Shown here in pieces: positions 1-64,000 of a stretch of 64,000 nt of DNA. The stretch spans positions 13,413 through 77,412 of the forward strand of contig WQYT01000001.1 in NCBI GenBank assembly GCA_009781115.1. Direction: 5' to 3'. Positions within the stretch are counted from its first letter, which is position 1. The number at the start of each line of letters is the position of its first letter. The notes beneath the pieces were generated by a model. The model was not told where the DNA came from. It ran no database searches and was given only the letters and a program-made list of their open reading frames with translations. The DNA comes from Coriobacteriia bacterium (GTDB lineage Bacteria > Actinomycetota > Coriobacteriia > WRKU01 > WQUG01). The position numbers and the translations under genes were made by a program.

Positions 1-241
1 GGGTCAGCTCCGGCACCACCGAGCCCAGGCAGACCGCCTCAACACCGGCAAGCGCCAGGCCGCGCGCAGCAAACAGGGACTCCAGCCATGTCGCAAGCTC
101 ATCGGGGGTTGCCGTGGCATGCGTCGAGATGCGCCAGGTGGCGATGGGAGCGGGGGTGGCGCGCTCTGCGTGCTCCGGGCTCGCTGCGTCATATACGCCA
201 AGCGCCGTCTGAGTATTTCCTATGTCTATTGCGAGTAGCAT
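1..241 (-). CDS. coaX: Type III pantothenate kinase (CoaX), N-terminal part; gene continues past window start
   Basis: Own translation of minus frame from ATG at 241-239: MLLAIDIGNTQTALGVYD...ISTHATATPDELATWLESLFAARGLALAGVEAVCLGSVVPELT, with high GC3. Matches CoaX N-terminal acetate/sugar kinase motif. Not in the ORF track (no stop in window). Fits the adjacent panB/panC context. Confidence 0.6.
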   Translation of the reverse strand, partial: MLLAIDIGNTQTALGVYDAASPEHAERATPAPIATWRISTHATATPDELATWLESLFAARGLALAGVEAVCLGSVVPELT

Positions 242-308
242 GTGAGGTAACATGTTATCATTTTACAGCAGGTAATACAGTAGGTAACTGTGGCCGAAGG
301 ATGAGATC

Positions 309-1013
309 ATGCAAGAAACCCCGCCAAAAATCCTGATCGTTGACGATGAGGCTTCCATCACAGAGTTTGTGAGCTACAACCTGAAAAAAGAGGGTTATCA
401 GGTCGCGGTGGCCGTTGATGGGCCCAGCGCCCTTGAGGCCTTCGCCGCCGATATCTACGATCTGGTGGTACTCGACATCAATTTGCCGGGGATGAATGGC
501 TTTGAGGTCTGCAAACACCTCCGGGAGCACTCCACCGTGCCGGTGCTGTTTCTTTCTGCCCGCGATACCGAGCTTGACAAAGTTGTGGGGCTGGAGATTG
601 GTGGCGATGACTACCTGGCCAAGCCCTTTGGGGTACGCGAGTTTTCCGCGCGGGTCAAGGCCCTGCTGCGCCGCTCGACCACTGAGGCCGCTCACGAAGA
701 GGCCGCCAACGAGATCGTCGATGTGTCCGGCATCACGCTGGATCAGACCGCTCACAGTGCGCGCAGCGCTGCCGGCCCGATCGACCTGACGCCGCGCGAG
801 TTCGAGCTGCTGAACTGCCTGATGCATCACGCCGGCAAGGTCTTATCGCGCGAGCAACTGCTGCGCGACGCCTGGGGCTGGGAGTACCTGGTCGAGACTA
901 AGACGGTCGATACTCACATCAAGCGCTTGCGTGACAAGCTTGAAGCCGCTCAAATCAACCCGAGCATTGTAGAGACGGTGCGCGGCTACGGGTATCGCTT
1001 CCGCTGCGAATAG
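309..1013 (+). CDS. OmpR/PhoB-family response regulator (receiver + winged-helix)
   Basis: KILIVDDE...D at receiver positions; C-terminal GYGYRF winged-helix motif; RBS GAAGGATGAGATC before ATG. Confidence 0.9.
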   Translation: MQETPPKILIVDDEASITEFVSYNLKKEGYQVAVAVDGPSALEAFAADIYDLVVLDINLPGMNGFEVCKHLREHSTVPVLFLSARDTELDKVVGLEIGGDDYLAKPFGVREFSARVKALLRRSTTEAAHEEAANEIVDVSGITLDQTAHSARSAAGPIDLTPREFELLNCLMHHAGKVLSREQLLRDAWGWEYLVETKTVDTHIKRLRDKLEAAQINPSIVETVRGYGYRFRCE

Positions 1014-1046
1014 GGCGCGGCAAGCCGCCCGCCCGGTGGTCCGGTC

Positions 1047-2162
1047 ATGGCCTCTCAAAAACATAGCTTCAGTTCAGGGATCTCGCAGAGGATGCGCCTT
1101 ATCTTTCTGCTGCTGCTGGCCGCGCTGACCGCCATCTGCCTGGCCGCGCTGCTGCTCATCACGCAAAAGGCCGCTCTTGTTATCATCGCTGGCGCCGCCG
1201 TAATCTGCATGGTGGTTGGCTGGCTTATCATCGGGCGCGTTTCTGCTCACCTGACGCGCGATTTTCGTGGTCTGGTAGCAACCGTGCGCGAGTTTAATGA
1301 CGGCAACAAGTCTGTGCGTGCGCGGGCACAGGGCGCCAAAGAGATCCGGCAGCTGGCCGATGGGATCAACCGCATCATCAAAGAAAACGAGACGGCAATC
1401 AGCGCCCGCAAGGCCGAGGACCGCCGCCAGAACCGCTTTGTCGGCGACGTCAGCCACGAGCTGCGCACGCCGCTGGCCAGCATCCACGGCGCCGCCGAAA
1501 CCTTGCTGGACGGCGATGTTGATCCGGAATACCAGCAGCGGTTTTTGCAGATGATCATCGAGAATACCGAGCGCATGACGCGCCTGGCAAACGACCTGAT
1601 TGAGCTGACCAAGATCGAGGGCGCCACCGGCGAGATCCCCCTGCGCAGGTTCCGGCCGCGCCAGGTGGTCGACAAGGCGCTGACCCTGCTGGAGCCCACG
1701 CTTGAGGCCCGGGGGACCGAGATCACGATCACCGGAGACGCGCCTGAGATACTCGGCGACATGGACCGCGTGCAGCAGATCGTCGTCAACCTGGTCGATA
1801 ACGCGTCGCGCGCCAGCGACGCGGGCGGCAAGATCGAGATCGGGCTCAGCACCTGCGAGGTGCGCGAGCTGGGCCCGCAGGTGCACGACAAGAACCTCGC
1901 GGATGTCGAGTTCTTTGCGCTGCTTAGCATTGCCGACAACGGCCCCGGGATCAGCGAGGAGGACCTCCCCTACCTCTTCGAGCGTTTTACGCGCCCCCAG
2001 AAGAGCCGGGCGCGCACCAGCGGCGGCGCAGGGATCGGGCTTTCCATCGTCAAGGCGATCGTCACGGCCCACGGCGGCGCGATCGACGTGCGCAACCGCA
2101 AAGAGGGCGGGGCGCTGTTCCGCGTCTTTCTGCCCATCCCCCCCGATCTGCCCAAGTACTAA
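1047..2162 (+). CDS. Sensor histidine kinase (TM-HAMP-HisKA-HATPase)
   Basis: H-box VSHELRTPLASI; G-box GGAGIGLSIV; N-terminal TM helices; immediately downstream of the response regulator. Confidence 0.85.
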   Translation: MASQKHSFSSGISQRMRLIFLLLLAALTAICLAALLLITQKAALVIIAGAAVICMVVGWLIIGRVSAHLTRDFRGLVATVREFNDGNKSVRARAQGAKEIRQLADGINRIIKENETAISARKAEDRRQNRFVGDVSHELRTPLASIHGAAETLLDGDVDPEYQQRFLQMIIENTERMTRLANDLIELTKIEGATGEIPLRRFRPRQVVDKALTLLEPTLEARGTEITITGDAPEILGDMDRVQQIVVNLVDNASRASDAGGKIEIGLSTCEVRELGPQVHDKNLADVEFFALLSIADNGPGISEEDLPYLFERFTRPQKSRARTSGGAGIGLSIVKAIVTAHGGAIDVRNRKEGGALFRVFLPIPPDLPKY

Positions 2163-2776
2163 CTGCCGTCCAGCACTGAGGTTGCCCCTCCGGGCAGGTG
2201 GCGGGCCAGAAGGCGAGCGGTTGCCAGGGCGACAGCGGCTTTGATGAGGTCGCCAGCAATGAAGGGCAGGACGCCGGCGATCAGGGCGGCGGTAAGCGGC
2301 AGATGCGTACTGGCGGCAAGCCAGAGTGTGCCGAGCGCGTCAACAATAAGGATCATCGCTGCGGCTGCCAGGACCTCCCGCCAGAGGCGGCGGCGTCCGG
2401 CGCCCCGGGTGTCCCGGACGCGGCGCCCGGCGCCGGTGGCCCGGGTGCCCCAGGCAGGACGGCCCGCGATAAGCGCGCCAAGACCAGCCGCGATCACAAA
2501 AGCGATCAGATAGCCGCCGGTCGGGCCGACGAGCACCGCCGCTCCCCCTTTGCCGCCGGCAAACACCGGCAGGCCGAGGGCGCCCAGCGCAACATAGCAC
2601 AGCATGCTCGCCGTCGCCCAGCGCGGACGGAGCAACAGCGCCGCCAAAACCACAAAGAAGGTCTGCAGAGTCAGCGGAACAGACGCGGGCAGCAGGGCCG
2701 CAATCCAGGATGTCACCGCCAAACAGGCCGCGATGAGCGCGGCGACAGTCAGCTGCCGGATGCGATCAGATCTCAT
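2159..2776 (-). CDS. bioY: Biotin transporter BioY (ECF S-component)
   Basis: LTLQTFFVVLAALLL...LGLPVFAGGKGG...GPTGGYLIAF BioY signature; RBS GAGGAG before ATG at 2776. Confidence 0.8.
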   Translation of the reverse strand: MRSDRIRQLTVAALIAACLAVTSWIAALLPASVPLTLQTFFVVLAALLLRPRWATASMLCYVALGALGLPVFAGGKGGAAVLVGPTGGYLIAFVIAAGLGALIAGRPAWGTRATGAGRRVRDTRGAGRRRLWREVLAAAAMILIVDALGTLWLAASTHLPLTAALIAGVLPFIAGDLIKAAVALATARLLARHLPGGATSVLDGS

Positions 2777-2857
2777 GAAAGCTCCTCATCTGGCAGGCGG
2801 CGCGCCGGGTCGGCACGCCCTACGCATTGATGCATGCCATTGCTCATCTGGCAAAAC

Positions 2858-2889
2858 GGTGACAAACACCCCCTGGGGTGTTTGTCACC
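2858..2889. repeat. 32-bp palindrome GGTGACAAACACCCC-ct-GGGGTGTTTGTCACC overlapping the birA stop, upstream of bioY
   Basis: Direct read; family copies at 44824-44852, 53501-53529, 53440-53470 (variant) and 5204-5248 (half-site variant). Confidence 0.7.
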
Positions 2890-4165
2890 TGTCATCCCAG
2901 GACCGGATGCGCTCAAGCAGCGGCGGGAACAGCCACTCGGCGACGTCTTCTGGGGTTGGGTTCTTCAGCGCATCAGACAGGTAGGCGGCCCCCTCAAAGC
3001 CCTGCCGCTGATGGCGCGGGCGGCGTACATTTACGCCAACCCCAATGATCAGCCATCCGTCCTGGCCGCTTGCTTCCAGCAGAATGCCCGCCAGCTTGCC
3101 GTCCGGCGCATACAGGTCATTGGGCGCCTTGACAAAAAGCCCCTCGACCCCCTGCGCGGTCAAAACCTCGCAGAGCACCTGCGCGCTGAGCAGCGAGAGC
3201 TCGCTTTGCTCAGAAACCGGGCGCTGCGGCCAGTACAGCAGGCTGGCGTACAGCCCGCCTGCGGGCGATGTCCACGAGCGCTGGAACTGCCCCCGCCCTC
3301 CCGTTTGGGTGCGCGCGATGACCAGCAGCGTATCGCCTGGCTCTGCCTGGCTCTGCCCCGATCTCTGCCCCAGCGCTGTCCCCTGGCTCTGCCCGCTCGC
3401 AATCAGTTCTTTGAGGTAATCATTGGTTGAAGCCAGGCGATGGACGCTCGTGATTTTGGTCAGCCGGGCACGCTCGCGCAGGGCCATGAGGCGACGCCGG
3501 CGCTCCGCAATCTGTTTGACCATGAGAGCGGCAAAAACGGCCAGCGCAATGAGCAGAACCACTCCAAAGATGCCCAGGCCAGAAAAGAGGTCGCTTGCCA
3601 GGGCGGCGTTGCGCATCAAAAACCAGCCCACCAGCGTCAGCACCAGGGTATAAAACGAGCTGCCCAGAAACAAGTTCAGTAAAAAGCGCGCATACGACAT
3701 GCGCAGGGCGCCTGCGACCGGCGGCACAAAGGCCTTCATGCCATAGATGAAGCGCGCCGAGAGGATCGTGACCGTGCCATGCAGCTCAAAGTACTCCTTG
3801 AGGTCATCGACGATACCCGGATCAACCCGCATGAAGCGCGGCAGTCTGAGCCCGTTGTAGCGGACCAGGAAACGGCGCAGGCCCTCGATGCCAAGCCGGC
3901 GCCCGGTCAGATACATCGCGGTAGAGCCGATCAGCGAGCCTGCCAGCGCCAGCACAAACACCCACAGAAGCGACACGTGTTGACCAACCGCCACAAAGGC
4001 GGCGGCCGCGATGATGACCTCGCCAGGGGTAACCAGGCCCACAAACGGGATCGTCTCTGCGATGGTCAGCACAAGCAGCACAAGCAGACCCCAGGGGAGA
4101 AAATAATGCGCGATCCAGGAGTAGATCGGGGCGATGGGCGTCAGTATCTCGGGGATGGACGACAT
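2885..4165 (-). CDS. birA: DedA-family membrane domain fused in-frame to group-I biotin-protein ligase (BirA catalytic domain)
   Basis: N-terminal ~215 aa has DedA/TVP38 motifs (GEVIIAAAAF...; RFIYGMKAFVPPVAGALRMSYARFLL...GWFL). C-terminal part has ASTNDYL and the GRGQFQRSW biotin-ligase motif. There is no stop codon between the two domains. RBS GGAGG before ATG at 4165, which overlaps the panC stop (ATGA). Confidence 0.75.
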   Translation of the reverse strand: MSSIPEILTPIAPIYSWIAHYFLPWGLLVLLVLTIAETIPFVGLVTPGEVIIAAAAFVAVGQHVSLLWVFVLALAGSLIGSTAMYLTGRRLGIEGLRRFLVRYNGLRLPRFMRVDPGIVDDLKEYFELHGTVTILSARFIYGMKAFVPPVAGALRMSYARFLLNLFLGSSFYTLVLTLVGWFLMRNAALASDLFSGLGIFGVVLLIALAVFAALMVKQIAERRRRLMALRERARLTKITSVHRLASTNDYLKELIASGQSQGTALGQRSGQSQAEPGDTLLVIARTQTGGRGQFQRSWTSPAGGLYASLLYWPQRPVSEQSELSLLSAQVLCEVLTAQGVEGLFVKAPNDLYAPDGKLAGILLEASGQDGWLIIGVGVNVRRPRHQRQGFEGAAYLSDALKNPTPEDVAEWLFPPLLERIRSWDDR

Positions 4166-5181
4166 CAGGCCTCCGTGAGACAGGTGAGACAGGGACTGAG
4201 ACAGGGGGACGGTTCTTCTGTCTCATTAATGAGACAGAAGAACCGTCCCCCTGTCTCAGTCCCACCCCCTGTCCTTATCTCGGCGTTATCGATCAGGTGC
4301 ACTCCTGCCAGTGTGACCGAGATCAGCAGGCGAGCGGGGCCATCCAGAGCCTCAATCGGCTGAAGCGTCTCAGGGTCAACCAGCGCACAGTAGCCAATCT
4401 GGAGCCCGCCACGATCATCGGTCTGGGCCCCCTCCCCCTCCTGCAGCACGCCTGCAGCTGCCGCCTCCAGGCGGCGCGCGTCACGCTCGCCTGCGGCGGC
4501 GGCGGCCTGGGCCGCGCTGATGGCCGCAAACAGCACGCCGGCCCGGGCACGCGCGCCTGCGCCCGCTCCGGCGCCTGCGCCCGCATCCAGGTAGCGGTTG
4601 CGGCTCGAAAGCGCCAGGCCGTCTGGTTCGCGCACCGTCGGCACGCCGATGATGGCCGCGCTCAGGTCAAGGTCGCACGCCAGCTGGCGTATCACGCACA
4701 GCTGCTGATAGTCTTTCTCCCCAAAGTAGGCCTCCTCCGGCCCAACCAATGACAAGAGCTTGGTAACCACCAGGGCGACCCCGGCAAAGTGAGTGGGACG
4801 CAGCGCGCCCTCCCAGATACGGCCCAGCTCTCCTACGGCGATCGTCGTCTGCGACAGGGGTTCTGCCGCGTGGCCGCTATAAAGCTCTTCAACGGAGGGG
4901 GCGAACAGGAGGTCTGCGCCAGAGCGGGCGGCAAACTCCGCGTCGCGTTCCAGATCGCGCGGATAGCGCGCCAGATCCTCATCTGCCGCAAACTGCGTGG
5001 GGTTAACAAAGACCGACACCACCACAAAAGCGCCGCCGCGCGCCGCCGCCTCGATCAGCGCGCCATGCCCGGCGTGAAGCGCGCCCATCGTCGGCACCAG
5101 CGCGATCTTCCTGCCGCTGCCGTCTGCGCGCACCTGGCGCAGCACAGCGCGAAGCTCCTCTTTGGTATGCAGCAGATCCAT
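4165..5181 (-). CDS. panC: Pantoate--beta-alanine ligase PanC
   Basis: PTMGALHAGH, FGEKDYQQ and SSRN motifs. Start placed at internal ATG 5181 (MDLLHTKEEL); the ORF-track start 5271 would add 30 aa encoded by a palindromic repeat. Last ~30 codons run through a 66-bp palindrome. Confidence 0.8.
   Translation of the reverse strand: MDLLHTKEELRAVLRQVRADGSGRKIALVPTMGALHAGHGALIEAAARGGAFVVVSVFVNPTQFAADEDLARYPRDLERDAEFAARSGADLLFAPSVEELYSGHAAEPLSQTTIAVGELGRIWEGALRPTHFAGVALVVTKLLSLVGPEEAYFGEKDYQQLCVIRQLACDLDLSAAIIGVPTVREPDGLALSSRNRYLDAGAGAGAGAGARARAGVLFAAISAAQAAAAAGERDARRLEAAAAGVLQEGEGAQTDDRGGLQIGYCALVDPETLQPIEALDGPARLLISVTLAGVHLIDNAEIRTGGGTETGGRFFCLINETEEPSPCLSPCLTCLTEA
4195..4260. repeat. Perfect 66-bp palindrome (30-bp arms around ATTAAT) with flanking GAGACAG repeats
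   Basis: ACTGAGACAGGGGGACGGTTCTTCTGTCTC-ATTAAT-GAGACAGAAGAACCGTCCCCCTGTCTCAGT; GAGACAG also at 4177, 4186 and 4198. Confidence 0.8.
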
Positions 5182-5326
5182 GCGTCCATGCGTCCTCTCA
5201 TCAGGTGACAAAAGGGGCCTGACTCCTTTTGTCACCCCTTTTGTCACCGGCAAACCGGCGTGCCAAAGCACCCGATTTTTTTACTACGCGCAATCCCTTG
5301 CCACGCGGCTCCTTGCCACGCTCCCG

Positions 5327-6211
5327 TCACACAAGAGCGTCCGGGCTCAAGCTCCCGTCCAACAGCGCTTCCACGTGGGCCTGCGCGTCAGCGACAACCT
5401 GGGAGTCAACGTGAGTCGTTTGCTCCTCAGCCGGATACGTCTTCTCCCGCACCGCGGCCACATAGTCAGACAAGCCAGCCGTCAAAACCTCGGCGCCCTC
5501 GGCAAAGTGGCGGGCATGGCGCGGGGTAAAGTCGCCGCCCACGCCACAGAGATCATGAAAAACCTGTATCTCTCCATCACAGTCCGGACCAGCGCCGATA
5601 CCGATCGTTGCGCAGTCGATGCGCGCCGTGATAGCGCGCGCCAGCTCGGCCGGGATGCACTCAAGCACCAGGGCCACCACGCCCACAGCCGCCAGGGCCT
5701 CAGCGTCAATTATCAGGTTAGCGGCCGCCAGAGCGTCCTTGCCCTGAGTCTTAAAGCCACCAAATGCGTTGACCGACTGCGGGGTCAAGCCCAAATGGCC
5801 CACAACCGGCACGCCGGCAAGCGTCAGCCCCTCGACCAGATCAAGCGCCAACGGGAAGGCCCCCTCAAGCTTGACGGCGCCAGCGCCGCCCTCCTTCATC
5901 AGACGGCCCGCGTTATACATCCCATCGGTATATGAAGCCTGGTAGCTCATAAACGGGAGGTCGGCGACGATGAAGGTATCCGGGGCGCCTTTTGTGACGG
6001 CGGCAGTTGCCCGGACCATGTCATCCATCGTCACCGGGAGAGTCGTGCCATAGCCCAGCATCGTGTTGCCGAGCGAGTCGCCCACAAGTATCGCGTCAAT
6101 GCCTGACGCCTGCACGATGCGCGCCTGCGCCACATCATAAGCGGTACACATAACGATGCGCTTTCCCTGGGCTTTGTACTGGGCAAATGTCGTGGCGGCA
6201 AATCTCTGCAT
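5327..6211 (-). CDS. panB: 3-methyl-2-oxobutanoate hydroxymethyltransferase PanB
   Basis: IVMCTAYD...ILVGDSLGN PanB motifs. Start at ATG 6211, preceded by AAGGAG RBS; the ORF-track start 6259 is upstream of this RBS. Confidence 0.85.
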   Translation of the reverse strand: MQRFAATTFAQYKAQGKRIVMCTAYDVAQARIVQASGIDAILVGDSLGNTMLGYGTTLPVTMDDMVRATAAVTKGAPDTFIVADLPFMSYQASYTDGMYNAGRLMKEGGAGAVKLEGAFPLALDLVEGLTLAGVPVVGHLGLTPQSVNAFGGFKTQGKDALAAANLIIDAEALAAVGVVALVLECIPAELARAITARIDCATIGIGAGPDCDGEIQVFHDLCGVGGDFTPRHARHFAEGAEVLTAGLSDYVAAVREKTYPAEEQTTHVDSQVVADAQAHVEALLDGSLSPDALV

Positions 6212-6272
6212 GGCAGCTCCTTGATCAATCGGGATCAGCGCTCCTGACCCTGACCGCACGGGCCTGCGCCCG

Positions 6273-7739
6273 TCAAAAACAGGCGGGCAATGCGTCCGGC
6301 AGAAGCGCGGGGTGAACCTCTATGATAGCGCCGTAACGCTCAGCTTCACGAGTTAAGCGCGCGCCCGTTGGGAAACGGTAATCAGGCTCCAGGGCAAGCA
6401 GGGGCTCAACCACAAAAGCGCGCTGCGCAATGCGCGGGTGCGGCAGCGTGAGCGCGTCTGTCTCAAGAATGACATTCCCATAGGAGAGCAAGTCCAGGTC
6501 GATGATGCGAGGACCGTTGGGAGTAGTCTTTATCCGCCCCGCCAGGCGCTCAGCCGCCTGCAGCCCGGCAAACAGCGCCCGCGGCCCCAGGCGCGTGTCC
6601 AGGCGCACGACCGTGTTGTAAAACGGCGCCTGGTCTTCGTAGTAGGCAGGCTCGCTGACGTAGAGGGGAGCAGTGGCGGTCAGGGTGGTCGCCGGGAGCG
6701 TCTGCAGGAAGCGCAGCGCAGCGCGCAGATGGTCTTCGCGTGGCTCGATATTGCTGCCGAGCGCCACATAGGCAGTCTGCGCCGGTTGCGTGGCCAGGCG
6801 AGTAAGCTGGGCGCGCGTGGCAGCGGCGTCGTGCACCCGCAGCCAGGTCGCGCCCGCAGCCGCGAGCGCGGCGGAGAGCTCAGCGCTTGCCTGGTCGCGC
6901 TCTTCCGGGGGGCGATCCTCGCCGAAAAGTGTGGCGAGAAAGCGCTTGCGCGACAGGCCGACGTAGGTGGAGTAGCCTTTGGAGCGGAGGCAGTCGATGA
7001 GACCGGGCGCCTGGCCGTACAGGCAGATGTCGTCGTCGCGCGTGGGGGTGAACCCGAACCCCGGATCGAGCGCGATGCGCCCGCGGGCGACACCGGCGCG
7101 TTGCAGCAGAGAAGCCTGCGCCAGGAGGAGGTCTGCTGACGCCGCCAGGTCTTGCCGAGCTGCGGCGTGCATCAGGATGCAGCGGGCGGCTGTCTTTGCT
7201 GCCAGTGCGCGCATCTCCGGGTCTTTAAAGCCGGTGACGTCATTGATGCCATCGGCGCCTGCGGCCAGAGCAGCACGGGCGGTTGCAACGTGAAAGGTGT
7301 CAACGCTGATGGGCGCCGTTACGCCTGCCACACGCAGACCTTCAATGACAGGCAGGACGCGCGCGCACTCCTCACCCGTATCGACTGGCGTCGCCCCCGG
7401 GCGCGTTGACTCCCCACCCACATCAAGCTCGTCTGCACCCGCGCACAGCAGGTCAAGACCGTGGCGAACAGCAGCATCCGGCGCAACGTATTGCCCGCCA
7501 TCAGAAAATGAATCCGGAGTAACGTTAACGATGCCCACCAGGCGCACCGACGAAAGATCGACCTGCTCCGGCTCAGGGTCATCCCCGAAATACACCGGGG
7601 TTGCCGCTGGGGCTGGAGCGGAATCTGGAACTGCCGCTGCCACTGCCGCTGGGGCTGGATCCGGAACTACCGCCGAAGCCGAAGCTGAAGTTGCATCCGG
7701 GACCGGAGCCGGAACAGAAGCCGGGCTACCGTCAGACAT
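6273..7739 (-). CDS. folP: Fused dihydropteroate synthase (FolP) and HPPK (FolK) with a 60-aa Ala/Pro-rich N-terminal extension
   Basis: GIVNVTPDSFSDGG pterin-binding motif, then C-terminal YVALGSNIEP HPPK motif; GAGG RBS before ATG 7739. No folB between them. Confidence 0.85.
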   Translation of the reverse strand: MSDGSPASVPAPVPDATSASASAVVPDPAPAAVAAAVPDSAPAPAATPVYFGDDPEPEQVDLSSVRLVGIVNVTPDSFSDGGQYVAPDAAVRHGLDLLCAGADELDVGGESTRPGATPVDTGEECARVLPVIEGLRVAGVTAPISVDTFHVATARAALAAGADGINDVTGFKDPEMRALAAKTAARCILMHAAARQDLAASADLLLAQASLLQRAGVARGRIALDPGFGFTPTRDDDICLYGQAPGLIDCLRSKGYSTYVGLSRKRFLATLFGEDRPPEERDQASAELSAALAAAGATWLRVHDAAATRAQLTRLATQPAQTAYVALGSNIEPREDHLRAALRFLQTLPATTLTATAPLYVSEPAYYEDQAPFYNTVVRLDTRLGPRALFAGLQAAERLAGRIKTTPNGPRIIDLDLLSYGNVILETDALTLPHPRIAQRAFVVEPLLALEPDYRFPTGARLTREAERYGAIIEVHPALLPDALPACF

Positions 7740-7761
7740 GGACGCCTCGCTGCAGGGCCCC

Positions 7762-8331
7762 TTAGCGGGGGCCGATCAGCGCCATAGCTTCCGCGCGCGT
7801 GCGGGCGTCAGTCTGAAACGCCCCCCTGACCGCAGACGTGATCGTCTTCGAGCCCGATTTCTTCACGCCGCGCATCGACATGCAGAGGTGCTCGGCCTCA
7901 ACAACCACAAGCACTCCCGCCGGATGAAGATACTCGACCAGACTGTCTGCGACCTGCGAGGTCAGGCGCTCCTGGACCTGCAGGCGCCGCGCAAAGATAT
8001 CGACGACCCGGGCCAGCTTTGACAGGCCGCAGACCCTGCCGTCGGCGCCAGGGATGTAGGCCACGTGGGTCACGCCAAAAAACGGCGCCATATGGTGTTC
8101 GCAGAGGGAGTAGAGCGGGATGTCGCGCACCAGCACCATCTCCTGATGACCCTCGTCAAAAGTAACAGAAAGTGGCTGCGCTGCAGAAAGCTCCATCCCG
8201 GAGCAAATCTCTGCATACATATCGGCCACACGGGCGGGCGTTTTCTGCAGCCCCTCGCGATCTGGGTCCTCGCCTATTCCCTCAAGAATCAGGCGCACGC
8301 CCGCAGCAATTTTGTCCCTATCAAAAGACAT
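7762..8331 (-). CDS. folE: GTP cyclohydrolase I FolE
   Basis: [22 protein letters not shown] matches the FolE active-site region. Confidence 0.9.
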
Positions 8332-10325
8332 CAGGCTCCCACGGGGGCAACAGCGCCTGTTGAAGGCGGCAACGGCAGGTCCGCAATCGCATCAGCGCTG
8401 CTGGCGCTGTCCACAGACGGCGTGTCCTTTGGCTTGTTCTTATCCTGGGCGGCTTTGGCTTTGGCCTGCTCTTCTGCCAAAAACTCCTCCCAGCGGCCTT
8501 CAAAGACAGCCTTCAGGGCGTCGCCTTCGAGCGTCTCGCGCTCGATGAGCAGCTGCGCCATCAGGTCAAGCATGTCATGGTCCTTCTTCAGGATGCCCCG
8601 AGCTTTGGCAAAGCCCTCGTCGATGATACGCGCGGTCTCGGTATCAATGATCGTCGCGGTCTCATTGCTGTAGTCATTGTGCTGCGCCAGGTCGCGGCCC
8701 AAAAAGACGTCGTGGCTCTGCTCTGCAAAGGCGCGCGGCCCCAGCGCATCGCTCATGCCAAAGCGCGTCACCATGTCGCGGGCCAGTTTGCTGGCGCGCT
8801 CGATATCGTTGGAGGCGCCCGTGGTCACGTCGCCGATGGACATCTCCTCAGAGGCACGCCCGGCCAGGAGCACGGCGATGTCGTCAAGCATCTCTGCCTT
8901 TGACTGCAGGAAGCGGTCCTCCGTGGGCAGCTGCCAGGTCGAGCCCAGGCTGCCGCCGCGGGGGATGATCGTGACCTTGTGGACCGGGTCAGAGTTTGGC
9001 AGGCGATGGCCCACGATCGCATGACCCGACTCATGGTAGGCGATGGTCTTTTTCTCTGCGTCAGAGATCAGGCGGCTCTTGCGCTCCGGGCCCATCATGA
9101 CGCGGTCTGAGCCTTCCTCGATCTCTACCTGAGTGACCTTCTTCTTGCCGGCGCGCGCCGCAAGCAGCGCGGCCTCGTTAAGCAGGTTGGACAGATCTGC
9201 GCCTGTAAAGCCCGGCGTACGCCGTGCGATGACGCCCAGATCGACCTCATCGGCAAGCGGCTTATTCTTTGCGTGAATCTTCAGTATCTCCTCGCGGCCC
9301 CGCAGGTCAGGACGATCGACCACGATCTGGCGATCAAAGCGCCCCGGACGCAGCAGCGCGGGGTCAAGCACGTCGGGGCGATTGGTCGCCGCGATCATGA
9401 TGACGTTATCCTGCGGCTCGAAGCCGTCCATCTCTACCAGCAGCGCGTTTAAGGTTTGCTCGCGCTCATCATGGCCACCGCCCAGCCCGGTACCGCGCTG
9501 GCGGCCCACGGCGTCGATCTCGTCAACAAAGATGATCGAGGGGGCAGAGGCCTTGGCCTGCTCAAAGAGGTCGCGCACGCGCGAGGCGCCCACGCCCACA
9601 AACATCTCGACAAAGTCAGAACCGCTGATGCTGAAAAACGGCACGTCGGCCTCGCCCGCCACGGCGCGCGCCAGCAGGGTCTTTCCCGTGCCGGGAGGGC
9701 CCACCAGCAACACGCCCTTGGGGATCTTGGCGCCCAGGGCCTGGAAGTGCTCGGGCAAAGACAGGAAGTCCTTGATCTCGCCCAGCTCCGCAACGGCCTC
9801 CTCCTCGCCGGCCACGTCTTTGAACGTGACTTTCTGCTTCTGGGGATCGGTCATCTTGGTGCGCGCGCGCCCAAAGTTCATCATGCGCGCATTGCCGCCC
9901 TGCATCTTGAAGATGAAAAAGAGCAGCACCCCGCCAACGATCGCCAGCAAAACAATCTGCCCCAGGATGCTCCAGACTGCGTTGGTGTCCGCGTTGTTGA
10001 CCGAGAATTTGCCGCTCAGGTTATCCTGCGCAAAGGTGGTAAACGAGTCGGCGCCCGCCCAGGTTGAGGTAAATTTCTTGACGCCCTTATCTTCTTTCTG
10101 GTCCGCGGTTGTTGCCCAGTACTGGCCCGAGAGCGTGCCCGCGTTGGGCTTGTATTCAGCGCTCTTGATCCGCCCCTGCTTTGCCGCGACCATAAACGCC
10201 CCGGTCGAAAGCTTAGTGGGCTGCGTATTGGCCGAGTTCACCCGGTTGACGACAACAATCATCAAGACGAGTAACCCGACCAGATAGAGGAAGGTGATTC
10301 CGAGATTTTTTTTCTTGCTGTTCAA
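8331..10325 (-). CDS. ftsH: ATP-dependent zinc metalloprotease FtsH
   Basis: Walker A GPPGTGKT; SRH region; HEXXH (HESGHAI); two N-terminal TM helices. TTG start with AAAGGAG RBS. Confidence 0.95.
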
Positions 10326-10377
10326 CGATGTGACTCCTTTAATAGCGTCGCTGCGCCGCCCGGGTCTTGCCCCCGAT

Positions 10378-11070
10378 TTACTCGGCGTAGAGCGCTGGTT
10401 TTAATATCCCGATATAAGGTAGATTACGGTAGTGCTGCGCATAATCCAGCCCATATCCTACAACAAAAGCATCCGGAATCGTGAAACCTACATATTGCAC
10501 GTCAAGAGGGACCGCCTGCGTGCCCTCCTTAAGCAGCAGCGTTGCAATGGCAATGCTGGCCGCGCCGCGCCCGTGGAAGTTGCGCGCCAGATACTTAAGC
10601 GTCAGCCCGGTGTCGAGGATGTCTTCTAAGATGATGACATGGCGATCGGTAACCGGCTCATTGAGGTCCTTGATGATGCGCACCACGCCGGAGCTCCGGT
10701 GCGCATCCCCATAGCTGGAGACCGCCATGAAGTCCATGGTCAGCGGGCAGTCGATCCTGCGCGTCAGATCGGTCATGAAGTACACGGCGCCCTTCAGGAC
10801 ACCGATGAGCAGGGGGTTTTTGTCCGCGTAATCCTGCGTGATGTCTGCCCCCATCTGCGCGATACGACTGGCGAGCTGCTCTTTGCTGATCAGCACGCTG
10901 GTAAGATCGCCGTGCGGCGAAGGCTGCTCATCAAAAGCCGCAACCGCCGGTGTTGGATGAATGAATTCCGGAGAATCTGATGACGAGGGCTTCTTACCAA
11001 AAGCCGCAGCCGCAGATGTTGGATGAATGAATTCTGGAGATTCAGATGACACAAGTACTTCTTTCCTCAT
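10378..11070 (-). CDS. hpt: Hypoxanthine-guanine phosphoribosyltransferase with N-terminal duplicated low-complexity extension
   Basis: [23 protein letters not shown]...[15 protein letters not shown]...[14 protein letters not shown] PRTase motif. N-terminal [12 protein letters not shown] occurs twice, from a ~48-bp DNA tandem duplication. Confidence 0.8.
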
Positions 11071-11231
11071 CGGACAGGATGCGCCCCCGGAAGCCTTACC
11101 AGAGGCGGCATGTATCTACCTTAGCACAGCAACCCCTGGCAAAAGCTACCACCGCGCTTTTGTCACCACTCTGCCGCTAGCTGGTAAACACCTTTGCTGG
11201 CGATGGTTCAGCAACCAAGCAGCCCGAACAA

Positions 11232-11392
11232 GGCGCGCCGAGTCGTCGCGCCCTACGGGGCAACTACCAGCCAAAGCCGTCACAGCTGACGCCAGCATGT
11301 GCTTTCTGACAGCGCCAGCATATGCCTTCTGGCGTTAGCTGGAAATGTTTTGGCTGGCAATCATCCGTAGGGCGCGACGACCCGGCGCGCCT
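11232..11392. repeat. MITE-like unit: two inverted REP copies (GGCGCGCCGAGTCGTCGCGCCCTAC / GTAGGGCGCGACGACCCGGCGCGCC) flanking a 111-bp core
   Basis: Copies at 11232-11256 and 11368-11392; internal direct repeats (GCTAGCTGGTAAACACCTTTGCTGGCG / GTTAGCTGGAAATGTTTTGGCTGGC); in the 498-bp hpt-tilS intergenic region. Confidence 0.6.
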
Positions 11393-11568
11393 CCGGTACT
11401 GGGCAACGAGCCCGGCCCCCATGCCTCCGGTACTTGGCACCGAGCCCCAACTCATGCGTAGCGCGCGGAGACCCGGCGCGCCACCCGTCCGGAACCGCAG
11501 GGTGCTGTAGCGTCAGCCGACACTCCCCCCGCGCCGTCCGTCCGGACCCCGTCCGCCCCCCTCACCCG

Positions 11569-12594
11569 CTACTCCCCGCGCCGCCAGATAGGGAGCTTTT
11601 CGATGATGAGCGCATGGGGGGCCCGCTTTGCCCGCAGCCCCCGGCCCAGATCGGCCTGATAGCTGGCAGCGGTCAGCGCGCCCGCCAGCTCAAGGTAGCG
11701 CGCCTGGGGCAGGCGCGAAGCCTCCGCCGGAAAGGCATCCAGCAGCGCGCGGCGCAGGACGCGGCGGATCATGACCGGGTCAAGCGTTGCCAGCATGTCA
11801 GCGTCCAGCATCAGGCGCTGGCCCTCATCCTGCTCTTGCGCATCGCAGAAGTCCCGCACAAAGCCAGCGGCCAGCTCATCAAGCAGCGCATCGTCTTCTG
11901 CCAGCAGGTCCATCGTGCGCTCAAGGTTAGCGCGAAACGCCGGGGCAAGCTCCTCTGCAGCCGGCACGATCCGCGCGCGAATAAACGCGCGGGTCCGGGT
12001 AGTATCAGTATTGGTCGCGTCCTCGCACCAGTCCTGGTCCTGTGCCTGCAGGTACGTGCGCAGCGATGTGCGGTCGCAGCGCAGCAGCGGCCGCACAATG
12101 CGCCCACGCTCAGGACGGATTGAAGCCAGCGCACCCGTCCCGGAGCCAAAAAGCGCCCGCTCAAAAAAGGTCTCAACACGATCATCAAGTGTGTGAGCGG
12201 TGGCAATGCGCCCGGCTTGCGGGTCCGCGTCCAACGCCGCGCACAGCTCATCGCAGAGCTCATCTGCCGCGGTGTAGCGCAGCTCGCGCCCCAGGTCCTC
12301 AACGTTGCGCTTCTCCTCTGCAGCCCGCGCGCCCACGTCAAGATGGCGCAGCACGCAGGCATAGCCCAGCCGGTCGCAGAGCTCAGCCACAAACGCCTCG
12401 TCCCCATCAGCCGCAGCGCCACGCAACCCGTGATTAACATGCAGCACACGAACGCGGTCCGGCGCCGGCGTCCGCCCGCCAAAAGCGCCGCCCGCCAAAA
12501 GCCGCAGCAAAGCGACCGAGTCCCCCCCGCCACTGACCATCACCACCAGCGGAGTTACAGCATCAAAAAGCTCTGTCAAAAGAGGAAATTCCAT
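11569..12594 (-). CDS. tilS: tRNA(Ile)-lysidine synthetase TilS
   Basis: PP-loop VMVSGGGDSVALL; conserved tilS-hpt-ftsH neighbourhood. Confidence 0.85.
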   Translation of the reverse strand: MEFPLLTELFDAVTPLVVMVSGGGDSVALLRLLAGGAFGGRTPAPDRVRVLHVNHGLRGAAADGDEAFVAELCDRLGYACVLRHLDVGARAAEEKRNVEDLGRELRYTAADELCDELCAALDADPQAGRIATAHTLDDRVETFFERALFGSGTGALASIRPERGRIVRPLLRCDRTSLRTYLQAQDQDWCEDATNTDTTRTRAFIRARIVPAAEELAPAFRANLERTMDLLAEDDALLDELAAGFVRDFCDAQEQDEGQRLMLDADMLATLDPVMIRRVLRRALLDAFPAEASRLPQARYLELAGALTAASYQADLGRGLRAKRAPHALIIEKLPIWRRGE

Positions 12595-12684
12595 ACTCTA
12601 GAGTATAAAGCATCCACCCCTCATCACTGCGAGCACGGTAGTTCCTGCACATTGACGCTCATCATGACCGCACAAGGAAAATAA

Positions 12685-13440
12685 CTACACTGGGATTCTT
12701 TCACGTAATACGAAATTGATAATAATGAAACTCAAAATAACAAAGATAGCCGCAGCGATTACGAGAGCATGATAGGTAGGTCGATTGAGAGATATTGGTT
12801 TTTCTCTTTTCCTGTTAAAGATAACTATGCACAACGCAAACACGCAACCAAAGAAAAGTAGATAATGGGGCCAATAGGACACAATGGCCTCCTTAATAGT
12901 AAGAATCAGGCCTGAATAATTGAGGTCTTCAACAATTATATGAAACGACCAAGCAAAACGGCAAATGAAGGCGACAATGCTGCCTACCAAACAGCTCAAA
13001 GGATACGGTTTGCAAATAATGCTTGTTCCAAAAACAAACCCAATAGTAAAAACAGCAAGACCGCCTAATACATATGCAAACGTCGGAAATACAAAAACTG
13101 AACCGGGCAGCGTGGCAACTTGAAATAGGTCGAACGCAACATGAAGAAAAATCATGCAAAGAAAGGCAGCGGTACCAAAAACAGCAGGCAAAGCAAATCT
13201 CTCAAATACAGACGAAAGCTCCTTCTGCTGAATAGTATCGCAATCACCAGCATGCTCAATACTACCTGATTTCGAACTACCTTCTCTTTTACCTAACATT
13301 GGAAACCTCTCTAAAAACATATGCAGAAGCTTATTATAACGAAACATAGGAACTGAGTAACCATAAGCAGTCGCTTTAGCGAATTTCAGGTTGCCCTGAC
13401 CGTCATAAGTAGTGATGACATCATTAAATGAGACAGGCAT
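12685..13440 (-). CDS. Hypothetical polytopic membrane protein (AT-rich island gene)
   Basis: ~5 predicted TM helices; low GC; N-terminus contains TTYDGQGNL, resembling a YD-repeat fragment. Start 7 nt after the upstream gene stop. Confidence 0.5.
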   Translation of the reverse strand: MPVSFNDVITTYDGQGNLKFAKATAYGYSVPMFRYNKLLHMFLERFPMLGKREGSSKSGSIEHAGDCDTIQQKELSSVFERFALPAVFGTAAFLCMIFLHVAFDLFQVATLPGSVFVFPTFAYVLGGLAVFTIGFVFGTSIICKPYPLSCLVGSIVAFICRFAWSFHIIVEDLNYSGLILTIKEAIVSYWPHYLLFFGCVFALCIVIFNRKREKPISLNRPTYHALVIAAAIFVILSFIIINFVLRERIPV

Positions 13441-13447
13441 ATCTAAG

Positions 13448-14116
13448 TCACTTCTTGATATTGGCGTTCTTCACAAGCTGTGCCACCAGCGCATCTATAG
13501 CCGTTGAGCGAGCATCGTTAAGGTAGTCTGCCTTGATTTCATCTTTCAGTTCTTCAAAGCTCCCGGCTCCTGCATAGCGATCCTTATGCGAGTTATAGTA
13601 GGCTTGCAGCTTTGCGTCAGAAGCTGAAGAATCAGGAACAAGGGATTTGGTAAGCGCAGCTATCGTCAGGTTATCAGCAACAGCGGTCTTGAGTTGCGCC
13701 TCTGTCATTCCTGCCTGCTTGAGTTTATCCTGCAATTGAGCGTCAGTACCATAGCTTTTAGCCAGCGAGCTATACGCTGCATCAATAACTTTGCCAGAAA
13801 TTTTAATCCCCTGCTTCTTGGCTTCCTGCAATAAAAGCTGTTGGTTGATAGCAGCATTCAGATTACGCTGATCAACATCCTGCTTACTTGCCGCTCCTCC
13901 ATTAGCATCAAAGATATCGGGAGTCTGCGAAAGTGGGAAAGCAGTCTGCTGATCAATATCTGCCTGCGTAATAGCCACCCCATTGACCTGAGCTACTGTC
14001 TTTGTATGTTGGCGCAGAAGCAGATAGGCAGTAAGAGCGCCTGCAGCAAGAACGACTATCGCTATTGCAACAACAATCCATTTATTGCGTTTGTATGATA
14101 CCCGTTTCTTTTTCAT
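13448..14116 (-). CDS. Membrane-anchored SurA_N/PrsA-like (chaperone-like) protein
   Basis: Start at MKKKR (ATG 14116) preceded by GGGAGG RBS; single N-terminal TM helix; VNGVAITQADIDQQ resembles the SurA N-domain; low GC. Confidence 0.55.
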   Translation of the reverse strand: MKKKRVSYKRNKWIVVAIAIVVLAAGALTAYLLLRQHTKTVAQVNGVAITQADIDQQTAFPLSQTPDIFDANGGAASKQDVDQRNLNAAINQQLLLQEAKKQGIKISGKVIDAAYSSLAKSYGTDAQLQDKLKQAGMTEAQLKTAVADNLTIAALTKSLVPDSSASDAKLQAYYNSHKDRYAGAGSFEELKDEIKADYLNDARSTAIDALVAQLVKNANIKK

Positions 14117-14157
14117 GTGGTTGCCTCCCAATTATTATCATGCTTAACAGGTATTGA

Positions 14158-15015
14158 TTAAGGCCAGTCTTTTGGGTTTATTGAGGCAACTCTATCATCT
14201 GGTGTTTCGTAGATATCACCTACCACAAAATTCTGTCTTTCTTTTTTATACGCGATATCTACAATGCCGTCTCTTGTCACATGTGCAGAATAGCATCGAT
14301 ATTCTGGGGAAAACACCGCTATGCTTATATTTTGAACATAGTAATTTGGCGTTGCTGCGTCACAATCAAAAAAGTTGATCTTTGTTGCGGGGTCAACCCT
14401 TTCGACATCCACGAGGGTGGAGCTTCCTTTCACAAAAGTGTCAAAATCCCGAAAACGTAGTGTCTTTCCGACAAACATACAACCAGCCGCTTGGTATTCG
14501 CCAGAGCTTGCTTGAGTGTAAAATACAAAAAGACGCCCACCAGACAAGCTATCATGCGCGCTGTAAGCCCATGAGCCACTATACGGCCCATCACTTATAC
14601 TGAAAGGTCGTAATTGAGAGACAGATACAAAACTCCGCACGTCATTGAGCGTGACTTCATGACCCGCGGAATCAAACGCACCTTCGAATGTTATCTTCCG
14701 CATAAGACCGAGTATATTTGTTTTACTCTCCCGAGAGGCCAACAATGCCCGATTAGGATCTCTCGCAACAGTTGGTGTTGACACAGTAGATTCTATAGAT
14801 TCGCTTTTCTGTTTTTCATTTGACACCTGATTCTTCTCTGCCCTGTTGTCTTTGCCCGGGCCTCCACATCCAGATGAAAGTATCATCAACAGTAAAATAA
14901 TTATGGCTCCCGTTCTTGCAATTTTCACAATCACACCGCCACGATATCTCGTCTTACGGAACAACTCTTGCTCCAGTTCGCTTCCCGCACCATCAAACAT
15001 TTCACACCATCCCAT
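14158..15015 (-). CDS. Putative lipoprotein, candidate immunity protein for the upstream RHS toxin
   Basis: Signal peptide with lipobox LSSGC; low GC; begins 63 bp downstream of the RHS stop on the same strand. Exact start codon uncertain. Confidence 0.5.
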   Translation of the reverse strand: MGWCEMFDGAGSELEQELFRKTRYRGGVIVKIARTGAIIILLLMILSSGCGGPGKDNRAEKNQVSNEKQKSESIESTVSTPTVARDPNRALLASRESKTNILGLMRKITFEGAFDSAGHEVTLNDVRSFVSVSQLRPFSISDGPYSGSWAYSAHDSLSGGRLFVFYTQASSGEYQAAGCMFVGKTLRFRDFDTFVKGSSTLVDVERVDPATKINFFDCDAATPNYYVQNISIAVFSPEYRCYSAHVTRDGIVDIAYKKERQNFVVGDIYETPDDRVASINPKDWP

Positions 15016-15078
15016 CTGTCACGTTCGGCAAAGCGTATATTAACACCAATACTCTACAGCCTTTATCGAGAAAACGCA

Positions 15079-18000
15079 CTATTGCCGCTTAAATTTTATC
15101 GCTAAATAAAGCGTCTTGCTATTGTAAATTATTCCGCCATTGTTTCCATAATTCTTACCCCATACATCGGGATTCACGCTAAAATTATGATACTGAATTT
15201 CGGATATCGGACTTGAGATATGTCCATGTTTTTCTGACCAATAGCCATAGCCATGAGTATCTTGTTTCATAAAATGAAAATCAAACGAACATACTCTTAT
15301 TGCGATTCGATATTCGTTACTATATGTTGAAGCGTTTTTGCCTGAGATTGCTCTTGCTTTGCTACTACCTACTTGTTTGATGACTGTTTTTCGAAAATTT
15401 TCCACAGTAGATAAAGAATCATTAGGATATTTACAACCTGAATGGATATTCATAGCATATGAATAGCAATTAAAATTAGCGGTAGGCTCATTAATCCATC
15501 CCCATGTTTTTGGTCCAACAATCCCATCAACAATCAACCCATTCATCGATTGGAATTTCTTTACCGCAGCTAGCGTATTTGTCCCAAAAATACCATCCTC
15601 TGCCAAAGCCTTGCCGTTTGAACCCCGTACTGTAAAGGTATTCAATCTCCTCTGAAGCTTTTTTACAGTTGCTCCTTGACTACCATATCTCACCGTGGAA
15701 TCAAGCCCGCTCGGATCCGTACCGCCCACCGGCTCTCCCGCACAATACATATACGGGCTCTTCTCGCCGTCTGCTTTGACAGGATCGCGGCTGATGAAGC
15801 TTGCGGTGGTCGGGTCATAGTAGCGTTGGCTGCAATAGTACAAGCCAGCCTCAGCATCCCAAACATAGCCCGCATAACGCAGAGGTTGTGCTGCTGATAT
15901 CTGCTGAGCCAGATCAAGGGCAATAAGCGATGTTGCAAATTCTGTGTCGGAAGTAATGTTTCCAAAAGCGTCATAGTCGTAGCGAGCAAAGGTATCCCCA
16001 TTGGTGTCTCTAAGCTCGCGTACGTCTCCTCTGGCATCACTGACAATCTCGAAGTTTACTGGAGCTGTCGTCGCAGTCGTAGTAGTGCTGTAGCAAGCCC
16101 CAACGGGTGTTGAGCCTGATCCATACAGATAGATGATGCTTTGAGTCTCTGTAGAAGATTTTGCGGCTAGCGAGACAAGCTTGGTACCGTCATAGAGGTA
16201 GTTGGTAGTATTGTTTCCTGCCGTCTTTGAAAGCCTCTGGCCTTCTGCGTCATAGGCGCAGGTGAACTTCGCAGGCCCGGTACCGCCATAATATCCTGAA
16301 ACCAGTCTCTGACCAGACCAGCCATAGGTGACCCCATGGTCATCTGATATTCTTCTGCCAAGCCCGTCATAGTTAAAAGAAAACGCTGTCGATACTATAA
16401 AGCCACCGCTACTTGAAGTACGTCCGGCAAGCCTTCCTGCCGTATCATAAGAGTAACTTGTCGCGCCTGCTTGAGTAATATCTCCGGTTGTCGCATTGTA
16501 AGCATAAGCCGTTGTAGTACCGCTCACTTTTGCCGAGGCAAGCTGGGTTCTGTCTGCCGAGTAGGTATAGCTGGCAGACTGAGCACCTAAGCGGCTATAG
16601 CTTGAAGATGTCAACTTTGAGTCATTAGCATCATAAGTATATGTTTTTTGTCCTGGTGCAGAAAGATTAGTGTCGCCTGTCAGGTTACCCTGACTGTCAT
16701 AGCTAAGCTGAGAGCTTTGGGCGCCAACGCTTCTGGCAGTCGGTCTTCCACCCTCGTCATAGCTGGTGTTTGCAGCACTTAGACTTGAACCAAACTTAGG
16801 AGTAAGCGTATCAGAAGCAAGAAGCGCTCCGTTGACAATGCTTGTCTGTGTTGTGCCGTCAGCGTAAGTCTCAGTCTTAGTCGTTACCGTCTGCGCGTTG
16901 ATTCCTGCCCCTGTGTTTTGGTAGGTAAAAGCCTGCTTGTAACCAGATACTGACTCATCGATTACGCTGGGGCGCCCTGCGCTGTCAAAGGTAGTGGCGA
17001 TATCTTTGAGCACCACTGTGTCTTTCAGTTCCTTTTGCTCAGTTATTCTTGAAAGGCCATCGTAAGTATAGTCAACCTCTGTGCCATCGGGATTGACCTG
17101 CTTGGTTACCCTTGAAGCATTATCGTAGGTCGTAGTAGTAGGATCATCGGCTCCGACTTTCTCGGTAAGCTGGTTGCCCGCCCTATCATAACTGTAAGTA
17201 GTAGTAACGCTATCAAAGTCAGTTTTTGAGAGAATATCTCCGCGTACATTGTAGATATTGGTAGTAGCCGTCTGCGTTCCCATTTTTGTGGTAAGCAAGC
17301 GACCAGCTAAGTCATAGGTAGAGACAGTCGTTATATCAGGCTTGCCAGAGGCGCTTTGCTTATCGGAGATAACGTTGCCAACCAGATCGTAGTCGCAGGT
17401 ATCAGTCACGCCACCATTTGTTTGTGTTATAGCATTACCCGAAACATCATAGGTCGTGCTCTGATCAGGTTGCCCCGTGGTTTTAGTTGAGGTAACGTTT
17501 CCGGCTGCGTTATAGGTTGTTGTAGTTGGCGCGCTATACGGGGTAGTAGTCGTGCCAAGCACATTGCTGCTTTGTATCTCTTGACCAGATGCATCATATT
17601 TGGTCGTTGTAGTCACTCCGTCAAGAGTTCCTTCGGATTTGGCTTGAATAACGTTTCCTGCCAGGTCACAGGTCGTAACACTTGCGCCTTGCTCCGAATT
17701 TGAGTCTGAAACAGCTTCTCTCCCAAGAACGTCATGAGTCATGGTCGTGATCTCAACGGCTGTTCCCGCACTATCAAGACTTGAAGCAGTAAGAGTGTTT
17801 CCTTGTGCGTCGTAGGTAGTCTTTGTCCAATTTGATTTGACAGACGAACCAGAAGGTAGCTGGTAAGTTTCGGTCACATTACCCAAGTTGTCATAAACAT
17901 TGGTAGTAACAAGCCCGGTCTTATCTGTTGAGGTAAGCAGAGAGCCTGCAACGTCATAGGTCGAGGTATCGGTGATAATCCCGCGCCCATCAGTATTTGA

Positions 18001-21000
18001 GAGTCTGTTGCCACAGTCATCAATGGCGCAGCTCGTGGTGATATCTTGCGGCGTAGCGCTTGTTGCCAGCTGCACTGAATGCTCAATGGTTTTCTGGGAG
18101 TTCCCGTCACAAGCGAAGTCTGAGTAATCCTTGATATCGAAGATATAGGAACCATCAGCATTCTTAGAGAGGGCAGTCTTTTCCTGAGTAGTAAAGCCTT
18201 GGGTGTTGTAGCTGTATTCAGTGCGCTTGCGCGCCCCATTGGCAGCAATCAGCTTTTCTGTCACAAGTATGTTTCCTTTGCTGTCAACGTCATTCCAGGT
18301 CACAGCTCGGGCGTTATCGATCATCTTAATCAGGTCGTTTGCGCTGTTGTAGTAGTACCAGGTCTCAAGCCCTGCCTTGTCGAGAGCGTAAGTCTGATTT
18401 CCCCTGCTGTCATAATCTGACTTGGTGGCGCCTGCCACCCCTACTGAAGCGGGGCAATTAGTAAAGGTAAGCCCATCGGCAGATGCAGATACCGGGTCTT
18501 TAGTCACGATGACCTGGTTGTAGGCATTGTAACTGGTATTTGTTCCATAAAGCTGGTCGACCGAAGCAGACGCCCATATCTCCTGCCCTGTTGGATCAGT
18601 AAGAAATACCTGTCTTTCTTGCCCGGCAGCAAAGCCACCTTGAGCTGTGGCCGAGCCTTTGTCCAATACAGCCTGGCCCACATTGGTTGAGCGCTTGGAA
18701 TAGGTCATGGTAGCAGGAGCAGGCGGGGCGCCTGAAGTGGTATGAGCAAAGCTCACTGAAGCGGTACCGTAAGTGATCGTAGCGCTGTCTTGTCCCCTGC
18801 TGACAGAGGTGATGCGCCCGGAAGCATCTGAAGTAAAGGTGTCGGTGACTTCCCGTGGGCTGCCTTCATATTCAGTCACGGTCATATTGTTGCCACTGAT
18901 TGCATAGGTAAAGGTCTTTGAAGCAGATACGCCTTCTAAGGTGAGGGTATAGCTTGTTGCAGAGTCCTTTGCCAGCTCCAACTTCTGCCCATTGGCAGCC
19001 GTGATGATAGCTCCTCCCGATCCATAACTGTAGGTAGTTTTGTTGTTATTGCGATCACAATCTGAAGTGATCTTTCCGTCAGATCCAAAGAGATGCTGGG
19101 CTCCATCGGCATCCTTTAAAGTGAACCCTGAACTTGTTTTTGTCAGTGTCGAGAACATGCCGGCAGGTGAGAGGTAGGTATCCGTGTTCTTGGGGTCCTG
19201 AGCAAAGAGAATGACCGTTCCGGCGCCATCCGTATACTGTACAGCACCCGTAGAAAGCGTAGTCATATTCTGCTCAAAGCTAAAACGCCAGCCTTTAGGA
19301 AGATAGCTTGAGGTAGAAGCCATATCTGAGAGGTAGGTACGGCTTACTGCGGCAGCAGGACCATAGGTAGCGATCGTAAGGTCGTCAGAGATGATACGGG
19401 TAGCCGCTCTGCCCTCTGCGGCCTCAACAGATTGCCCTGCAACAGTTCCTAACTGCGTATAGCCCGGGTTGGGATTATCAGACACTCTGACGGTACGGTT
19501 ATCCAGCGTGGGCGATACCACACTCGCAGAATAGACGGCGGTCTCTCCATTGGCGTCATAGGCCGCTACCCTGAACCAGTAGTTGACGTTGTTTTGATAG
19601 GTGGTCGTCTTTGATTTGCGATAGATCGCATTAGGGTTATCACGCAGATCAAGTCCGGATCCTGCAAAGGTATCGACATTGGTTCCGCTTGAGAGGTTGC
19701 CGCCAATAAAGCGCTTGGAGGTTGCGTCATAGCTAAACGACACCATGCACTTGGTAGCCTGGTCTGACTGGAGCCATGAATCAGTAAGCAAGTGGCTGGA
19801 TAGCGAGACTTTGTAGGTACGCGCAAGGTTAGTGCTCGTCCATTCCATCAGATAGAGGTTATATCCATCGGAGGTCACGCTGTCAAAGCTTCCAAAGGCT
19901 GTGGTGTTTGCTACAGAGATACTCCAGTCCTTTTCGAAGTGCCCGGTATCGTTGTATTGACGCACGCTGAATCCCTGACCCACTTTGCCTACTGAATAGA
20001 TATGGGCGCCATCACTGGTAAGCATCACCCCATAGCCAGTAGTTCCTGCTGCGATATCAGTACCCGCACTATAGCTGAGCAAAGGTTTATCAAAAGTGAA
20101 GCTTAAGCGACGCGCTGTAGTACTTTCAAAGGTTGATTCCGCGTAGGCAGCGATAGTGGTAGCGTTTGCTGTTGATGCTGTGATGGCGCCGTCATAGAGG
20201 ACCCCGTTAAGTACAAAGGCGCCAAGAGACTGCGGAACGCTGTCTGTAGTGCCTAAGATAACGGGACTTCCATAGGCAGGTTTTGCGTTTGGATAGTTTG
20301 TCTGGGTAAAGCGTACCCATTTGGCAGGTCCTTTGTAGGCGCCCCAGGCTTTGACATAGATGTACTTGCCATCAGGCACAACAATTCCGGAACCTCCGGA
20401 ACCCCCGTTGGTTCCGGTGGTATAAGGGGTTCCTGCTGGATAGGTAAGCGTAGCAGATGAGACTCTGGTTGCAGGGCTGGGACTTTGGCCTGCTGTGTAG
20501 GGGTTACCGGCATAAGTTCCATCTGCCCCATAGCCAGCTACGGTAGTATCGGTGGGATATAAGCCTGCGCCAGACGTTGACCAGGTGATGTTATTGCGCC
20601 CGAGCGTAGTCCCTACCTGACGATAGCTTACCCCATCATAGGTATAGATATGATAACCCGTTGCGTGAGAGTCAGCGCTCCATGAGAGCTTGACCGACCC
20701 CCTGCCGGCATCAGGATAGTCGTTTTTGTTATCAGCAACGCCATCTTTGTTCTTGTCGGTCTCTTTGAAGTAGGCGCCACTGGCTGAAGTTGTAGCGGAC
20801 AGGTTCTTTACGGGCTGCACCAGAGAGGAGCAGGTGATCGTGATATAAGGGGCATTGCCGCCAGCCACAGAAGAAAAAGCATGCCAGTTATTAGTAAGCG
20901 GTGTTGCCTCGGACTCATAGAGCACCAGCCCATAGAAAGCTGTACCTGAGGTAAGCGGGCCGGTAAGCGTTGATGTGATGTCATAGGTGGCCCACAGGCT

Positions 21001-22308
21001 TGTTCCGGTAATAGATGTCGAAGCAATCGCCGAAGACATCGCTGGTTTGTTGTTCCAGTTTACGTTGGTAGGAATAGCAGCTGACGCCTGAGCAAGATAG
21101 CTTGTAGCAGCAGCCGTAGTGAAACAGCGGGTTTGATAAGCGCTGAAGGTGACTTTGCTGACTGAGACCCCCGCCAGATTAGGCAGAGCATCAAAGGTGA
21201 TATAGCTACGGTATTTATTGCCCGTTGAGGTAGTACAGCCAGCAAGAAGTTCTGTTTGATGAAGCGTGGTAGTGGGGCTCACCGAGTTGACGCAGGCATC
21301 TGCAGCCACCGCAACGGTAGCCGTTGGATCGATCTTTACCGGCCATGCACGGTCTTTTGAGCCGAGCCAGTCTTCATTAATAGTAGCCCGAAAACGAGCA
21401 GAAGCCGCAGAAGAAGACAGGAGCTCCCAGGAAGTGTTGGGACAGATGCTACTGCCCGCTTGTCCTGTGCCTGAATCTTCTACAACCAGATCAGACAGCA
21501 AATAAGCGACGCTGCCGTCTGCTTTGACTAACTCCCACGTACCTTTATCTTGCTTAAGACTCAGTCCTGAGAAATCAAGCCTGAAGTCATAGGTGTTTTT
21601 AGTAGTGGGGGTATTAAGGAGCAGGGTCTCTTTTACTCCGCCTGAAAGCGCTTGATATTGCAGGGTGGTGTTGCCTGTCGGGTCAAGGTAGACGGCAGTG
21701 TCACCCAACGTTAAAGGTGAAGAAAGTTGTTGTCCGCAATAGGTGAAGGAGACGCTATAGGGAGCAGATGACGTTGTGTCCGCCGATATAGTTGCCGCTC
21801 CTGTTCCTGAGGCAGAAAAGGATGTCTTATTTTCAGTGGAAAGGGTCGTAACAGCGCCAACCGGAGAATCAGAACCTGATGCAACTAAGTTCGTCGAAAT
21901 GTCTACAAACTGATTATGATCGCCTTTGTAATGAATATCTCCTGTGGAAGCTACTATCTGTCGCTGACCATCAGAAAGCTCATAGGTCTTAGTCGTAGCA
22001 GTACGCTCTTCGATGATCTCACGCACACGTTTAGCATGGGGATCCTTAACTTGAGGTTTTACAACAGCGGCAGGATCAGGAATAGCGTCAGCGGGAGCAG
22101 TATAGGTAGCTTCACCTGAGCCAAGAGGAGGGGTGGAAGCTTCCTGAGAAGGAACAGCAGTGCTCTCATGTGAAGCCGCCACAGCAGAAGCAGGAATGAG
22201 CGCCAGAAGGAGAACGGCAGAAAGGAAAAAACATAACAACCTGCGTAAAGGACTGGTAAAACAGCCCTCGTCAAATGTAGGCACCGACAACTGATTTGTT
22301 TTCTTCAT
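15079..22308 (-). CDS. Sec-secreted RHS/YD-repeat polymorphic toxin (2409 aa) with C-terminal peptidoglycan-binding domain plus Cys/His toxin-like domain
   Basis: N-terminal signal peptide; dozens of YD repeats (YDxxGN, YTYDGLSRI...); RHS core terminates PVGGTDPSGL (DPxGL). A 207-aa tail follows: PG_binding_1-like (LQRRLN...DGIFGTNTLAAVKKFQ...DGIVGPKTW) and a 137-aa Cys/His domain (NCYSYAM...HGYGYWSEKHGH). AAGGAAGG RBS. GC markedly lower than flanks, lowest in the tail. Confidence 0.9.
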   Translation of the reverse strand: MKKTNQLSVPTFDEGCFTSPLRRLLCFFLSAVLLLALIPASAVAASHESTAVPSQEASTPPLGSGEATYTAPADAIPDPAAVVKPQVKDPHAKRVREIIEERTATTKTYELSDGQRQIVASTGDIHYKGDHNQFVDISTNLVASGSDSPVGAVTTLSTENKTSFSASGTGAATISADTTSSAPYSVSFTYCGQQLSSPLTLGDTAVYLDPTGNTTLQYQALSGGVKETLLLNTPTTKNTYDFRLDFSGLSLKQDKGTWELVKADGSVAYLLSDLVVEDSGTGQAGSSICPNTSWELLSSSAASARFRATINEDWLGSKDRAWPVKIDPTATVAVAADACVNSVSPTTTLHQTELLAGCTTSTGNKYRSYITFDALPNLAGVSVSKVTFSAYQTRCFTTAAATSYLAQASAAIPTNVNWNNKPAMSSAIASTSITGTSLWATYDITSTLTGPLTSGTAFYGLVLYESEATPLTNNWHAFSSVAGGNAPYITITCSSLVQPVKNLSATTSASGAYFKETDKNKDGVADNKNDYPDAGRGSVKLSWSADSHATGYHIYTYDGVSYRQVGTTLGRNNITWSTSGAGLYPTDTTVAGYGADGTYAGNPYTAGQSPSPATRVSSATLTYPAGTPYTTGTNGGSGGSGIVVPDGKYIYVKAWGAYKGPAKWVRFTQTNYPNAKPAYGSPVILGTTDSVPQSLGAFVLNGVLYDGAITASTANATTIAAYAESTFESTTARRLSFTFDKPLLSYSAGTDIAAGTTGYGVMLTSDGAHIYSVGKVGQGFSVRQYNDTGHFEKDWSISVANTTAFGSFDSVTSDGYNLYLMEWTSTNLARTYKVSLSSHLLTDSWLQSDQATKCMVSFSYDATSKRFIGGNLSSGTNVDTFAGSGLDLRDNPNAIYRKSKTTTYQNNVNYWFRVAAYDANGETAVYSASVVSPTLDNRTVRVSDNPNPGYTQLGTVAGQSVEAAEGRAATRIISDDLTIATYGPAAAVSRTYLSDMASTSSYLPKGWRFSFEQNMTTLSTGAVQYTDGAGTVILFAQDPKNTDTYLSPAGMFSTLTKTSSGFTLKDADGAQHLFGSDGKITSDCDRNNNKTTYSYGSGGAIITAANGQKLELAKDSATSYTLTLEGVSASKTFTYAISGNNMTVTEYEGSPREVTDTFTSDASGRITSVSRGQDSATITYGTASVSFAHTTSGAPPAPATMTYSKRSTNVGQAVLDKGSATAQGGFAAGQERQVFLTDPTGQEIWASASVDQLYGTNTSYNAYNQVIVTKDPVSASADGLTFTNCPASVGVAGATKSDYDSRGNQTYALDKAGLETWYYYNSANDLIKMIDNARAVTWNDVDSKGNILVTEKLIAANGARKRTEYSYNTQGFTTQEKTALSKNADGSYIFDIKDYSDFACDGNSQKTIEHSVQLATSATPQDITTSCAIDDCGNRLSNTDGRGIITDTSTYDVAGSLLTSTDKTGLVTTNVYDNLGNVTETYQLPSGSSVKSNWTKTTYDAQGNTLTASSLDSAGTAVEITTMTHDVLGREAVSDSNSEQGASVTTCDLAGNVIQAKSEGTLDGVTTTTKYDASGQEIQSSNVLGTTTTPYSAPTTTTYNAAGNVTSTKTTGQPDQSTTYDVSGNAITQTNGGVTDTCDYDLVGNVISDKQSASGKPDITTVSTYDLAGRLLTTKMGTQTATTNIYNVRGDILSKTDFDSVTTTYSYDRAGNQLTEKVGADDPTTTTYDNASRVTKQVNPDGTEVDYTYDGLSRITEQKELKDTVVLKDIATTFDSAGRPSVIDESVSGYKQAFTYQNTGAGINAQTVTTKTETYADGTTQTSIVNGALLASDTLTPKFGSSLSAANTSYDEGGRPTARSVGAQSSQLSYDSQGNLTGDTNLSAPGQKTYTYDANDSKLTSSSYSRLGAQSASYTYSADRTQLASAKVSGTTTAYAYNATTGDITQAGATSYSYDTAGRLAGRTSSSGGFIVSTAFSFNYDGLGRRISDDHGVTYGWSGQRLVSGYYGGTGPAKFTCAYDAEGQRLSKTAGNNTTNYLYDGTKLVSLAAKSSTETQSIIYLYGSGSTPVGACYSTTTTATTAPVNFEIVSDARGDVRELRDTNGDTFARYDYDAFGNITSDTEFATSLIALDLAQQISAAQPLRYAGYVWDAEAGLYYCSQRYYDPTTASFISRDPVKADGEKSPYMYCAGEPVGGTDPSGLDSTVRYGSQGATVKKLQRRLNTFTVRGSNGKALAEDGIFGTNTLAAVKKFQSMNGLIVDGIVGPKTWGWINEPTANFNCYSYAMNIHSGCKYPNDSLSTVENFRKTVIKQVGSSKARAISGKNASTYSNEYRIAIRVCSFDFHFMKQDTHGYGYWSEKHGHISSPISEIQYHNFSVNPDVWGKNYGNNGGIIYNSKTLYLAIKFKRQ

Positions 22309-22377
22309 GAGCTATCCTTCCTTAGACGAACTCTTTTACACAGATATAGTAGTAAGAAAAGAGGTTATCTGAACAGT

Positions 22378-22423
22378 GTGAAATCACCTGATTTTCGGAA
22401 TTAGCAAATTCAGGTGATTTCAC
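22378..22423. promoter_or_regulatory. Perfect 14-bp inverted repeat with 18-bp spacer (GTGAAATCACCTGA-N18-TCAGGTGATTTCAC) upstream of the RHS gene
   Basis: Arms read directly at 22378-22391 and 22410-22423. Lies 70-115 bp upstream of the RHS ATG, just upstream of a TACTAT/TATATC -10-like region; adjacent LuxR regulator gene. Confidence 0.4.
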
Positions 22424-22479
22424 CTGTATCAAAAAAGGCTCCGCTGGTCGTATTTGGGAGAATTACATAAGCTGCTTGC

Positions 22480-23868
22480 TTAAAGTTCGCCGTTGCGGAA
22501 CTTATTAACCAGCATAATGCGATTTCTTGAACCTGTTTTTGATAAGAGCGAATTGACATGGTTTTGCACCGTGGTTGTCTTAACGCCCATTACTGCAGCG
22601 ATCTCCTCGGTGCCTTTACTGTTGGCAAGCAATTGCACGACCTCTAATTCTCGACCGGTAAACGAGGTTTTTGTTAAAACAGTTTGCTTATGTTCAGTAA
22701 CTTCCGGCTGATTCTTCTGCGGCAAAGCATCCAGGAAAATCAGAAGCACAAATACCAAAACCGCAAAAAGGATAATGGTTAACGGCAACAGAAACTCTGC
22801 CCGCCTGGCAAAGTCTGCCACTGAAAGCCCCAGCACATGCAAGTTTAAAAAGCCCTCACTGGAAAAATACACGAGCAAGCCCAAGCCTGCAATGAAGCCC
22901 TTATGCGAACGCCGCGCAGCCGCGATCATACAAAGAATATGGATAAGAAACACACAGCCTTTTACCCCAAGGTTGAGCAATAGATAAGCCATATTGTTTC
23001 CCGGAGAGTCCCCGTAAAGAAAAAGGGGCAGAAGGCAGCCCAACACCAGCAAAACAATCGGGATAGCCATGTTCAGTATACTGAATCGCTTATCTATCAA
23101 ATACCCTAAAAGAGCGCCAAAGGGAATGCGCAAAATGATAATGACCAAATAAAGGAACGGTATGCTTGCTGTCCCCCCTTGCTTTTCTAACGTTCCTGAA
23201 TTCATCACCTGTCCCAAAAGAACCAGGATGGTGAGCCCAACCAATAAAAGACCCAGACTACGCGAAGCCAAAACTCTCGATTCCAATGGATCTGGACTCC
23301 CTACGTCTTCGTTGCTTTTTGGCCAAAAATAAAACGCCGCAGATAAAAGCACCACCAAGATAAGAAACCCTATCGTAGTGATGGGTGTCTTTGGAAGAAG
23401 CGCCGATAAAAATTGGTAACCAAGTTTGAAGGGATATATCGCAAGAGAATAGAGGCTTGCAGAAATGCCGATTTTCAGCCCCCGGTTTCGCGCGTCGCCA
23501 CTTTCAAGGAAACTCACCAGCACCGCACAAACAAATAGTCCAATAATAATACCAAACCCGACAGATAGGACGATCAAAAACGACGTCCCTTGAAATGCAA
23601 GCATCCCGATACTGTATATCAGCAAAAGAATCGGCGCTAGGCCACGATAGGCGCGACAAAACTGTGGGTAGAAATGTTCAAGTAGCCCGTAAAGCAAAAT
23701 CCCCAGAGGAATCAGCTGTAGCGTAGCGTTTCCTGCAGCACTGAAACGCCCACTGGTTACATAAATAAGCTCGGCAGCGATGCCAATCGCTACCATCGAT
23801 AGACAGAGCGCTAAGAAGGGGTGATTCTTTTTACTTTTTAGCAAAAGGAGGGATTTATCGCTATCCAT
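22480..23868 (-). CDS. LuxR-family transcriptional regulator with ~10-12 TM N-terminal membrane domain
   Basis: C-terminal HTH (LEVVQLLANSKGTEEIAAVMGVKTTTVQNHVNSLLSKTG); long hydrophobic N-terminal region; AT-rich. Confidence 0.8.
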   Translation of the reverse strand: MDSDKSLLLLKSKKNHPFLALCLSMVAIGIAAELIYVTSGRFSAAGNATLQLIPLGILLYGLLEHFYPQFCRAYRGLAPILLLIYSIGMLAFQGTSFLIVLSVGFGIIIGLFVCAVLVSFLESGDARNRGLKIGISASLYSLAIYPFKLGYQFLSALLPKTPITTIGFLILVVLLSAAFYFWPKSNEDVGSPDPLESRVLASRSLGLLLVGLTILVLLGQVMNSGTLEKQGGTASIPFLYLVIIILRIPFGALLGYLIDKRFSILNMAIPIVLLVLGCLLPLFLYGDSPGNNMAYLLLNLGVKGCVFLIHILCMIAAARRSHKGFIAGLGLLVYFSSEGFLNLHVLGLSVADFARRAEFLLPLTIILFAVLVFVLLIFLDALPQKNQPEVTEHKQTVLTKTSFTGRELEVVQLLANSKGTEEIAAVMGVKTTTVQNHVNSLLSKTGSRNRIMLVNKFRNGEL

Positions 23869-24031
23869 CTTTCTCTCTCCGTTTCATCTATTTTAGAATT
23901 TTAATTTCAATATCGAGTTTTTTATTAAATCTTATTATAAAGCTTTACGTTCAGATAAAACAATTCAAATAGTCAACGGCTGGATTGCGGCGTCGCGCAT
24001 TGATGGGGATCTTTTGCCAGCCCAAACGAGC

Positions 24032-24056
24032 GACGCGCCGGGTCGTCGCGCCCTAC
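24032..24056. repeat. REP hairpin copy plus adjacent GCATTGATGNGGGTCTNTTGGCAG direct repeats (23996-24140)
   Basis: Direct read. Confidence 0.6.
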
Positions 24057-24182
24057 GCATTGATGCGGGTCTGTTGGCAGCCCCAAGCGCATACATTAAT
24101 GCGGGTCTCTTGGCGGGTCAGACGCGCGCATTGATGCAGAGCAGTTTCCCGTGCCAAAGCTAACATGAATTAATGTAGCTTA

Positions 24183-26762
24183 TTACCACTTTGTGCGGCG
24201 GTGGCGCTGGATGGCTTTTACGGCTTCGTACCAGAAGACTGAGAGGGCGGCAGCAGCGATTACCGCAAGCATTCGCGCTGGGCTCAGCGGCGCCAGCTGG
24301 AAGAGCCCGGCCAGCGGGGTGTAGAGTATGGCCGCAATGCCCACCAGCGTTGCGATGTTGACGATGCCAATCACACGGTCGCCGAACAAGTACCTGAAGT
24401 TCGCCGTAACCGGCGCGGTGTTAGAGCTGTTGACCTGCACCAAAAAGAGGTTGGCCAGAAACACCACGCAGAGCCCCATTGCGCGCGCTACCGGGGCGCT
24501 TGCTCCCGTTTTCAGGCTGTAGTAGTACAGCCCAAAGCTCGCCGCAAAAACACAGAGGCCTTGCAGCAGGCTCTTGACCAGCACCGCGCGTGACAGGATG
24601 CCCTCGCGCGGGTCGCGGGGGGGCCGCCGCATGACATCGCGCTCTGCCGGTTGGCGCTCAAAGACGATCGAGCAGGTCGGGTCGATGATGAGCTCCAGCA
24701 GCAGCACATGCGCGGGCAATAGCATGAGCTGCGCCGGGTTCAGATGCAGCAAGGGCGCAAGCAGCGCCGTCAGCATGATCGGGATGTGGATCGTGAAGAT
24801 GTAGCCGATGGCCTTGCGGATATTCTCGTAAATCCGGCGCCCGTCTTCGACGGTGGCCGTGATGGTCGCAAAGTTGTCATCAAGCAGAATCAGGTCGGCT
24901 GCCTCGCGCGAAACCTCAGAGCCCCGCTTGCCCATCGCAACGCCGATGTCGGCGTACTTAAGCGCGGGCGCGTCGTTGACGCCGTCACCGGTCATGGCGA
25001 CAATCGCGCCGTTAGCGCGAAACGCCTTAACGATGCTCATCTTATCTGCTGGCAACACGCGCGAGAAGATGTTGGTGGTCTGGACCCGCGTTTGCAGCTC
25101 GTCTGCGCTGAGCTGCGCCAAATCGGCGCCGGTGCAGACCTGATCGCTGTGCGCAATGCCGACACGGGCCGCAATGGCGCTGGCCGTAAGCCCGTTATCC
25201 CCGGTGATCATGACCACGCGGATCCCCGCCCGCTGGCACTGCGCGATATCTGCCGCCACGCCCTCGCGCGGCGGGTCGGCCAGGCCGATCAGGCCGGCAA
25301 GCGTCAGGCGGCAGTCTGCCAGCGACGCTGGCAGCGCCTCGCGCGAGGCCGGATGCGCGAAGCCCACGGCGATCACGCGCAGGCCCTGCTCGGAAAACGC
25401 GCGCAATTGTGCGGCGGCGGCATCGCGCTCTTCTGCCGTCAGGTCGCAGATCGCCAGAATCGACTCGGGCGAGCCCTTGGCCGCTACCGTCAGGCGGCCC
25501 TCGTGGACCCAGACATGGCCCATCATTTTGGCCTCATCAGTAAAGGCATATTCGCTGACAAAATCGCTGGTCGCCGATTCAAAGAGGTGCGCGGTTGTGA
25601 TGCCATGGTCCTCGCAGGCGCGCAGCATGGCTTGCTCCATCGGGTCGTAGGCTGACGTTTCGCAGGCCAGGCCCATCGTCTCATAGAGGCCTTCCGTGTC
25701 GCCTGCGGGGCTCCAGTCACGGGTGACCGTCATGCGGTTTTGTGTGATCGTGCCGGTCTTGTCCACGCACAGCACCGATATCGCGCCCAGCGTTTCAAGC
25801 GCGGGCAGGCGGCGAATCAGGGAGTGCTTTTTTGCCAGACGCCAGGCGCCCATCGAGAGAAATACCGCCAGCACGACCGGGAACTCCTCCGGGATCATGG
25901 CCATCGCCAACGTGATGCCGGCCAGGACGGAGTCGATCAGGCGGTTTTTGGGCAGCAGATCGCCCAGGTTAAAATACGTGATGACCACGGCCAGCGTGCA
26001 GAACACAACGGCAATGATGACGCAGACCTTGACGACTTTGGATATCTGCTTTTCGAGCGGCGTGGGGCGCTCGGGCGCCTCGGCGATGTGGACGCCGATC
26101 TTGCCGTACTCGGTCTGGGCGCCTATTGCGTCAACGAGGACCGTCGCCGAGCCCTGGGTAACCAGCGTCCCGGCGTAGCAGTAGTCGCGGCGCCAGTACT
26201 CTTCTGGTACGGGAGTGGTGGTGGTTGGGGCAGCGGCGTCAGTTGGGGGTGCGGGTGTCGCGTCCTCATCGGGCGCCGCGACGACCTTCCAGACGCCGAC
26301 CGACTCGCCCGTCAGGGAGGACTCATCAACGCACAGATCGCTTGCTTTAAGAATCGTCCCATCAGCGGGGATCTTGACGCCTTCGGTAATGATGAGCATA
26401 TCTCCCGGCACCAGGTCGGTACTGGGAATCTGGCATTGAGCCCCGTCGCGAATGACGGTCGCTGTTGGCGCGGACAAGCTCTTGAGCGCGTCCAGCGTCT
26501 GATCGGTCCGCCATTCCTGAAAGATCTCGATCCCAATGACGGCAACCACGAACACGAGCATGATTGACCCATCGCGCGGCTCGTTTAACAAGAAGTAGAC
26601 AAGGGCAGCTGCGATCAACAGGATGAACATTGGTTCACGCAGGATGCCCAGCGCCTTGAGCAGAAAGCTTTTCTTTTTCTCGGGACTCAGCTCGTTTTTG
26701 CCGAACTCCTTTTGGAGTTCGGCTGCCTGCTGCGAGGTAAGTCCTGTTGTGTTCATCTGCAT
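24183..26762 (-). CDS. Cation-transporting P-type ATPase (P2-type, Ca2+/Mg2+-like)
   Basis: DKTGTIT phosphorylation motif; TGDN/GDGVNDAPAL motifs; ~10 TM. Start chosen at ATG 26762 with GGAG RBS (track start 26777 is TTG). Confidence 0.9.
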   Translation of the reverse strand: MQMNTTGLTSQQAAELQKEFGKNELSPEKKKSFLLKALGILREPMFILLIAAALVYFLLNEPRDGSIMLVFVVAVIGIEIFQEWRTDQTLDALKSLSAPTATVIRDGAQCQIPSTDLVPGDMLIITEGVKIPADGTILKASDLCVDESSLTGESVGVWKVVAAPDEDATPAPPTDAAAPTTTTPVPEEYWRRDYCYAGTLVTQGSATVLVDAIGAQTEYGKIGVHIAEAPERPTPLEKQISKVVKVCVIIAVVFCTLAVVITYFNLGDLLPKNRLIDSVLAGITLAMAMIPEEFPVVLAVFLSMGAWRLAKKHSLIRRLPALETLGAISVLCVDKTGTITQNRMTVTRDWSPAGDTEGLYETMGLACETSAYDPMEQAMLRACEDHGITTAHLFESATSDFVSEYAFTDEAKMMGHVWVHEGRLTVAAKGSPESILAICDLTAEERDAAAAQLRAFSEQGLRVIAVGFAHPASREALPASLADCRLTLAGLIGLADPPREGVAADIAQCQRAGIRVVMITGDNGLTASAIAARVGIAHSDQVCTGADLAQLSADELQTRVQTTNIFSRVLPADKMSIVKAFRANGAIVAMTGDGVNDAPALKYADIGVAMGKRGSEVSREAADLILLDDNFATITATVEDGRRIYENIRKAIGYIFTIHIPIMLTALLAPLLHLNPAQLMLLPAHVLLLELIIDPTCSIVFERQPAERDVMRRPPRDPREGILSRAVLVKSLLQGLCVFAASFGLYYYSLKTGASAPVARAMGLCVVFLANLFLVQVNSSNTAPVTANFRYLFGDRVIGIVNIATLVGIAAILYTPLAGLFQLAPLSPARMLAVIAAAALSVFWYEAVKAIQRHRRTKW

Positions 26763-26778
26763 TGCCACTCCTACCAAA

Positions 26779-27050
26779 GGCGCGCCGGGTCGTCGCGCCC
26801 TACATGGTCGTTGCCAAGACCGAGTCGGTTGCCCAGTGCCGACGGCCCATGGTCGTTGCCAGGACCGAATCGGTTGCCCTACCAGAAGCGCGCCGGGTCG
26901 TCGCGCCCTACATGGTCGTTGCCAAGACCGAATCGGTTGCCCAGTGCCGACGGCCCATGGTCGTTGCCAGGACCGAGTCGGTTGCCCAGTGCCGACGGCC
27001 CATGGTCGTTGCCAGGACCGGGTCGGTTGCCCAGTGCCGACGGCTTTGCC
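26779..27050. repeat. Tandem array (~5.3 copies of a 45-bp unit ATGGTCGTTGCCARGACCGARTCGGTTGCCCAGTGCCGACGGCCC) with two embedded REP hairpins
   Basis: Units begin at 26804, 26849, 26912, 26957 and 27002. REP GCGCGCCGGGTCGTCGCGCCCTAC at 26779-26803 and 26888-26912. Overlapping ORF-track peptides (GRCQDRVGCP repeats) come from these DNA repeats. Confidence 0.75.
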
Positions 27051-27140
27051 AAGTGCTGCCGCTCCGGCTGACGCCAGATTATAGTATAAACGAGCTCCCC
27101 ATTGCTGGAGAGCTCGTCCTCACTCGTGATAATGAGCATC

Positions 27141-27866
27141 TCAGCCTTCGCCGAGATAGGCCTTTCGCACATCCTCGTTGGCCATCAGCTCGGCGCCAGT
27201 GCCCTTGAGCTTTACGGTTCCGGTCTCCAGCACAAAGCCGTAGTCTGCTATCGCAAGCGCCAGGTTGGCGTTCTGCTCGATAAGCAGGATGGTCACACCT
27301 TCGTCATGGAGCTTCTTGATGATCCCGAAGATGATCTCTACGACCACAGGGGCCAGACCCATCGAAGGCTCATCAAGCATCAGCAGCTTTGGCTGCGACA
27401 TGAGTCCGCGACCCATGGCAAGCATCTGTTGCTCGCCACCAGACAGCGTGCCGCCCTTTTGCGACAGACGTTCCTCCAGACGGGGGAACAAGCTCATGAC
27501 CCAGTCGAAGTCTTTCTTGATGCCCGCGGCGTCCTTGCGCAGATACGCCCCCATCTCAAGGTTCTCGCGTACCGTCAAGTCCGGGAAGATACGGCGTCCC
27601 TCCGGTATCTGGATAACGTGGCGCGCCGTGACTTTCGAAGGGGCCATGCCGCCAATCTCTTCGCCCATAAAGCGGATTGAGCCTTCAACCGGATGCAGCA
27701 GACCAGAAATCGTGCGCAGGGTCGTTGTCTTACCAGCGCCATTAGCCCCGATGACCGTGACCAACTCGCCCTCGTTGACCGCAAACTCTATGCCGCGCAA
27801 AGCCTCGATCTTGCCATAGTGTACATGGAGGTTTTCAACCTTCAATAAATGTTCGCTGGATTCCAT
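27141..27866 (-). CDS. livF: Branched-chain amino acid ABC transporter ATP-binding protein LivF
   Basis: Walker A GANGAGKTT; LSGGEQQ signature. Confidence 0.85.
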   Translation of the reverse strand: MESSEHLLKVENLHVHYGKIEALRGIEFAVNEGELVTVIGANGAGKTTTLRTISGLLHPVEGSIRFMGEEIGGMAPSKVTARHVIQIPEGRRIFPDLTVRENLEMGAYLRKDAAGIKKDFDWVMSLFPRLEERLSQKGGTLSGGEQQMLAMGRGLMSQPKLLMLDEPSMGLAPVVVEIIFGIIKKLHDEGVTILLIEQNANLALAIADYGFVLETGTVKLKGTGAELMANEDVRKAYLGEG

Positions 27867-28757
27867 TTACGCCTCCTTTGTGTCGTCAGAGGCAGGAACC
27901 TCACCGGCGCTGTCTTCTTCTGTGGCCTGGCCAGATTCCGGCGTAGCTGCCGCCGACGCCGCCGCGCCGTTTTGATTGGCAATGATGGCTTCGGCGCCTT
28001 TGCCCAGATAAGCCTCGATCACCTGCGGGTTATTCTGAATCTCTTCCGGATTACCCTGAGCAATCAGTTTGCCAAAGTCCAGCACATAAATGCGCTCCGC
28101 GAGATTCATCACAACCTTCATGTCATGTTCGATCAAAAGAACCGTAAGCCCCCGGTCGCGCAGCCCAAAGATCAGATCATTAAGGCGCTTTGACTCAGTA
28201 GTGTTCATGCCGGCCGCCGGCTCATCTAAGCAGATGAGCTTGGGGTCGGTTGCCAGAGCGCGCGCGATCTCAAGACGACGCTGCGCCCCGTAAGGCAATG
28301 AGCTGGAGATTTCGTTTGCAAAAGGAAGGAGCCCGCAAAAGTCCAGGCACTCCTCAGCGTAGCGCTGTGATTCGCGCTCTTCGCGCTTAAAGGCTGGCGT
28401 GCGGAAACTCGCGCCCCAGGCCGTCTGCTTGGTGCGGATGTGGCGCCCGATCATCACATTCTCGAGCGCGGTCATCGACTTGAACAAGCGGATGTTCTGA
28501 AACGTACGTGAAATGCCCCACTCGGCGATCTTATCAGGCTTGACACCCGAGACCGACCGGCCTTCGAAGAGTATCTCGCCTTCGGTCGGTTTGTAAATGC
28601 CGGTCAACAGGTTAAAAAACGTCGTCTTTCCGGCGCCATTAGGTCCGATCAGAGAGACGATCTCGCCCGGATCAATGTACATGTTCACGCTATCGACAGC
28701 GCGCAGGCCGCCGAACTGAATCGTGGCGTCCTTCGCTTCTACCAAGTGTTCGCTCAT
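27867..28757 (-). CDS. livG: Branched-chain amino acid ABC transporter ATP-binding protein LivG (acidic C-terminal tail)
   Basis: GPNGAGKTT Walker A; ABC signature. Confidence 0.85.
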   Translation of the reverse strand: MSEHLVEAKDATIQFGGLRAVDSVNMYIDPGEIVSLIGPNGAGKTTFFNLLTGIYKPTEGEILFEGRSVSGVKPDKIAEWGISRTFQNIRLFKSMTALENVMIGRHIRTKQTAWGASFRTPAFKREERESQRYAEECLDFCGLLPFANEISSSLPYGAQRRLEIARALATDPKLICLDEPAAGMNTTESKRLNDLIFGLRDRGLTVLLIEHDMKVVMNLAERIYVLDFGKLIAQGNPEEIQNNPQVIEAYLGKGAEAIIANQNGAAASAAATPESGQATEEDSAGEVPASDDTKEA

Positions 28758-30022
28758 GCCGCATCACCTGCTTTCACAAGGTCGTCTTCTGCAAGAGCGG
28801 CAACCGAGTCCTCTCCTGCCACCTGGATCTTCTCATGCGCCTCAGTCGTGAGGAAACGCTTGGGACGTACCATCGGTATGATCCCATCCGGCCTCCAGGC
28901 CATCATGATGACCATGACCAGGCCGAGCACAAGGTTACGATAGTTCGATATGGTATCGACCACCGTCTGCGAAAGCGGCAACTGCCACATGATGAACGGC
29001 AGTCCCGAGGGGCCTGCGAACGCACGGATCAGCTCCGGCGTGCCGAAGATGACGACCGCGCCAATGATTACGCCCTTTGTTGAACCCATGCCACCGATGA
29101 CCACAATAGCCAGGACAAGGATCGACCCGAAGAACGCGAAGGTCTCCGGTGAGACGACGCCCTGAACATAGGCGAACAAAGCGCCTGCCACCCCGCCCCA
29201 GATCGCGCTCATCATGATGGCCGAGGTCTTGGTCTTGGTGGTGTTGATACCCATGGCGCGCGCCGCGATGTCATCATCCTTCAGCGCAGCCCACGCACGC
29301 CCGGTACGGGAGTTCTCCTGACGCCGCGTGATGATGATGGCAATGACAACGAACACCAGGATGATCAGGAACCAATAGACTTTCGGGGAGAACGTCAACG
29401 CATAACCGCTGTTCCCGAAAGGATAGTAGAATTTATTCTGAAGCCAGTCCAGGCCGATCGGATGCGGGAGATTCTTGCCCGCTGTCGGGATGCCGCCTGC
29501 CCCGCCGGTCAGGTTCAGGATGTTGTTCTGAGCACTGATACGTACGATCTCTGCCAGGCCGAGCGTAACGATCGTCAGATAGTCGCCCCGCAGCCTGAGC
29601 ACTGCCAGACTGAGGACCCCGCCAAGCACTGCCGCTCCCGCCACGCCCGCAAAGATCGCAACGATGAAAGACGCCCCTGCCAGAGAAGCCGGCAGCGCGT
29701 TTGCCACGAGCAAGCCGATGATCATACCGGCATAGGCGCCCGCCGCGTAAAACGCGATACGACCGAAGTCCAACTGGCCGGCATAGCCCACCAGAATGTT
29801 GAGACCCAAAGCAAGGATGATGTAGAGCCCGATGAGGGTGAGGATGCGCGTATAGATCTCCTGGCCCAATGCCGCGAATATGAACGGCACCAGCGCCATG
29901 ACGACCACGAGCGCTATCAGCAATATCGTTGTGGTCTTGCTGGTCTTGCGCGTATGAGCCGCGCCCTTCTTTTTGTCGGTAGCAGCGGAAGGCGTCGTCA
30001 TTTCTTTGATTTTTTCTGCCAT
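28754..30022 (-). CDS. livM: Branched-chain amino acid ABC transporter permease LivM
   Basis: Polytopic permease; operon context. Confidence 0.8.
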   Translation of the reverse strand: MAEKIKEMTTPSAATDKKKGAAHTRKTSKTTTILLIALVVVMALVPFIFAALGQEIYTRILTLIGLYIILALGLNILVGYAGQLDFGRIAFYAAGAYAGMIIGLLVANALPASLAGASFIVAIFAGVAGAAVLGGVLSLAVLRLRGDYLTIVTLGLAEIVRISAQNNILNLTGGAGGIPTAGKNLPHPIGLDWLQNKFYYPFGNSGYALTFSPKVYWFLIILVFVVIAIIITRRQENSRTGRAWAALKDDDIAARAMGINTTKTKTSAIMMSAIWGGVAGALFAYVQGVVSPETFAFFGSILVLAIVVIGGMGSTKGVIIGAVVIFGTPELIRAFAGPSGLPFIMWQLPLSQTVVDTISNYRNLVLGLVMVIMMAWRPDGIIPMVRPKRFLTTEAHEKIQVAGEDSVAALAEDDLVKAGDAA

Positions 30023-30024
30023 GA

Positions 30025-31017
30025 TTACACCTTCTCTACAACTGAACTACCGAGCAGGCCACCCGGACGGAATACCAGGATCACGATCAGGATCACGAAG
30101 GTCGCGACGTCTTTATAGGCCGCAGGCACACCGATCAACGAACCATAGGCCTGCGCCATCGCCTCGATGAAGCCGAGCAGGAACCCGCCGAGCATCGCGC
30201 CGCGCAGGTTACCGATACCACCGATGACCGCCGCAGTGAAACTCTTGATGCCGGGCATGAATCCCATGTTATAGGTCACGGTCCCGTAGTAAATGCCCGA
30301 GAACACACCGGCGATGCCGCCGAGCGCCGGGCCAATGAAAAACGTCAGGGCGATGACCGAGTTCACGTTGATGCCCATGAGTCCTGAGGCATCCTGATCC
30401 TGGCTGGTCGCACGCATCGCCTTGCCCACGCGCGTACGCGCGATGAACAGGTCAAGAGCGATCAACAGAAGGACCGAGGTCGCTACGATCATGATGCGGA
30501 CCGGAGTGATACCCAGGTGCATGCCCCCGCTGATATCTTTGACCGAGATCAGGTGCGGGAAGGGCTTGTTCGAAGCGATCCACAGCAGAACCGCGTTCTG
30601 CAGGAAGATCGAGACACCCAACGCGGAGATCAGCGGAGCCAAACGCGGCGCATGGCGCAAAGGCCGATAGGCAAAGCGCTCGGTCAACATCCCCAGACCG
30701 CCCGTTAGGACTGCGGCGACCGCCAACACGATAACAAGCAGTATGATCAAACCTGCCGTTGAGCTCGTGAAAAACCCGCGAAGGCTTTTGAGGAATGAGA
30801 GAAACGGGAGCACTTTGCAGATCGCATTTTGTGTTCCCGCGTTAGATAAGAGGAGCAGCGTCCCCAGGCCAATGTAAGCGCCCGACATGAACATCTCCGA
30901 ATGAGCGAAGTTGATCATGAGCAGGACTCCATAGACCATGGTGTAACCGAGAGCAATGAGCGCATACATGCCGCCCAACGTAATCCCGTTCACCAACTGC
31001 GCAAGAAAGTAATTCAT
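30025..31017 (-). CDS. livH: Branched-chain amino acid ABC transporter permease LivH
   Basis: Polytopic permease; operon context. Confidence 0.8.
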   Translation of the reverse strand: MNYFLAQLVNGITLGGMYALIALGYTMVYGVLLMINFAHSEMFMSGAYIGLGTLLLLSNAGTQNAICKVLPFLSFLKSLRGFFTSSTAGLIILLVIVLAVAAVLTGGLGMLTERFAYRPLRHAPRLAPLISALGVSIFLQNAVLLWIASNKPFPHLISVKDISGGMHLGITPVRIMIVATSVLLLIALDLFIARTRVGKAMRATSQDQDASGLMGINVNSVIALTFFIGPALGGIAGVFSGIYYGTVTYNMGFMPGIKSFTAAVIGGIGNLRGAMLGGFLLGFIEAMAQAYGSLIGVPAAYKDVATFVILIVILVFRPGGLLGSSVVEKV

Positions 31018-31054
31018 AAAAACTGGTTCCTTTGCCCGCGTCTACCTGACAACA

Positions 31055-31089
31055 CGCGGAGGGGACGCCAGGACCGGCGCCCCCTCGCG
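31055..31089 (-). promoter_or_regulatory. Intercistronic GC-rich hairpin between livK and livH
   Basis: CGCGGAGGGGACGCC-AGGACCG-GGCGCCCCCTCGCG, ~13-bp stem; typical binding-protein/permease attenuating hairpin. Confidence 0.35.
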
Positions 31090-31122
31090 CATTAAAACGA
31101 TTGTACTACGAATCGACTTATA

Positions 31123-32334
31123 TTACTGCTCTGGCTGAGCTTCCCATTTGCCATTAACGACCTTGTAGAGCGTGATGACACGGTTGTTGTTGTCGCCCTT
31201 GTTGTCGAAGGAGACTTTACCGGTCACGCCATCAAAGTCAGTAGCGGCAACCGCTGCGAGCAGCGCATCACGGCCAGCCGGTGAAGTGACCTTGTTTACG
31301 CCGAGATCCTTGGCGACCTTGTAAGTAGCGTTGATGATTGCGTTGGCTGCGTCATACGCGTAGGCGTCGAACGGAGCTGGCTGCTGACCAGGGAACATCG
31401 CTACGTAGTCTGCTGCGAACTGCTTACCATTGGGGAGCAGCTCGACCGGCATACCTGGGCAGGTGGCAAAGTTACCCTCAGCCGCATCAGCGCCTGCACC
31501 GGTGATGAACTCAGGAGCATAGAGGCCGTCGCCGCCCATCATCGGAACTGTAACGCCACCGCTCTTGAGCTGCTTGGCGAACAGAGCGCCCGCGCCCGTA
31601 TCAGGAGCATAGGTGCCGCCGAAGTAAACCAGATCCGGCTTAGCTGCAGCGATCTTGGTCACGAGAGCCGTGAAGTCGTTCTGCTTCTGCTGAGTAGCAT
31701 CTTCGAATACGACCTTGCCGCCATTCTTGAGGAACTCATCCTTGAAAGCTTTGACAAGACCCTGGCCATACGGGCTGGAGTCATTGACGATTGCCACGTT
31801 CTTGAAGCCGAGCTTGTTCGCACGATCAGCGCCCGTGGGACCCTGGAGGTCGTCGGTCGCGCAGGTGCGGAATACGTTCTTGAAGCCCTGCTTGGTCAGA
31901 TCCGGGTTAGTCGAACCATAGCTGATCTGGACGAAGTTGCTCTGGTTGTAAACCTTTGAAGCCGCGATCGAAACGGTCGAGTTGAAGTGACCGACTACGC
32001 CGACCATATTCTTGTCAGAAACGAACTGGTTGGCGACCGTCGTGCCAACGTCAGCAAGACTCTGGTCGTCGCCTGAGATGACCTTGAACTGGATACCGGC
32101 ATCCTTGGCTTCCTGGCTCTTGTTGGCATTCTCGATCGCCAGCTTGGTCGCACGCTCGCCACCCTGGCCAAAAGATACGTCGCCCTGGGTAAGAGGGCCA
32201 CCAAAGCCGATGTTGAACGTCGTGGTGCCACCGCTGGTGCCACCGCCACCGCCTGTACCGCAGCCGGTCAGCGCCAGTGCGAGCGTCAGCAGCGCGGCCA
32301 TCACGCCGACGACTATCCTGTGATTTCTCTTCAT
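31123..32334 (-). CDS. livK: Branched-chain amino acid ABC transporter substrate-binding lipoprotein (LivK/LivJ family)
   Basis: Lipoprotein signal LTGC; periplasmic binding protein type I fold sequence features. Confidence 0.85.
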   Translation of the reverse strand: MKRNHRIVVGVMAALLTLALALTGCGTGGGGGTSGGTTTFNIGFGGPLTQGDVSFGQGGERATKLAIENANKSQEAKDAGIQFKVISGDDQSLADVGTTVANQFVSDKNMVGVVGHFNSTVSIAASKVYNQSNFVQISYGSTNPDLTKQGFKNVFRTCATDDLQGPTGADRANKLGFKNVAIVNDSSPYGQGLVKAFKDEFLKNGGKVVFEDATQQKQNDFTALVTKIAAAKPDLVYFGGTYAPDTGAGALFAKQLKSGGVTVPMMGGDGLYAPEFITGAGADAAEGNFATCPGMPVELLPNGKQFAADYVAMFPGQQPAPFDAYAYDAANAIINATYKVAKDLGVNKVTSPAGRDALLAAVAATDFDGVTGKVSFDNKGDNNNRVITLYKVVNGKWEAQPEQ

Positions 32335-32654
32335 GTACGTCCTCCTCTACTACTTTTACCGTCGTATTCTTTCTGAATAAAACGCACCACCGGATATGAA
32401 AGTTCCCGATAGTACTAAAAACAATAGCACAGTATTACTAAACAAACAATGAAGAAAAACTTAAGTATCTGCCTGAACGGCAGAAATTGCCGGTTGTAGT
32501 CCTGTGTAGAGTCGCAAAACCGGGGCTGGAGCTGAGAGGCTGGATCCTGCGACGGAGCCTGCGCTGCGCGTAGTCGCAGTGCGCAGGATGACCGGGTTGG
32601 GAACGCAGGGCAACCCGGGTTGGGATGCGTGGGATGGCTGGGTTGGGCGGGCTG

Positions 32655-33896
32655 TTACTTCCAGTCGTAGCGGCGGGCGGCAACTACTTGTGAGGGGTCG
32701 TGTATCTTGCTGATGCAGACGTTCTTGCCCGCATAGGGCGCCTCGATATAGTAGCCGCCGCCAAGATACAGGGCGACATGGTGGATGGGCGACCCAAAGA
32801 AGATGACGTCGTTTTGTTGCAGGGGGCCTGTGACCGGCGTGCCCACCTGCGCCTGCGCCGCACTGTTATGGGGGAGCTTGACCCCGTGCTGGGCAAAAAC
32901 ATACATCATCAGCCCGGAACAATCGAATCCCGCGGGGCTTGCGCCGCCCCACACATAAGGGACGCCGATATAGGTCAGCGCCGTCGCCGCGGGGCTGTTT
33001 GGCTGGATCTTGACGTCAGCAAGCTTGCCGGAGGCAATCGCATACGCCAGCTGGCTCTCCTGCTCGTTGCTGATCTGGAGCGTCCGGTCATAGAGCGCGC
33101 GCAGCGTTGCGCTCTGATTCTTCAGGCTTTCCTGACGCTGGGTGTTGCGCGCCTCGATCTCGATCTTGCGCGCCTTCAGCTCGAACTCAAGGCTCTGGGC
33201 GGTAGCCTGATTGCTCTTAAGCTCTGCCAGCGTATCTGAGAGCGCGGCCTTTTTGTCCCGCAGCGTAGAGATGAGGCGCGTATCCATGTCATTGACGGCC
33301 CTCAGGTACTCAAGGCGCGAGTAAAAATCACTGAACGAGGAGGCGTCAAGCAGCAGCTCGAACGTGCTGTAGCCGCCGTCGCGATAGGTCGAGGCGGCGC
33401 GCTGCCCAAAGTCGTGCGCCGCAATATCGTAGGCCTTCGCAAGCACCTCGTAGTTATTCTGCTGGATCGTGATGTCGGTATTCAGGCTCTCAAGCTGCCC
33501 CTGCGCGGCGTTGTATTGCTCAGAGGCAATCTCGGTCTCCTGATTGATGGCGTCAAGCTTCTGGTACAGCGCCAGCAGAGCGGACCGCTGCTTTGCCGTG
33601 ATCTGCGGCAGCGCGTCGATAGCGGCCTGTGCCTGGAGCTGCGTATTGCTGCCCGAGTCGCCCTGCCCGATGATCTCTGTGCCGATAGCCGGCGCAGAGG
33701 GAAGCGGAGCGGCGCCTGCGCGGGCGGGGGCGGCAAGCAGGGGCAGGGCCGCGGGCGCCGCTGCCAGCACGGTCGCCAGCAGCAGGGCCAGCGCGCGCCG
33801 CAGCGCAGCGACACCGCAGCTGTGGCGCGCGGGCAGGACCACGGGCGCGATGCACCCGCTCCCGTGGCTCTGTTGGCAGCGCTGGCTCCGCATCAT
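32655..33896 (-). CDS. NlpC/P60 (C40) peptidoglycan endopeptidase with N-terminal coiled-coil region (RipA-like)
   Basis: C-terminal NlpC/P60 (GFDCSGLMMYVF...H...). Start chosen at ATG 33896 with AGGAG RBS just after the upstream stop; track start 33965 would overlap the upstream gene by 65 bp. Confidence 0.8.
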   Translation of the reverse strand: MMRSQRCQQSHGSGCIAPVVLPARHSCGVAALRRALALLLATVLAAAPAALPLLAAPARAGAAPLPSAPAIGTEIIGQGDSGSNTQLQAQAAIDALPQITAKQRSALLALYQKLDAINQETEIASEQYNAAQGQLESLNTDITIQQNNYEVLAKAYDIAAHDFGQRAASTYRDGGYSTFELLLDASSFSDFYSRLEYLRAVNDMDTRLISTLRDKKAALSDTLAELKSNQATAQSLEFELKARKIEIEARNTQRQESLKNQSATLRALYDRTLQISNEQESQLAYAIASGKLADVKIQPNSPAATALTYIGVPYVWGGASPAGFDCSGLMMYVFAQHGVKLPHNSAAQAQVGTPVTGPLQQNDVIFFGSPIHHVALYLGGGYYIEAPYAGKNVCISKIHDPSQVVAARRYDWK

Positions 33897-33900
33897 CGCA

Positions 33901-35916
33901 TTACTCCTGAGCAGCCTCACGGGCAAGTTGCGCGGCCTGCTCTTCATGGCGGCTGTACTCATCAAGGCCGTCTGTGCCGGTCGTAGCGCTCACGGGATAC
34001 TTGTCGGCGCCGGCGTTTTCGATCGCGCGCACGTAGCTGTAGGGCACCTGCACCGTTGCGACGTCACGATAGCCCCGCAGCGCCATAGATATCGCCAGAG
34101 TGGTCTGGTTGTGCAGCAGATTGTCGTAGAGGTGCTCCACAACAACCCGGCTCATGACGACTGCGATCGAGCCCCCCGGTTGCAGCTGGTCAACTGCAAC
34201 GTCCAGGTAATCTTCGATCGTCCCGACGATATTGCGATAGGGACAGGGCAGCACCTGCAGCGCAATCCCGCGATCCAGGCCGTAGTCATGCCAGGCGGAT
34301 TGCAGGCGCTCGGCATACTCCTCATCGGTGGCCACATGCAGGGCAATGACATTGCCCGAGATCTGGTTGGCAAAGTTCAGGAGCTTTAAGACCGGGCGAG
34401 TCAGGCCATTGACCAGCACCAGGCAGAGAAAATGATTGTCCGTGTCGCAGCGACGATAGCGCCGGAGAAACTCGCGCCGGGTGATCTGCATCGAGCCCTT
34501 CACGTGCGTATAGTGGCGATGGATCACCTCCATCAGCAGCACAAGCAAGGGGATTGCCACCGCAAGAATCCACGCCCCGTGCGAAAACTTCATCAGGAAC
34601 ACAATGACAAAGGTCACGCCCGTAAGCACTGCTCCAAAGGCGTTGATGAGCATCTTGGTCTGCCAATGGCGCTCTTTATCACGCACCCACTTGCGCACCA
34701 TGCCCGCCTGCGACAGCGTAAACGAGATAAACACGCCCACCGAATAAAGCGGGATGAGGCGATTGACGTCAGCCGCAAAAGCTATGACCAGAATGGAGGC
34801 CGCGACCCAGAGAAAGATGATGCCATTTGACAGCGTGAGCTTGGCGCCGCGGTTGGTGAACTGATGCGGCATGAAGCTGTCGCGCCCCAAAAGCGCCAGC
34901 AGATTGGGCAAATCGGTGTAGGCGGTGTTTGCCGCCAGCACTAAGATGAGTGCCGTAAAGACCTGCAGCAGGTAGAAGAGCGGGTTGTGTGCGCCAAAGA
35001 CCGCACGGCCCATCTGGGCGATGACCGTGATCTTTTCGATCGGGACGACCTTGATCCAGGTGGCCAGGGTAACTGAGCCGGAGAAGATGAACAAGATGAT
35101 GGCCGCCAGCGCAACCAGCACAATGCGCGCGTTGCGGGTTGCGGGCTTTTTAAACGAGGGGACCGAGTTGCTGACCGCTTCGATACCGGTCAAAGCCGAA
35201 CAGCCCGATGAAAAAGCCCGGAAGAGCAACACCACAAAGGCAAAGCCCATAATCGGTTGCAGGAGGTTTGCCTGCTGCACGTGGGCATACTGCAAGGGCG
35301 TGATACTGCCCGTGGCCAGACGAAAGATACCGGTAGTGATCAGGGCAATCATCAGCACGATAAAGCCGTAGGTCGGGATGCCAAAGATGCGCGAGCTCTC
35401 CTTTGAGCCGCGCAGATTCAACAGCGTGATGAGCGCGATGGCTCCCAAAGCAACCACTATCCGGTAGTTGAAGAGCTCCGGAAAGGCTGAGGCAATTGCG
35501 GCAGAGGCGGAGCTGATGGAAACCGCCACGGTCAGCATGTAGTCTACAACCAGCGATCCGGCCGCGAACAGCGAAACGTTTTTGCCAAAGTTGTCCTGAG
35601 AGACCGTGTAGGCGCCCCCGCCGCTGGGATAGTGCTTGATCGTCTGCAGGTAGCTGAACGCCAGAACAACCAGCAGCAAAATAATGGGGGCCGAGACCCA
35701 GGGCAGAAAGTTGGTGGCAACAAGGCCGATGGCCGGCACCAGCACGAGCAGGATCTCCTCGATTGCATAGGCCACCGAGCTGACCGCATCCGAGGCCATG
35801 ATCGGCAGGCCCCAGTACCAGGTGAGCTTCTGTTCTTCAAGCCCGCCGCTTGCCAGAGGCTTACCCAGAACATGCGCTTTCACGCGCTCATACATCGACA
35901 CGCTGTGATGTTGCAT
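33901..35916 (-). CDS. KimA/YdaO-like APC-superfamily cation (K+) transporter with C-terminal cytoplasmic domain
   Basis: N-terminus LGKPLASGGLEEQKLTWYWGLPIMASDAVSSVAYAIEEIL closely resembles the KimA N-terminus; 12 TM APC fold. Start ambiguous (35916 or 35895). Confidence 0.7.
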   Translation of the reverse strand: MQHHSVSMYERVKAHVLGKPLASGGLEEQKLTWYWGLPIMASDAVSSVAYAIEEILLVLVPAIGLVATNFLPWVSAPIILLLVVLAFSYLQTIKHYPSGGGAYTVSQDNFGKNVSLFAAGSLVVDYMLTVAVSISSASAAIASAFPELFNYRIVVALGAIALITLLNLRGSKESSRIFGIPTYGFIVLMIALITTGIFRLATGSITPLQYAHVQQANLLQPIMGFAFVVLLFRAFSSGCSALTGIEAVSNSVPSFKKPATRNARIVLVALAAIILFIFSGSVTLATWIKVVPIEKITVIAQMGRAVFGAHNPLFYLLQVFTALILVLAANTAYTDLPNLLALLGRDSFMPHQFTNRGAKLTLSNGIIFLWVAASILVIAFAADVNRLIPLYSVGVFISFTLSQAGMVRKWVRDKERHWQTKMLINAFGAVLTGVTFVIVFLMKFSHGAWILAVAIPLLVLLMEVIHRHYTHVKGSMQITRREFLRRYRRCDTDNHFLCLVLVNGLTRPVLKLLNFANQISGNVIALHVATDEEYAERLQSAWHDYGLDRGIALQVLPCPYRNIVGTIEDYLDVAVDQLQPGGSIAVVMSRVVVEHLYDNLLHNQTTLAISMALRGYRDVATVQVPYSYVRAIENAGADKYPVSATTGTDGLDEYSRHEEQAAQLAREAAQE

Positions 35917-35973
35917 ATGCTCCCGTTGAATCCTTCCTCTACTGAAATAAGTGCAGAAACAGGTAATCTCCTA

Positions 35974-37605
35974 TTATATCAGGTGGTCAGCTTTCAGCGC
36001 CGCGATCAGGCGCTCAGTATTGCGCCCGTCGTGGTAGGTGACCAGATGCCGAAAACGCCGGATGAACTCCGGGTCCTGCGGCTTGCCATACCGGGCGCAG
36101 ATGGCCTGGCCAAGCTCTTCTGAGTCCCGGCAGACCTCCCCAAACGCATGATCTTCGTCCAGCATGAGTGGCGCGCCGTACTGCTGCAGGCACTCTTTAA
36201 TATCGCGCCAGAAGAACAGCACGTTACTGCCCCCGCAGTACGCCGCAAAAGAGGCCGAAGAGTAGTCGGTAATAAACAGCGAGCATTCGCGCAGCAGATC
36301 ACAGTAGCGGTCGAAAGCGGGGATGTGCTGCGCCAGGTCACTCGCGCGAAACGCCTCAAGCATCAGGGGATGCGGCAGTATCCACACCTTCTCCTGCAGA
36401 GCGGAAGGAACGCTTTCATACATCGCGCACAGCAGCCGGTAGTAGCCCGTCTGCTCAGGGGCGACCCGCGCCTGGTTAAACTCCCATTCGCGCCAGGTGG
36501 GCATCAGGATGATGTGGTCTGCGCCCGGCGCCATCTCGTAACGATCATAGTCTGGCAGCCCGGTAACGTAGAGGGCGTCCGGGGCGTAATTGGCCCCTTC
36601 GATGAAGTGCTGAGCTTCTGTCTGCGAGGAGACCACAATGCGGTGAAAGCGATACGAGCGGATCCCCTCGCGAAACACCTGCCGCAAGGGTGAAGCAAGA
36701 GACACCATGTACATGACGCCGTGCTGCAGGAAGACAAAACGGTTGTGCGGGCCGTTAGCTTTGCGCTGCACAACGGGGCTTGCCGCGCGCGGCTCCAGTG
36801 CATGCTGCAGGCCCTCGGTCCCAAAGTAGGTGCGGCAGGCAAAGAAGTGATAGTAGTGGCGCAGCGTGAAGGCATTGATGATGCGGCCACGACAGTTCGC
36901 CGGCACAAAGCGCGTCTGAGAGCTGCGCTGATCCAGAAGATAGTACGCCTGCTGATTGTCCTCGGCACACAGGCGCTCGAACAGGACCGCCGCAGACTCC
37001 CCATAGCCCTGCAGCTCTTTTTCATAAAGCAGCACCTCGCGCGAGCGGGGGGCAACGCAGGCAAGCGCATGGGCCACCTGCAATTTGAGGCGCTCGCGCA
37101 GCGGGTCAGTGCGATTGATCTTGCGCTGGCACAGCACCAGCGCGTTTTGCCGGGTCTGCCTGAAGTACAGGCTCAGCCCACGGGCGTGGTCAACATGAAT
37201 CCGGCCATGACGATACCGCCCGTGTTTTGCGTTGAGCAGATCGTAGACAAAGGGCACGCGCCAGGTGCGCTGCGGCGTGACGATTTCGAAGTTGAGCGGG
37301 TTATTGATGGTCAGATCAGAGCGCTGCGGATCGTCAAGGTCAATGCTGACCCGCATAAAGTTGAAGTGGAGTTTAGTGCCCGGCACGCGCAGGCCCCGGC
37401 GCAGCGACATGCGCATCCTGAGCGGAACAGCGCCCGCAAACAGGCGTGTCTGCTTGAAGTCGATGCCCACAGCGGTCTTGTCCAGGTAGGCGCACAGCGC
37501 AACATAGCCAAACCGGCGCTTTGTCTTCCAGAAAAAGGGCAGGATGTTAGCAAAGACGAGCGTCTGCAGCCAGTCAAGGCTGAGCAGCTCTTCAGTCAGA
37601 TCCAT
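35974..37605 (-). CDS. CDP-glycerol glycerophosphotransferase family protein (TagB/TagF-like)
   Basis: Glyphos_transf-type motif MPTWREWEF; start at ATG 37605 with AAAGGAGG RBS. Confidence 0.7.
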   Translation of the reverse strand: MDLTEELLSLDWLQTLVFANILPFFWKTKRRFGYVALCAYLDKTAVGIDFKQTRLFAGAVPLRMRMSLRRGLRVPGTKLHFNFMRVSIDLDDPQRSDLTINNPLNFEIVTPQRTWRVPFVYDLLNAKHGRYRHGRIHVDHARGLSLYFRQTRQNALVLCQRKINRTDPLRERLKLQVAHALACVAPRSREVLLYEKELQGYGESAAVLFERLCAEDNQQAYYLLDQRSSQTRFVPANCRGRIINAFTLRHYYHFFACRTYFGTEGLQHALEPRAASPVVQRKANGPHNRFVFLQHGVMYMVSLASPLRQVFREGIRSYRFHRIVVSSQTEAQHFIEGANYAPDALYVTGLPDYDRYEMAPGADHIILMPTWREWEFNQARVAPEQTGYYRLLCAMYESVPSALQEKVWILPHPLMLEAFRASDLAQHIPAFDRYCDLLRECSLFITDYSSASFAAYCGGSNVLFFWRDIKECLQQYGAPLMLDEDHAFGEVCRDSEELGQAICARYGKPQDPEFIRRFRHLVTYHDGRNTERLIAALKADHLI

Positions 37606-40357
37606 CGCTACCCTCCTTTTCTGGTTGGCGTCGTGCGCTTGTTGCATCAGGGCCAGAACCCAGCGCCAGATTATCGGCGATCAGCGCGCCTATCTGTGCT
37701 GCCGCCGAGCCTGATCCGCGCACCAGATAGCGCGCAAAGAAAGCCTGGCTTGCCGCGCGCGCCTCGCTGACAGACGCTACGCCCCGCAGCGCGTCAATGA
37801 GAGCTGTCGCCGACGTAAAGGTGGCTTCTGGTAATTCGAGCGCGGTATTGATATTTAAGCCCCGGTCATCCTGATACGTATCCAGATCATAATCATAAAA
37901 CCAGACGCTGCATCCGGCAAGCGCCGCCTCAAAGGCCACCGCAGAATAATCGGTAATGACCTGCGCGCAACCGCCCATCAGTTCCTGTGTCGAGCGCTCC
38001 GTCTCAAGACAGGAGGCCAGCTGGTCAAGCTCATCGTCTAAGTGGTCACGCCGCAGTTGGGCCAGGGCGAGCGGATGCAGGCTGATCGTCAGGCGCAGGC
38101 AGGCGCCGCGCGCCGCCTCCGCGAGCTCTGCAGCCGCCCGGCACCACTGCGCGCGCGCCTCCGGCGTGTCACGAAAAGTCGGCGCGTAAAGCAGATGATC
38201 GGGCGCGCCGGGCGTCTTGCGCTGCGCGCGCAGGGTATCGGCGTGAGGCAGCAGCAGCGGCACAATGCGCTCAGGCGCAACGGAAAACGCCTCTGCAAAA
38301 AACGGCACGCTCCCCTCCCCGCCGCACAGGATCTGGCTGTAGCCCCGGTGCATGCGCGCCGCCTTCGCCAACGCGGAGGAGCGCCCCCCGCCCGTGTCAA
38401 GCGTCTGGAAAGAGAACTTCTTGATCGCGCCCAGCGCGTGCCACATCTGCAGAACGTAGAGCTCCGGGCGCTGGTTGAAGTAGCTGACCGACGGGCTGTA
38501 CCCGTCAAGGATGACCGCACGCGAAGACGCGACGTCGCGCAGCTCCGCCCGCAGCCGACCCGCTATTGTTTTCAGTGCGCTGGCGTCGCCCTCGTCACGT
38601 TGGCAATGCACCGCAATTTCGAGTTCCGGGTCGCGGGTGCGCAGGACCTCGATCAGCAAAGCGAAGTCGGTAGTAATCTCGCTTGATTGACGCGAGAGCA
38701 GCGTCACCTTGTGGCAGACCGGATGGCGGCGCTTGACGCCTGCGTAGTAGAGGTTGGCAAACGGCCGCCCCAGATACAGCAGCAGGATGAATCCGCGGCC
38801 AATGCCGTTGCCGCTGCTGCCGTTGCCGCTGCTGCTGTCGCTGCTGCTGCTGTCGCTGCCGCTGCCGTTGCTGCTGCCATTGCTGCCGCTGCCGTTGCTG
38901 CTGTCGCTGCTGCTGCTGCTGCTGCTGTCGCTGCCGCCACCGCTGCCGGAATCTGCCCCCCGCTCGGCCCGCTCGGCCGCCGTGCTCAGGCTGTAGGCGC
39001 CCAGCAGGAAGAACACCAGATGGGGCGAATAAGCCACGGTAAAGGTATTGTCAAACAGGCTGGTAATCACCGAGATCAGACAGAGGCACAGCGGGAGCGC
39101 CCTTGAGGTCGCCTCAGTCTTGCGCATAGCCATCCAGACAAGCAGCGCGATGAAAGCGGCACACATCAGCGGACCGCCCTGCAACCAGGCGGCCAGGAAA
39201 TCGTTGTGGACGTTCATGCTGAACATCTGCATGACGGTCAGCCAGGCCCCCCAGGGATGCGCTGCGATAATCTGCCACGCAGCAGTCCAGAGATCGCCGC
39301 GCCCCGACATCAGCGCATTGAGCACCTGCGCCGAGAGCGATCCTCCCTGCGCGCCAAGGCGTCGGTCAGCCGACGCCAGCCGCCCCAGGATGCCGAGGTC
39401 GGCAAGACGCTGCCCTGCCGCCACCAGCACGGCAACGGCAATGCAGGCCACCACCAGAAGGGCTAAGGCCCCAAAGAAAAGCGCTCTGCGCCTGCGGGTT
39501 GCAAAGCAGGCCGCCTTGATGTCTTTGTGATAGATGATCGCCACACAAATCAGTACGGCCAGCAAAGCAAGCAGCGACGTGCGCGACGCGCTGAAGAACA
39601 CCACCAGCAAGCTCTCGACTGCCACAATAATCCGCAGCGCGCGGTCGCCTTTTCCGGTACAGGCCCACGCAAATGCAATGACTGCAAAATAACCAAAGAT
39701 ATTCGGGTTGTTGGAAAAGCCGGTCAGGCGCAACGACTCGATATGGTTCCACGACCAGGACGCATAGGGGCGGTTCGCCACCTGGTTAAGCCAGTAGAAG
39801 AAGTTCCCAACCGGGTTTGAGACCCCAAAGTCCCGCAACAGCTCCCCCAGGCCACTGATAACTGCTACCGTCATGATGACGACAAAGAACAGTGCGATCC
39901 AGCGCCGCGGCGTGCTGCGGTTGACCACTCCAATCAGGTAGGCACAGGGCAAAGCGGCATAGAGCATCCAGTAGTTAGTGGCAATGACGCCGCCCATGCG
40001 CACCAGCGGGTCAGCAGTGCGCAGGCTCCCCGCGATAAGCACCGCGAAGGTCACCGCATAGTAGATAATGAGCGGGAGGGCCTCGCGCAGCAGCGCCTTG
40101 CGATCAATCTCGCAGCGCCGGCGGAAGAACACCAGGCAGGCAACAACCAGACCGAGAACCAGGACCAGAAACGGCCCGAAAAACATCTTGGGAAAGCGCG
40201 GAATAAAAAACGCCCACTTCTTCACATAGAGCACCGTCAGGCCAATAACGAACAGCGATATAAGCGCCAGCCACTTCTGACTGGCAGGCAGGGCCTCAGC
40301 CGGTGATTTCACGTGCGTTCCTCGTGTGCTCATAATGCTTTTGATTGTAGCAATCAT
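37592..40357 (-). CDS. Fusion of O-antigen ligase/Wzy_C-like polytopic membrane domain, Ser/Gly/Asn-rich linker, and TagF-like glycerophosphotransferase domain
   Basis: N-terminal multi-TM region with SASRTSLLAL Wzy_C-like motif; linker GSGGGSDSSSSSSSDSSNGSGSNG...; C-terminal LLYAPTFRDTPEA TagF motif. Start uncertain: track start 40414 is GTG; ATGs at 40357 and 40333. Confidence 0.7.
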   Translation of the reverse strand: MIATIKSIMSTRGTHVKSPAEALPASQKWLALISLFVIGLTVLYVKKWAFFIPRFPKMFFGPFLVLVLGLVVACLVFFRRRCEIDRKALLREALPLIIYYAVTFAVLIAGSLRTADPLVRMGGVIATNYWMLYAALPCAYLIGVVNRSTPRRWIALFFVVIMTVAVISGLGELLRDFGVSNPVGNFFYWLNQVANRPYASWSWNHIESLRLTGFSNNPNIFGYFAVIAFAWACTGKGDRALRIIVAVESLLVVFFSASRTSLLALLAVLICVAIIYHKDIKAACFATRRRRALFFGALALLVVACIAVAVLVAAGQRLADLGILGRLASADRRLGAQGGSLSAQVLNALMSGRGDLWTAAWQIIAAHPWGAWLTVMQMFSMNVHNDFLAAWLQGGPLMCAAFIALLVWMAMRKTEATSRALPLCLCLISVITSLFDNTFTVAYSPHLVFFLLGAYSLSTAAERAERGADSGSGGGSDSSSSSSSDSSNGSGSNGSSNGSGSDSSSSDSSSGNGSSGNGIGRGFILLLYLGRPFANLYYAGVKRRHPVCHKVTLLSRQSSEITTDFALLIEVLRTRDPELEIAVHCQRDEGDASALKTIAGRLRAELRDVASSRAVILDGYSPSVSYFNQRPELYVLQMWHALGAIKKFSFQTLDTGGGRSSALAKAARMHRGYSQILCGGEGSVPFFAEAFSVAPERIVPLLLPHADTLRAQRKTPGAPDHLLYAPTFRDTPEARAQWCRAAAELAEAARGACLRLTISLHPLALAQLRRDHLDDELDQLASCLETERSTQELMGGCAQVITDYSAVAFEAALAGCSVWFYDYDLDTYQDDRGLNINTALELPEATFTSATALIDALRGVASVSEARAASQAFFARYLVRGSGSAAAQIGALIADNLALGSGPDATSARRQPEKEGSDGSD

Positions 40358-40426
40358 AGAGCGTTCTGTCTGTATCACGTAGCTTTCGCGTTGCCACAAA
40401 CAGAAGTTTTTCACTCCAAGTTTCCT

Positions 40427-40897
40427 TTATGAGAAGGAAGAGCGGAACGTGAAGAACTTATTGCCGATATAGGATATGGCCGTCGAGACACAGACTGTGA
40501 CCAGTTGCCCCACTAGCGCCGGGAAGCCAAGCACCTGAACGCAGAAGGCCAACACGCTTGACGCGAACAATTGCGGCAGAAGATACACCCCATAAGCACG
40601 CAACACCTGCCGGGGATACGAGCCCTCGCGCCTGAATACGAAGCGACGCATCGTGTAGGCACTGACCGGCACCGTAAAAAACCACGCGATCCAATTGACA
40701 ACGACGTAATAATGCTTCCCTACAAAGCGCAGTGCAGACATCTGGGCCGCCGCCAGAAGAGAAGCCTCCGGCTTCAGGGCCCATAACAACAGCGCGAACA
40801 GCCCGTAGTTAAAGGCAGTGTTACAGCCGCCCGTAACCAGGAACCGTATGGGCTCGCGCGCCCACAGTTTGTGTATGATGTCTGCCAATCGCTTCAT
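40427..40897 (-). CDS. GtrA-family polysaccharide synthesis/flippase-like membrane protein
   Basis: 156 aa, 4 TM, FLVTGGCNTAFNYGLF GtrA-like N-terminus. Confidence 0.75.
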   Translation of the reverse strand: MKRLADIIHKLWAREPIRFLVTGGCNTAFNYGLFALLLWALKPEASLLAAAQMSALRFVGKHYYVVVNWIAWFFTVPVSAYTMRRFVFRREGSYPRQVLRAYGVYLLPQLFASSVLAFCVQVLGFPALVGQLVTVCVSTAISYIGNKFFTFRSSFS

Positions 40898-41868
40898 GAA
40901 TGAAGGCGCGCGCCGGTCACGCGCGTCAGCTCTATCTCGAAAAACAACCGGGTCTGCTTGCGGATCGAGTCAACGATCACCCCGCAGACGCCCGAAAGCA
41001 GCGACATGACAAAGAGCCCGATCGAAACAATCAAGGTCGGAAAACGCGTTACCAGACCTGTGGTAATGAACTCGTCGAGCGGAATCAGGAACAGCCCAAA
41101 CGCTACTATGAAGACGATCAGCGAGACCAGCCCAAAGAACAGGAGCGGACGGAAGTCCTTAAAGAGCGCAAAGATTGTTTTGAGCACCCGCAGACCGTCC
41201 GGGATCGTGTCAAGCTTACTCTGGCTCCCCTCACGACGGTCGCGATAGCCAACCGAATGCTGGGTCACCAGAAAGTCCTTGTCAAGCGCATGGATCGTCA
41301 TCTCGGTCTCGACCTCAAAACCGCCGGAAAACGAGGGGTAGGTTTTGACAAACGCGCGTGAGAACGCGCGTGCGCCAGTCATCACGTCGGTGATGTCGCT
41401 GGTAAAAATCCGGTTGATCAGCCAACGCACGCCCCGGTTGCCCGCGTTGTGAAACGCCCGCTTATTCTCCGTAAAATACGTACCGGAGAGGCGATCGCCA
41501 ACCACCATGTCTGCACGCCCGGCAGCCACGTCTTTACCAAGCGCCACCACGTCAGTTGCCTCATAAGTGTCGTCAGCGTCAACCATCAGGTAGACGCCGG
41601 CCTCAATGTCGCGAAACATCGAGCGCACCACAAAGCCCTTGCCCTGCCGGTACTCCGGCACCACCACCGCCCCTGCCTGGCGCGCCTCCTCAGCAGAGTT
41701 ATCCGTGGAATTGTTGTCATACACATAGATATCCGCCTCAGGCAGAAGCGCCCGATAGTCTTTGATCACCTTCGCGATTGTGGATCCCTCGTTGTAGCAG
41801 GGTATAAGAATGGCTGTTCTCACTCTGTTCCTTTCGTCCCGGTGTTGATTGTCAGTTCTGAAAGTCAT
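40894..41868 (-). CDS. Family 2 glycosyltransferase, polyprenyl-phosphate sugar transferase (GtrB/DPM1-like) with C-terminal TM anchor
   Basis: ILIPCYNEGSTI...DNNSTDNS...DADD GT2 motifs; two C-terminal TM helices; overlaps gtrA-like gene by 4 nt. Confidence 0.8.
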   Translation of the reverse strand: MTFRTDNQHRDERNRVRTAILIPCYNEGSTIAKVIKDYRALLPEADIYVYDNNSTDNSAEEARQAGAVVVPEYRQGKGFVVRSMFRDIEAGVYLMVDADDTYEATDVVALGKDVAAGRADMVVGDRLSGTYFTENKRAFHNAGNRGVRWLINRIFTSDITDVMTGARAFSRAFVKTYPSFSGGFEVETEMTIHALDKDFLVTQHSVGYRDRREGSQSKLDTIPDGLRVLKTIFALFKDFRPLLFFGLVSLIVFIVAFGLFLIPLDEFITTGLVTRFPTLIVSIGLFVMSLLSGVCGVIVDSIRKQTRLFFEIELTRVTGARLHS

Positions 41869-41910
41869 AATTTGTCAGGTCCGAAATACCCAATTTGTCA
41901 GTTCTGAAAG

Positions 41911-43317
41911 TCAGCGTTGGCTCTCCTGCCCTTGTGCCAGTTTTTGCAGGAACAGGGCCTCTGCTATGGTGGTGCGTTCCAGTTCGGCGGGGTCTACGCT
42001 TTCGTTGCCGCCGTGGATTTTGGAGGCCTGCGCGTCTGCGGAGCCGAAGACGAGGAAGTCGGCTGCGGGCGCTACCTTCTGGAGTTCGGTCATGAGCGGG
42101 ATTGAGCCGCCGCTCGCCTTGATTTCAAGCGGGCATTCGAAGGCAGCTTCGAAGGCTTCGTGCGCCACAGCCAGGAAGCGCTCGCTCGGCTCGAAAGAAA
42201 ACGGGCTGCTCTCGTGAGTCTCGACGATCTCAAGGTGCGCGTTAAAGGGCACATGCGCTTTCAGGTGCGCTTCAAGCGCGTCGAGCGCCTCCCGCCCGGT
42301 AAAGCCCGGTTGGAAGCGCAGGCTGAGCTCTGCGGTGACCTCGGGAATCACGATGTTTGACGCGCCCAGGACGGCAGGCATCTTATCAAGGCCGATGACC
42401 GAGAGGCTCGGGTGCGACCACAGGCGCGAGGAGAGACTGCCGGCTCCGGCAAACTCAACGCCGGACAGCAGGCCCGCCTGTTCGCGCAGCATATCTGCCG
42501 GGTAGTTGACGCCCTGGTACTCCACGCCCTCCAGACCGGGTATCACCGTAGCGCCACCTTCGCCATAGCAGCTGCCCATCATCAGCAGGAAGGCTATCAT
42601 CGCATCGGGCGCCGCACCCCCAAAAAGTCCGGAGTGTAGCGCCTGCTTGATCGTGCGCACAGTCACGGTGAGCGCCACGGTGCCACGCATTGCGGTGCAG
42701 ATGGTCGGCTTGCCGACTTCCATGCCGCCGTCGTCGCTGACCAGGTAGATGTCTGCCGCAAACATCTCGGGGTTTGCGGCCACATAGGGATCCAGCGCGC
42801 TGACCCACTCCTCCTCGCCTTCGAAGCAGATTTTGATGTTGAGTGGCGCTGTGCCATCTTCACGCAGACCCAACGCACGCAGTGCCGCCAGGTGGCTCAC
42901 GATGCCGTTCTTGTCGTCGGCGGCGCCGCGCCCGTACCAGCGGCCATCGGACTTGAGCGTCATCTGGAATGGATCGGTCTCCCAGCCTTGCTCTGCGACG
43001 GGCGCCGGTTGGATGTCATAGTGCGCGTAGAGCAACACGGTCGGCGCGTCTGCCGGGCCGGGGACCTCTGCCCACACCAGAGGCAGCTTGCCGCCGATGT
43101 CACGGACCTCGACGTTGGTTGCGCCCGCATCACGCACCATTTGCGCCACCGCTGCGGCACAATCAAGGCCGGGCTGCAGGTCGGAGCCGTCAAAGGCGAG
43201 CGAGGGATAGCTCACGAGCGTGCGCAGCTCTTCAAGCGCGCGCGGGAACTGAGCCCTGGCGGCGGCGATCAGGTCGGTCGTGGTAGCGTTCCAGTTGTCA
43301 GACATACATTGCTCCAT
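41911..43317 (-). CDS. M20-family dipeptidase (PepV/Sapep-like)
   Basis: YAHYDIQP...WYGRGAADDKNG M20 metal-binding motifs. Confidence 0.85.
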   Translation of the reverse strand: MEQCMSDNWNATTTDLIAAARAQFPRALEELRTLVSYPSLAFDGSDLQPGLDCAAAVAQMVRDAGATNVEVRDIGGKLPLVWAEVPGPADAPTVLLYAHYDIQPAPVAEQGWETDPFQMTLKSDGRWYGRGAADDKNGIVSHLAALRALGLREDGTAPLNIKICFEGEEEWVSALDPYVAANPEMFAADIYLVSDDGGMEVGKPTICTAMRGTVALTVTVRTIKQALHSGLFGGAAPDAMIAFLLMMGSCYGEGGATVIPGLEGVEYQGVNYPADMLREQAGLLSGVEFAGAGSLSSRLWSHPSLSVIGLDKMPAVLGASNIVIPEVTAELSLRFQPGFTGREALDALEAHLKAHVPFNAHLEIVETHESSPFSFEPSERFLAVAHEAFEAAFECPLEIKASGGSIPLMTELQKVAPAADFLVFGSADAQASKIHGGNESVDPAELERTTIAEALFLQKLAQGQESQR

Positions 43318-43338
43318 TTCTTTGCTGCTCCGAACAGA

Positions 43339-43363
43339 GGCGCGCCGGGTCGTCGCGCCCTAC
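43339..43363. repeat. REP hairpin copy
   Basis: GGCGCGCCGGGTCGTCGCGCCCTAC upstream of the M20 peptidase gene. Confidence 0.6.
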
Positions 43364-43519
43364 AGGGCGATTGCCAGTTCCACTATCATATCAACTCCCG
43401 CAACAAAAGAAACGCCTCATGCCTTTAGTCACCGTTGTTCCGCGAAAGAATCGTTTCGCGTAAGCCCCGAAGAGAGATCCGCATTGGGCCTACGCCCATG
43501 CGAATCTCTCTGAGCGGAT

Positions 43520-44317
43520 TCACGCGGAAGGAGGCTTCGCGGAACCGAAGCCTTGGACAGCGTACGTGCCTGAACGGGGGTCGCGCTCGATGACGATGTA
43601 GCCTTTCTCGGCTGCTTCTTCCAGAAGCTGGTTGAAGCTGCGATAGCCGTAGCTGCGCTCTGAGAACTGGGGCAGCTTACGCCGGATCGTGTCCTTGATG
43701 CGGGAGCTGTGGATGTTCGTGATGTTCTCGCGCAACAGCGCGTCGATGGTCTCAAGCAGCAGCTTGTACACCGTGCGTTGCTTGCGCGGAATGTCGGCGC
43801 CCAGCTTGGGAACCTCTTTGCTCGCCCCGATATCATCGTAGAAGATGAATTCGTCGCAGTTGGCGGCAAGCAGGTCGCTCGTGGCTTCGCGCATACCGAC
43901 GCCGATGACGGTCTTGCCATACTCCTTGAGCTTGCTTACCAGTGGCAGGAAATCCGAGTCGCCGCTGATGATGACGAAGGTATCGATGTTGCCCCGCGAC
44001 GAGCAGTACTCCATCGCGTCAACGACCAGGCGGATATCCGCTGAGTTCTTGCCGCTGACGCGGCGCTGGGGGATCTCGATCAACTCGATACCCAGCTCAT
44101 GAAGCGGCGTCACGTAGCTTGTGTAGTTTTGCCAGTCGCAGTAGGCAATCTTTGCTACTATCTTGCCTTTTTCAAGCAGCCGATCAAATACCTTGCGCAT
44201 GTCGATAGTCTGCGTGGTTTTGCGCTTGCGTCCATTGGGCATATCCTTGAGCCCCAGGACCAAATTCTCGAAGTCAATAAAGACCGCGAGTGAATGTTCA
44301 GTTGTTGTGTCAGCCAT
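43520..44317 (-). CDS. NYN-domain (LabA-like) protein with C-terminal OST-HTH/LOTUS-like domain
   Basis: AVFIDFENL...FVIISGDSDFLPLV NYN motifs; GGAG RBS; flanked by inverted ~85-bp repeats. Confidence 0.7.
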   Translation of the reverse strand: MADTTTEHSLAVFIDFENLVLGLKDMPNGRKRKTTQTIDMRKVFDRLLEKGKIVAKIAYCDWQNYTSYVTPLHELGIELIEIPQRRVSGKNSADIRLVVDAMEYCSSRGNIDTFVIISGDSDFLPLVSKLKEYGKTVIGVGMREATSDLLAANCDEFIFYDDIGASKEVPKLGADIPRKQRTVYKLLLETIDALLRENITNIHSSRIKDTIRRKLPQFSERSYGYRSFNQLLEEAAEKGYIVIERDPRSGTYAVQGFGSAKPPSA

Positions 44318-44483
44318 TAGCAGAGGCTCCTTATCTGTCTAGCTCGGTCTCTTTTCGCTTTGATCCGCTCAGACTGATCCTTAAGGCAATTAAGGCCATT
44401 ACGAATCGCTCTTCGGGGCTTACGCGAAATGATCCATTCGTTATATATATCATAGTGTGAAAATAACCTTATCAAGTTCCTAC

Positions 44484-46016
44484 TTACTGTTCTTCAAAAA
44501 GGACCGACTCGTCGGTGCCACGCGCCTGTGCGATCAGGCGCAGCCGTACGCGAGCCAGACCAGCCTCCAGCCCCACCGGGTAGCTATGAGGCAAAAGGAA
44601 GCGTTTGTGGGTCTCATTCAGCGTGTCCAGGCCAGCCAGCGTTCGTGCGCGAAGCTCACTGAGAGCAGCGGGAGCGGCGTCTTTGTGCGGCGTCCCGCTT
44701 GCGACCACCGGCTGCAGGAGCTCACGACTTTGCGCGTCCGGGGCAAAGGACTTGCTGCGGGTCATATCCGCTGGATCAAACATCGTGACCGGCGCCCCCT
44801 GCGCGGGCGGGCAGACGCCGTCAGTGACAAACACCCCAGGGGTGTTTGTCACATCGTAAACCAGGTCGCCGTCCAGCTTGCCGTCGGCGCGATAGTAACG
44901 GCGCACACTTTGCACGCCGGGGATTGTTGTTTTTGCGCTCTGGTCAGAGAGTTTGAGTTTAGGTTGCCAGACTCCGGCATCATCAGCCAGCGCCGAGAGC
45001 TTGTAGACCCCGCCAAGCGCCGCCGTCGGATAACCGGTGGCCAGGCGCGTACCGACCGCCCAGACATCAATGGGTGCGCCCTGGTCCTTGAGCGAGGTGA
45101 TGGTATACTCATCGAGCTCATTGCTGCAATAGATCTTCGTGGCAGCAAAACCCGCCTCATCAAGTAAGGCGCGCGCCTGCTTGGAGCGCCAGGCCAAGTC
45201 CCCGGAGTCGATGCGGATCCCCAGCAGCTCATGGCCTTGCGCGCGCATCTCACGGCCCACGGTGATTGCGTTGCGCACCCCTTGCAGCGTGTCATAGGTA
45301 TCGACCAGGAGCACCAGATTGTTGGGAGCAGAGCGCGCGTAAGCCCGAAACGCCGTCAGCTCGTCATCAAAGGCCATGACCCAGCTGTGGGCGTGGGTGC
45401 CCGCCACCGGAATGCCGTAGAGCGCGCCCGCCTCAACGTTTGATGTTGCTGAGCAACCACCAATATAGGCCGCGCGCGAGGCCATGAGCCCACCATCGGG
45501 GCCCTGGGCACGGCGCAGACCAAACTCCAGCAGCGCAGCGCCGCCTGCCGCCAGCGCACAACGGGCCGCCTTCGTCGCGATCAGCGTCGAGAAGTTGATG
45601 AGATTAAGCAGCGGCGTCTCCAGCAGCTGGCATTGCTCGATGGGGCCCGTGACGCGCAGCAGGGGCTCCTGCGCAAAGCAGATCTCTCCCTCGGGCAGGG
45701 CCGCGACATCAATGCTCAGCCGCAGGTCCCGCAGATGCTCAAGGAACTCCGGGCAAAAAAGTGGCGTGCCGTCAGGTGCAGGCAAGGTGGCAAGATAGGC
45801 GATTTCGCGCTCGTCAAAGTGCCAATCACGCAGATAGTCAAGTACGGGCCCCAGACCGGCGGCAACAGCAAAGCCCCCGTCAAAGGGATTGCTGCGAAAG
45901 CTCAGAATAAAGCAGGCCTGGCGCTCGCCTATCCCGGCCTGAAAGTAGCCCTGTGCCATCGTCAGCTGGTACAGATCCGTGCGCAACGCCGCATTGTTTT
46001 GCGCGCCATCAGCCAT
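44484..46016 (-). CDS. pncB: Nicotinate phosphoribosyltransferase PncB
   Basis: LYQLTMAQGYF N-terminus; AGTHAHSWV catalytic region. Contains a 29-bp palindrome in-frame at 44824-44852; start overlaps the gatB stop by 8 nt. Confidence 0.85.
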   Translation of the reverse strand: MADGAQNNAALRTDLYQLTMAQGYFQAGIGERQACFILSFRSNPFDGGFAVAAGLGPVLDYLRDWHFDEREIAYLATLPAPDGTPLFCPEFLEHLRDLRLSIDVAALPEGEICFAQEPLLRVTGPIEQCQLLETPLLNLINFSTLIATKAARCALAAGGAALLEFGLRRAQGPDGGLMASRAAYIGGCSATSNVEAGALYGIPVAGTHAHSWVMAFDDELTAFRAYARSAPNNLVLLVDTYDTLQGVRNAITVGREMRAQGHELLGIRIDSGDLAWRSKQARALLDEAGFAATKIYCSNELDEYTITSLKDQGAPIDVWAVGTRLATGYPTAALGGVYKLSALADDAGVWQPKLKLSDQSAKTTIPGVQSVRRYYRADGKLDGDLVYDVTNTPGVFVTDGVCPPAQGAPVTMFDPADMTRSKSFAPDAQSRELLQPVVASGTPHKDAAPAALSELRARTLAGLDTLNETHKRFLLPHSYPVGLEAGLARVRLRLIAQARGTDESVLFEEQ

Positions 46017-47568
46017 CGAGCTTCTCTCCCAACAACTCGTTCACTACCTGCGGATTGGCCTGTCCGTGTGTCTCGCGCATGACCTGCCCCACGAAAAATC
46101 CTCTGAGCCCCGTCTTGCCGCTGCGATACTGCTCGACTTTGTCCGGGTTCGCCTCGCAGATCGCGTCGATGACCGCCGCCAATTCCCCGGTGTCGCTGAC
46201 CTGCTTCAGCCCCCGGGACTCGATGATCTCCGCAGGATCAGCGCCCGTCTCGATCATGTCGGCGAAAACCTCCTTGGCCTGCTTGCCTGAGATCGCCCCC
46301 TCGTCGGCCAGCATGACCAGCGCCGCGGCGCCCGCTGGCGTCACTTTGCTCGCGGACAGTTCCTGTCCGGCTGCATTGAGCGCGCCGATCAGGTCGTTGA
46401 CGATCAGGTTGGCGAGCGGTTTTGCCAGCGTGTCCAGCTTGGCGCCCAGCGCCCCGGCAGCTTCCTCGTAGAAGGCGCAAAGCTCCAGATCCTCGCTCAG
46501 GATCGCCGCATCTGATGCTGGCAGTCCGTAGTCAGCGCAGAAGCGTTCCTTGCGCGCGTCCGGAAGCTCGGGCAGGCGCGCCACTACCGACGCCACGAAC
46601 TCATCGGAGAACTCGAAAGGCACCATGTCCGGCTCAGGGAAGTAGCGGTAATCGTTGGCCTCCTCCTTGGATCGCAGCGAGCTCGTGACCTTGCGCCCGG
46701 CGTCCCAGTGCCGCGTTTCCTGCGCCACGGCGCCGCCGCTTTCGAGGATCTCTGCCTGCCGCACGATCTCATAGGCCACCGCATCATGAAGCGACTTGAA
46801 CGAGTTCATGTTCTTGACCTCGGCGCGGATGCCCAGCTCGGCCTGGCCTCGTGGCCGCAGGCTGATGTTGGCGTCGACGCGCATCGATCCGCTCTCCAGA
46901 TTGCCGTCCGAGATCCCCAGCGTCAGCCAGATCAGGCGCAGCTTCTGCACGAAACGCCGCGCTTCCTCCGGTGTGCGGATGTCAGGCTCGCTCACGAGCT
47001 CCATCAGCGGCGTGCCCGCGCGGTTGTAGTCGACCAGGCTGTGCGTCGCGCCCGCGATGCGCCCCTCGCTGCCACCCACGTGCACCATCTTGCCCGTGTC
47101 CTCCTCCAGGTGGATGCGCGTGATGCCGATGCGTGTTTCGTAGCCGTCCTCGGTCGGCGTCACCACGCCAGGCTGGTCGCGATCCAGGCGCTGCGCGATC
47201 CCCTCCTTGCCCACTTCGATCGTGAGCTGCCCCTCTTTGCAGAACGGGCGGTCGTACTGCGAGATCTGGTAGTTCTTGGGCATGTCGGGATAAAAGTAGT
47301 TCTTGCGGTGGAACTGGCTGACGCGCTCGATCTCACAGCCGGTGGCAAGCCCCGCGAGCACGGTCCACTCGATGGCCGCCTCATTGGGCACGGGCAGCGC
47401 GCCGGGCATGCCCAGGCAGACCGGGCAGACCCGCGTGTTGGGCTCGCCGCCGTGAGCGGTCTCGCAGCCGCAGAACATCTTCGTGCGCGTTGCGGTGATC
47501 TCGGTGTGGATCTCCAGGCCGATAACGGGCTCCCAGGTTCGCATCACTTCTTCGAGTGTCTTGCGCAT
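46009..47568 (-). CDS. gatB: Asp-tRNA(Asn)/Glu-tRNA(Gln) amidotransferase subunit B
   Basis: Start at internal ATG 47568 (MRKTLEEVMRTWEPVIGLEIHTEI) with GGAAAG RBS; the track ORF 5' extension is non-homologous. Confidence 0.9.
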   Translation of the reverse strand: MRKTLEEVMRTWEPVIGLEIHTEITATRTKMFCGCETAHGGEPNTRVCPVCLGMPGALPVPNEAAIEWTVLAGLATGCEIERVSQFHRKNYFYPDMPKNYQISQYDRPFCKEGQLTIEVGKEGIAQRLDRDQPGVVTPTEDGYETRIGITRIHLEEDTGKMVHVGGSEGRIAGATHSLVDYNRAGTPLMELVSEPDIRTPEEARRFVQKLRLIWLTLGISDGNLESGSMRVDANISLRPRGQAELGIRAEVKNMNSFKSLHDAVAYEIVRQAEILESGGAVAQETRHWDAGRKVTSSLRSKEEANDYRYFPEPDMVPFEFSDEFVASVVARLPELPDARKERFCADYGLPASDAAILSEDLELCAFYEEAAGALGAKLDTLAKPLANLIVNDLIGALNAAGQELSASKVTPAGAAALVMLADEGAISGKQAKEVFADMIETGADPAEIIESRGLKQVSDTGELAAVIDAICEANPDKVEQYRSGKTGLRGFFVGQVMRETHGQANPQVVNELLGEKLDG

Positions 47569-47605
47569 CGTGGCTTTCCTTTCTGTGATCGGACGGCCTT
47601 GCGCC

Positions 47606-49579
47606 CTAGGGCGCAGACCCCGACGTCTGATCCTGAGTCGGCGGAGCATAGAGCAAGACCGGCAGGCCCAGCTGATAGTCCTGGCTGCCGGCCGGGAACT
47701 GCTGCGTGACGATACCGGTCCGCTGTCCTTTGGGCAGCGGTACCACCCAGGGGTCCAGCCCCAGAGAGCGCAGCTTATCCTGCGCCGAGGCAAGCGGGGT
47801 ACCGAGCAAGCTGGGAACCTTCACCGCGGGGTTTGTTCCCGCGCTGATCAGCACGCCGACCGTAGCGCCCGCGGCAAGACGCGTGTCCGTGGACTGCGGG
47901 ACCTGGGCCACCACCTTGCCCGCAGACGCGGAGCTGGTCACGATACGTCGCACGTCAACATTGAAACCGGCATTTTTGAGCGCCTTGGTTGCCGCAGCCT
48001 CATCCTGGCCGGTCACATCGGGCACAATCATGCCGCTGGTCGAGTTGCCCTGGCTGACAAGCACCATAACTACCGAGCCCGGCAACGCCAGCCCGGTCGA
48101 TGCGGGCGTCTGCGCCACGGCCTCGTTCACGGCGCCAAATACCGTCTGCGCGTAGTAAAACAGGGGGATAAATCCCTGATCACTCAAGAGCTTTGTAGCG
48201 TCTGCTTTGGAGAGCCCGAGGACTTTTGGCACGGTAACTGAGGTGCTCATCGAGCCCTGGCTGATCAGCACCGCGACCTTTGATCCGCTGTCTACTGTGG
48301 TTCCGGCAACCGGAACCTGCCCGACAATCTGCCCGGGCGGCACCGTATCGCTGAAGGTTTTGACCTCCTGATAGACCAGCCGCGACTCTGTGAGCGCGGT
48401 GCTCGCATCAGAGGGCGCCATACGCAGTACCGAAGGCACCAGCGCCTGTTCAGAGGCTTGCGCGACCGTCAGGCTCACGGCAGAGCCGCGCGCCACCTTA
48501 GTATCAACCTGAGGGTCCTGGTCCATGATAGTACCCGGCACAACATCGGCCGTCGGCTTTTCTGTCAGCTGGCCAACCTTGAGATGGCTGCTATTGAGGG
48601 CAGCTACCGCATCAGTCTGATTCTTGCCAACCAGATCGGGAACAGTCACCTGGTTATAATACACCTGGTACCAGACAAACGCGCCGGCCAAAAGCAGGAC
48701 GGCCAGCCCTCCGACGATCAACGCAATCTGGAGTTTTCGCTGTGACTTCTGCGGCCCATTGGCCTCAGCTATCAGGCGCTCTTCGGCAGACGCCATGGCG
48801 TTCTGCGCCCGATCAAGCACCCCGAAAAATCCCCGCATGCGGGGCTCGTCATCAGCATCGGGAGCGTCTAAGGCATCCTGGATGTCTAAGGCATCAAGCG
48901 TATCTAGGGCGCCGGTATCTGCGTCCTCGTCTCCGGGCAGCACGTCAGGCTCCGGCAAGGTTGAGGTGCTGGTTTCCATGCGCAGGTTTTCAAGCGCCTT
49001 ATTAATAACCCCCTCGTCAACGGCATCCGGGACCGCCTTTTCCTCCAGAATGCGCTGAAGGACCTCCTCGCTTATCTGCTTTTCTTCCGAGGCGGGCTTT
49101 GCTTCCGGGTGTTGTTTAGCTGGGCTTTCGGGCTCCCTTTTATCAGGCGCCTGGGGCTTTGTGTTGTCCTTTGCTTTTGAGGCGGCGTCTGGCTTGGGCT
49201 TGGGCTTGGGCTTCGGCTTCGGTTTTGGGGTTGCTTTTTGCCGGGGCTTTGGCTTCGGCTTCGATTGTGGCTTTGGCTTTGGTTCTGCCTCGGGCCTGGA
49301 TGCTGGCGCGGATTTTTCCTGAGCTTCCGATGCAAGCTTTGGCGCGGATTTCTCTGTCGGTTTTGACGCGGGCTTCTCCATAGGCTTTGGCGCGAGCTTC
49401 TTCTCTGCGATCTCTGCCGACGCAGCAGTCTTTCCTGCGGCCTTTGTCCCCGCCTTCTGCCCAGAAGGAGCTTTCGACTCGACCTGCGGCTTGTCCCCGG
49501 GCTGCGGCTTGCCCTCGACCTGCAGCTTGCCCTCGGCTTGCGGCTTCGCGTTAGATTCTGGTTTGGCTTTATCTGGCAT
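47606..49579 (-). CDS. Kinase-less PASTA-repeat membrane protein with long Lys/Pro-rich disordered cytoplasmic N-terminus
   Basis: KPKPKP repeats; single TM (LQIALIVGGLAVLLLAGAFVW); ~5 extracellular PASTA-like repeats (VPDLVGKNQTDA..., VPKVLGLSKADA..., VPDVTGQDEAAA..., VPSLLGTPLASA...). Start ATG overlaps the gatA stop (TAATG). Confidence 0.75.
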   Translation of the reverse strand: MPDKAKPESNAKPQAEGKLQVEGKPQPGDKPQVESKAPSGQKAGTKAAGKTAASAEIAEKKLAPKPMEKPASKPTEKSAPKLASEAQEKSAPASRPEAEPKPKPQSKPKPKPRQKATPKPKPKPKPKPKPDAASKAKDNTKPQAPDKREPESPAKQHPEAKPASEEKQISEEVLQRILEEKAVPDAVDEGVINKALENLRMETSTSTLPEPDVLPGDEDADTGALDTLDALDIQDALDAPDADDEPRMRGFFGVLDRAQNAMASAEERLIAEANGPQKSQRKLQIALIVGGLAVLLLAGAFVWYQVYYNQVTVPDLVGKNQTDAVAALNSSHLKVGQLTEKPTADVVPGTIMDQDPQVDTKVARGSAVSLTVAQASEQALVPSVLRMAPSDASTALTESRLVYQEVKTFSDTVPPGQIVGQVPVAGTTVDSGSKVAVLISQGSMSTSVTVPKVLGLSKADATKLLSDQGFIPLFYYAQTVFGAVNEAVAQTPASTGLALPGSVVMVLVSQGNSTSGMIVPDVTGQDEAAATKALKNAGFNVDVRRIVTSSASAGKVVAQVPQSTDTRLAAGATVGVLISAGTNPAVKVPSLLGTPLASAQDKLRSLGLDPWVVPLPKGQRTGIVTQQFPAGSQDYQLGLPVLLYAPPTQDQTSGSAP

Positions 49580-51096
49580 TATGCACCTAAAACGTTCACG
49601 GGTACCGTCTGATACGGGAACTGATAGTCCTGTTCGAGCGCTGAAGCCGCGCGGAAGACGTTTGCCTCGTCGAAGTAGTTCCCGATCAGCTGCACCCCGA
49701 GCGGCAAGCCCGCCGCAGAGAGCTTCGTGGGCAGATGCAGCGCGGTGTTGCCTGCCAGGTTGACGGGGATTGTGAACACATCAGAAAGATACATCGAGAG
49801 CGGATCGGTCGTTTTCTCGCCCAGCTTGAATGCAGGGGTCGGCGCCGTTGGCGTCAGTATCAGGTCGTAGTCGGCAAAGACGCGGTCGAAGTCCTGCTTG
49901 ATGACCGTGCGCGCCTTCTGTGCACGGGCGTAGTAGGCGTCATAGTAGCCGGCGGAGAGCACATAGGTCCCAATCATCACGCGCCGGATCGTCTCGGGCC
50001 CAAAGCCCTCGGCGCGGCTGCGCATATAGAGGTCGAGCACGTCAGTGGCGTCCTGGGCCCGCAGGCCGTAGCGAATGCCGTCAAAGCGCGCCAGGTTGCC
50101 GCTTGCCTCAGCCGGCCCCACGATGTAGTAAGCGGCCAACCCGTACTGGGTGCTGGGCAGCGTTGCCTCGCCCACCTCGGCGCCCATCCGCGTAAGGCGC
50201 TCGGCCGCGTCAAGCACGTCCGCCTTGACCTCCGGATCCAGCCCCTCAAGCTCCAGGAAGTCAGTAGCTACCGCCACGCGCAGACCCTTCAGGTCGGCGC
50301 CCAGCGCCTGACTATAGTCCGGCACCGGCGCCTCTACGCTGGTTGCATCGTAACGGTCCTTGCCGCTGATAACCTGCAACGCCAGCGCCGCATCGCGCAC
50401 CGTACGGGCAAACGGCCCGATCTGGTCAAGCGAGGAGGCAAAGGCCACGCAGCCATAGCGCGAGACGCGCCCGTAAGTAGGCTTGAGCGCCACAACGCCA
50501 CAGCAGGCGCCCGGCTGGCGGATCGAGCCACCCGTGTCTGAGCCGAGCGTGATGGGGGCAAGCCCTGCGGCCACCGCCGCGGCCGAGCCACCGGAGGACC
50601 CGCCCGGCACGCGCGCCAGATCCCAGGGATTATGCGTGGGGCCAAAGGCAGAGTTCTCCGTCGAGGAGCCAAAGGCGAACTCATCCATGTTGAGCTTGCC
50701 GAGCGGCAGCGTGCCCGCGTCAAGCAGACGACGCACCGCCGTGCAGTCATAGGCCGACTCGTAATTACTGAGAATGCGCGACGAACAAGTCGTGCGCGTC
50801 CCCTGCAGATTCATATTGTCTTTGAACGCCACGGGCGCGCCCACGAGCGCGCTATCCGGCAACCCGTCGCCGGGCTTGTCGCCCGCCGCAAGCTTCTTGT
50901 CAAGCTCATCAGCCGCTGCGTAAGCCAGCGCATCAGAGCGCTGGTTGTAGGCATGGACCTGCGCGTCGCAGGCATCCGCATGCGCGTAGGCCGCATCAAC
51001 AACCTCGCGCGCTGACACTTCGCGCGCACAAACCAGCCGCGATATCTCAGTGGCTGGCTTAAACATCAGATCCTGAGGATTTGCAGCAACAGCCAT
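49579..51096 (-). CDS. gatA: Glu-tRNA(Gln)/Asp-tRNA(Asn) amidotransferase subunit A
   Basis: Amidase signature GGSSGGSAAAVA. Confidence 0.9.
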   Translation of the reverse strand: MAVAANPQDLMFKPATEISRLVCAREVSAREVVDAAYAHADACDAQVHAYNQRSDALAYAAADELDKKLAAGDKPGDGLPDSALVGAPVAFKDNMNLQGTRTTCSSRILSNYESAYDCTAVRRLLDAGTLPLGKLNMDEFAFGSSTENSAFGPTHNPWDLARVPGGSSGGSAAAVAAGLAPITLGSDTGGSIRQPGACCGVVALKPTYGRVSRYGCVAFASSLDQIGPFARTVRDAALALQVISGKDRYDATSVEAPVPDYSQALGADLKGLRVAVATDFLELEGLDPEVKADVLDAAERLTRMGAEVGEATLPSTQYGLAAYYIVGPAEASGNLARFDGIRYGLRAQDATDVLDLYMRSRAEGFGPETIRRVMIGTYVLSAGYYDAYYARAQKARTVIKQDFDRVFADYDLILTPTAPTPAFKLGEKTTDPLSMYLSDVFTIPVNLAGNTALHLPTKLSAAGLPLGVQLIGNYFDEANVFRAASALEQDYQFPYQTVPVNVLGA

Positions 51097-51398
51097 CAGG
51101 CATCAGCCCCCGGTCCAATGATCCGCGGGATCAGGATCGCGTCGGCCTCGCGCGCGGGCGCGTTCATGAGCGCGCGCTCCCGGTCAAGGCCGGGTACGGG
51201 CACGTCTTCGCGCATCGAGTTGACGAGCGGGATCGAGTGCACCATCGGCTCGACGTCAGCAAGGTCAAGTTTTGATATCTGATCGATGTAGTCAAACACA
51301 CCATTCAGCTCAGTCTGCAAAGTCGCAACCTGCTCTTCGGTCAGCGCAATACGCGCCAACAGCGCGACATGGCGCACTTCTTCTTGTGTTAATGCCAT
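51096..51398 (-). CDS. gatC: Amidotransferase subunit C
   Basis: 100 aa, LTQEEVRHVALLARIAL...; operon position. Confidence 0.85.
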   Translation of the reverse strand: MALTQEEVRHVALLARIALTEEQVATLQTELNGVFDYIDQISKLDLADVEPMVHSIPLVNSMREDVPVPGLDRERALMNAPAREADAILIPRIIGPGADA

Positions 51399-51527
51399 AA
51401 CTGCCTTTCAATCACAGAAACACAGGAGCTTCCCGGCTCCCAGATATCGTTTGGTTCCTTATCACATTATACGGAACAACAAGAGCCCCTCGCGAAAAAC
51501 GCAAGAGGGCTTACGGGACAGTGACGC

Positions 51528-53063
51528 CTAATAATTCGCAAGATGGGCGGCCACGTCCTGGATTATCACCGGATTATACGCAGGGTTCAGCCATTTGAGC
51601 ACCGAGACAACATGCGCCTGCGATGTTGCGGTGCACCCCGCCGTATAGCTGGCGCCCCCATCACCGTGAAAGAATATGCCGCTTCCGACGCCGGGCGTTC
51701 TTGCCGTATTGTATTTGATCACAAACCCGTAATTGTAATAAGGCCGGATATAATACATTCTTTCATTGGCTGGATCCTTCCAGAGCGGACTGGAGGTCGA
51801 TACGTTCTGCAAAGTATTGTAGACGGCAGGATAGGCGGGGTTTTCAACCCAGATATCACCCGGCTTGAACAGGTGATAGGACAGTTTTGTTCCGGGATTA
51901 CTATACTCCCCAAACGCCATGCCAACCAGATACTTGCCCGCAGGAGACCGGGGGTCGCCTTCCCTGGTCTTGCCCAGGCCGTTTTTCCCCAGGATGCCCG
52001 ACATGGACGACACCAACTGCCACCCTGAACTTGTTTTTTGGTAGGTCCTGATCGTTGCGGAGCGAGACGACGCGCTCGGCGCGGTAACCAGGATCAATTG
52101 CCGCACATTTCCCAAGCTCTTCATTGCATTGACGGTCTGAGCGGTGTTGCCAAGGGCTATCCCGTGCACCAGGACACGATCGACACAGACAAGCTTGGGG
52201 GCAGAAGAGGTCACCGTGACCTTCAAGGTATGGACTTTTGTGGCGCCCAATCCTTCACGATGGAAAAGCGCCTGCTTATAAGAAGTCTTGGGGGCAGTCA
52301 TTGTGACCGCCTTCTGGGTCACTCCGTCAAGAACAACTGAGGCAGATCCATAAGTTGCAGCAGTGACCCCGACCCACTCAATTGCGTCCCCTTTGAAAGA
52401 GACCTGGAATGCGGCGCCTTTATGGCTGGTGAGTTTAACGGCTCCGCCGATGCAGGCAGAAGAGGTGGCCTTGCTCCAGGCGCCGGAATAAGTGATGCAA
52501 GCAGAGGTGTCTTCATAGGCGTTCCAGCCGCTGCCCGCAGTTCTTGCCGGAGCAAAGATAACCGCGGCGCCGTTGTGCACCATGATGTTATCGACGCAGA
52601 CAAGCTTGGGCGCCGCACTGGTGACCGTGACCGTCAAGGTATGAGTCTGGCTGGGGTTAAGGCCCGTCTTAGAGAACAAGGCCTGCTTGTAGCAGGTGGA
52701 TGTGGTGGTCAGGTTGATAGTCCCCTGGCTTACGGCATCTAAGATGACCTGTGCCTTGCCGTAGGTGGCCGCTCTTATGCCATCCCATTCGATGCCGTCT
52801 CCGGTAAAGCGTATCTGGAAAGCAGAACCGGCCTTACTGGAGAGCATGACCGCGCCACCAGAGCAGACAGAAGAGGTCGCCTTGCCCCAGGTTCCGTAGT
52901 AGTTGATGTACCCACTGCTCTCCGGATAGGCGACCCAACCGTTACCAGAAGGCGTGGCGGGGTTCAACACTTGCGTCACTGCACCCGCGCCGCTGAACGG
53001 CAGCAAGCTGAAAATCACCAGAATCGAGAGAGTGCAAGCCAATAATGTTAGAAATCGCTTCAT
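51528..53063 (-). CDS. Secreted L,D-transpeptidase (YkuD-like) with two tandem ~150-aa beta-sandwich (carbohydrate-binding-like) N-terminal repeats
   Basis: Signal peptide; internal duplication (GNGWVAYPESSGYINYYGTWGKATSS... vs GSGWNAYEDTSACITYSGAWSKATSS...); C-terminal catalytic HG...GC motif (GIFFHGDGGASYTAGCTATS). Confidence 0.65.
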   Translation of the reverse strand: MKRFLTLLACTLSILVIFSLLPFSGAGAVTQVLNPATPSGNGWVAYPESSGYINYYGTWGKATSSVCSGGAVMLSSKAGSAFQIRFTGDGIEWDGIRAATYGKAQVILDAVSQGTINLTTTSTCYKQALFSKTGLNPSQTHTLTVTVTSAAPKLVCVDNIMVHNGAAVIFAPARTAGSGWNAYEDTSACITYSGAWSKATSSACIGGAVKLTSHKGAAFQVSFKGDAIEWVGVTAATYGSASVVLDGVTQKAVTMTAPKTSYKQALFHREGLGATKVHTLKVTVTSSAPKLVCVDRVLVHGIALGNTAQTVNAMKSLGNVRQLILVTAPSASSRSATIRTYQKTSSGWQLVSSMSGILGKNGLGKTREGDPRSPAGKYLVGMAFGEYSNPGTKLSYHLFKPGDIWVENPAYPAVYNTLQNVSTSSPLWKDPANERMYYIRPYYNYGFVIKYNTARTPGVGSGIFFHGDGGASYTAGCTATSQAHVVSVLKWLNPAYNPVIIQDVAAHLANY

Positions 53064-53555
53064 AGTGAACTCATTTTAGCATCTGAGGAACAGCGGGCGA
53101 TAAGTCGCAAAAAGATTCATGCCACGATTTCTGGCGTTTTTGTATCTAAAACGGACTTGTGTACGCGGTATTCGGCTGTTTTCCCTGAAAACCCCTATAT
53201 TTGTCGCGATTTTGTGCCTTTATGGGCTCTTACAGGCTGAAATCAGGCGTTTTATCGTACACAAGTCCATTCTAGATGCAAAAAGTCCCGAAAAGCTGGC
53301 ACGGGTGCATTTTGGAGCTCGCCCGCAAAGCGTTCTATTGAAGGCAAGGGAGCTGGAGCAGAGCACCGCAGGCAAAATCCAGCTCCCTCGATGGGCCGAG
53401 CAGCCGCATCCAGGTAAAAGTAGGCCCGGGCTCATTGCCTGACAAAATTACCCCTGGGGTAATTTTGTCAGCGGGGCGTGCTGGCTCGATGCCAGCTAAA
53501 GTGACAAACACCCCTGGGGTGGTTGTCACAAGCACCGGAGGTGCGAGGTCTTTCC

Positions 53556-53589
53556 AAAAAACAGAGCGCCCGGGGGCGCTCTGTTTTTT
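53556..53589 (-). terminator. Bidirectional rho-independent terminator downstream of rplQ
   Basis: AAAAAA-CAGAGCGCC-cggg-GGCGCTCTG-TTTTTT: perfect 9-bp stem with flanking A and T runs. Confidence 0.7.
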
Positions 53590-53610
53590 GTAGCTTGGCA
53601 AAAAGGCAGG

Positions 53611-53961
53611 TCAGTCCAGCAGCGACATGACCACCATGGGGGCTGCGTCGCCCTTGCGGGGACCCAGCTTCATGATGCTTGTGTAGCCGCCGTCGCGCCC
53701 TTCAAAGCGCTCAGACTCATCAAAGAGCTTTGACACCAGCTCTTTGTCGCCGACCGCGGCAATCGCCAGACGGCGCGCGGGTACATCCCCGCGCTTAGCC
53801 CAGCCAATGACCTTGTCCACGTCGCCGCGGATCTCCTTGGCGCGGGTCTCGGTCGTCTTGATGCTCTCATGCTTAAGAACAGCCGCTACCAGGCTCTTGC
53901 GCATCGCAGCGGTGTGCGAGGCGTCAGTGCCCAGCTTGCGGCCTTTATATCCGTGTCTCAT
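53611..53961 (-). CDS. rplQ: 50S ribosomal protein L17
   Basis: Start at internal ATG 53961 (MRHGYKGRKLG) with AGGAGG RBS; the track 5' extension is spurious. Confidence 0.9.
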   Translation of the reverse strand: MRHGYKGRKLGTDASHTAAMRKSLVAAVLKHESIKTTETRAKEIRGDVDKVIGWAKRGDVPARRLAIAAVGDKELVSKLFDESERFEGRDGGYTSIMKLGPRKGDAAPMVVMSLLD

Positions 53962-53975
53962 GGGCTTATCTCCTC

Positions 53976-54914
53976 CTAGAGCTTCAGGTTCAGGCCCATG
54001 TCGATGAGCTTGTCCTTGACTTCCTCGATCGATTTGGCGCCGAAGTTGCGAACATTCAGCAGGTCGTTTTCGGTGCACTCGGTCAGCTGACCGATCGTGT
54101 TGACGCCCTGACGCTTCAGGCAGTTGTAGGCGCGAACCGACAGGTTAAGCTGCTCGATCGGCGTATCCAGCTGGCCGTACTCACCTTCGCTGAACTCAGA
54201 GAAGATCGACTCTTCATCGATGGGCGTGATAGTCTGCTCAACAAAGAGCTGCATGTGCTCGTCGATGATGCGACCGGCGCGCGCGATGACGTCATCGGGC
54301 GCCATTGAGCCGTTGGTCTCGATCTCTAAAATCAGCTTCTCGTAGTCGGTACGCTGGCCCACGCGGGTGTTTTCCACGGTCAGCGCGCAGCGGATTACCG
54401 GCGAGAACAGACTGTCGACCGGGATGACCCCGATGGCGTCGCCCGGCTTCTTGTTGCGCACGGCCGGCAGATAGCCGCGCCCCGTGCCCAGATGCATGTA
54501 CACGTTTAAGCTTGCGTTCTTGTTAAGCGTTGCGATGACATGGTCAGGGTTGACCAGCTCAAATTCGCTCGGAACGCTCAGGTCAGCGCCGGTAACGGTG
54601 CGTGGGCCGGTCACAGAAAGCAGTGCCTCGCCCGTGCCCTCGCCGATGCCTGTCTCGCGAAACACCAGACCTTTGACGTTTAAGACAATGTCGGTCACGT
54701 CCTCATGGACGCCCTCGATTGTCGAAAACTCGTGCTGTACGCCATCGATGCGGATGCTGGTCACTGCCGCGCCCTCAAGCGAGGACAACAGCACGCGACG
54801 CATGCAGTTGCCCAGGGTGTAGCCAAACCCACGATCAAGGGGCTCAACTATATAGCGCGAAGTATACTCGTCCAGCTCTTGAACGGTAACACTTGGCTTC
54901 ATAAAGTCACTCAT
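53976..54914 (-). CDS. rpoA: DNA-directed RNA polymerase subunit alpha
   Basis: PLDRGFGYTLGNCMRRVLLSS...IDGVQHEFSTIEGV matches the RpoA N-terminal domain. Confidence 0.9.
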   Translation of the reverse strand: MSDFMKPSVTVQELDEYTSRYIVEPLDRGFGYTLGNCMRRVLLSSLEGAAVTSIRIDGVQHEFSTIEGVHEDVTDIVLNVKGLVFRETGIGEGTGEALLSVTGPRTVTGADLSVPSEFELVNPDHVIATLNKNASLNVYMHLGTGRGYLPAVRNKKPGDAIGVIPVDSLFSPVIRCALTVENTRVGQRTDYEKLILEIETNGSMAPDDVIARAGRIIDEHMQLFVEQTITPIDEESIFSEFSEGEYGQLDTPIEQLNLSVRAYNCLKRQGVNTIGQLTECTENDLLNVRNFGAKSIEEVKDKLIDMGLNLKL

Positions 54915-54929
54915 TATCCCGTTCCTTTC

Positions 54930-55556
54930 TTACTTCGAGTAAAGCTCGACGATCAGGTGCTCCTGAACCGTAATATCGATCTGCTCGCGTTTGGGCATCG
55001 AAAGCACTGCGCCTTGCAGCTTTTCGATATCGACCTCAAGCCAACCGGGCACCGTTGCGCGCTCGTTGGATACGATGGCCGCCTTGATTACCAGCAGGTC
55101 CTTGGATTTGGGAGCGACTCCTACCAGGTCGCCTTCGCTGACGCGGGCCGACGGGATGTCGACGCGACGGGCATTGACCGTGATGTGGCCGTGACGGACC
55201 AGCTGACGCGCCTCTGCACGCGACTTTGCAAAGCCCAGGCGATAGACCACGTTGTCCAGGCGGGTCTCCAGCAGGACCAGCAGGTTCTCACCTGTGATGC
55301 CTGGCTGACGACTGGCCTTTACGTAGTAGCCGTGGAACTGCTTTTCGAGCATACCGTAGGTACGCTTCGTCTTTTGCTTCTCGCGCATCTGAAGACGATA
55401 CTCAGACTCGCGCGGACGCTTCTTGCCCGCCTGGCCCGGCGGGTAGGGGTGTTTTTCCATTGCACACTTGTCGTGGTAGCAGCGGTCGCCTTTCAGGAAG
55501 AGTTTCTCTCCCTCGCGACGGCAGAGTCGACAAGTGGCTCCTCTATATCGTGCCAT
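54930..55556 (-). CDS. rpsD: 30S ribosomal protein S4
   Basis: [16 protein letters not shown]...HLIVELYSK. Confidence 0.9.
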
Positions 55557-55583
55557 GTATGTACTCCTCTATACGTGCGCGCA

Positions 55584-55982
55584 TCAGACGCGGCGACGTT
55601 TACTCGGACGACAACCGTTATGCGGGATGGGCGTCACGTCCTGGATGGACGTGATCTCAAGCCCGGCAGCCTGGAGACTGCGGATGGCGGTCTCGCGACC
55701 GCTCCCCGGCCCCTTGGCAAACACGGTCACTTTGCGCATGCCGTGCTCCTGCGCGGTCTTGGCAACCGCCTCGGCTGCCAGCTGGGCCGCAAAGGGCGTG
55801 GACTTACGCGAGCCCTTGAAGCCCGAGGTGCCGGCGCTCTGCCAGGCGATAACGTTGCCCGCGGGATCGGTGATCGTCACGATGGTGTTGTTGAAGGTGG
55901 ACTTGACGTGTGCCTGACCAACCGCGATGTTCTTGCGCTCGCTCTTTTTGATGCGAGTACGGACGTTTTTCTTAGGGGCCAT
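55584..55982 (-). CDS. rpsK: 30S ribosomal protein S11
   Basis: [18 protein letters not shown]...[14 protein letters not shown]. Confidence 0.9.
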
Positions 55983-55985
55983 GGT

Positions 55986-56360
55986 TTATGCTCCCTTCTT
56001 GCGCGCGCCGATTTGGCGACGCGGACCCTTGCGGGTACGCGCGTTGGTGTGGGTGCGCTGACCGCGTACCGGCAGGCCGCGGCGATGGCGCAGGCCGCGA
56101 TAGCAGCCGATCTCCATCAGGCGCTTGATGTTTTGCGAGGTCTCCCGTCGCAGGTCACCTTCTACCTGTACGTTTTTGTCAATATAGTCGCGAATGGTTG
56201 AGACGTCCTCATCAGTGAGGTCGGCAACGCGGGTATCAGGATCGATGCCTGTTGCTGCCAGCACTTTCTGGCTGGTAGTAAGCCCGATGCCGTAAATGTA
56301 GGTCAGACCGATCTCGACGCGCTTTTCACGCGGCAAGTCGATACCAAAAATACGAGCCAC
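55986..56360 (-). CDS. rpsM: 30S ribosomal protein S13
   Basis: [26 protein letters not shown]. Confidence 0.9.
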
Positions 56361-56375
56361 AGATGCTCCTTTACT

Positions 56376-56489
56376 CTAGCCCTGACGCTGCTTATGGCGC
56401 GGGTTGTCACAAATGACATACACGCGGCCATGGCGCCGGATGATCTTGCACTTATCGCACATTTTTTTAACGGAAGGACGAACCTTCAT
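56376..56489 (-). CDS. rpmJ: 50S ribosomal protein L36
   Basis: Own translation: [37 protein letters not shown] (37 aa). Not in the ORF track because it is below the length cutoff. Confidence 0.85.
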
Positions 56490-56602
56490 GGTGGGTCTCC
56501 TTTAATAATCTTTGTTCTATCATCAACGCCCAGCCGCAGGCGGTAGTTTTCAGCGTAAGAGCCAGCGCCTTTTTGGCCCCGGCTGCTTCAGTTCAGCGTT
56601 TT

Positions 56603-56836
56603 CTACTTGTAGCGATACGTGATGCGACCACGACTCAGGTCGTAGGGCGAAAGCTCAACTTTCACGCGGTCGCCCGGAAGGATACGGATGTAGTGCATGC
56701 GCATCTTACCAGAGATATGAGCCAGAATCTGATGCCCCGGGCCGTTCTCGTTATCGAGTTCGACCTTAAACATCGCATTGGGGAGCGGCTCGATAACCGT
56801 CCCTTCAAGCTCAATTGCTGCTTCTTTTTCTGTCAA
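56603..56836 (-). CDS. infA: Translation initiation factor IF-1
   Basis: [20 protein letters not shown]...[15 protein letters not shown]. Confidence 0.85.
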
Positions 56837-58559
56837 AACTTACGTACGCCTTCCTGTCGCAATCTGAGAAAACACGCGGTTTATTATCGTAGCATGCAGC
56901 AGTGCCTATTGCAACCGAGCAGATCTGACTACACGGTATCGACACGCCCGGTGGCGTTGGTTGTGCCCGGTGACTTGGTCGCGCTGGTCGCTTTGGTCGC
57001 TTCGATTGCTTTGACTGCCGCGATTGCTGCGATTGCTGCGACCGGATGATGAGAGGCGGACGGACCGGCTCTATAGTCAGGCCACGATCCTTACCGCCAT
57101 GACCGGGCGTGTCAGTAGTAGGTTTGCTGGGGCCGGGGGTATCTGTTGTTGGCCTGCTGGGCGGAGTAATTATCAGCCCACGATGAGACGGACTGCCGCC
57201 CGTGCCATCATCCTGCCCCCCAGGCGCAGGAGGCAGCGCAGGGGGATTTCCGGGAGACGATGATCCCGGCCCCGGTCCTGACCCCGATCCCGCGTTAGCC
57301 GCGCTTGCGGTGCGACGGCCCGCGGCGCCACCGCGGGCCGCCTGGCCACTCTGAGTCTTGTTCTGCGTAGACGTCTGGGACTGATCGTTTGCGGCGCTTT
57401 TCTGATCGTCGCTACTCTGACTCTGCGTCCCGGAGGAGCCAGACGAGCCCCCCTTGCCGCCGCCAGAGCCGCCGCCGCCCGTGTGGACGACTTTGGCCGC
57501 AGCCTGCTTCTGCGCAGCTGCGGTCGCAGCGCGATGGGCCAGCGTGACGCCCCCGGCTGCCACCCCGGCAACCAGCGCCACGCTGACAACACCGGCCACT
57601 GCCGCCTGGGCGGGATTGGCCGTGGCGCGCGCGATCAGTTTAGGTATCAGCTTGAGCGTCAAAGCGGGCAGGTGCGACGCGTTTGCCGCCGTGGCAGAAG
57701 CCGCCGACGCGCTGATGGCCGTCCCCGCAATTACCGGAGCTGTGGCAGAAGCCAACGCGGGCAGACCCACGGCGCGCACCACATTGCTCCAGATATCGGG
57801 GGCAACCGTCAGCAAAGAATGATGCTCCGGTATCAGGCGCGCGACGCTGGCGCTCAGCTCGCCAAAATTCGGCGACAATTCAAACTGCATAAGCTGGCGA
57901 GTGATAAACGGCACAATGAGCATCGCATCCATGCGCCCCAGGGCCGAGTTGACCTCAAATCCTGGCATGGTTGCGGCCAGGGATGGCTCGCCTTCTCCAA
58001 GCAGAACCAGCAAGTGCCGGCGCGCCTTGAAAAGCCGGGAGCGCGCCGCCGTATACGTGACCCCGAGAACACCCGCGATATCATCGACCGAAAGGCCCTC
58101 GACGTAATACAGCAAAATAACTTCTTTTTGCTTCTGGGAAAGCGACTGGATCGCCGCCCAGGTCTCCTCGTCTGCCTCGTGCGCCTCCAGGGCCTCATCC
58201 GGGGAAAAACTCTCGCTGCCGCCTAAAAGATCGGCCAGTATGTCCTGACCCAGCTCTGCGCTGATGTCATGCTCATGCTTGCGCGCCTGTAGCATTCCGC
58301 GGCAAGCGCTGGCGATGACCGCGTTCAGCCAGGTCTGGAAGTAGTCAGAATTCTTCAGCTCCTCAATATGTTTATAGACATGAATGAAAGCAGCCTGAGT
58401 GACCTTCTGCGCCTCCTCCCGATCATTAAGCAACACGAGCGCCCGGTAGTAGACAAGCGGCAGCAGCTCTGCGTAGAGTTGCTCGAAATTCTCCTCTTTA
58501 TCCGCGCGGACCTGGTCGACCAGAGCGATCAGGCGTTCTTTATTCAGCTGCTGTTTCAC
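56811..58559 (-). CDS. ECF-type sigma-70 factor fused to a C-terminal anti-sigma-like segment, TM helix and Gly/Ser/Pro/Gln-rich extracytoplasmic tail
   Basis: Region 2 ([17 protein letters not shown]...[14 protein letters not shown]...FQTWLNAVI) and region 4 ([44 protein letters not shown]) in the first ~190 aa. [20 protein letters not shown] near residue 340. GTG start; 3' end overlaps infA by 26 nt. Confidence 0.75.
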
Positions 58560-58661
58560 GATAAATGATTCCTCTTCTTAAGCCACAATGTGAGCTATTC
58601 TTAAACATCAGTGTGAATCCACCCAGTTTTTATTATAATGGCTCCGGAGAGAAGGTGCACT

Positions 58662-59552
58662 ATGTTATTAATATCATGGAATGTTAATGGTATCCGGGCC
58701 GCGCTGAACAAGGGTTTCCTGGATTTTTTTGAGAGCGCCGACGCCGACGCATTCTGCTTAAATGAGACCAAAGCCCAGCCGGAACAGGTCGAGCTGGAGC
58801 TGCCCGGTTACCACCAATACTGGAACTCCGCCGAGCGCAAGGGCTACTCGGGGACGGCGATCTTTTCTAAGACCGAGCCGCTGTCTGTGGTGCGCGACTT
58901 TATCCCGACCCTGCGCGCAAGCCAGGTCAGACGCAGCGCGGTCACCGTCAGCGCGGACAGCAAGGACCCGCAGATCGCCGCCATCGGCACAGATAAGGCG
59001 GAGGCGCGCGCCCGTGGGTTTGGCGCAGATGAGCTGCGCGCGCTTGACACCGAGGGACGCATCACCGCGCTTGAGTACCCGGGGTTCTGGTTGGTGAGCG
59101 TCTATGTCCCGAACTCCCAGGACGACCTGGCGCGCATCGATCACCGCATGGCGTTTGAGGATGCGTTTCGCGCCTTCTGCAAGAAGCTTGACCGGAGCAA
59201 GCCGGTCGTGGTCTGCGGCGACATGAACGTCGCGCACGCCGAGATCGACCTGGCCCGGCCCCGGCCCAATCGCGGCGGCGCCGGGTTCTCCGATCAGGAG
59301 CGCGGCAAGTTTGACGAGCTCCTGGCGGCGGGGTTCGTGGACAGCTACCGGGCGCTGCACCCCACGCAGACTGACGCCTACACCTGGTGGTCGTTTCGCG
59401 CGAATGCCCGCGCCCGCAACGTCGGCTGGCGCATCGACTACTTCCTGGCGTCAGCACGGCTGATGCCCCAGGTCACTGGCGCGCTGATCTATCCGGAAGT
59501 AACGGGCTCGGATCACTGCCCCATCGGGCTGAGGCTGGCAGAACTCTCTTGA
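58662..59552 (+). CDS. xth: Exodeoxyribonuclease III (Xth/APE family)
   Basis: Start ATG 58662 (MLLISWNVNGIRA) with GGAGAGAAGG RBS; catalytic motifs ...LNETK..., ...GDMNVAH..., ...SDHCP. Confidence 0.85.
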   Translation: MLLISWNVNGIRAALNKGFLDFFESADADAFCLNETKAQPEQVELELPGYHQYWNSAERKGYSGTAIFSKTEPLSVVRDFIPTLRASQVRRSAVTVSADSKDPQIAAIGTDKAEARARGFGADELRALDTEGRITALEYPGFWLVSVYVPNSQDDLARIDHRMAFEDAFRAFCKKLDRSKPVVVCGDMNVAHAEIDLARPRPNRGGAGFSDQERGKFDELLAAGFVDSYRALHPTQTDAYTWWSFRANARARNVGWRIDYFLASARLMPQVTGALIYPEVTGSDHCPIGLRLAELS

Positions 59553-59809
59553 TTCTGATTGACCTGGCGCCCGGCGCGTGGTACCTGGCGCCTGTCGCTT
59601 GGCGCCTGTCACCTGTCGCCTGGTACCTGGTACCTGGCGTCTGTCGCTTGTCGCGTGGTGCCCAAACTTCATGTCACTGTCAACCACTAAGAAAAAAATA
59701 TCCAGAGAAACATCCTTAAACTGATATCATTAAACTGATATCATTAATAGTAAGGAGAAGCGTCGTGGCGCAGTACTGTCCACGGCGCGCCGATAGAGAA
59801 AGGATTATT

Positions 59810-60379
59810 ATGTATCCCGATGAGTTTGGCACCCCACCAGTCGAAGATTATAACGCAGCCGCACCCGCTCCGGAGGCTCCCGTACCGCCCGCGCCTGTGG
59901 CGCCACCGGTACCGCCTGCTCCGGAGTATGGCCCCGCGCCCGTACCTCCGGCGCCCCAGTATGCTCCGGCGCCAGAAGCCCCCGCGCCTCAGCCCTATGC
60001 GCCCGCACCACAGCCACAGCCGCAGTATGCGCCCGCCCCGTATGCCCCTGAAGGACAGAACGCGGGACCAGATGACGGAAAGGGCATGGGGATTGCCTCT
60101 CTGGTACTGGGCGCCGTTGGTTTTATTCTGAGCTTTGTTGGTATCGGCGCTATTGCCGGTATCATTGGGCTTATCCTCGGCATTTCTGCCAAAAAGAAAT
60201 CCGCCCAGTACAGCGTCACAAGCGGTTTGTCAATTGCAGGAATTGTCTTAAGCATCATAGCCATTTTCATTGGCCTTCTCATGCTTTTGATTGGGGGGTC
60301 ACTGGCCTCAATCTTTAACGGCTTAAACAGCAGTGGCTACTACAGCGCGATAGTCTCTCATCTGGCAAGCATCTGCTAG
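59810..60379 (+). CDS. DUF4190-like small membrane protein with Pro/Ala-rich N-terminus (paralog 1)
   Basis: Start MYPDEFG at 59810 with AAAGGA RBS; PAPxY repeats then two TM helices (GIASLVLGAVGFILSF..GIIGLILGI). Confidence 0.6.
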   Translation: MYPDEFGTPPVEDYNAAAPAPEAPVPPAPVAPPVPPAPEYGPAPVPPAPQYAPAPEAPAPQPYAPAPQPQPQYAPAPYAPEGQNAGPDDGKGMGIASLVLGAVGFILSFVGIGAIAGIIGLILGISAKKKSAQYSVTSGLSIAGIVLSIIAIFIGLLMLLIGGSLASIFNGLNSSGYYSAIVSHLASIC

Positions 60380-60397
60380 TCTTTGATTTGGTTTTTG

Positions 60398-60436
60398 AAA
60401 AGCGCCTGTTGTGAATTCAGCAGGCGCTTTTTTATT
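60398..60436 (+). terminator. Rho-independent terminator after paralog 1
   Basis: AAAGCGCCTG...CAGGCGCTTTTTTATT. Confidence 0.55.
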
Positions 60437-60542
60437 GTGGAACAGAGAGGGGTTCTCGGCACAACTGCTATCATAGGAGATACGCAAGCCAACACAAGGG
60501 CGGCAGAAACGTTGCCTGGCTTTAAATGAAGGAGAGATCATA

Positions 60543-61028
60543 ATGTATCCAGATGAAATCGGCTCCACCCCAACAGGAGCCTACGCCGCGCCAGCGCCTG
60601 CGCCTGCGCCAGCGGCAGCACCGTTTCCCGCTCCCGTAAGTCCCGAGCCTCAATACGCGCCTCCCCAGTACGGGTCTGTGCCATACGCGCCTCCCCAGTA
60701 CGGGCCAGTTAATACCGGGACCCCCGCTAATCCTTTGGGGGACGCACAGGGCTTCAGCCTCGCAGGCATGGTGCTGGGGATCATCTCGATCCCTCTGGGC
60801 TCAAGCCTCGTCTTTGGTATTCTGGGTCTGGTGTTCTCGATCATGGGCGAGAAGCGGACGCCAGCCGGGGCAGAAAACAACTATGCCAAAACGGGCAAGG
60901 TTTGCTCAATCATCGGCCTGTCACTGGGCATACTGATCTGGGTCCTCGTCATCGTGCTTTACATCGGCCTGTTTGCCGCGCTCTTCGCTAACATACGATC
61001 AACAGGAGGCTCAAGCAGCCTCTATTAA
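60543..61028 (+). CDS. DUF4190-like small membrane protein (paralog 2)
   Basis: MYPDEIGSTP...; same architecture as paralog 1; GGAGAG RBS. Confidence 0.6.
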   Translation: MYPDEIGSTPTGAYAAPAPAPAPAAAPFPAPVSPEPQYAPPQYGSVPYAPPQYGPVNTGTPANPLGDAQGFSLAGMVLGIISIPLGSSLVFGILGLVFSIMGEKRTPAGAENNYAKTGKVCSIIGLSLGILIWVLVIVLYIGLFAALFANIRSTGGSSSLY

Positions 61029-61053
61029 CTCCCCTGCCCCTCCAACAACAGTA

Positions 61054-61092
61054 AAACACCCGCAACTCAAACCAAGTTGCGGGTGTTTTCAA
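61054..61092. terminator. Bidirectional terminator between paralog 2 and map
   Basis: AAAACACCCGCAAC-tcaaaccaa-GTTGCGGGTGTTTT. Confidence 0.6.
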
Positions 61093-61131
61093 CCCTTGAT
61101 ATACTCCAAACAGAAAGAGGCACGCCGTAAC

Positions 61132-61923
61132 TTATATGTGGGCGGGCCACCGCTCCCCCTCATCCTCGCAGGTCAGTATCATCGGGCCGTCGGCGGTGAC
61201 AGCGATCGTGTGCTCGACCTGGGCCGCGCGGCTCCCATCGACGGTGACCACACACCAGCCGTCGTGGCGCACTTTGACGCGCTCGCCGCCCAGCATGAAC
61301 ATGGGCTCGATGGCAAACACCATGCCCACCTCAAGGCGCGCTCCCGTGCCTGGCGTGCCATAGTTGGGCACGCTGGGATCCTCGTGCATCACGTGACCGA
61401 CCCCGTGCCCGGTATACTCGCGCACGATGCCCAGGCCCGCCGCCTCGGCCACCGCGCCAACGGCTGCGGAGACATCGCCAAAATGGCCGCCCGGCACCGC
61501 GTGGGCAATGCCCGCGTAGAGCGCCTGACGGGTCACGTCAATCAGGCGCTGACCGTCTGCATCCAGCGCGCCGCCAATGCCGACCGAGTTCGCGTTATCC
61601 CCCACCCAGTCGTTACAGGTAGCGCCCACATCAATCGTGAGCAGGTCGCCCGCATAAAGCTTCATGCGGGGCGAGGGAATGCCATGAACGATCTCTTCGT
61701 TGATGCTCGCGCAAATGCAGCCCTTAAAGCCCCCGTAGCCCAGGAAGGTCGGCACGGCCCCTTCGCCGCGGATCGTCTCTTCTGCCAGCTCATCAAGCTC
61801 TTTGGTGGTGATGCCCGGGCGCGCGGCCTCGCAGGTCACGCGCAGCGCACGGGCGGCGATACGCCCGGCGTCTTTCATCTGCTCGACTTCCGCCGGCGTT
61901 TTGATTTGTATGCCCCTGCTCAT
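61132..61923 (-). CDS. map: Methionine aminopeptidase type I
   Basis: IKTPAEVEQMKDAGRIAA...; metal-ligand Asp/His/Glu pattern. Confidence 0.9.
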   Translation of the reverse strand: MSRGIQIKTPAEVEQMKDAGRIAARALRVTCEAARPGITTKELDELAEETIRGEGAVPTFLGYGGFKGCICASINEEIVHGIPSPRMKLYAGDLLTIDVGATCNDWVGDNANSVGIGGALDADGQRLIDVTRQALYAGIAHAVPGGHFGDVSAAVGAVAEAAGLGIVREYTGHGVGHVMHEDPSVPNYGTPGTGARLEVGMVFAIEPMFMLGGERVKVRHDGWCVVTVDGSRAAQVEHTIAVTADGPMILTCEDEGERWPAHI

Positions 61924-61928
61924 GGCGG

Positions 61929-62558
61929 TTAGTGCTCGCAGGCAGCCTTGACGTCAGCCCAGACCTCCGCGATGGGCCGGTCCCCGTCGACTTCAACCAA
62001 CACGTTTTTGCCCTGGTAATAGTTGATGAGCGGCGAGGTCTGCTGCGCATAGACAGACAGCCGGTTGCGGATCGTCGCCTCGTTATCATCGGCGCGCTGC
62101 TCAAGGACGCCGCCGCAGGACTTGCACGTGTCACCTTCACCTGCGGTCGTGATGCGCCCGCAGCCCGCGCAGGTCCGCCGCGCGCTCAGGCGCTTGACGA
62201 TGACCTCGGGGTCAATGTCGATAGAAAGCGCCACGTCGATCTTGCGCTCAGAGCCCGCCAGCGCCTCGTCCAGCGCGACCGCCTGCGCCGCAGTACGCGG
62301 AAAGCCATCCAGAATGAATCCCGGGGCCGTGTCTGGACGGGCCAGGCGCTCGTCCATCAGGTCGATCACCAACTGGTCAGGAACCAGCTCGCCCGCGTCC
62401 ATGTACTTTTTTGCCTCAAGCCCCAAGGGAGTACCCTCGCCAACAGCCGCACGGAAGATGTCGCCTGTCGAGATGTGAGGGATGCCATAGGCCTCAACCA
62501 ACTGCTTTGCCTGCGTGCCTTTACCCGCGCCCGGAGCCCCCAATAAAACGATATTCAT
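61929..62558 (-). CDS. adk: Adenylate kinase (with Zn-finger lid)
   Basis: Start at ATG 62558 (MNIVLLGAPGAGKGTQ) with AAAGGGA RBS; lid CAGCGR...CKSCGG. Confidence 0.9.
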   Translation of the reverse strand: MNIVLLGAPGAGKGTQAKQLVEAYGIPHISTGDIFRAAVGEGTPLGLEAKKYMDAGELVPDQLVIDLMDERLARPDTAPGFILDGFPRTAAQAVALDEALAGSERKIDVALSIDIDPEVIVKRLSARRTCAGCGRITTAGEGDTCKSCGGVLEQRADDNEATIRNRLSVYAQQTSPLINYYQGKNVLVEVDGDRPIAEVWADVKAACEH

Positions 62559-62618
62559 GTGATTCCCTTTCGTCACAATATGACCGCTCTTATGATAGCA
62601 CGGAGCCCCCTGCAATCT

Positions 62619-63989
62619 CTAACCTAACCGCCGCCGCCGAAGCGCACATACCCCCGCAGCACCCACACCCGCCATCAGCAACAGAACCGGCGCCAGAAAG
62701 CTGGCCGCATCCCCCGCATCAGGCAAACCCAACGGAGGCGCCGGAACTTTCACCCACACGCTACTCTCCCCATCAGTATAAGTCCTGTAGCCCGCCTTGG
62801 TAGCAGGAGTAACAAACGCTGATTTCTTACGTTTCTTCCCGCCCACCATGACATAGCTGGTTGCAGAGGTGACCGTTCCGTCGATAGTCACCTCCGCCCC
62901 ATTGTTAGCCGAAACAGCGGTATCAGTTTTTGAGATAACGTTACCTGCTACATACACCCGCGTAGGAGTACCCGTATTTTTAGTGCGCGCATGCCAGATG
63001 GGAGGTACGGTCGAAGCGATGACTGGTGTCCGTGCCGTATCAGTTGTGTTGTTGCCAGGAAGAATAGGCGCCGGGATTACGTCACTAACACCGGCGGGTC
63101 CCGTATAAACGTAGTTGTCTGCAAAAACCGCATTACCTGTAGCGGTAATCCTGCCGCCAACTTTTACCTGTGCGCCACTATCAGCATGTATACCCTGAGA
63201 CTGTCTGCCCTTTGCGGCGATATTACCTGAAACTGTTACCTTAGTCCCCTCGCCTGCTAAGACCCCACAACTATCCTTGCCTGACATAAAAATACTACCC
63301 GCCAGCGCAACACATGAGCTTTCATCCACAGAGATTGCATCCCAGGTTGCATGAATATCACCTTTCATCGTTATCTCTGCGTCCCCCCATGCATCGATAC
63401 CCGTACTGCAAGAAGCAATATCTCCCGTTAAGCTCATCTTAGTCGCACCCGAAACTTCTAACGCAGTATAAGCATTAATGCCACCTGCCACGGTAACAGT
63501 TGAACAGCTTTTGCTTTGCGGATCGGGAGGATACTGAGCCCAATCAGAGATTGCGGTATTCGATACTTTTATCTTGCCATGAATCGTAATGGTTGAACCG
63601 CCAGGGTAGATTGCATCACCCCAACCAATTGCAATAACCGAACCACCAATATCAACCGTGCAATTATCCAGGCTGAGGGCGCAAGACGACTCTCCCGAAA
63701 CTGACACGGTCTTCTTTATCGCAATCTCTGAATCGGATGCATCGACCGCAATAGCCTGTTCCCCTTTTGCGTTGACACATCCTCCCACATTGACCGTGGA
63801 ATGCCACGCAATGATACCTTCCGCGTACTCACCTGATGCCTCAATATTACCCTTAACACTAACAACTGCTTTGTGATAGGCGCCAATAGCAACACCGCTC
63901 ATTTCGGCAGCACGAGCATCCACCTTAGCGTGCGTCACCTTGCAGGAACCCCCACTAACACAGAGCGCGGCGGCGCCGGTAGATATCAC
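62619..63989 (-). CDS. Cell-surface repeat (beta-helix/adhesin-like) protein, C-terminal part with LPDAG-TM-RRRR sorting-signal-like tail; N-terminus lies beyond the window end
   Basis: Repetitive G/S/T-rich segments with periodic Cys; C-terminus PPLGLPDAGDAASFLAPVLLLMAGVGAAGVCALRRRRLG; ORF open to the window edge. Confidence 0.55.
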   Translation of the reverse strand: MISTGAAALCVSGGSCKVTHAKVDARAAEMSGVAIGAYHKAVVSVKGNIEASGEYAEGIIAWHSTVNVGGCVNAKGEQAIAVDASDSEIAIKKTVSVSGESSCALSLDNCTVDIGGSVIAIGWGDAIYPGGSTITIHGKIKVSNTAISDWAQYPPDPQSKSCSTVTVAGGINAYTALEVSGATKMSLTGDIASCSTGIDAWGDAEITMKGDIHATWDAISVDESSCVALAGSIFMSGKDSCGVLAGEGTKVTVSGNIAAKGRQSQGIHADSGAQVKVGGRITATGNAVFADNYVYTGPAGVSDVIPAPILPGNNTTDTARTPVIASTVPPIWHARTKNTGTPTRVYVAGNVISKTDTAVSANNGAEVTIDGTVTSATSYVMVGGKKRKKSAFVTPATKAGYRTYTDGESSVWVKVPAPPLGLPDAGDAASFLAPVLLLMAGVGAAGVCALRRRRLG

Positions 63990-64000
63990 CTGAAAGGTTC

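Follow-up and report, generated by a model that had tools for sequence, protein, structure and literature searches.

The question raised by this locus is how a low-GC block carrying a very large Rhs protein came to lie between tilS and a P-type cation ATPase gene, and what the block does there. The DNA analyzed, here called the window, is 64,000 nucleotides long, and its host is an uncultured Coriobacteriia bacterium, probably of termite gut source. Our overall reading, which we consider rather likely, is of an Rhs toxin-immunity island that arrived by horizontal transfer and has a putative papain-like, wall-directed tip.

The block extends from the P-type ATPase stop to the tilS start at 12595-24182 (11,588 bp), and has 47% GC versus 60% outside. 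One-kilobase windows within it have a mean GC of 0.475 (range 0.426-0.527), and 51 windows outside have a mean of 0.604 ± 0.041 (Mann-Whitney p = 3e-7). In tetranucleotide usage, the block is at an L1 distance of 0.475 from the rest, with host segments of equal size scoring 0.127 ± 0.017 and at most 0.173. Both the sliding GC and the tetranucleotide check thus separate 12595-24182 from the rest, so the low-GC block described in the initial annotation is real. GC3 is 0.36-0.49 in the island genes versus 0.64-0.79 in ftsH, hpt, tilS, and the ATPase gene, hence amino acid composition is no explanation for the GC difference. As had been listed there too, 5 genes, all on the minus strand, are found between tilS (11569-12594, minus strand, PF01171 at 130 bits) and the P-type ATPase gene (24183-26777, minus strand): a LuxR-type regulator, the Rhs gene, a lipoprotein, a SurA_N protein, and a 251-aa membrane protein.

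The closest available genome, a termite-gut Coriobacteriia metagenome-assembled genome (MAG) designated L002, is collinear with window positions 777-28791 at 69% to 85% nucleotide identity, with 80% amino acid identity in tilS and 86% in the ATPase. The sole large gap in this 28-kb alignment is at 12568-24200, opposite 50 bp of L002, in which just 5 bp separate the stop of the ATPase gene from the tilS ATG. That spacing in a collinear relative indicates that the block is a clean insertion into a run of host genes (P-type ATPase, tilS, hpt, and ftsH), and the insert has the same orientation as that run. The AT-rich part of the island stops near 23975; the exact insert is set by the empty site. 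Rhs modules at other chromosomal sites have a GC of about 0.49-0.52 with flanks at 0.59-0.64. The initial annotation would have been refuted by relatives all having the same block at this junction; L002, on the contrary, is without it, and atypical composition together with the empty site makes it very probable that the block came in by horizontal transfer. Integrase and transposase families have no match among the island proteins in Pfam or NCBIfam, as was also said before, no tRNA or Rfam element was found within the island, and flanking direct repeats, att-like repeats, or a target-site duplication were not seen. Neither a mobility gene nor an att-like repeat accounts for the island's entry.

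The largest island gene (15079-22308) encodes a protein of 2409 aa, which the initial annotation called an RHS polymorphic toxin. Profile searching agrees, with PF05593 at 80.4 bits over 7 stretches, TIGR01643 at 51.9 bits, and the Rhs core TIGR03696 at 73 bits (cut-off 32.5) over aa 2112-2202. The core ends in a DPSGL motif, aa 2198-2202, which is the putative cleavage site. The segment from the plug through the YD-repeat shell and core to the DPSGL end covers aa 960-2202 (15703-19431), the plug being a candidate, DUF6531-like one, with PF20148 at 23.5 bits, under its cut-off of 24.1. In aa 1-960, the sole Pfam match is a carbohydrate-binding-type CBM96/DNRLRE domain (aa 329-492; 20833-21324; PF24517 at 46 bits, cut-off 26, and NF033679 at 64 bits), and no wall-binding repeat family appears. 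Nine Rhs homologs (P0044-P0052) have the body in common at 56% to 73% identity, which runs to aa 2201-2202, with most diverging beyond. P0044 and P0049 are 63% to 74% identical up to that point and have unrelated tails. The protein belongs to the Rhs polymorphic toxins, with a tip that is variable right after DPSGL.

How this protein leaves the cell is suggested by its N-terminus. About the first 44 residues (22177-22308), ending in LLLALIPASAVA/AS, look like a signal peptide, judged by eye on the basis of its charged n-region, hydrophobic core, and AVA/AS. Every full-length N-terminus among the 9 homologs has a putative signal peptide as well; the ALIPASAVAAS-type end is kept, and the RR of the n-region is not. 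The protein has no Pfam or NCBIfam match to PAAR, VgrG, LXG, or WXG domains. This combination makes Sec-type export a sensible route, and together with the parallel to WapA supports the Sec-dependent delivery that was proposed earlier.

The released tip (aa 2203-2409) would include a PG_binding_1 domain (aa 2211-2271; 15496-15678; PF01471 at 54-58 bits), which, being 3' of the cleavage motif, belongs to the tip. After it comes a putative 138-aa toxin domain (15082-15495) with the motifs NCYxYA, NEYRIA, DxHFM, and WSEKxG, in which the residues of interest are Cys2281, His2345, Glu2359, and Lys2360. There are about 36 true relatives of this domain, which occur C-terminally on Rhs proteins as well as on CBM96+ricin-lectin proteins. 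H74, W86, K89, W112, and Y124 do not vary across the family, and conservation is at least 90% for C10, R48, E61, D72, and G91. DUF7689 (PF24738) is matched by 12 of 29 relatives with a best E = 1.1e-9, the 2 relatives whose scores were read having 20.7 and 21.5 bits, both below the 22.6-bit cut-off; the island tip itself has no DUF7689 hit and nothing above any Pfam threshold. The tip relatives have an NC...DYHFM motif region in common with DUF7689, and by its sequence the island domain appears to be a divergent relative of that family rather than a member. No function is known for DUF7689, and the literature searched has no mention of it.

The tip model has a helix at 10-14 and a strand at 73-78, placing C10 at the N-terminus of the helix and H74 on the following strand, which is the conserved Cys on a helix plus His on a strand looked for in the papain-like clan CA. 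The modeled domain weakly resembles the papain fold, and we lean toward predicting a papain-like hydrolase. Peptidoglycan is a candidate substrate, to which we give slightly less than an even chance. PG_binding_1 is 3' of the cleavage motif in 5 tips and missing from several tip relatives, and could be an adhesion module only. Sister Rhs proteins bear Amidase_6 and Phage_lysozyme2 tips, showing that wall-directed tips recur in this Rhs family.

Directly 3' of the tip, the lipoprotein (14158-15015) has the lipobox LSSGC and no Pfam or NCBIfam family. It pairs with this tip elsewhere: genes for homologs with 40% to 45% identity come directly after the same tip in L056, in L060-62/64/65, in L063, and in L066. 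Five distinct tip and lipoprotein pairs were found, at independent loci; of the partner N-termini read, all outside L066, 3 have a plain L-x-G-C lipobox and the one in L063 has a signal peptide. One stand-alone lipoprotein of 652 aa with the same domain was also found. The recurrence in 5 independent loci makes the lipoprotein the likely immunity protein, and with good confidence we predict an Rhs toxin with lipoprotein immunity.

The next gene (13448-14131, probable start 14116, giving 222 aa) encodes a membrane-anchored protein with SurA_N only (PF13624 at 57.6 bits), a candidate extracytoplasmic chaperone in which neither Pfam nor NCBIfam finds a PPIase (parvulin) domain. Products of genes downstream of Rhs paralogs with other tips share 81% and 67% identity with it, and a third locus has a SurA_N remnant beside an IS66 insertion. 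Linkage of SurA_N to Rhs covers 3 loci plus the remnant, with 3 further loci on contigs that end too early. The gene tracks the Rhs body and not the tip, pointing to an export or folding chaperone, and whether it is dedicated to the Rhs protein we judge to be evenly balanced. The 251-aa multi-pass membrane protein (12685-13440) has no Pfam or NCBIfam match. Over 111 aa it is 36% identical to the C-terminal part of a 399-aa membrane protein in L057 that comes right after an orphan Rhs tip, and from this resemblance it is probably an orphan immunity protein. The initial annotation had grouped the lipoprotein, SurA_N, and membrane protein genes as three AT-rich genes; they are present as described and do not form a random set, the lipoprotein pairing with the tip, SurA_N with the Rhs body, and the membrane protein resembling one encoded after an orphan Rhs tip.

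This type of weapon is fairly ordinary among bacteria, although some of its parts are new. B. subtilis WapA has a tip that is a cytoplasmic tRNase, whereas the island tip looks extracellular with its candidate lipoprotein immunity. The island Rhs otherwise resembles WapA, as in Bacillus subtilis WapA/WapI and in Streptococcus suis, in its monoderm host, its putative N-terminal signal peptide implying Sec export, the large body of YD repeats, the C-terminal toxin that is polymorphic beyond the Rhs core, and the gene directly 3', which in our case is a candidate for immunity. Sec-exported Rhs/WapA toxins have Gram-positive precedent in S. suis WapA (PMC12704120), and a Sec-dependent, WapA-like Rhs toxin is what the sequence suggests here. 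The island protein differs in having CBM96/DNRLRE N-terminally and in matching neither wall-binding repeat families nor sortase families, and no sortase is found in the island. The accessory genes also differ, as the island has the SurA_N-only candidate chaperone and S. suis has SecF-like and SrtB proteins (PMC12704120).

For the tip, the nearest comparisons are with other papain-like toxins. Such tips on Rhs proteins were catalogued by Zhang et al. 2012 (PMC3482391); Tox-PL1 and others in that set share with the island tip a C-terminal position on Rhs and an 'NC ... H' signature, but the later motifs are DxH and W..K in the island tip and H...DxQ in Tox-PL1. Pfam models of Tox-PL1 and the papain-like tip families do not match the island tip at E <= 10, nor does it have a Pfam match to NlpC/P60, CHAP, or Amidase, and hhalign gives 0.2% probability against the Amidase_6 tip. 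Tae1/Tse1-Tsi1 and Tae3-Tai3 are papain-fold amidases with periplasmic immunity, delivered by type VI secretion (T6SS), whereas the island tip would be delivered by a Sec-exported Rhs cage. TelC-TipC of Streptococcus intermedius is reportedly a Gram-positive interbacterial toxin acting on a cell-wall pathway outside the membrane, with membrane-tethered extracellular immunity. TelC is a lipid II phosphatase on an LXG/T7SS carrier, whereas the island has a Sec/Rhs carrier and, by prediction, a different enzyme.

Put together, the parts would work as follows. The 260-kDa Rhs precursor would leave unfolded via Sec by means of its signal peptide and fold outside the membrane, aided by the membrane-anchored SurA_N protein as a PrsA-like chaperone with no PPIase. 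The YD-repeat cage would enclose the tip, and a cut at DPSGL inside the cage would free it. The N-terminally placed CBM96 and further surface domains may bind a neighboring cell, and the freed tip may dock on peptidoglycan through PG_binding_1, where a papain-like Cys2281/His2345(/Glu2359) would cut a monoderm competitor's wall or some other extracellular substrate of it. The tip would not have to enter the cytoplasm. The lipoprotein, tethered at the membrane's outer face, would shield the producer and its kin.

As an alternative to insertion, the block could be ancestral, with a deletion having removed it from the L002 lineage. The junction was available in a single close relative, and neither mobility genes nor a target-site duplication is seen at the block, but its GC, GC3, and tetranucleotide usage are far from those of 52 kb of flanks, the tight 5-bp junction in L002 is typical of an intact operon, and homologous modules are found at other sites in related genomes, where they are low-GC also; we regard deletion as quite improbable. 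A metagenome assembly chimera might be thought of for a block on one contig only from a metagenomic source. It would have to have made its junctions exactly between 2 genes that are adjacent in L002, keeping the orientation, and at least 5 independent assemblies have a low-GC Rhs module in high-GC Coriobacteriia-like flanks, and the lipoprotein is present in an NCBI MAG record too. That idea is hardly credible against horizontal insertion.

Concerning function, the tip might be a papain-like or other enzyme that spares peptidoglycan, such as a protease, transglutaminase, or deamidase with targets among surface or cytoplasmic proteins, in which case PG_binding_1 would be a mere anchor and the lipoprotein either immunity or a co-inherited surface protein. 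We take this to be unlikely, though to be kept in mind, as an extracytoplasmic lipoprotein partner in 5 loci points to extracytoplasmic action, the 5 tips with PG_binding_1 and the Amidase_6 and Phage_lysozyme2 sister tips favor the wall, and the non-Rhs carriers of the tip bear lectin or CBM domains. Rhs cages occur in insecticidal Tc toxins also, and with a probable termite gut source the protein could be a Tc-like toxin against the insect host and not bacteria. That is extremely unlikely; SpvB/TcB and TcA parts were not found in the profile searches, and a PG-binding tip, a conserved adjacent lipoprotein, and orphan lipoprotein copies are hallmarks of interbacterial toxin-immunity.

There remain the repeats and the regulator. 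The block had been described as bounded by REP repeats. On the right are 4 imperfect direct repeats of 31 nt, CGCATTGATG..., at 23996-24157 with spacings of 60/36/35, in a GC-normal spacer of about 208 bp just after the ATPase stop; they are missing from L002, and the region has a fold z = -1.2. At <=3 mismatches, their 28-nt consensus has one match in the 64 kb and no further one, while a search of 62 loci gave zero occurrences of the core motif. With dispersed copies found in neither place, we drop the REP label and describe a local array only. On the left, the 14-bp palindrome ATACTCTAGAGTAT (12593-12606) overlaps the tilS ATG. It is one of 11 perfect 14-bp palindromes in the window, 4.8 ± 2.1 being expected, so it is not exceptional and is probably incidental.

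The polytopic membrane regulator (22480-23868, GC 0.459) has an MFS_1-like TM region and a C-terminal LuxR/GerE HTH at aa 402-454 (PF00196 GerE, 38 bits). Its earlier inclusion in the toxin system finds no support, with no LuxR homolog upstream of homologous Rhs genes in 5 other loci. We take it as co-transferred cargo and not as a conserved Rhs partner; it may control the locus via a palindrome in the LuxR-Rhs spacer. This is an 18-bp inverted repeat, GTGAAATCACCTGA...TCAGGTGATTTCAC (22378-22423), that is 94% complementary, upstream of the Rhs ATG by about 70 nt, and seen at this locus only among the loci compared. The spacer has a fold z = -3.8, and the repeat is a candidate operator or luxR terminator.

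The GC profile falls abruptly from 0.62-0.72 to 0.35-0.55 across about 12600-23975. Averaged over 1-kb windows, GC is 0.475 in the block versus 0.604 ± 0.041 outside it (51 windows, Mann-Whitney p = 3 × 10−7), and the tetranucleotide distance between the block and the remaining window is 0.475, versus 0.127 ± 0.017 for host segments of equal size. At third codon positions, the island genes have a GC of 0.36-0.49 and ftsH, hpt, tilS, and the ATPase gene have 0.64-0.79; hence, the low GC is not explained by amino-acid content. The low-GC island proposed in the initial annotation is set apart from its flanks by all 3 measures, and the core interpretation of an acquired Rhs toxin module was correct. 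All 5 genes listed there are confirmed on the minus strand, and none of their proteins matches an integrase or transposase family, as had been claimed. No tRNA, Rfam family, or relevant tandem repeat was found in or around the island, and promoter and terminator scans gave no enrichment over shuffled sequence. GC is also lowered (0.506) in a second, smaller region at the window's right-hand end, where a 456-aa minus-strand ORF (62619-63989) has no Pfam match.

The source contig comes from a metagenome assembly (ENA ERZ27257292), and relatives were sought by scanning one genome per species with TilS. The closest is the Coriobacteriia MAG Lab288P4bin85, with 80% TilS identity, whose naming comes from a termite-gut MAG study (PMC7886697). 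Its contig, L002, is collinear with window positions 28791-777 at 69-85% nucleotide identity, with a sole break in which window 12568-24200 corresponds to just 50 bp, and 5 bp separate the ATPase stop codon from the tilS ATG. The inserted segment is thereby delimited as 12595-24182. The junction of tilS and the P-type ATPase gene had been nominated as the place to look, with a block shared by all relatives as the outcome counting against acquisition; the empty site in L002 is the opposite. In distant relatives, with about 50% TilS identity, the ATPase gene does not adjoin tilS.

Every island gene is co-oriented with the gene string it interrupts, so that read-through from the island could keep the essential tilS-hpt-ftsH transcribed. 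In the relative, the ATPase gene and tilS, 5 bp apart, are probably co-transcribed, and here they are parted by 11.6 kb of co-oriented foreign genes; tilS-hpt-ftsH may now rely on that read-through, or on a new promoter within the 90-bp spacer at 12595-12684. The island is a clean case of entry into a housekeeping operon without a mobility gene of its own. Within the 5′ part of tilS, there is also a perfect 16-bp tandem duplication at 12472-12502 (CCGCCCGCCAAAAGCG, 1.9 copies).

The boundary repeats described in the initial annotation fared less well. The 14-bp palindrome at the left edge (12593-12606) does exist, overlapping the tilS ATG, but was rejected as the mark of a recombination site, since the window has 11 perfect palindromes of this length (4.8 ± 2.1 in shuffles). 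At the right edge, there are 4 imperfect direct repeats (GCATTGATG) at 23996-24157. Because these are in GC-normal DNA, fold no better than usual (z = −1.2), and were present at this locus only when sought in all fetched loci, the REP label is unjustified, and with it the description of the island as REP-bounded.

The 2409-aa Rhs protein (15079-22308, minus strand) begins with a signal peptide, read by eye, from aa 1 to about 44, followed by a CBM96/DNRLRE domain (aa 329-492), a DUF6531 plug with a near-threshold score, YD repeats, and an Rhs core, TIGR03696 (aa 2112-2202), which ends in DPSGL. Nine homologues from related metagenomes are 56-73% identical across the body. Among these, every full-length N-terminus has a signal peptide with an end resembling ...ALIPASAVAAS, while the "RR" of the n-region varies. 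Tat export, which the RR had suggested, was rejected since the RR is unconserved, and the homologue sequences argue for Sec as the export route. In the homologues P0044 and P0049, similarity to the Rhs protein ends exactly at aa 2201-2202 and the tails thereafter are unrelated, which is a hallmark of polymorphic Rhs toxins. The homologous modules occupy differing chromosomal sites (between a xerC-like gene and cmk, by IS66 copies, and past ABC transporters), each at about 0.49-0.52 GC against flanks of 0.59-0.64, which indicates that these bacteria share a circulating module of foreign-looking DNA. Elsewhere, adjoining the homologue P0045, a 789-aa Rhs fragment with a Phage_lysozyme2 tip (L070, 1180-3549) sits amid IS21, IS66, and rve transposase genes, and shows tip turnover and IS-element involvement at other loci.

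Past DPSGL, the tip consists of PG_binding_1 (aa 2211-2271) and then a 138-aa domain (15082-15495) with no match in Pfam, NCBIfam, or PDB sequences. Neither the tip nor its profile gave anything useful when searched against PDB sequences, and a word-index homologue search matched nothing, the protein itself included. The relatives emerged when 1.84 billion representatives were searched exhaustively with HMMER: of 40 matches, about 36 are true relatives and 4 are repeat-protein artefacts. The relatives form the C-termini of Rhs proteins, of proteins combining CBM96 with a ricin lectin, and of short fragments. They share the motifs NCYxYA, NEYRIAxRV, DYHFM, and W-S-[EH]-K-x-G; H74, W86, K89, W112, and Y124 are invariant, and C10, R48, E61, D72, and G91 are at least 90% conserved. 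Pfam DUF7689 is matched by 12 of 29 relatives (best E = 1.1 × 10−9); it is a family without known function, with no mention in the literature consulted, and the locus offers a first functional lead for it. The AlphaFold2 model from the family alignment has a pLDDT of 80 and a pTM score of 0.78 (a single-sequence model, at pLDDT 31, was unusable), with the Cys beginning a helix and the His within a beta strand. Together with the alignment motifs, that arrangement makes a papain-fold Cys/His hydrolase the probable identity of the tip. Foldseek found nothing significant in the PDB. Papain-like tips on Rhs proteins have already been catalogued (PMC3482391). Kinship to the Amidase_6 tip of a sister Rhs protein was undetectable (hhalign probability 0.2%).

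As to what such a hydrolase might cut, we lean tentatively to peptidoglycan. The fused PG-binding domain sits inside the fragment predicted to be released, Amidase_6 and Phage_lysozyme2 tips occur on sister Rhs proteins, and the candidate immunity protein is extracytoplasmic. A tip acting on the exposed wall, if that is what it does, would need no cell entry. The candidate immunity protein is the lipoprotein encoded 3′ of the Rhs gene (14158-15015, minus strand), which has the lipobox LSSGC and no family assignment, and would represent an unnamed immunity family, tethered externally. Homologues at 40-45% identity lie directly downstream of the same PG_binding_1 and tip in 4 other distinct loci, of which the word-index search missed 3, later recovered via genomic context. 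One is L056, on a 38% GC contig, with a plain L-x-G-C lipobox; another follows the Rhs homologue P0047 (in L060-62, L064, and L065), also with a plain L-x-G-C lipobox in L060; in L063 the signal peptide ends in an atypical site, LTEC; and in L066 the Rhs body is just 30% identical to ours. Since the pair is found on differing Rhs bodies and in contigs of differing GC, it is a cassette that passes from one Rhs scaffold to another and among hosts of unlike GC content. A sixth homologue forms the C-terminal domain of a 652-aa lipoprotein (L067, 333-2291) whose gene has a BlaR1-like fragment on one side, rpe on the other, and neither a toxin nor an Rhs gene in the vicinity; this may be another bacterium's orphan immunity protein.

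The SurA_N gene (13448-14131, minus strand) behaves differently. Its membrane-anchored product, containing SurA_N only, is 81% identical to the product of the gene downstream of P0044, which has the Amidase_6 tip, and 67% identical to that downstream of P0049, whose tip differs again; a SurA_N remnant is also found beside an IS66 insertion downstream of P0047. Going with the conserved body and not with the tip, it is not an immunity gene, and the most economical reading is that it encodes a candidate PrsA-like folding helper for the 260-kDa Sec substrate. The 251-aa membrane protein (12685-13440, minus strand) has 36% identity over 111 aa to the protein encoded after an orphan Rhs-core and tip fragment in L057, a likeness that suggests an orphan immunity gene. 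That orphan core (L057, 8566-10697) lies downstream of P0044 and its SurA_N gene, is 80% identical to aa 2085-2202, and has its own tip, then the 399-aa membrane protein akin to the 251-aa one.

The system would operate like Gram-positive Rhs toxins of the WapA type, whose export by Sec has been demonstrated in S. suis (PMC12704120). Four features set it apart from them: the domains at its N-terminus, an accessory gene of chaperone type, the fusion of a PG-binding domain to an uncharacterised DUF7689-like tip, and the candidate lipoprotein immunity family. This Rhs family might represent a distinct Gram-positive delivery scheme, in which a Sec-exported Rhs cage would need its own SurA_N-only chaperone, wall-cutting tips would kill from outside, and wall hydrolases would gain a new class in the DUF7689-like domain, with lipoproteins of a new family as the immunity proteins that neutralise it; we regard that whole scheme as rather doubtful. 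The wider significance is moderate, given an uncultured host and a system of a well-known class. Folding, producer safety, and target access are poorly understood for Gram-positive Sec-exported Rhs/WapA toxins, and the locus is a simple case, with a candidate for each of a wall-acting tip, an externally tethered immunity protein, and a dedicated chaperone.

The luxR gene (22480-23868, minus strand) has an island-like GC, and no counterpart was found beside the other Rhs genes, so the part in the toxin system that the initial annotation implied for it is not borne out. The spacer between luxR and the Rhs gene has a much stronger fold than shuffled sequence (z = −3.8), and its hairpin is unique to this locus among all fetched loci, including the regions upstream of homologous Rhs genes. 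The hairpin is a near-perfect 18-bp inverted repeat at 22378-22423 that lies past the luxR stop, some 70 nt before the Rhs start; it may serve as a terminator or as an operator for LuxR.

Follow-up and report, generated by a model that had tools for sequence, protein, structure and literature searches.

A lipoprotein encoded directly downstream of a large RHS toxin gene in a Coriobacteriia genome is, as far as sequence comparison can tell, very probably the cognate immunity protein of that toxin. Both genes lie in a 64,000-nucleotide stretch of contig WQYT01000001.1 (the window, at its full length), and we propose that the region under study represents the 3' end of an RHS toxin cassette of the Sec type (WapA-like) that reached this monoderm genome by horizontal transfer; in this cassette, a wall-directed RHS toxin would be accompanied by lipoprotein immunity, a SurA_N holdase, and a lineage-specific protein with five transmembrane segments (5-TM). 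The probability of this explanation as a whole is about 0.75. The system is of a known toxin-immunity kind, and two of the protein families in it are undescribed. Its gene order, domains, conservation, and co-occurrence were observed; from these we infer the enzymatic target, the inhibition via binding, and the chaperone role. The features discussed are the following.

12685 to 13440, minus strand: ORFan of 251 aa with five TM segments (open reading frame and hydropathy)
13387 to 13413, minus strand: YD-repeat-like motif TTYDGQGNL, aa 10-18 of the long 5-TM reading frame
13448 to 14116, minus strand: membrane-anchored SurA_N protein, 222 aa from ATG (Pfam SurA_N_3)
14124 to 14129, minus strand: GGGAGG ribosome-binding site, 7 nt upstream of the SurA_N ATG
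14158 to 15015, minus strand: predicted cognate immunity lipoprotein (longest open reading frame)
15079 to 22308, minus strand: RHS/YD polymorphic toxin, 2409 aa (Pfam RHS_repeat, DUF6531, PG_binding_1)
15082 to 15495, minus strand: predicted C-terminal toxin domain, about 140 aa, with NC2281YSYA and DFH2345FMKQ
15496 to 15678, minus strand: PG_binding_1, aa 2211-2271 (Pfam 1.8e-14, 54.1 bits against a cut-off of 23)
15703 to 15732, minus strand: autoproteolysis motif PVGGTDPSGL, aa 2193-2202 (single match to the pattern P....[DE]P.G[LW])
22480 to 23868, minus strand: LuxR/GerE-type regulator with multiple TM segments, in the same low-GC island at its upstream end

Three open reading frames, for the lipoprotein, the SurA_N protein, and the 5-TM protein, follow the 2409-aa RHS gene, all on the minus strand. 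A first-pass annotation had described them as AT-rich, and their GC contents (0.44, 0.47, and 0.40, respectively) agree with that description. All these genes are contained in a low-GC island (36-52% GC) of a Coriobacteriia MAG of about 63% GC; the GC content of the RHS tip is 0.37, and the flanks are higher (0.66 for tilS and 0.62 for an ATPase gene). No minus-strand terminator-like sites were found in the gaps separating the four genes from RHS to 5-TM, and no convincing att-like direct repeats were found at the island borders. A phage or defence-system reading of the region was rejected, since there were neither PHROG-type signals nor PADLOC matches (zero) and the context is that of a toxin cassette.

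The N-terminal part of the RHS protein comprises a hydrophobic signal-like segment, CBM96 (a precomputed match), DUF6531, and RHS repeats. Pfam RHS_repeat is matched at 3e-13, TEN_YD-shell is among the precomputed matches, and 22 anchored [YF][DN]xxG repeats were counted. A motif of the PVGGTDPSGL type is established as the mark of the cleavage site in RHS proteins, and everything downstream of it is the released toxin tip; past this motif, the GC content falls from 0.50 in the RHS core to 0.37. PG_binding_1 is located downstream of the motif, hence inside the released tip, where it is fused to the toxin domain. The RHS protein would be exported, its shell enclosing a tip of about 207 aa that is cut off at PVGGTDPSGL and that would consist of the peptidoglycan-binding domain and a papain-like Cys/His hydrolase. 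When PG_binding_1 was included in the toxin search, PG_binding_1 proteins dominated the matches and about a third to half of the query was covered.

The family of the toxin domain is small, with 41 representatives among 1.84 billion proteins, in all of which the domain is C-terminal, and it is borne by RHS proteins, RicinB-lectin proteins, and short signal-peptide proteins. Six residues do not vary across the family (a Cys, a His, two Trp, a Lys, and a Tyr), while the N preceding the Cys (N-C) and a D are near-invariant. The window's own domain matched no Pfam family, and among 19 family members the sole Pfam match was DUF7689 (9 of the 19, best E 1.4e-4), with one member scoring just above the gathering score. 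The Pfam profiles of NlpC/P60, CHAP, and Tox-PL matched neither the window's domain nor its 18 relatives. In the AF2 model (pLDDT 82.5), helix 12-17 begins at Cys12 and strand 75-80 bears His76. The best Foldseek matches of this model were mostly papain-fold enzymes, including Tse1/Tae1 and MepS, all of them weak (E > 0.05 and TM <= 0.42 throughout), and searches of PDB by sequence and by profile, with the domain and its family profile, gave nothing below E 0.1. The domain is therefore predicted, with the help of the structure model, to be a papain-like Cys/His hydrolase whose family is distantly similar to DUF7689. Because the Foldseek matches are weak and no Pfam family is matched, the peptidoglycan target is drawn from the fused and neighbouring domains only; with these in mind, the tip may cleave peptidoglycan or a wall precursor at the outer face of the membrane.

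The lipoprotein gene had been noted to start 63 bp after the RHS stop on the same strand, which is correct for the longest open reading frame. The likelier start is ATG 15000 (the public gene call, 280 aa) or TTG 14964 (with GGAG 8 nt upstream), and with either of these later starts the gap from the RHS stop would be 78-114 bp. The lipobox LSSGC reported earlier is present: a hydrophobic segment (aa 28-46) leads to ...LLLMILSSGC, a pattern of the PROSITE PS51257 type by reading, with the Cys at residue 50 (codon 14866-14868). Past the Cys there is a Ser/Thr/Glu/Lys-rich linker and then a conserved domain of about 200 aa. Among eight lipoprotein homologs the lipobox is canonical in six and imperfect in two (LLPGC and LTEC). 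No relatives of the lipoprotein were found in Pfam, NCBIfam, or PDB; the PDB searches by sequence and by profile, with the lipoprotein and its family profile, gave nothing below E 0.1, and a structure model from a 2-sequence alignment had a pLDDT of 35. In the proposed mechanism, the lipoprotein would be acylated at Cys50 and attached to the cytoplasmic membrane at its outer leaflet, from which it would stand out on the flexible linker, and its domain of about 200 aa would bind and block the toxin domain, both of the cell's own copies during export and of copies coming from sibling cells.

Evidence for an immunity function comes from the occurrence of the lipoprotein beside the toxin. The lipoprotein is rare, with a single further match among 5.8 billion proteins, and that match is encoded 65 bp past the end of an RHS gene whose product bears PG_binding_1 and the same toxin domain. 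Further loci were found by scans seeded with the toxin domain, and in total the lipoprotein family is located downstream of the same toxin domain in 8 independent loci, directly so in 7 of them. A full RHS ortholog (58.7% identity) is followed by a lipoprotein of 44.7% identity in L004/L005, and the lipoprotein of L012 has 42% identity over 239 aa. Family lipoproteins also follow the toxin domain in L008 and L009 (HMM E-values of 3e-8 and 3e-6, respectively). In L017 the toxin is a non-RHS RicinB-lectin protein, followed after a 3 bp gap by a family lipoprotein (E 6e-12), and in L018 the family lipoprotein (E 6e-12) is separated from the toxin by four small TM proteins. Distant toxin variants in L002, L007, and L010 precede unrelated lipoproteins or secreted proteins: the L002 lipoproteins showed no similarity to the window lipoprotein by BLASTP, and a two-round lipoprotein HMM recruited none of the three loci, so that the proteins in this position were treated as non-homologous or too diverged. 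An orphan copy of the toxin domain in L013 has no downstream lipoprotein, and the near-invariant Asp is replaced in that copy. L003 (Opitutaceae), from the genome-collection scan, was discarded as a spurious, short match in a non-coding frame; L002 is the useful locus.

Homologs of the lipoprotein were thus found beside other polymorphic-toxin genes, after RHS and RicinB-lectin toxins alike, and never as core genes unlinked to a toxin. The suggestion in the first-pass annotation that this protein is the immunity candidate is strongly supported by its position after the same toxin domain in 8 loci and on two delivery scaffolds. The accompanying argument, that an extracytoplasmic immunity protein suits a wall-directed toxin, also holds, given PG_binding_1 in the tip, the RicinB-lectin relatives, and the small signal-peptide forms. 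Furthermore, identity between loci is 40-45% for the lipoprotein and 50-57% for the toxin, indicating that the immunity candidate diverges faster, and in both the window and L004 the dip in GC is limited to the tip and the lipoprotein (0.37 and 0.44, against 0.50 for the core). The lipoprotein therefore tracks the toxin and not the scaffold, evolves faster, and forms one compositional cassette with the tip, which are hallmarks of immunity genes. Toxin tip and lipoprotein may thus constitute one low-GC unit that is swapped among delivery scaffolds.

It is quite unlikely that the lipoprotein is instead a helper of the toxin, such as a surface tether or a maturation or release factor, with protection provided by wall modification, by the 5-TM protein, or by the SurA_N protein. 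Co-occurrence proves functional linkage and not inhibition, and the four small TM proteins between toxin and lipoprotein in L018 would fit such a role. In Gram-positive bacteria, protection against secreted wall hydrolases such as lysostaphin comes from modifying the peptidoglycan and not from protein inhibitors. However, an export helper would be expected to track the N-terminal scaffold, whereas the lipoprotein follows the toxin domain on RHS and RicinB-lectin scaffolds alike, and its faster evolution and shared composition with the tip also argue for the cognate immunity protein.

The protein encoded next had been described as a membrane-anchored SurA_N-like protein with a GGGAGG ribosome-binding site, and this is what we found: its single hydrophobic anchor is N-terminal (aa ~14-32, counted from the ATG), it scores 57.6 bits with SurA_N_3 (cut-off 27.2) and 34.2 bits with SurA_N_2 (cut-off 28.5), and it aligns weakly with the N-domain of solved SurA structures. 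No parvulin PPIase domain was recognised: the one match, to Rotamase_2, reaches 15.2 bits (E 0.04, cut-off 27) and takes in no more than positions 2-61 of the 121 in that profile, and scores with the NCBIfam PPIase equivalogs were far under their cut-offs. The gene starts about 41 bp after the lipoprotein gene (ATG at 14116) and ends 7 bp before the 5-TM gene, and its GC content resembles that of the RHS core. The order RHS, lipoprotein, SurA_N is kept in L004/L005 at 56% identity, with flanks that differ from those of the window (fdh genes instead of tilS). This recurrence after the lipoprotein at a different genomic site indicates that the gene belongs to the cassette, perhaps as a part of its RHS backbone. 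In L004/L005, however, IS66 interrupts the SurA_N gene and leaves those for the RHS protein and the lipoprotein intact, and the SurA_N gene is absent from the other toxin/lipoprotein loci; the truncation and the absence suggest that SurA_N is dispensable or lineage-specific. The earlier designation of this gene as accessory is therefore upheld as to synteny, in one further orthologous locus, and weakened by the disruption of the gene in that same locus.

For these reasons it is possible, although we think it somewhat doubtful, that the genes for the SurA_N and 5-TM proteins merely travel with the island and are functionally unconnected with the toxin, serving envelope maintenance in general or being cargo in decay. 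In favour of this, IS66 has struck SurA_N and spared the RHS and lipoprotein genes, and L001, L008, L009, L012, L017, and L018 have the toxin/lipoprotein pair without either gene; SurA_N domains are, moreover, widespread housekeeping modules. What argues for a tie is the preservation of the RHS-lipoprotein-SurA_N order at 56% identity in a different chromosomal context, the tight spacing (~41 bp and 7 bp) without terminator-like sites, and the precedent of accessory export and anchoring genes beside a Gram-positive RHS/WapA toxin in Streptococcus suis (PMC12704120). If the SurA_N protein does serve the toxin, it would most plausibly be a membrane-tethered holdase that aids the folding of the very large RHS protein after Sec translocation. 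A broader version, in which Sec-exported monoderm RHS toxins come with their own membrane-tethered, parvulin-less SurA_N mini-chaperone, strikes us as improbable. Were it true, the protein would take the ~260 kDa unfolded RHS chain at the translocon and aid shell assembly around the wall-degrading tip, as the Gram-positive equivalent of the Eag/adaptor chaperones that serve T6SS RHS effectors, and the 5-TM partner could join it as a membrane platform.

The 5-TM protein with TTYDGQGNL near its N-terminus is present as previously described, with hydropathy peaks at aa 83-109, 124-142, 148-170, 190-208, and 226-244. An open reading frame of 251 codons in DNA of ~40% GC is far beyond chance (estimate ~2e-7), and homologs were found in no other locus beyond the same contig and a matching short-read assembly. 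An alternative start, M48 (13297-13299), is preceded by AGAGG 6 nt upstream. The protein is best regarded as lineage-specific, and possibly as a stranded membrane immunity gene. The first-pass annotation had gone further and suggested that the YD-like fragment could be the remnant of an orphan RHS-CT/immunity cassette. On that view, the 5-TM gene would be a membrane immunity gene whose toxin has been deleted, with a fragment of one YD repeat fused in frame or left in the 5' leader. The motif is indeed statistically unusual. In a six-frame translation of the window YD..GN occurs nine times, eight times in the RHS gene and once in the 5-TM frame; with a PSSM derived from the repeats in the RHS protein itself, the TTYDGQGNL site ranks 2 of 65,654 non-RHS windows; and its DNA is identical to the RHS gene around 16701 at 20 of 22 nt (E 0.025). 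The GC content of the 5-TM gene is like that of the toxin tip and unlike that of SurA_N or the RHS core, translation from M48 would leave the motif untranslated, and genuine orphan arrays are found in the related loci L008, L009, and L016. On the other hand, neither a PxxxxDPxGL core end nor a toxin domain was found in the frame, Pfam RHS_repeat gave no match even at E <= 10, an unrelated site at 62975 scores equally high with the PSSM, and the case is built on a single 9-aa motif noticed post hoc in a protein without homologs by which linkage to toxins could be checked. An origin from an orphan module is therefore unlikely, and the reading as a lineage-specific membrane protein is retained.

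Several known systems resemble parts of the cassette. The SurA_N protein is similar to SurA, PrsA, and PpiD in having a SurA_N domain above the Pfam threshold and, as in PpiD, an N-terminal membrane anchor; it differs in being parvulin-less, in its half size (222 aa), and in being encoded in a toxin cassette. The link to the toxin, if real, would hint at the way in which giant RHS shells are folded extracellularly in monoderms. The predicted arrangement of an outer-face toxin and a tethered immunity protein resembles TelC-TipC of Streptococcus intermedius, in which a Gram-positive antibacterial toxin acts on the outer face of the membrane and is opposed by an outward-facing, membrane-tethered immunity protein. 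TelC itself is a lipid II phosphatase and, as an LXG protein, a T7SS substrate, and the sequences described here are unrelated to both partners. A papain-fold Cys/His wall enzyme with an adjacently encoded extracytoplasmic inhibitor, as predicted here, is also what the T6SS amidase effector/immunity pairs represent (Tae1/Tse1-Tsi1 and relatives), although the Foldseek matches of the toxin model to Tae1/Tse1 are weak (E 0.6, TM ~0.37) and the toxin here would be delivered by a monoderm through an RHS protein that bears a Sec-type signal, not by a T6SS into a periplasm. RHS-borne papain-fold toxins (Tox-PL1) with an 'NC, H, D' signature were described by Zhang et al. 2012 (PMC3482391), and the near-invariant N-C, invariant H, and near-invariant D of the window's toxin family recall that signature. 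The difference is that neither the domain nor its 18 relatives match Pfam Tox-PL, the relation to DUF7689 being marginal. The same catalogue lists no immunity family for Tox-PL1 and has Imm65 as the only lipoprotein immunity (PMC3482391), so that lipoprotein immunity is nearly missing from it. The pairing reported here gives a testable function to two undescribed families, the papain-like toxin domain distantly related to DUF7689 and the lipoprotein without relatives in Pfam, NCBIfam, or PDB.

The closest overall likeness is to WapA, with which the present system shares a large RHS/YD protein, an N-terminal signal sequence instead of a PAAR/T6SS adaptor, a polymorphic C-terminal toxin that can be cleaved off, and a gene directly downstream for the (here predicted) immunity protein. 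In Bacillus subtilis, WapA is a Sec-exported RHS toxin with a cleavable, polymorphic C-terminal toxin, and WapI is encoded directly downstream as its immunity protein. The Streptococcus suis WapA locus carries accessory export and anchoring genes for a SecF-like protein and SrtB (PMC12704120), whereas the accessory gene here encodes a SurA_N module and not a sortase or a SecF-like protein. WapA toxins (tRNases and nucleases) work inside the cytoplasm of the target cell, and immunity to them is likewise cytoplasmic; in contrast, the tip described here combines PG_binding_1 with a predicted papain-like hydrolase, and the candidate for immunity is a lipoprotein located outside the cytoplasm. The known toxins of Gram-positive Sec-type RHS systems are mostly cytoplasmic nucleases, and the present cassette would add to the WapA-like systems of Gram-positive gut bacteria a toxin predicted to be directed at the wall and neutralised outside the cytoplasm.

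The lipoprotein gene lies in an island at about 12600-24000 of 36-52% GC, against about 63% on either side; gene by gene, GC is 0.40-0.51 within the island and 0.62-0.66 beyond it. The contig comes from a Coriobacteriia MAG (ENA ERZ27257292 k141_1100863, 82,736 bp). The genes of the island are arranged as follows, and the core genes tilS, hpt, ftsH, folE, folP/folK and panB come after the last three ORFs.

22480-23868, minus strand: multi-TM LuxR/GerE regulator, first gene of the minus-strand series
15079-22308, minus strand: RHS protein of 2409 aa, after the LuxR/GerE regulator
14158-15015, minus strand: lipoprotein (MCL2654105.1, locus tag FWD65_00140), first of three closely spaced ORFs after the RHS gene
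13448-14116, minus strand: SurA_N protein, second of the three ORFs
12685-13440, minus strand: 5-TM protein, third of the three ORFs

No coding-strand terminator-like site was found between the RHS, lipoprotein, SurA_N and 5-TM genes. The gap that separates the RHS start from the LuxR-type regulator gene contains an 18-nt inverted repeat lacking a T-run (22378-22423, 94% complementary, 10-nt spacer, GTGAAATCACCTGATTTT / AAATTCAGGTGATTTCAC), which could be either the operator of that regulator or the terminator of its gene. At the island's high-GC edge, a repeat of approximately 31 nt (CGCATTGATGSGGRTCT..TTG.CAGCCC.AA) occurs in 4 copies, at 23996-24157 and about 26620-27210. Reiterated peptides (GRCQDRVGCPVPTAH) in the translations of spurious ORFs near 26.6-27.2 kb point to a related host intergenic repeat. 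In NCBI, the accession of the lipoprotein (MCL2654105.1) is directly followed by that of the LuxR regulator (MCL2654106.1), and JGI/ENA gene calls are the only records of the RHS protein, so that the public annotation seems to contain no protein for the intact 2409-codon ORF; a word-seeded protein search did not return the RHS protein either.

The RHS protein has a hydrophobic signal-like segment at its N-terminus by hydropathy, DUF6531 and RHS repeats by Pfam, a precomputed CBM96 match, and one canonical core-end motif, PVGGTDPSGL (aa 2193-2202). Cleavage there would set free a tip of aa 2203-2409, consisting of PG_binding_1 (aa 2211-2271, 54 bits, Pfam) and a domain of about 140 aa that had no match in Pfam, NCBIfam or PDB sequences. 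Searched exhaustively with phmmer, 1.84 billion representatives contained only 41 relatives at E <= 1e-3, in every one of which the domain is C-terminal; it is carried by RHS proteins, by RicinB-lectin proteins and by short proteins with a signal peptide. In an alignment of 19 sequences, C12, A16, H76, W88, K91, W114 and Y126 are invariant; near-invariant positions include N11, D74 and Q80. The AF2 model built from this alignment was confident (pLDDT 82.5, pTM 0.81), with a helix starting at Cys12 and His76 on a strand. Foldseek matches were not close (E 0.06 at best, TM <= 0.42), and papain-fold enzymes make up most of this weak list (the PCAT1 C39 domain, TssM, Josephin and USP deubiquitinases, MepS, Tse1/Tae1); the viral structure library gave one unnamed match at 5e-4, followed by papain-like viral proteases. 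Pfam DUF7689, for which a literature search found no paper, was weakly matched by 9 of the 19 members, one of them just exceeding the gathering score, and the domain did not fall into the NlpC/P60, CHAP or Tox-PL Pfam families. On the basis of the invariant Cys and His, the model, the papain-fold-dominated list and the DUF7689 matches, the tip is read as a putative papain-like Cys/His hydrolase whose family is uncharacterised. We infer that its target is the cell wall from the PG_binding_1 fusion, from relatives that carry a lectin and from where the immunity candidates are located.

The lipoprotein had no match in Pfam, NCBIfam, PADLOC or PDB, and among 5.8 billion proteins it had a single homolog besides itself (P0002, 40% identity), which is also a lipoprotein (lipobox LLSGC). 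A gene fragment 65 bp upstream of P0002 ends in an RHS core end, PG_binding_1 and the same toxin domain (50% identity). Searching was also done from the toxin side, by a metagenome scan with the toxin-domain alignment, which gave 8 loci, and by look-ups of three representatives, which added more; lipoprotein homology was assessed by tblastn and by HMMs built from 3, then 5, family members.

Loci with the toxin domain and a family lipoprotein, in addition to the window and L001
L004/L005: full RHS ortholog (58.7% identity); lipoprotein 44.7% identical, 30 bp gap
L008: RHS carrier; lipoprotein HMM E 3e-8
L009: RHS carrier; lipoprotein frameshifted, two frames at E 3e-6 and 6e-3
L012: RHS fragment; 460-aa lipoprotein, 42% identical in its C-terminal half
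L017: 810-aa RicinB-lectin toxin, non-RHS; lipoprotein at a 3 bp gap, E 6e-12, whole profile covered
L018: RHS carrier; lipoprotein E 6e-12, downstream of four small TM paralogs

The pair thus occurs at 8 independent loci on two unrelated delivery scaffolds. All members share a signal peptide, a Cys, a low-complexity Ser/Thr/Glu/Lys linker and a domain of about 200 aa; the lipoprotein diverges faster than the toxin, and tip and lipoprotein together form a GC trough, flanked by the higher-GC RHS core and SurA_N gene, both in the window and in L004. These properties match those of immunity genes. The first-pass annotation had proposed the lipoprotein as an immunity candidate for the toxin, and the recurrence of the family downstream of the same toxin domain supports that proposal; neither a clear enzymatic annotation nor conservation as core genes unlinked to toxins was found. 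The sequence features it named are all present, including the lipobox LSSGC and a GGGAGG 7 nt 5' of the SurA_N ATG.

The genes downstream of more distant toxin variants (L002, L006/L007, L010) encode lipoproteins or proteins with a signal peptide, for which no similarity to the family could be detected. A 325-aa orphan fragment (L013) is the only toxin-domain copy with neither kind of neighbour. It has another residue in place of the near-invariant Asp that precedes the catalytic His (GAHYMKQ) and may have been inactivated. This orphan RHS end (10001-10978, PG_binding_1 and toxin domain) adjoins smpB, and a Peripla_BP-family gene follows in both L013 and L012, which come from the same sample. 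In L018, the four tandem paralogs (2056-3598; 90-96 aa, 2-3 TM) separate the RHS toxin gene from the family lipoprotein, which has an additional C-terminal TM segment.

The SurA_N protein scores above the Pfam cut-offs of SurA_N_3 and SurA_N_2, has a single N-terminal anchor and aligns weakly with the N-domain of solved SurA structures. It contains no parvulin domain, the sole trace in Pfam being a partial Rotamase_2 (E 0.04), and it is not a PPIase. In L004/L005, a homolog (55.6% identity, aa 6-86) begins 41 bp past the lipoprotein, where the island is flanked by formate-dehydrogenase genes instead of tilS. Since the gene is kept in a different flank, it is part of the cassette rather than of the host flank; in GC it is similar to the RHS core. 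In L004/L005, however, an IS66-family insertion cuts the homolog at about codon 95 and leaves the RHS and lipoprotein genes intact, and all the remaining loci lack the gene. Two IS66-family elements (516-aa transposases and small tnpA/tnpB-like ORFs; L004 8566-12908, L005 9171-13513) replace whatever came after the homolog. Our best guess, resting on this one extra locus, is that SurA_N may be a dedicated folding/holdase factor for the giant exported RHS protein, for which the accessory genes described at the S. suis WapA locus offer a precedent (PMC12704120). This cassette-borne module is the lead that most merits follow-up.

The 5-TM protein had no homolog but itself in the protein search, and tblastn found no match to it in any of the loci retrieved. 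Its five hydropathy peaks and N-terminal TTYDGQGNL are as first described, and the motif is unusual: when the window is translated in all six frames, YD..GN occurs 9 times, 8 of them inside the RHS protein, a PSSM from the RHS protein's own repeats places the site second among 65,654 stop-free non-RHS windows, and its DNA is identical at 20 of 22 nt to the RHS gene near 16701 (E 0.025). However, the further proposal that the gene is the remnant of an orphan RHS-CT/immunity module could not be established and seems unlikely, as the hallmarks of such a module, a core end (PxxxxDPxGL) and a toxin domain, are missing, Pfam RHS_repeat is not matched, the motif was spotted post hoc, and the real start could be an internal ATG (M48) with an AGAGG RBS. 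Genuine orphan RHS-CT fragment arrays with small downstream genes are found past the toxin/lipoprotein pair in L008 (2321-5420), L009 (1279-3616) and L016 (2941-6609), and exemplify a real orphan module in this toxin family. The sole non-RHS site equalling the PSSM score of the 5-TM motif is in a large ORF (62621-63998, minus strand) extending past the window end, whose C-terminus (...LGLPDAGDAASFLAPVLLLMAGVGAAGVCALRRRRLG; LPxAG, hydrophobic stretch, basic tail) looks like a sortase-type sorting signal.

The locus shows those hallmarks of RHS polymorphic toxin systems that are open to in silico testing. Judging from sequence, the system would work like the WapA-type RHS toxin/immunity pair, and it follows the same logic as T6SS amidase/immunity pairs, transplanted to a monoderm. 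The arrangement is familiar; the novelty lies in two undescribed families, the toxin domain and its candidate immunity lipoprotein.

Follow-up and report, generated by a model that had tools for sequence, protein, structure and literature searches.

We find that the C-terminal tail of a 2409-aa RHS protein and the gene next to it very probably form a toxin/immunity cassette, and that they represent a real new toxin/immunity family within a well-known class of bacterial weapon. The window, that is, the whole stretch of 64,000 nucleotides of Coriobacteriia DNA that was analysed, carries both genes on the minus strand. The best explanation of the whole, which we consider reasonably probable, is that the tail is a wall-held papain-like hydrolase toxin with lipoprotein immunity. 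The YD-repeat shell would enclose the last 207 residues, autoproteolysis of the RHS core after the DPSGL motif would free them, and the peptidoglycan-binding part (PG_binding_1) would hold the released fragment on murein. The remaining 137 aa would act as a papain-like cysteine hydrolase with Cys2281, His2345 and Glu2359 as predicted catalytic residues, working at the outer face of the membrane and weakening the wall of a neighbour without crossing its membrane. The most likely substrates would be peptidoglycan peptide or amide bonds, as for CHAP, NlpC/P60 and the Tae amidases/endopeptidases. The producer would be shielded by a lipoprotein anchored to the outside of its own membrane, whose BLIP/BamE-like domain is predicted to inhibit the enzyme by binding to it.

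RHS polymorphic toxins rank among the main weapons with which bacteria compete, and the payloads of Gram-positive gut bacteria are mostly uncharacterised. They pose a delivery question, namely how so large a protein (about 250 kDa) gets a toxin across a thick wall; a wall-compartment payload with its own murein-binding domain and a lipoprotein antidote would be a simple, testable case free of translocation. If our reading is right, Sec-exported RHS cocoons of monoderms can kill from outside the membrane with no translocation step, the released fragment carries murein guidance in the form of its PG-binding domain, and the potential cell-wall-active enzymes gain a new cysteine-hydrolase family together with a new family of proteinaceous inhibitors. 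No current concept is overturned, since each ingredient is already known: papain-like payloads on RHS proteins, effectors that act on the envelope, and WapA toxins that depend on Sec.

The RHS gene spans 15079..22308 (minus strand, stop codon 15079-15081) and was delimited from the open reading frame, its translation, Pfam and NCBIfam searches and the Pfam annotation of the public contig L089, which holds the same gene. Its domain order is signal peptide, DNRLRE/CBM96, DUF6531, YD-repeat shell, Rhs core and C-terminal toxin cassette. Reading the translation by eye, we predict a Sec-type signal peptide at aa 1-47 (22168..22308, minus strand), with an n-region, an h-region and an AxA site; the N-terminus reads ...RRLLCFFLSAVLLLALIPASAVA, with predicted cleavage between ASAVA and AS. 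Tat export was rejected, as the RR pair is not embedded in a Tat consensus and the cargo would be very large. Next come the DNRLRE/CBM96 carbohydrate-binding domain at aa 336-492 (20833..21303, minus strand; NCBIfam NF033679, E 1.2e-17; PF24517 in the L089 copy) and, at the start of the RHS shell, DUF6531 at aa 960-1035 (19204..19431, minus strand; Pfam PF20148, E 7e-5), whose 23.5 bits are slightly under the cut-off of 24.1. YD/RHS repeats match PF05593 (E 3e-13, in five stretches) and TIGR01643 (E 6e-14), and a TEN_YD-shell is annotated on the gene in L089. Searches of the 2409-aa protein with Pfam and NCBIfam found no PAAR, VgrG, WXG or LXG domain. The combination of a Sec signal (by eye), DNRLRE and DUF6531 without a T6SS or T7SS targeting domain is the layout described for WapA (PMC12704120), and on sequence grounds we classify the protein as a WapA-class, Sec-exported RHS polymorphic toxin of a monoderm gut Coriobacteriia genome.

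The RHS repeat-associated core occupies aa 2112-2202 (15703..15975, minus strand) and ends in PVGGTDPSGL, of which Leu2202 is the final residue. Because TIGR03696 (Rhs_assc_core) matches over its full model up to this leucine (E 2e-20, model 1-76/76), DPSGL is the canonical core end; it is the presumed autoproteolytic release site, by what is known of the family. Beyond it lie exactly 207 aa (2203-2409; 15082-15702, minus strand), the length given by the first-pass annotation, whose upper limit of 15717 takes in the DPSGL codons too. The tail that would be released opens with a PG_binding_1 domain at aa 2211-2271 (15496..15678, minus strand; Pfam PF01471, E 1.1e-15), scoring 54-58 bits against a gathering threshold of 23 over model positions 1-56/57 and also matching the N-terminal part of SleB in NCBIfam. 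GC content falls along the gene from 0.503 in the core to 0.433 in the PG-binding part and 0.341 in the Cys/His domain that follows (GC3 0.27), while the flanking chromosome has 0.60-0.63 and the genome about 62%. In 80 genome loci, homology to the RHS core (26-35% identity) ends at the DPSGL boundary, around residue 365-369 of the 573-residue query; in a few exceptions the alignment continues into a PG_binding domain or a linker. To judge by these comparisons, the tail lies outside the conserved core and is exchanged as an AT-rich module that varies between homologues. The first-pass annotation had placed the end motif, the PG_binding_1 domain and the AT-rich, exchangeable tail correctly, and the alignment of RHS homologues that it proposed separates core from tail as it expected. 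Identity to protein P0001 is 54% in the tail and 39% in the adjacent core, which points to a mobile cassette that was joined to an RHS core more diverged than itself.

Downstream lies the predicted cognate immunity gene (14158..15015, minus strand), which encodes a lipoprotein whose C-terminal domain, about 170 aa long, is conserved. The lipobox of this protein, ILSSGC, has its cysteine at Cys50 when the ORF is read as 285 aa; in the public annotation the start lies five codons further on and the protein has 280 aa. Homologues of this gene follow toxin homologues at L004, L001, L086, L094/95 and L093, so that toxin domain and downstream lipoprotein-family gene are kept together in six independent contexts. 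At L093 the toxin is a lectin-fused, non-RHS protein, and the homologous immunity gene is still next to it. The lipobox pattern recurs in 53 of the 67 members of the immunity family. In a second toxin clade, from the human gut, the downstream protein is different, yet it too is N-terminally membrane-anchored. Locus scans were possible with the tighter sub-alignment A4 but not with A1, whose sequences are too divergent; A4 sampled mainly one human-gut clade, the one with the different downstream protein, so a global rate of toxin/immunity adjacency cannot be derived from A4. From its position and conservation, the downstream gene is predicted to encode the cognate exported immunity protein.

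The last 137 aa (2273-2409; 15082..15492, minus strand) form the Cys/His domain, which the first-pass annotation had left unnamed and had likened to a CHAP or NlpC/P60 papain fold. The absence of a name stands: searches with the last 137-139 aa gave no Pfam match (best NinG, E 0.027, under the cut-off), no NCBIfam match and no PDB sequence match. Relatives were recovered by exhaustive HMMER search alone, a word-indexed search with the 139-aa tail finding none. HMMER matches P0003, P0012, P0016 and P0024 were discarded as false positives, being long repeat proteins in which short query stretches matched repeatedly. The 37 relatives sit on RHS C-termini, on ricin-lectin/CBM96 carriers or stand alone. 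Cys and His are invariant in 31/31 family sequences, Asn-Cys is found in 30 of them, and the position of residue 2359 is E, H, N or D in 29; the motif order is NC ... R ... E ... DxH ... Q ... W-x-[EH]-K ... Y. In the predicted structure, helix 11-15 begins at the Cys, strand 74-79 holds the His and strand 87-89 holds the Glu, the arrangement of clan CA, with a conserved Cys at a helix N-terminus, His on a strand and a polar third residue on an adjacent strand. The candidate catalytic triad (minus strand) is Cys2281 (codon 15466-15468), His2345 (15274-15276) and Glu2359 (15232-15234); the near-invariant Asp2343 may take the place of Glu2359 as the third residue. From predicted structure and family conservation together, we regard the domain with good confidence as a papain-like thiol hydrolase.

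As for named families, the papain-like part of the earlier proposal is supported, but membership of CHAP (PF05257) or NlpC_P60 (PF00877) was rejected, neither model matching the window domain or any of 31 relatives at E <= 1. Foldseek against the PDB returned nothing at E < 0.001; a PDB search with the single sequence found no match, and with the profile only a spurious one, YscO (E 0.06). PHROGs and NCBIfam gave nothing meaningful for all 31 relatives. Tox-PL1 (Gln_amidase), Tox-PL-2 and Tox-PLDMTX, which we take to be the Pfam models PF15644, PF15643 and PF15645, were likewise rejected, with no match to the window domain or the 31 relatives. With the Tox-PL1 signature NC-H-DxQ the family shares only NC, its motif order being different, and the Tox-PL-2 signature is C-NxxH-DN. 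DUF7689 (PF24738) gave weak matches in 17/31 relatives, mostly at 19-21 bits and under the gathering threshold of 22.6, with P0022 passing it at 37.6 bits. The window domain itself has no DUF7689 match even at E <= 1; it aligns to P0022 (E 9.5e-5), which makes it by its sequence a distant relative of DUF7689, by transitive homology only. A literature search for DUF7689 returned no papers.

Where would such an enzyme act? An exported lipoprotein as antidote speaks for a toxin that works outside the membrane, and we consider such extracytoplasmic action likely. Peptidoglycan as the substrate is, on present sequence comparisons, about an even bet. The PG_binding_1 domain does not by itself establish a PG-cleaving payload: a Paenibacillus RHS tail has PG_binding_1 at the same post-boundary position, followed by a TreTu ADP-ribosyltransferase toxin, and its presence before a cytoplasmic toxin means that PG_binding_1 can be a generic adhesion module. 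PGB1 and LysM were likewise read as adhesion modules by Zhang et al. 2012 (PMC3482391). PG_binding fusions account for 3/84 clusters in a crude regex census of carrier types. Distant relatives of the Cys/His domain also occur on giant-virus-like contigs, whose hosts lack murein. A rival reading is an equally envelope-acting toxin that does not cut peptidoglycan, and instead targets surface or membrane-anchored proteins or lipoproteins, or is a transglutaminase/deamidase, with PG_binding_1 serving for wall retention only. We judge this to be unlikely: the fusion partners across the toxin family, namely PG_binding_1, ricin lectin and CBM96, are all glycan-binding, wall hydrolases are found among the closest structural neighbours (several of them), and no specific protein target can be named.

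Much less probable is a cytoplasmic toxin, whose papain-like domain would cross the target membrane and modify an intracellular protein in the manner of a Tox-PL1-type deamidase or protease. Cytoplasmic action is the norm for most characterised RHS and WapA tails, and the tRNase tails of WapA cross the target membrane. The NC...H signature is reminiscent of Tox-PL1 (NC-H-DxQ; Zhang 2012, PMC3482391), and some relatives have a hydrophobic helix right after the RHS boundary that could be a translocation element. However, immunity to a cytoplasmic toxin should itself be cytoplasmic, as with the Paenibacillus TreTu cassette, whose immunity protein lacks export; here the immunity family consists of lipoproteins, the gut-clade alternative is membrane-anchored as well, and Tox-PL or Gln_amidase models match neither the window domain nor its relatives. 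Least credible of all is that the domain is not a weapon but a processing or releasing peptidase, a housekeeping autolysin under an inhibitor lipoprotein, or an inactive remnant: internal papain-like domains of polymorphic toxins can be releasing peptidases (Zhang 2012, PMC3482391), and standalone copies (L087) and one orphan tail (L005) lack a neighbouring immunity gene, but the window domain is at the extreme C-terminus, past the RHS boundary, with its predicted catalytic residues intact, is tightly linked to a dedicated downstream gene and recurs in orphan-cassette arrays 3' of RHS genes (L001, L086 and L094).

We return to the wall-held hydrolase and its place among known systems. The closest in architecture are the WapA-class toxins (B. 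subtilis WapA; S. suis WapA-CT1..15, PMC12704120), which share with the window protein the Sec signal, DNRLRE, DUF6531, the YD shell, an Rhs core ending in DPxGL, a variable C-terminal toxin and a downstream immunity gene. CT3 and CT7 of S. suis have to be targeted to the periplasm to be toxic, so envelope-acting WapA payloads have precedent, and S. suis WapA carries the DNRLRE/CBM96 domain too (PMC12704120). The first-pass annotation had called a Sec-exported PG-targeting enzyme inside an RHS shell an unusual, lysostaphin-like bacteriocin; "unusual" is too strong, since the Sec-exported WapA class is established in Gram-positives and periplasm-only toxic tails have been reported (PMC12704120), and the likeness to lysostaphin is one of function, an analogy and nothing beyond it. 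The window protein differs from these WapA toxins in its host, a Coriobacteriia (Actinomycetota) MAG, in its payload and immunity families, which are uncharacterised, and in having the PG-binding domain in the released tail rather than as an N-terminal anchor.

A C-terminal papain-fold thiol peptidase on an RHS carrier is also found in Tox-PL1, Tox-PL-2, Tox-PL3, Tox-PLC39 and Tox-NlpC/P60 (PMC3482391), and Tox-PL1 has the "NC" nucleophile motif in common with the window family. The window domain is set apart from Tox-PL1, Tox-PL-2, Tox-PLC39 and Tox-NlpC/P60 by the lack of a Pfam match, and from Tox-PL3 by description, the latter having the signature C, [DE]H, [DE], R where the window family has D-x-H, and occurring in other taxa. 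Most papain-like toxins of Zhang et al. 2012 (PMC3482391) have no listed immunity family, and lipoprotein immunity is exceptional there, with Imm65 only. Tentatively, and at somewhat less than an even chance, we propose that the tail and its neighbour are a previously undescribed family pair, an envelope-acting thiol hydrolase toxin with BLIP/BamE-like lipoprotein immunity, spread in gut Clostridia and Coriobacteriia on RHS shells, lectin/CBM96 fusions and orphan cassettes.

Among the closest known systems are also the T6SS peptidoglycan amidase effectors with periplasmic immunity (Tse1/Tae1-Tsi1, Tae3-Tai3); the window immunity protein and most of its family are predicted to be exported in a Tai-like manner, as their lipoboxes indicate. 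Secreted bacteriolysins such as lysostaphin and zoocin A embody the same concept, a catalytic and a wall-targeting domain that together kill competitors, and the lectin-fused, non-RHS relatives that have an immunity gene beside them (P0018 of L093) fit this picture best. Lysostaphin belongs to the M23 metallopeptidases and carries an SH3b domain, with immunity via cell-wall modification, whereas the window enzyme is a predicted thiol hydrolase in an RHS shell with predicted proteinaceous lipoprotein immunity. TelC-TipC, an LXG/T7SSb toxin acting outside Gram-positive cells with the membrane-anchored, surface-exposed immunity protein TipC, is similar as a monoderm antibacterial toxin with extracellular action and membrane-anchored immunity; it differs in export route (T7SS), enzyme (lipid II phosphatase) and folds.

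The cassette lies within an 11.5-kb low-GC island. In place of the LysM, SecF-like and SrtB genes of WapA-class loci, the island has a membrane-anchored SurA_N-like chaperone (13448..14131, minus strand; Pfam SurA_N_3, E 1.8e-15; GC 0.469), a possible export or folding helper, and a 251-aa polytopic membrane protein of no Pfam family (12685..13440, minus strand; GC 0.398). Upstream, an ORF at 22480..23868 (minus strand; GC 0.459) encodes a membrane protein with a C-terminal LuxR/GerE HTH (PF00196 GerE in the L089 copy), which may be a regulator.

The RHS gene (15079..22308, minus strand) encodes a protein of 2409 aa that opens with a Sec-type signal, read by eye as ...RRLLCFFLSAVLLLALIPASAVA|AS on the minus strand. 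Pfam/NCBIfam searches place behind it a DNRLRE/CBM96 domain (aa 336-492), DUF6531 (aa 960-1035, score slightly under the cut-off), RHS/YD repeats and an RHS-associated core at aa 2112-2202, where the model matches over its full length (E 2e-20) and PVGGTDPSGL is the terminal motif; they find no T6SS or T7SS targeting domain. This is the domain order of WapA of Gram-positive bacteria: Sec signal, DNRLRE, DUF6531, Rhs and C-terminal toxin (PMC12704120). All testable defining features of the RHS/WapA polymorphic toxin class are present, and the system is a member of that class.

As the first-pass annotation had stated, the ORF runs on past DPSGL for exactly 207 residues (15082-15702), the tail opens with PG_binding_1 (aa 2211-2271; Pfam E 1.1e-15, 58 bits, cut-off 23) and it is the most AT-rich part of the gene. 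Against 0.60-0.63 in the flanking chromosome, GC content drops in steps: the core has 0.50, the PG-binding part 0.43 and the last domain 0.34 (GC3 0.27). That the tail might belong to the conserved core is contradicted when the last 573 residues of the protein are scanned against 185,579 species-representative genomes: of the 80 RHS loci found, which are only 26-35% identical, nearly all cease to match at query residue 365-369, the DPSGL boundary being residue 366. Across the PG-binding and toxin parts, the tail shares 54% identity with its nearest relative, P0001; in the adjacent 429 core residues, identity to P0001 is only 39%. Judged from these comparisons, the tail is a variable, swappable module.

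The last 137-139 residues match nothing in Pfam, NCBIfam or the PDB sequences, in line with the earlier failure to recognize a named family, and a word-indexed homologue search found no relatives. Exhaustive HMMER against 1.84 billion representatives returned 41 matches, of which four were discarded as repeat-protein artefacts and 37 are genuine; by sequence, the domain thus belongs to a real, uncharacterized family. It is carried by other RHS C-termini, often as short orphan cassettes and in two further cases with PG_binding_1 (P0001 and P0002), by secreted proteins in which a ricin-type lectin or CBM96 immediately precedes the domain (P0018, P0031 and L149) and by short standalone ORFs. Cys2281, His2345, Trp2357, Lys2360 and Tyr2395 are invariant in an alignment of 31 sequences, Asn2280 and Asp2343 are kept in 30, and position 2359 is E, H, N or D in 29, residues within the usual range for the third member of a papain-type triad. 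Membership of CHAP, NlpC/P60 or Tox-PL1/2 failed, and that of DUF7689 strictly failed: this Pfam family, of which we found no mention in the literature searched, weakly matches 17 of the 31 members, one of them (P0022) above threshold, and does not match the window copy at all.

Some relatives lie in other settings. The ~199-aa ORFs of L178-L191 (IMG/VR contigs, one labelled GVMAG) carry an NCYSY motif and match the family HMM at E 1e-13 to 1e-15; since these contigs resemble giant-virus genomes, the ORFs lying near RING-finger and capsid-like genes, the scaffold extends beyond bacterial conflict systems. In L005 (6001-7176), the truncated RHS tail P0002 combines PG_binding_1 with a toxin domain that has Gly in place of Asp2343. 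It has no immunity gene ahead of its Peripla_BP_4 neighbour, which in L004 comes after the immunity gene, and may be a decaying cassette.

The Cys...His arrangement had earlier hinted at a papain fold, a suggestion strengthened by the invariant Cys2281 and His2345 and by an AlphaFold2 model computed with the family alignment (pLDDT 82, pTM 0.80). The model puts the Cys at a helix start; strand 74-79 carries the His, and the strand beside it carries Glu2359. A Foldseek search with the model gave no significant match. Structural neighbours include wall hydrolases (pseudomurein endoisopeptidase PeiR, the PcsB CHAP domain, the T6SS amidases Tae3 and Tse1, CHAP endolysins) and other enzymes (AvrPphB, staphopain, transglutaminases, Josephins, C39 peptidases), and by score, amidases cannot be told apart from proteases or transglutaminases. 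The predicted papain-like fold is a sound assignment; placement inside the clan is not, and therefore neither is the assignment of a substrate.

The most informative new evidence is the probable immunity gene. The RHS stop codon and the ORF at 14158..15015 are separated by 63 bp in which no terminator-like site was found; the ORF encodes 285 aa with the lipobox ILSSGC. The product of the gene directly after P0001 shares 42% identity with it (E 5e-61), and genes directly behind four more distant toxin homologues, including the lectin-fused, non-RHS P0018, are recognisably related; the lipoprotein partner is conserved jointly with the toxin. A profile search collected 67 members of the immunity family, 53 with a lipobox pattern in their first 45 residues. 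By analogy with Tae/Tai and TelC/TipC, where an exported antidote likewise goes with an extracytoplasmic toxin, a membrane-tethered antidote of this kind implies that toxin and lipoprotein meet outside the membrane.

A large, separate clade from human-gut metagenome contigs (L099-L128, e.g. L106:3482-4757) has a different small downstream protein of ~110 aa, outside the lipoprotein family and likewise anchored N-terminally. Straight after the RHS boundary its toxins carry a hydrophobic helix and a lipobox-like Cys, as do P0020, P0014, P0022 and P0023. In L091 (6708-9935), genes for a BlaI-like repressor and a BlaR1-like (Peptidase_M56) sensor immediately precede that of an orphan immunity homologue of 644 aa, 45% identical across the conserved domain, and no toxin gene is nearby. 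On the IMG/VR contig L176 (5046-6165, GC 0.33), a toxin-like ORF that is truncated N-terminally and lacks the NC motif precedes a 210-aa lipoprotein matching the immunity HMM (E 1e-8); the surrounding serine recombinase genes suggest carriage on a mobile element.

What does the toxin act on? We propose that the RHS protein would be exported through Sec, that its shell would encapsulate the tail and release it autoproteolytically after Leu2202, and that the fragment of about 23 kDa would be tethered to murein. There the Cys/His domain would hydrolyse an envelope substrate in a thiol-dependent manner, like Tae- or CHAP-type effectors, and the lipoprotein would block it through direct binding. 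Peptidoglycan is the leading candidate substrate, at roughly even chances, because all fusion partners of the family bind glycans, several wall hydrolases are among the structural neighbours and the site of action would be extracytoplasmic. Against it stand the lack of a split between amidases and other enzymes in the structural scores, the distant giant-virus-like relatives and the company that PG_binding_1 keeps. In an orphan RHS tail of Paenibacillus sp. NPDC058071 (L048:6265-7768), the module directly follows the DPxG boundary and precedes a TreTu_C ADP-ribosyltransferase toxin, which is cytoplasmic; the 95-aa immunity ORF behind it has no leader, whereas the window antidote is an exported lipoprotein. 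This tail shows PG_binding_1 to be an accessory that Gram-positive RHS tails can reuse, and Zhang et al. (2012) took it as an adhesion module (PMC3482391).

The overall concept is established: Sec-dependent WapA toxins are known, as are papain-like RHS payloads (Zhang 2012, PMC3482391) and WapA tails whose toxicity is limited to the periplasm (PMC12704120). What is new is this particular toxin family together with its lipoprotein immunity family, the position of the PG-binding domain inside the released fragment and the occurrence in Coriobacteriia. Lipoprotein immunity was termed exceptional in the 2012 survey (PMC3482391).

The host is a monoderm actinobacterium, and the system occupies an 11.5 kb island of low GC (12600-24180; GC 0.47, flanks 0.60-0.63), with tilS-hpt-ftsH on one side and a P-type ATPase gene on the other. 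Besides the RHS gene and, downstream of it, the immunity ORF, it holds a putative membrane-bound LuxR/GerE regulator upstream, a membrane-anchored SurA_N-like chaperone and a 251-aa polytopic membrane protein of no family. The latter two might be export helpers, possible analogues of the SecF-like and SrtB genes in S. suis wapA loci. A tandem repeat array (26770-27044; 45-nt and 108-nt periods, 96% matches) lies next to the 5' end of the P-type ATPase gene (24183-26777, minus strand).

Follow-up and report, generated by a model that had tools for sequence, protein, structure and literature searches.

A membrane-embedded LuxR-type regulator and a duplicated candidate operator upstream of a giant predicted RHS toxin gene in Coriobacteriia

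The promoter of a giant predicted RHS toxin gene is probably switched by a membrane-sensed signal through an activating regulator that would bind at two dyads in front of the gene, judging from the sequence of the window (the whole 64-kb stretch of DNA that was analysed) and of its homologous loci. The regulator would act as a 462-aa one-component factor in which a 12-TM MFS-like sensor is joined by a tether of ~20 residues to a LuxR/GerE helix-turn-helix (HTH), and its dimers would bind two ~16-bp dyad operators lying 36 bp apart 5' of the RHS gene, with site 2, centred near -43, abutting a weak -35 element that is followed by a TAnnnT -10. When a ligand is sensed by the membrane domain, the regulator would activate the giant RHS toxin gene and the genes behind it. 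Activation is the most likely direction by analogy with the characterised 12-TM LuxRs DadR, CadR, and HcdR.

The regulator gene and its parts are located in the window as follows.

22480..23868, minus strand: regulator gene (ORF and translation), encoding a 462-aa membrane-embedded LuxR-type one-component protein
22726..23823, minus strand: N-terminal 12-TM MFS-like sensor domain (MFS assignment tentative), residues ~16-381, organised as 6+6 with a central loop at 183-203
22507..22665, minus strand: C-terminal GerE/LuxR HTH, residues 402-454, ~20 residues past TM12, with recognition helix TTTVQNHVNSLLSK
23934..23939, minus strand: TATAAT, putative -10-like hexamer of the regulator's own promoter (by inspection), 66 nt 5' of the ATG

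The GerE domain (pfam00196) is matched at E = 1e-9 (38.3 bits; cut-off, 23.5), NCBIfam LuxR/NarL-family matches coincide with the same region, and this part of the structural model has a pLDDT of 73-86. An earlier note had put ~10-12 TM helices before the HTH, which agrees with the 12 obtained here: hydropathy gives nine clear segments, to which three weaker ones were added by inspection, and the AlphaFold model, built on 9 sequences only and with a mean pLDDT of 62.6, has 12 long helices within residues 17-381. The sensor domain scores 28.0 bits against Pfam MFS_1, below the gathering score of 33.4, and its top Foldseek matches in the PDB are all MFS transporters (E ~5e-4, TM-score ~0.47, for a model with mean pLDDT 62.6); the MFS assignment stays tentative because the model behind it is weak. 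Exact copies of the regulator gene are present in two assemblies, and its relatives form eight clusters at 49-57% identity, with sources that are all termite-gut or Coriobacteriia; among them, P0003 comes from a Coriobacteriia bacterium MAG and the P0002 locus lies inside the Coriobacteriia MAG Lab288P4bin85. Querying genomes with the single protein found no relative, and genome and metagenome scans with an alignment added only a MAG copy (L021) and a longer copy (L017) of loci already known, so the subfamily looks truly small. A TATAAT at a position comparable to that upstream of the window's regulator is found at four other loci (L003, L007, L009, and L013); L011 has a TATACT there instead.

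On the same strand, the regulator gene is followed by a predicted secreted toxin and its neighbours.

15079..22308, minus strand: RHS gene, encoding a predicted secreted RHS polymorphic toxin of 2409 aa
14158..15015, minus strand: candidate immunity gene, encoding a 285-aa lipoprotein-like protein with lipobox LSSGC
13448..14131, minus strand: gene for a membrane-anchored SurA_N-like protein (Pfam SurA_N_3, E = 1.8e-15), belonging to the low-GC cassette

The RHS protein is ordered as a signal peptide, a DNRLRE/CBM96 domain, DUF6531, a YD/RHS shell with RHS_repeat and YD_repeat_2x matches, an Rhs core ending in DPSGL (Rhs_assc_core at residues 2112-2202, E = 2e-20), and a C-terminal tip made of PG_binding_1 and ~135 aa, for which neither a Pfam match nor a PDB sequence match was found. 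The sequence carries the repeats, the core with DPxGL, the variable tip, and the candidate immunity gene behind it that define RHS loci. Up to the core, the protein is 57-58% identical to the giant proteins of L005 and L017, and the alignment with L005, the only full-length comparison, ends at residue 2202 with nothing aligned beyond. The 285-aa lipoprotein-like protein, a candidate for the immunity protein, has no Pfam or NCBIfam match, and nothing homologous to it is encoded in L005, where the toxin has a different tip. The SurA_N-like protein, possibly an export or folding helper, is 75% identical to the product of the gene directly 5' of the L005 regulator. When the cassette was scanned for domains, no DNA-binding protein other than the LuxR regulator was found. 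Regulator, private operators, and toxin form a low-GC cassette that moves as a whole and is found in different chromosomal contexts.

Between the regulator and RHS genes lies a perfect 14-N18-14 inverted repeat (22378-22423), as had been reported, with GTGAAATCACCTGA as one arm (22378-22391) and the exact reverse complement as the other (22410-22423); allowing one mismatch, the arms lengthen to 18 nt and the loop is 10 nt. It is far beyond chance, since shuffling of the 171-nt spacer never reached a 14/14 repeat (0/500), and its position 70-115 nt 5' of the RHS ATG (at 22308) and the presence of both TACTAT and TATATC beside it were confirmed. The regulator gene does end close by, its stop codon lying 56 nt from the repeat rather than the 57 bp given before. 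With up to two mismatches, the 14-mer occurs in the 64-kb window only as the repeat arms and as one 2-mismatch match at 40299-40312, and none of 100 window shuffles reached three matches; neither the unrelated loci examined nor viral contigs contain it, and over this range of sequence it is no generic repeat. The match at 40299-40312, within a Wzy_C/Glyphos_transf coding region, is probably due to chance (~0.03 such matches expected by our own estimate). GC-rich repeats occur nearby at 23996-24157. Several other identities of the element were considered and rejected: a CRP/FNR-type box, because the GTGA/TCAC half-sites are 2 bp apart and not 6 and the sequence varies by locus (by inspection); an invertible promoter, because 18 nt is much too small an interval and the surroundings lack a recombinase gene; and a generic repeat or MITE, because the element is unique across the window, the other loci, and the viral contigs.

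The 14-N18-14 palindrome does not hold as the functional unit and is, as far as sequence comparison can tell, two copies of a candidate 7-2-7 operator, CAGGTGA-NN-TCACCTG, rather than an RNA structure, because the copies are mostly direct repeats at other loci and the long hairpin is not conserved. The spacer of the window can accordingly be divided into the elements below.

22411..22426, minus strand: candidate operator site 1 (distal), CAGGTGA-AA-TCACCTG, a perfect 7-2-7 dyad; as CAGGTGAAATCACCTG
22374..22390, minus strand: candidate operator site 2 (proximal), CAGGTGA-TT-TCACACTG; as CAGGTGATTTCACACTG
22368..22375, minus strand: putative -35-like element (TGTTCA / TTCAGA), by inspection, 16-18 nt 5' of the -10
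22346..22351, minus strand: putative -10 of the RHS promoter, TACTAT, inferred from conservation
22315..22323, minus strand: ribosome-binding site of the RHS gene, AAGGAAGGA, a conserved block

Site 1 contains the right arm of the repeat (22410-22423) and falls in the same alignment columns as the first site at the seven other loci, and site 2, which overlaps the left arm (22378-22391), has a perfect left half and a degenerate right half that merges with the -35-like element. The two sites are 36 bp apart centre to centre, and site 2 starts 39 nt 5' of the putative -10, which would place its centre near -43.

Seven homologous termite-gut Coriobacteriia cassettes, whose regulators are 49-58% identical, have the same layout, in which a TM-LuxR gene, a spacer of ~150-170 bp, and a giant secreted-protein gene follow one another. 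All seven keep, together with this layout, a locus-specific repeated dyad at the aligned position, which gives comparative support to the proposed link between regulator and repeat. The contig of L016 stops just past the downstream start codon, and in the seven loci where the downstream gene is readable, it is on the same strand as the regulator and encodes a signal-peptide protein of 570 to >2300 aa, which is of the RHS type in only three of the seven; the regulated targets may therefore be giant DNRLRE-domain secreted proteins in general. In the spacer alignment, site 1, site 2, a TGnTAnnnT box, and the RBS share columns. In every spacer the ~16-bp dyad recurs at a matching position, as two copies or, in one case, three, 31-37 bp apart, and the proximal copy abuts a conserved, putative -35-like / extended -10 promoter. 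The -10 box has the form TAnnnT in 8/8 loci and is preceded by TGn (extended -10) in 6/8, equivalents of the -35-like element are TGGTCA in L007, TGGTGC in L003, TGGTCT in L017, and TTGTTA in L016, and a GGAGG/GGAAGG block lies 5' of the downstream ATG in all loci. The distance from the start of site 2 to the -10 is 38-42 bp in seven of the eight loci, and in L021 site 2 lies 11 bp nearer the aligned -10.

The repeat is significant on its own in five of the eight spacers (0-1/500 shuffles for the window, L003, L005, L009, and L021) marginal in L007 (36/500), and short of significance in L016 and L017 (447-458/500), where the second site is too degenerate. The copies are direct repeats in L003, L007, L009, and L021, and the long hairpin is absent or no better than in shuffles in L007, L016, and L017. 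In L005 the self-symmetry of the repeated unit is weak (self-dyad 10/25 and 14/25) and the copies clearly make an inverted repeat (20/25), a symmetry that would agree less well with two dimers on two dyads. Within its own locus each operator is unique, and it is found only in the spacer between regulator and target. No operator copies were present upstream of the regulator genes at any locus examined, and autoregulation was rejected.

The operator sequence is locus-specific and follows the HTH recognition helix and not overall relatedness, with a GTGAAAnCAC core common to six loci. The recognition helices of P0002 and P0003 are 83% identical, and the operator that they have in common was predicted beforehand and found (CATGTGAAAnCACATG; the form that the P0003 HTH would be expected to read is CATGTGAAAACACATG). 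The TM domain of P0007 is equally near to P0002 and P0003 (72-75%), whereas its helix is 22-33% identical to theirs and its operator differs (ACAGGTTAAAATCACCTGT). The most deviant helices, those of P0004 and P0006, pair with the two most deviant operators, and the distant relatives P0164 and P0165, with near-identical second-HTH helices, both have a different spacer element, GGGT(T)AG..TTAACCC. The operators of the window and L007 are similar despite recognition helices that are only 33% identical, and the helix-operator code is therefore not simple. Across the subfamily, the TM domains are 45-75% and the HTH domains 29-75% identical, and the covariation of helix and operator, seen over eight loci, suggests co-evolution that is not fully separable from shared ancestry.

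A regulator that occupies both sites but represses the RHS promoter until the signal frees it from the DNA is unlikely. The comparative evidence for binding fits repression equally, the sites could overlap the true promoter should the TSS lie elsewhere than predicted, site 2 of L021 would cover the -35, being 11 bp nearer the aligned -10, and DegU, of the LuxR/NarL family, negatively regulates the RHS operon wapAI (PMC8321402). What counts against a repressor is the geometry, since in seven of the eight loci site 2 ends just 5' of the -35-like hexamer, with its centre near -43 and site 1 ~36 bp upstream, which is the usual arrangement for an activator; in addition, the three characterised 12-TM LuxRs are all activators, and the -35 elements are weak, as expected of activator-dependent promoters. 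It is also quite improbable that the repeat works in RNA, where the regulator mRNA would end in a stem-loop, either a stabiliser or a terminator without a U-tract, that insulates RHS from read-through; such a role may coexist with that of an operator. Terminators lacking a U-tract have been proposed for Actinobacteria and are debated. The stem-loop, 56 nt past the regulator stop codon, has a very favourable folding energy both in the window (-29.5 kcal/mol, z = -7.9) and at L005 (-34.1 kcal/mol, z = -11.1), yet no T-run follows the stem, the terminator scan gives no call there, the hairpin is missing or shuffle-like in L007, L016, and L017, and the copies in L003, L009, and L021 are better direct than inverted repeats, so that conservation extends to a pair of sites at fixed spacing and not to base-pairing. 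A Rho-independent terminator is rejected by the missing T-run, the negative scan, and the unconserved hairpin, and an RNA role survives solely as a lesser alternative in the window and L005; an Rfam search of the repeat had no match at E ≤ 1.

Binding of the dyads by another factor, encoded elsewhere, with the adjacent LuxR acting on another site or other genes, is very unlikely. A single shared factor might in principle recognise the GTGAAAnCAC core of six loci, and the similar operators of the window and L007 beside dissimilar recognition helices point the same way, but the flanking half-sites are locus-specific and change with the adjacent HTH while the rest of the protein is equally related. 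The sites are, moreover, confined to the regulator-target spacer of each locus, the cassette lacks another DNA-binding gene, and a host-encoded partner is unlikely for a low-GC cassette that moves among chromosomal contexts. The possibility that the repeat is functionless, arising by chance or left by a generic repeat or mobile element, is effectively refuted: short two-copy repeats can arise in AT-richer intergenic DNA and the GC-rich repeats mentioned above lie nearby, but the observed match was reached in 0/500 spacer shuffles and 0/100 window shuffles, is unique in 64 kb and missing from unrelated loci and viral contigs, and has positionally homologous counterparts of different sequence in related cassettes.

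Activation by the adjacent regulator from two dyads may, as a tentative extension, be one case of mobile low-GC 'self-regulated weapon' cassettes, in which a conserved MFS-like transceptor sensor would respond to the same environmental or neighbour cue and a rapidly diversifying HTH with a private operator pair would let several cassettes coexist in one cell or community and control, free of cross-talk, a giant polymorphic toxin or surface protein apiece. If such a family exists, no operators would have been defined before these for the 12-TM LuxR class, and no Gram-positive RHS toxin would previously have had a dedicated one-component switch in the membrane. The target range of the class would also widen from catabolic reductases to cell-surface and toxin genes. 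The timing of deployment of Sec-exported RHS/WapA-like toxins in Gram-positive and actinobacterial gut bacteria is poorly understood, and a sensor-regulator wired to a toxin promoter would provide a handle on it, as finding the ligand would amount to finding the trigger of antagonism. The eight cassettes also provide natural HTH/operator pairs, including near-isogenic swaps (P0002/P0003 vs. P0007), which could be used to derive a recognition code and orthogonal inducible promoters in Coriobacteriia.

LuxR acts from a lux box centred at -42.5 (class II activation), and NarL uses 7-2-7 sites. A GerE HTH is expected, as in LuxR/TraR and NarL, to bind as a dimer on a short dyad, and the present case is comparable in the perfect 7-2-7 symmetry of site 1 and in the position of the proximal site near -43; in contrast, the sequences are unrelated to the lux box and NarL heptamers, two sites lie 31-37 bp apart, and the sensor is integral to the membrane instead of a cytoplasmic autoinducer-binding or receiver domain. 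In ToxR, TcpP, and CadC, an OmpR-type winged helix at the N-terminus is joined to one TM helix and a periplasmic sensor. These proteins likewise combine sensing and DNA binding in one membrane-anchored polypeptide, for which the promoter DNA must come to the membrane, but the regulator described here has as many as 12 TM helices, and its HTH is of the LuxR type and C-terminal. With MFS transporters and transceptors it has in common 12 TM helices in a 6+6 arrangement (in a model with pLDDT 62.6) and differs in the fused DNA-binding domain.

DadR, CadR, and HcdR of Eggerthella lenta are 12-TM LuxRs that act as ligand-dependent activators of adjacent genes, and of the 83 transmembrane LuxRs encoded in a single E. 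lenta genome, 74 have between 10 and 12 TM helices (Dong et al. 2022, PMC9734109). By its HTH, TM count, occurrence in Coriobacteriia, and gene adjacency, the regulator fits this 10-12-TM LuxR class, and the membrane-LuxR architecture pointed out in the earlier note matches a class already published for Coriobacteriia (PMC9734109). An N-terminal 12-TM domain, a C-terminal pfam00196 HTH, and an adjoining presumed target are common to the E. lenta proteins and the present one; theirs stand beside molybdenum or flavin reductases and sense the enzyme substrates, whereas the gene found here is a giant secreted RHS/DNRLRE gene. Conservation is also reversed, since the E. lenta family has conserved DNA-binding domains and TM domains that are <20% identical (PMC9734109), and here the TM domains are more conserved than the HTH domains. 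Operators, inverted repeats, toxin targets, and MFS similarity are not reported in that study (Dong et al. 2022, PMC9734109).

The closest toxin system is WapA/WapI, in which wapAI of Bacillus subtilis is under DegS-DegU control and is repressed by DegU, a global, cytoplasmic regulator encoded elsewhere (PMC8321402). Both systems have a Sec-exported Gram-positive RHS toxin of ~2300-2400 aa followed by an immunity gene (here a candidate) and a LuxR/NarL-family HTH protein at toxin transcription (here proposed), and they differ in the tip, which is a tRNase in WapA and a PG-binding module with a further module here. Control of the RHS gene had been called a novel regulatory logic, for which DegS-DegU acting on wapAI is a precedent in general (PMC8321402); the novelty stands for the kind of regulator, which, unlike DegU, is dedicated, adjacent to the toxin gene, embedded in the membrane, and travels with the toxin.

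The genes of the region, all on the minus strand, are arranged as follows:

24183–26777, minus strand, P-type ATPase gene
22480–23868, minus strand, regulator ORF (462 aa)
between the regulator ORF and the RHS ORF, spacer of 171 nt
15079–22308, minus strand, RHS ORF (2409 aa)
14158–15015, 13448–14131 and 12685–13440, minus strand, three small ORFs
after the small ORFs, minus strand, tilS, hpt and ftsH

The GC content of the segment at ~12.5–24 kb is 42–52%, compared with 56–68% in the flanking DNA. Four GC-rich repeats of ~31 nt (CGCATTGATGCGGGTCTGTTGGCAGCCC-like) occur at the high-GC/low-GC boundary (23996–24157), between the ATPase gene and the regulator promoter, and a similar motif, GACGC(C/G)GCAATCCAG, lies upstream of the regulator in the related termite-gut locus L009.

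The perfect inverted repeat that the earlier note had reported in the RHS promoter region is present at its exact coordinates, with GTGAAATCACCTGA at 22378–22391 and its reverse complement at 22410–22423, and its arms reach 18 nt if one mismatch is allowed. It exceeds chance expectation, as a 14/14 repeat arose in 0/500 shuffles of the 171-nt spacer and three matches to the 14-mer in 0/100 shuffles of the window. The search for further copies that the same note had proposed, run on the 64-kb window, found the repeat to be unique except for one two-mismatch match in a coding region at 40300. This match to the distal site (CACGTGAAATCACCGG, 40300–40315, minus strand; ~0.03 such matches expected by our own estimate) lies ~100 nt from the 5′ end, inside a gene for a 940-aa Wzy_C/Glyphos_transf protein (cell-wall polymer), and is probably due to chance; if the start of that gene has been mis-called, it could be a second target.

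The spacers of the window and of seven related termite-gut loci, read in gene orientation, align with a common two-site architecture.

Candidate operators in the eight spacers between regulator and downstream gene
Locus: distal site (site 1); proximal site (site 2)
Window: CAGGTGAAATCACCTG; CAGGTGATTTCACACTG
L007: ACAGGTTAAAATCACCTGT; ACAGGACAAAATCACACTG
L003: CATGTGAAAACACATG; CATGTGAAAACACACTG
L021: CATGTGAAATCACATG; CATGTGAAAACACATG
L017: GAGTTGAAAACAACTG; CAGTTGGAATCGCACTG
L016: TATTAGAAAACCACTA; CAGTGGAAAACACACTT
L009: ATAGAGGTAATAATTACCTCTAT; ATAGAGGTAATAATTACCCTG
L005: TACGATATCATCTCAAT; inverted copy of the distal site

The two sites are 31–37 bp apart, and L021 (5438–5522) contains a third, most distal copy (TATGTGAATCCACATG), with spacings of 31 and 37 bp. 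In 7/8 loci, a conserved TAnnnT box lies 38–42 nt downstream of the start of the proximal site, and TGn precedes this box in 6/8. In L021, 11 bp are deleted between the proximal site and the aligned -10, and an alternative TGTATTAC box gives the usual 39-nt distance. By inspection, a -35-like hexamer (TGGTCA/TGTTCA) comes directly after site 2 and shares bases with its degenerate right half; the distances to these putative -10 and -35 elements put site 2 at about -43 and site 1 at about -79. The repeat is significant alone in the window, L003, L005, L009, and L021 (0–1/500 shuffles) and marginal in L007 (36/500), while in L016 and L017 it is not significant alone by shuffles and the sites were recognised through the alignment only.

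In most loci the distal site forms a dyad on its own (a perfect 7-2-7 in the window), and the two copies therefore look direct and inverted at once. The direct-repeat match is better than the inverted one in L003, L007, and L021, and in L009 a 14-nt window test gives 14 direct against 13 inverted matches. Only the window (z = -7.9) and L005 (z = -11.1) have a strong inter-site hairpin, and an additional RNA-level role in these two loci is a minor alternative, given that site positions and not base-pairing are conserved across loci; in L007, L016, and L017 the hairpin is no better than in shuffled sequence. No T-run follows the window stem, which the terminator scan did not call, and an Rfam search of the repeat found nothing. 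Taken together, these observations argue that the conserved feature is a pair of protein-sized candidate DNA sites at fixed positions, and the single long 14-N18-14 palindrome described earlier gives way, as a unit, to a tandem pair of dyad candidate operators.

The adjacent regulator carries a GerE/LuxR HTH at residues 402–454, which exceeds the Pfam threshold, and twelve hydrophobic helices arranged 6+6 (hydropathy and AlphaFold model). Its membrane domain scores 28 bits against Pfam MFS_1, below the cut-off of 33.4, and the top Foldseek PDB matches are all MFS transporters (E ~5e-4, TM-score ~0.47); calling the domain MFS-like is tentative because the model is weak (pLDDT 62.6). A -10-like hexamer, mostly TATAAT (TATACT in L011), lies upstream of every regulator gene but that of L005; no operator copies were found upstream of the regulator genes, and there is therefore no sign of autoregulation.

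The site sequences are locus-specific and present only in the regulator–target spacer, and no other DNA-binding genes were found in the cassette. Pairwise identity among the regulators is 45–75% in the membrane domains and 29–75% in the HTH domains. Because the recognition helices of regulator clusters P0002 and P0003 are 83% identical, a common operator was predicted before the DNA was seen, and their loci have a common putative operator, CATGTGAAAnCACATG. Cluster P0007, as a control, is equally close to both in its membrane domain (72–75%), but its recognition helix is only 22–33% identical and its candidate operator is different. The most deviant helices, P0004 and P0006, pair with the two most deviant candidate operators. 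However, the candidate operators of the window and L007 are similar although their helices are just 33% identical, and the comparison covers few loci (eight). Two distant relatives from an exhaustive HMM search (L022 and L023) have near-identical recognition helices in their second HTH, and the spacers ahead of their targets hold another common element, GGGT(T)AG..TTAACCC. Both relatives have two HTH domains and high-GC hosts; the element (GGGT(T)AG..TTnTGCnAAAATTAACCC) lies in the spacers at L022 9539–9715 and L023 9545–9746, followed by lipoprotein genes in L022 and the gene of a 7831-aa protein in L023, where an SLH-domain protein and Tad-like genes are found nearby.

The exact regulator was found in two assemblies, and only eight related clusters (49–57% identity) were found among 5.8 billion, including the C-terminally divergent fragment P0009. 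All derive from termite-gut metagenomes, one in a Coriobacteriia MAG, and genome and metagenome scans for further relatives gave no new members. Seven loci, the window, L003, L005, L007, L009, L017, and L021, have readable downstream DNA (the L016 contig stops just past the downstream start codon), and in 7/7 of them the regulator precedes, by 150–170 nt, the gene of a giant signal-peptide protein. The RHS-type giants (window, L005, and L017) are 57–58% identical, and the alignment with L005, which is full-length, stops at the Rhs core. The second type (L003, L007, L009, and L021) has a similar signal peptide; the L007 and L009 giants match the window RHS protein weakly and in the DNRLRE region only, and BLASTP of the L003 and L021 giants against it gave no match. 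The L003 giant (11571–16976) contains DNRLRE, Ig-like domains, and DUF6531, lacks the RHS shell, and has a weakly Zn-phospholipase-C-like C-terminus, followed by small ORFs of 120–140 aa. The regulator and giant genes have 44–50% GC (43–50% with the downstream genes) in hosts of about 54–62% GC at every termite-gut locus, which suggests that the whole module is a horizontally mobile cassette. Its contexts differ: in the window it is flanked by a P-type ATPase gene and tilS-hpt-ftsH, while in L003 it comes after mfd-eno-divIC-DUF501.

The domain content of the 2409-aa protein is that of a true RHS polymorphic toxin: besides a signal peptide, it has DNRLRE/CBM96, DUF6531, YD repeats, and an Rhs-associated core (2112–2202) that ends in DPSGL. 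The tip after DPSGL (15079–15705, minus strand) comprises PG_binding_1 and ~135 residues that matched neither Pfam nor PDB sequences and have no detectable relatives; Cys/His-rich motifs such as NCYSYA occur in the tip. The next gene (14158–15015, minus strand) encodes a lipoprotein-like protein of 285 aa (lipobox LSSGC), plausibly an immunity protein since it has no counterpart in L005, the orthologous locus with a different toxin tip; the pair look like a cell-wall-targeting toxin and its extracytoplasmic immunity protein. A membrane-anchored SurA_N-like protein (13448–14131, minus strand) is 75% identical to that of L005 (419–1087), more than the RHS protein (57%) or the regulator (54%), and may help to export or fold the giant protein; its gene lies downstream of the toxin in the window, whereas in L005 it immediately precedes the regulator.

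Signal-dependent control of the RHS gene by the adjacent regulator, as first proposed, is the best explanation and a likely one. The regulator would be a membrane-tethered one-component activator whose HTH dimers occupy both dyads, with the proximal dimer at a class II activator position; the LuxR site is centred at -42.5. Ligand sensing by the 12-TM domain would then switch on the RHS toxin and downstream genes. As the sensor is conserved while HTH and operators have diversified, one may speculate that a common cue is read through insulated promoters. Activation rather than repression is the best reading of the site geometry and of precedent, DadR, CadR, and HcdR being ligand-dependent activators of adjacent genes (PMC9734109).

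The regulator matches the 10–12-TM LuxR family of Coriobacteriia in architecture and taxon (PMC9734109, which makes no mention of palindromes, inverted repeats or MFS), a family that a later paper uses for phylogeny only. In full-text literature searches, nothing was found that ties transmembrane LuxRs to RHS or polymorphic toxins. The novel regulatory logic claimed for RHS loci must be narrowed, since LuxR/NarL-family control of a Gram-positive RHS toxin has a precedent in B. subtilis, where DegS-DegU represses wapAI (PMC8321402), although DegU is global and cytoplasmic. Set beside this precedent and the known 10–12-TM family, the finding is not a wholly new logic and is better described, from the sequences compared, as a small termite-gut-specific TM-LuxR subfamily recruited with putative private operators to giant toxin/surface-protein cassettes.
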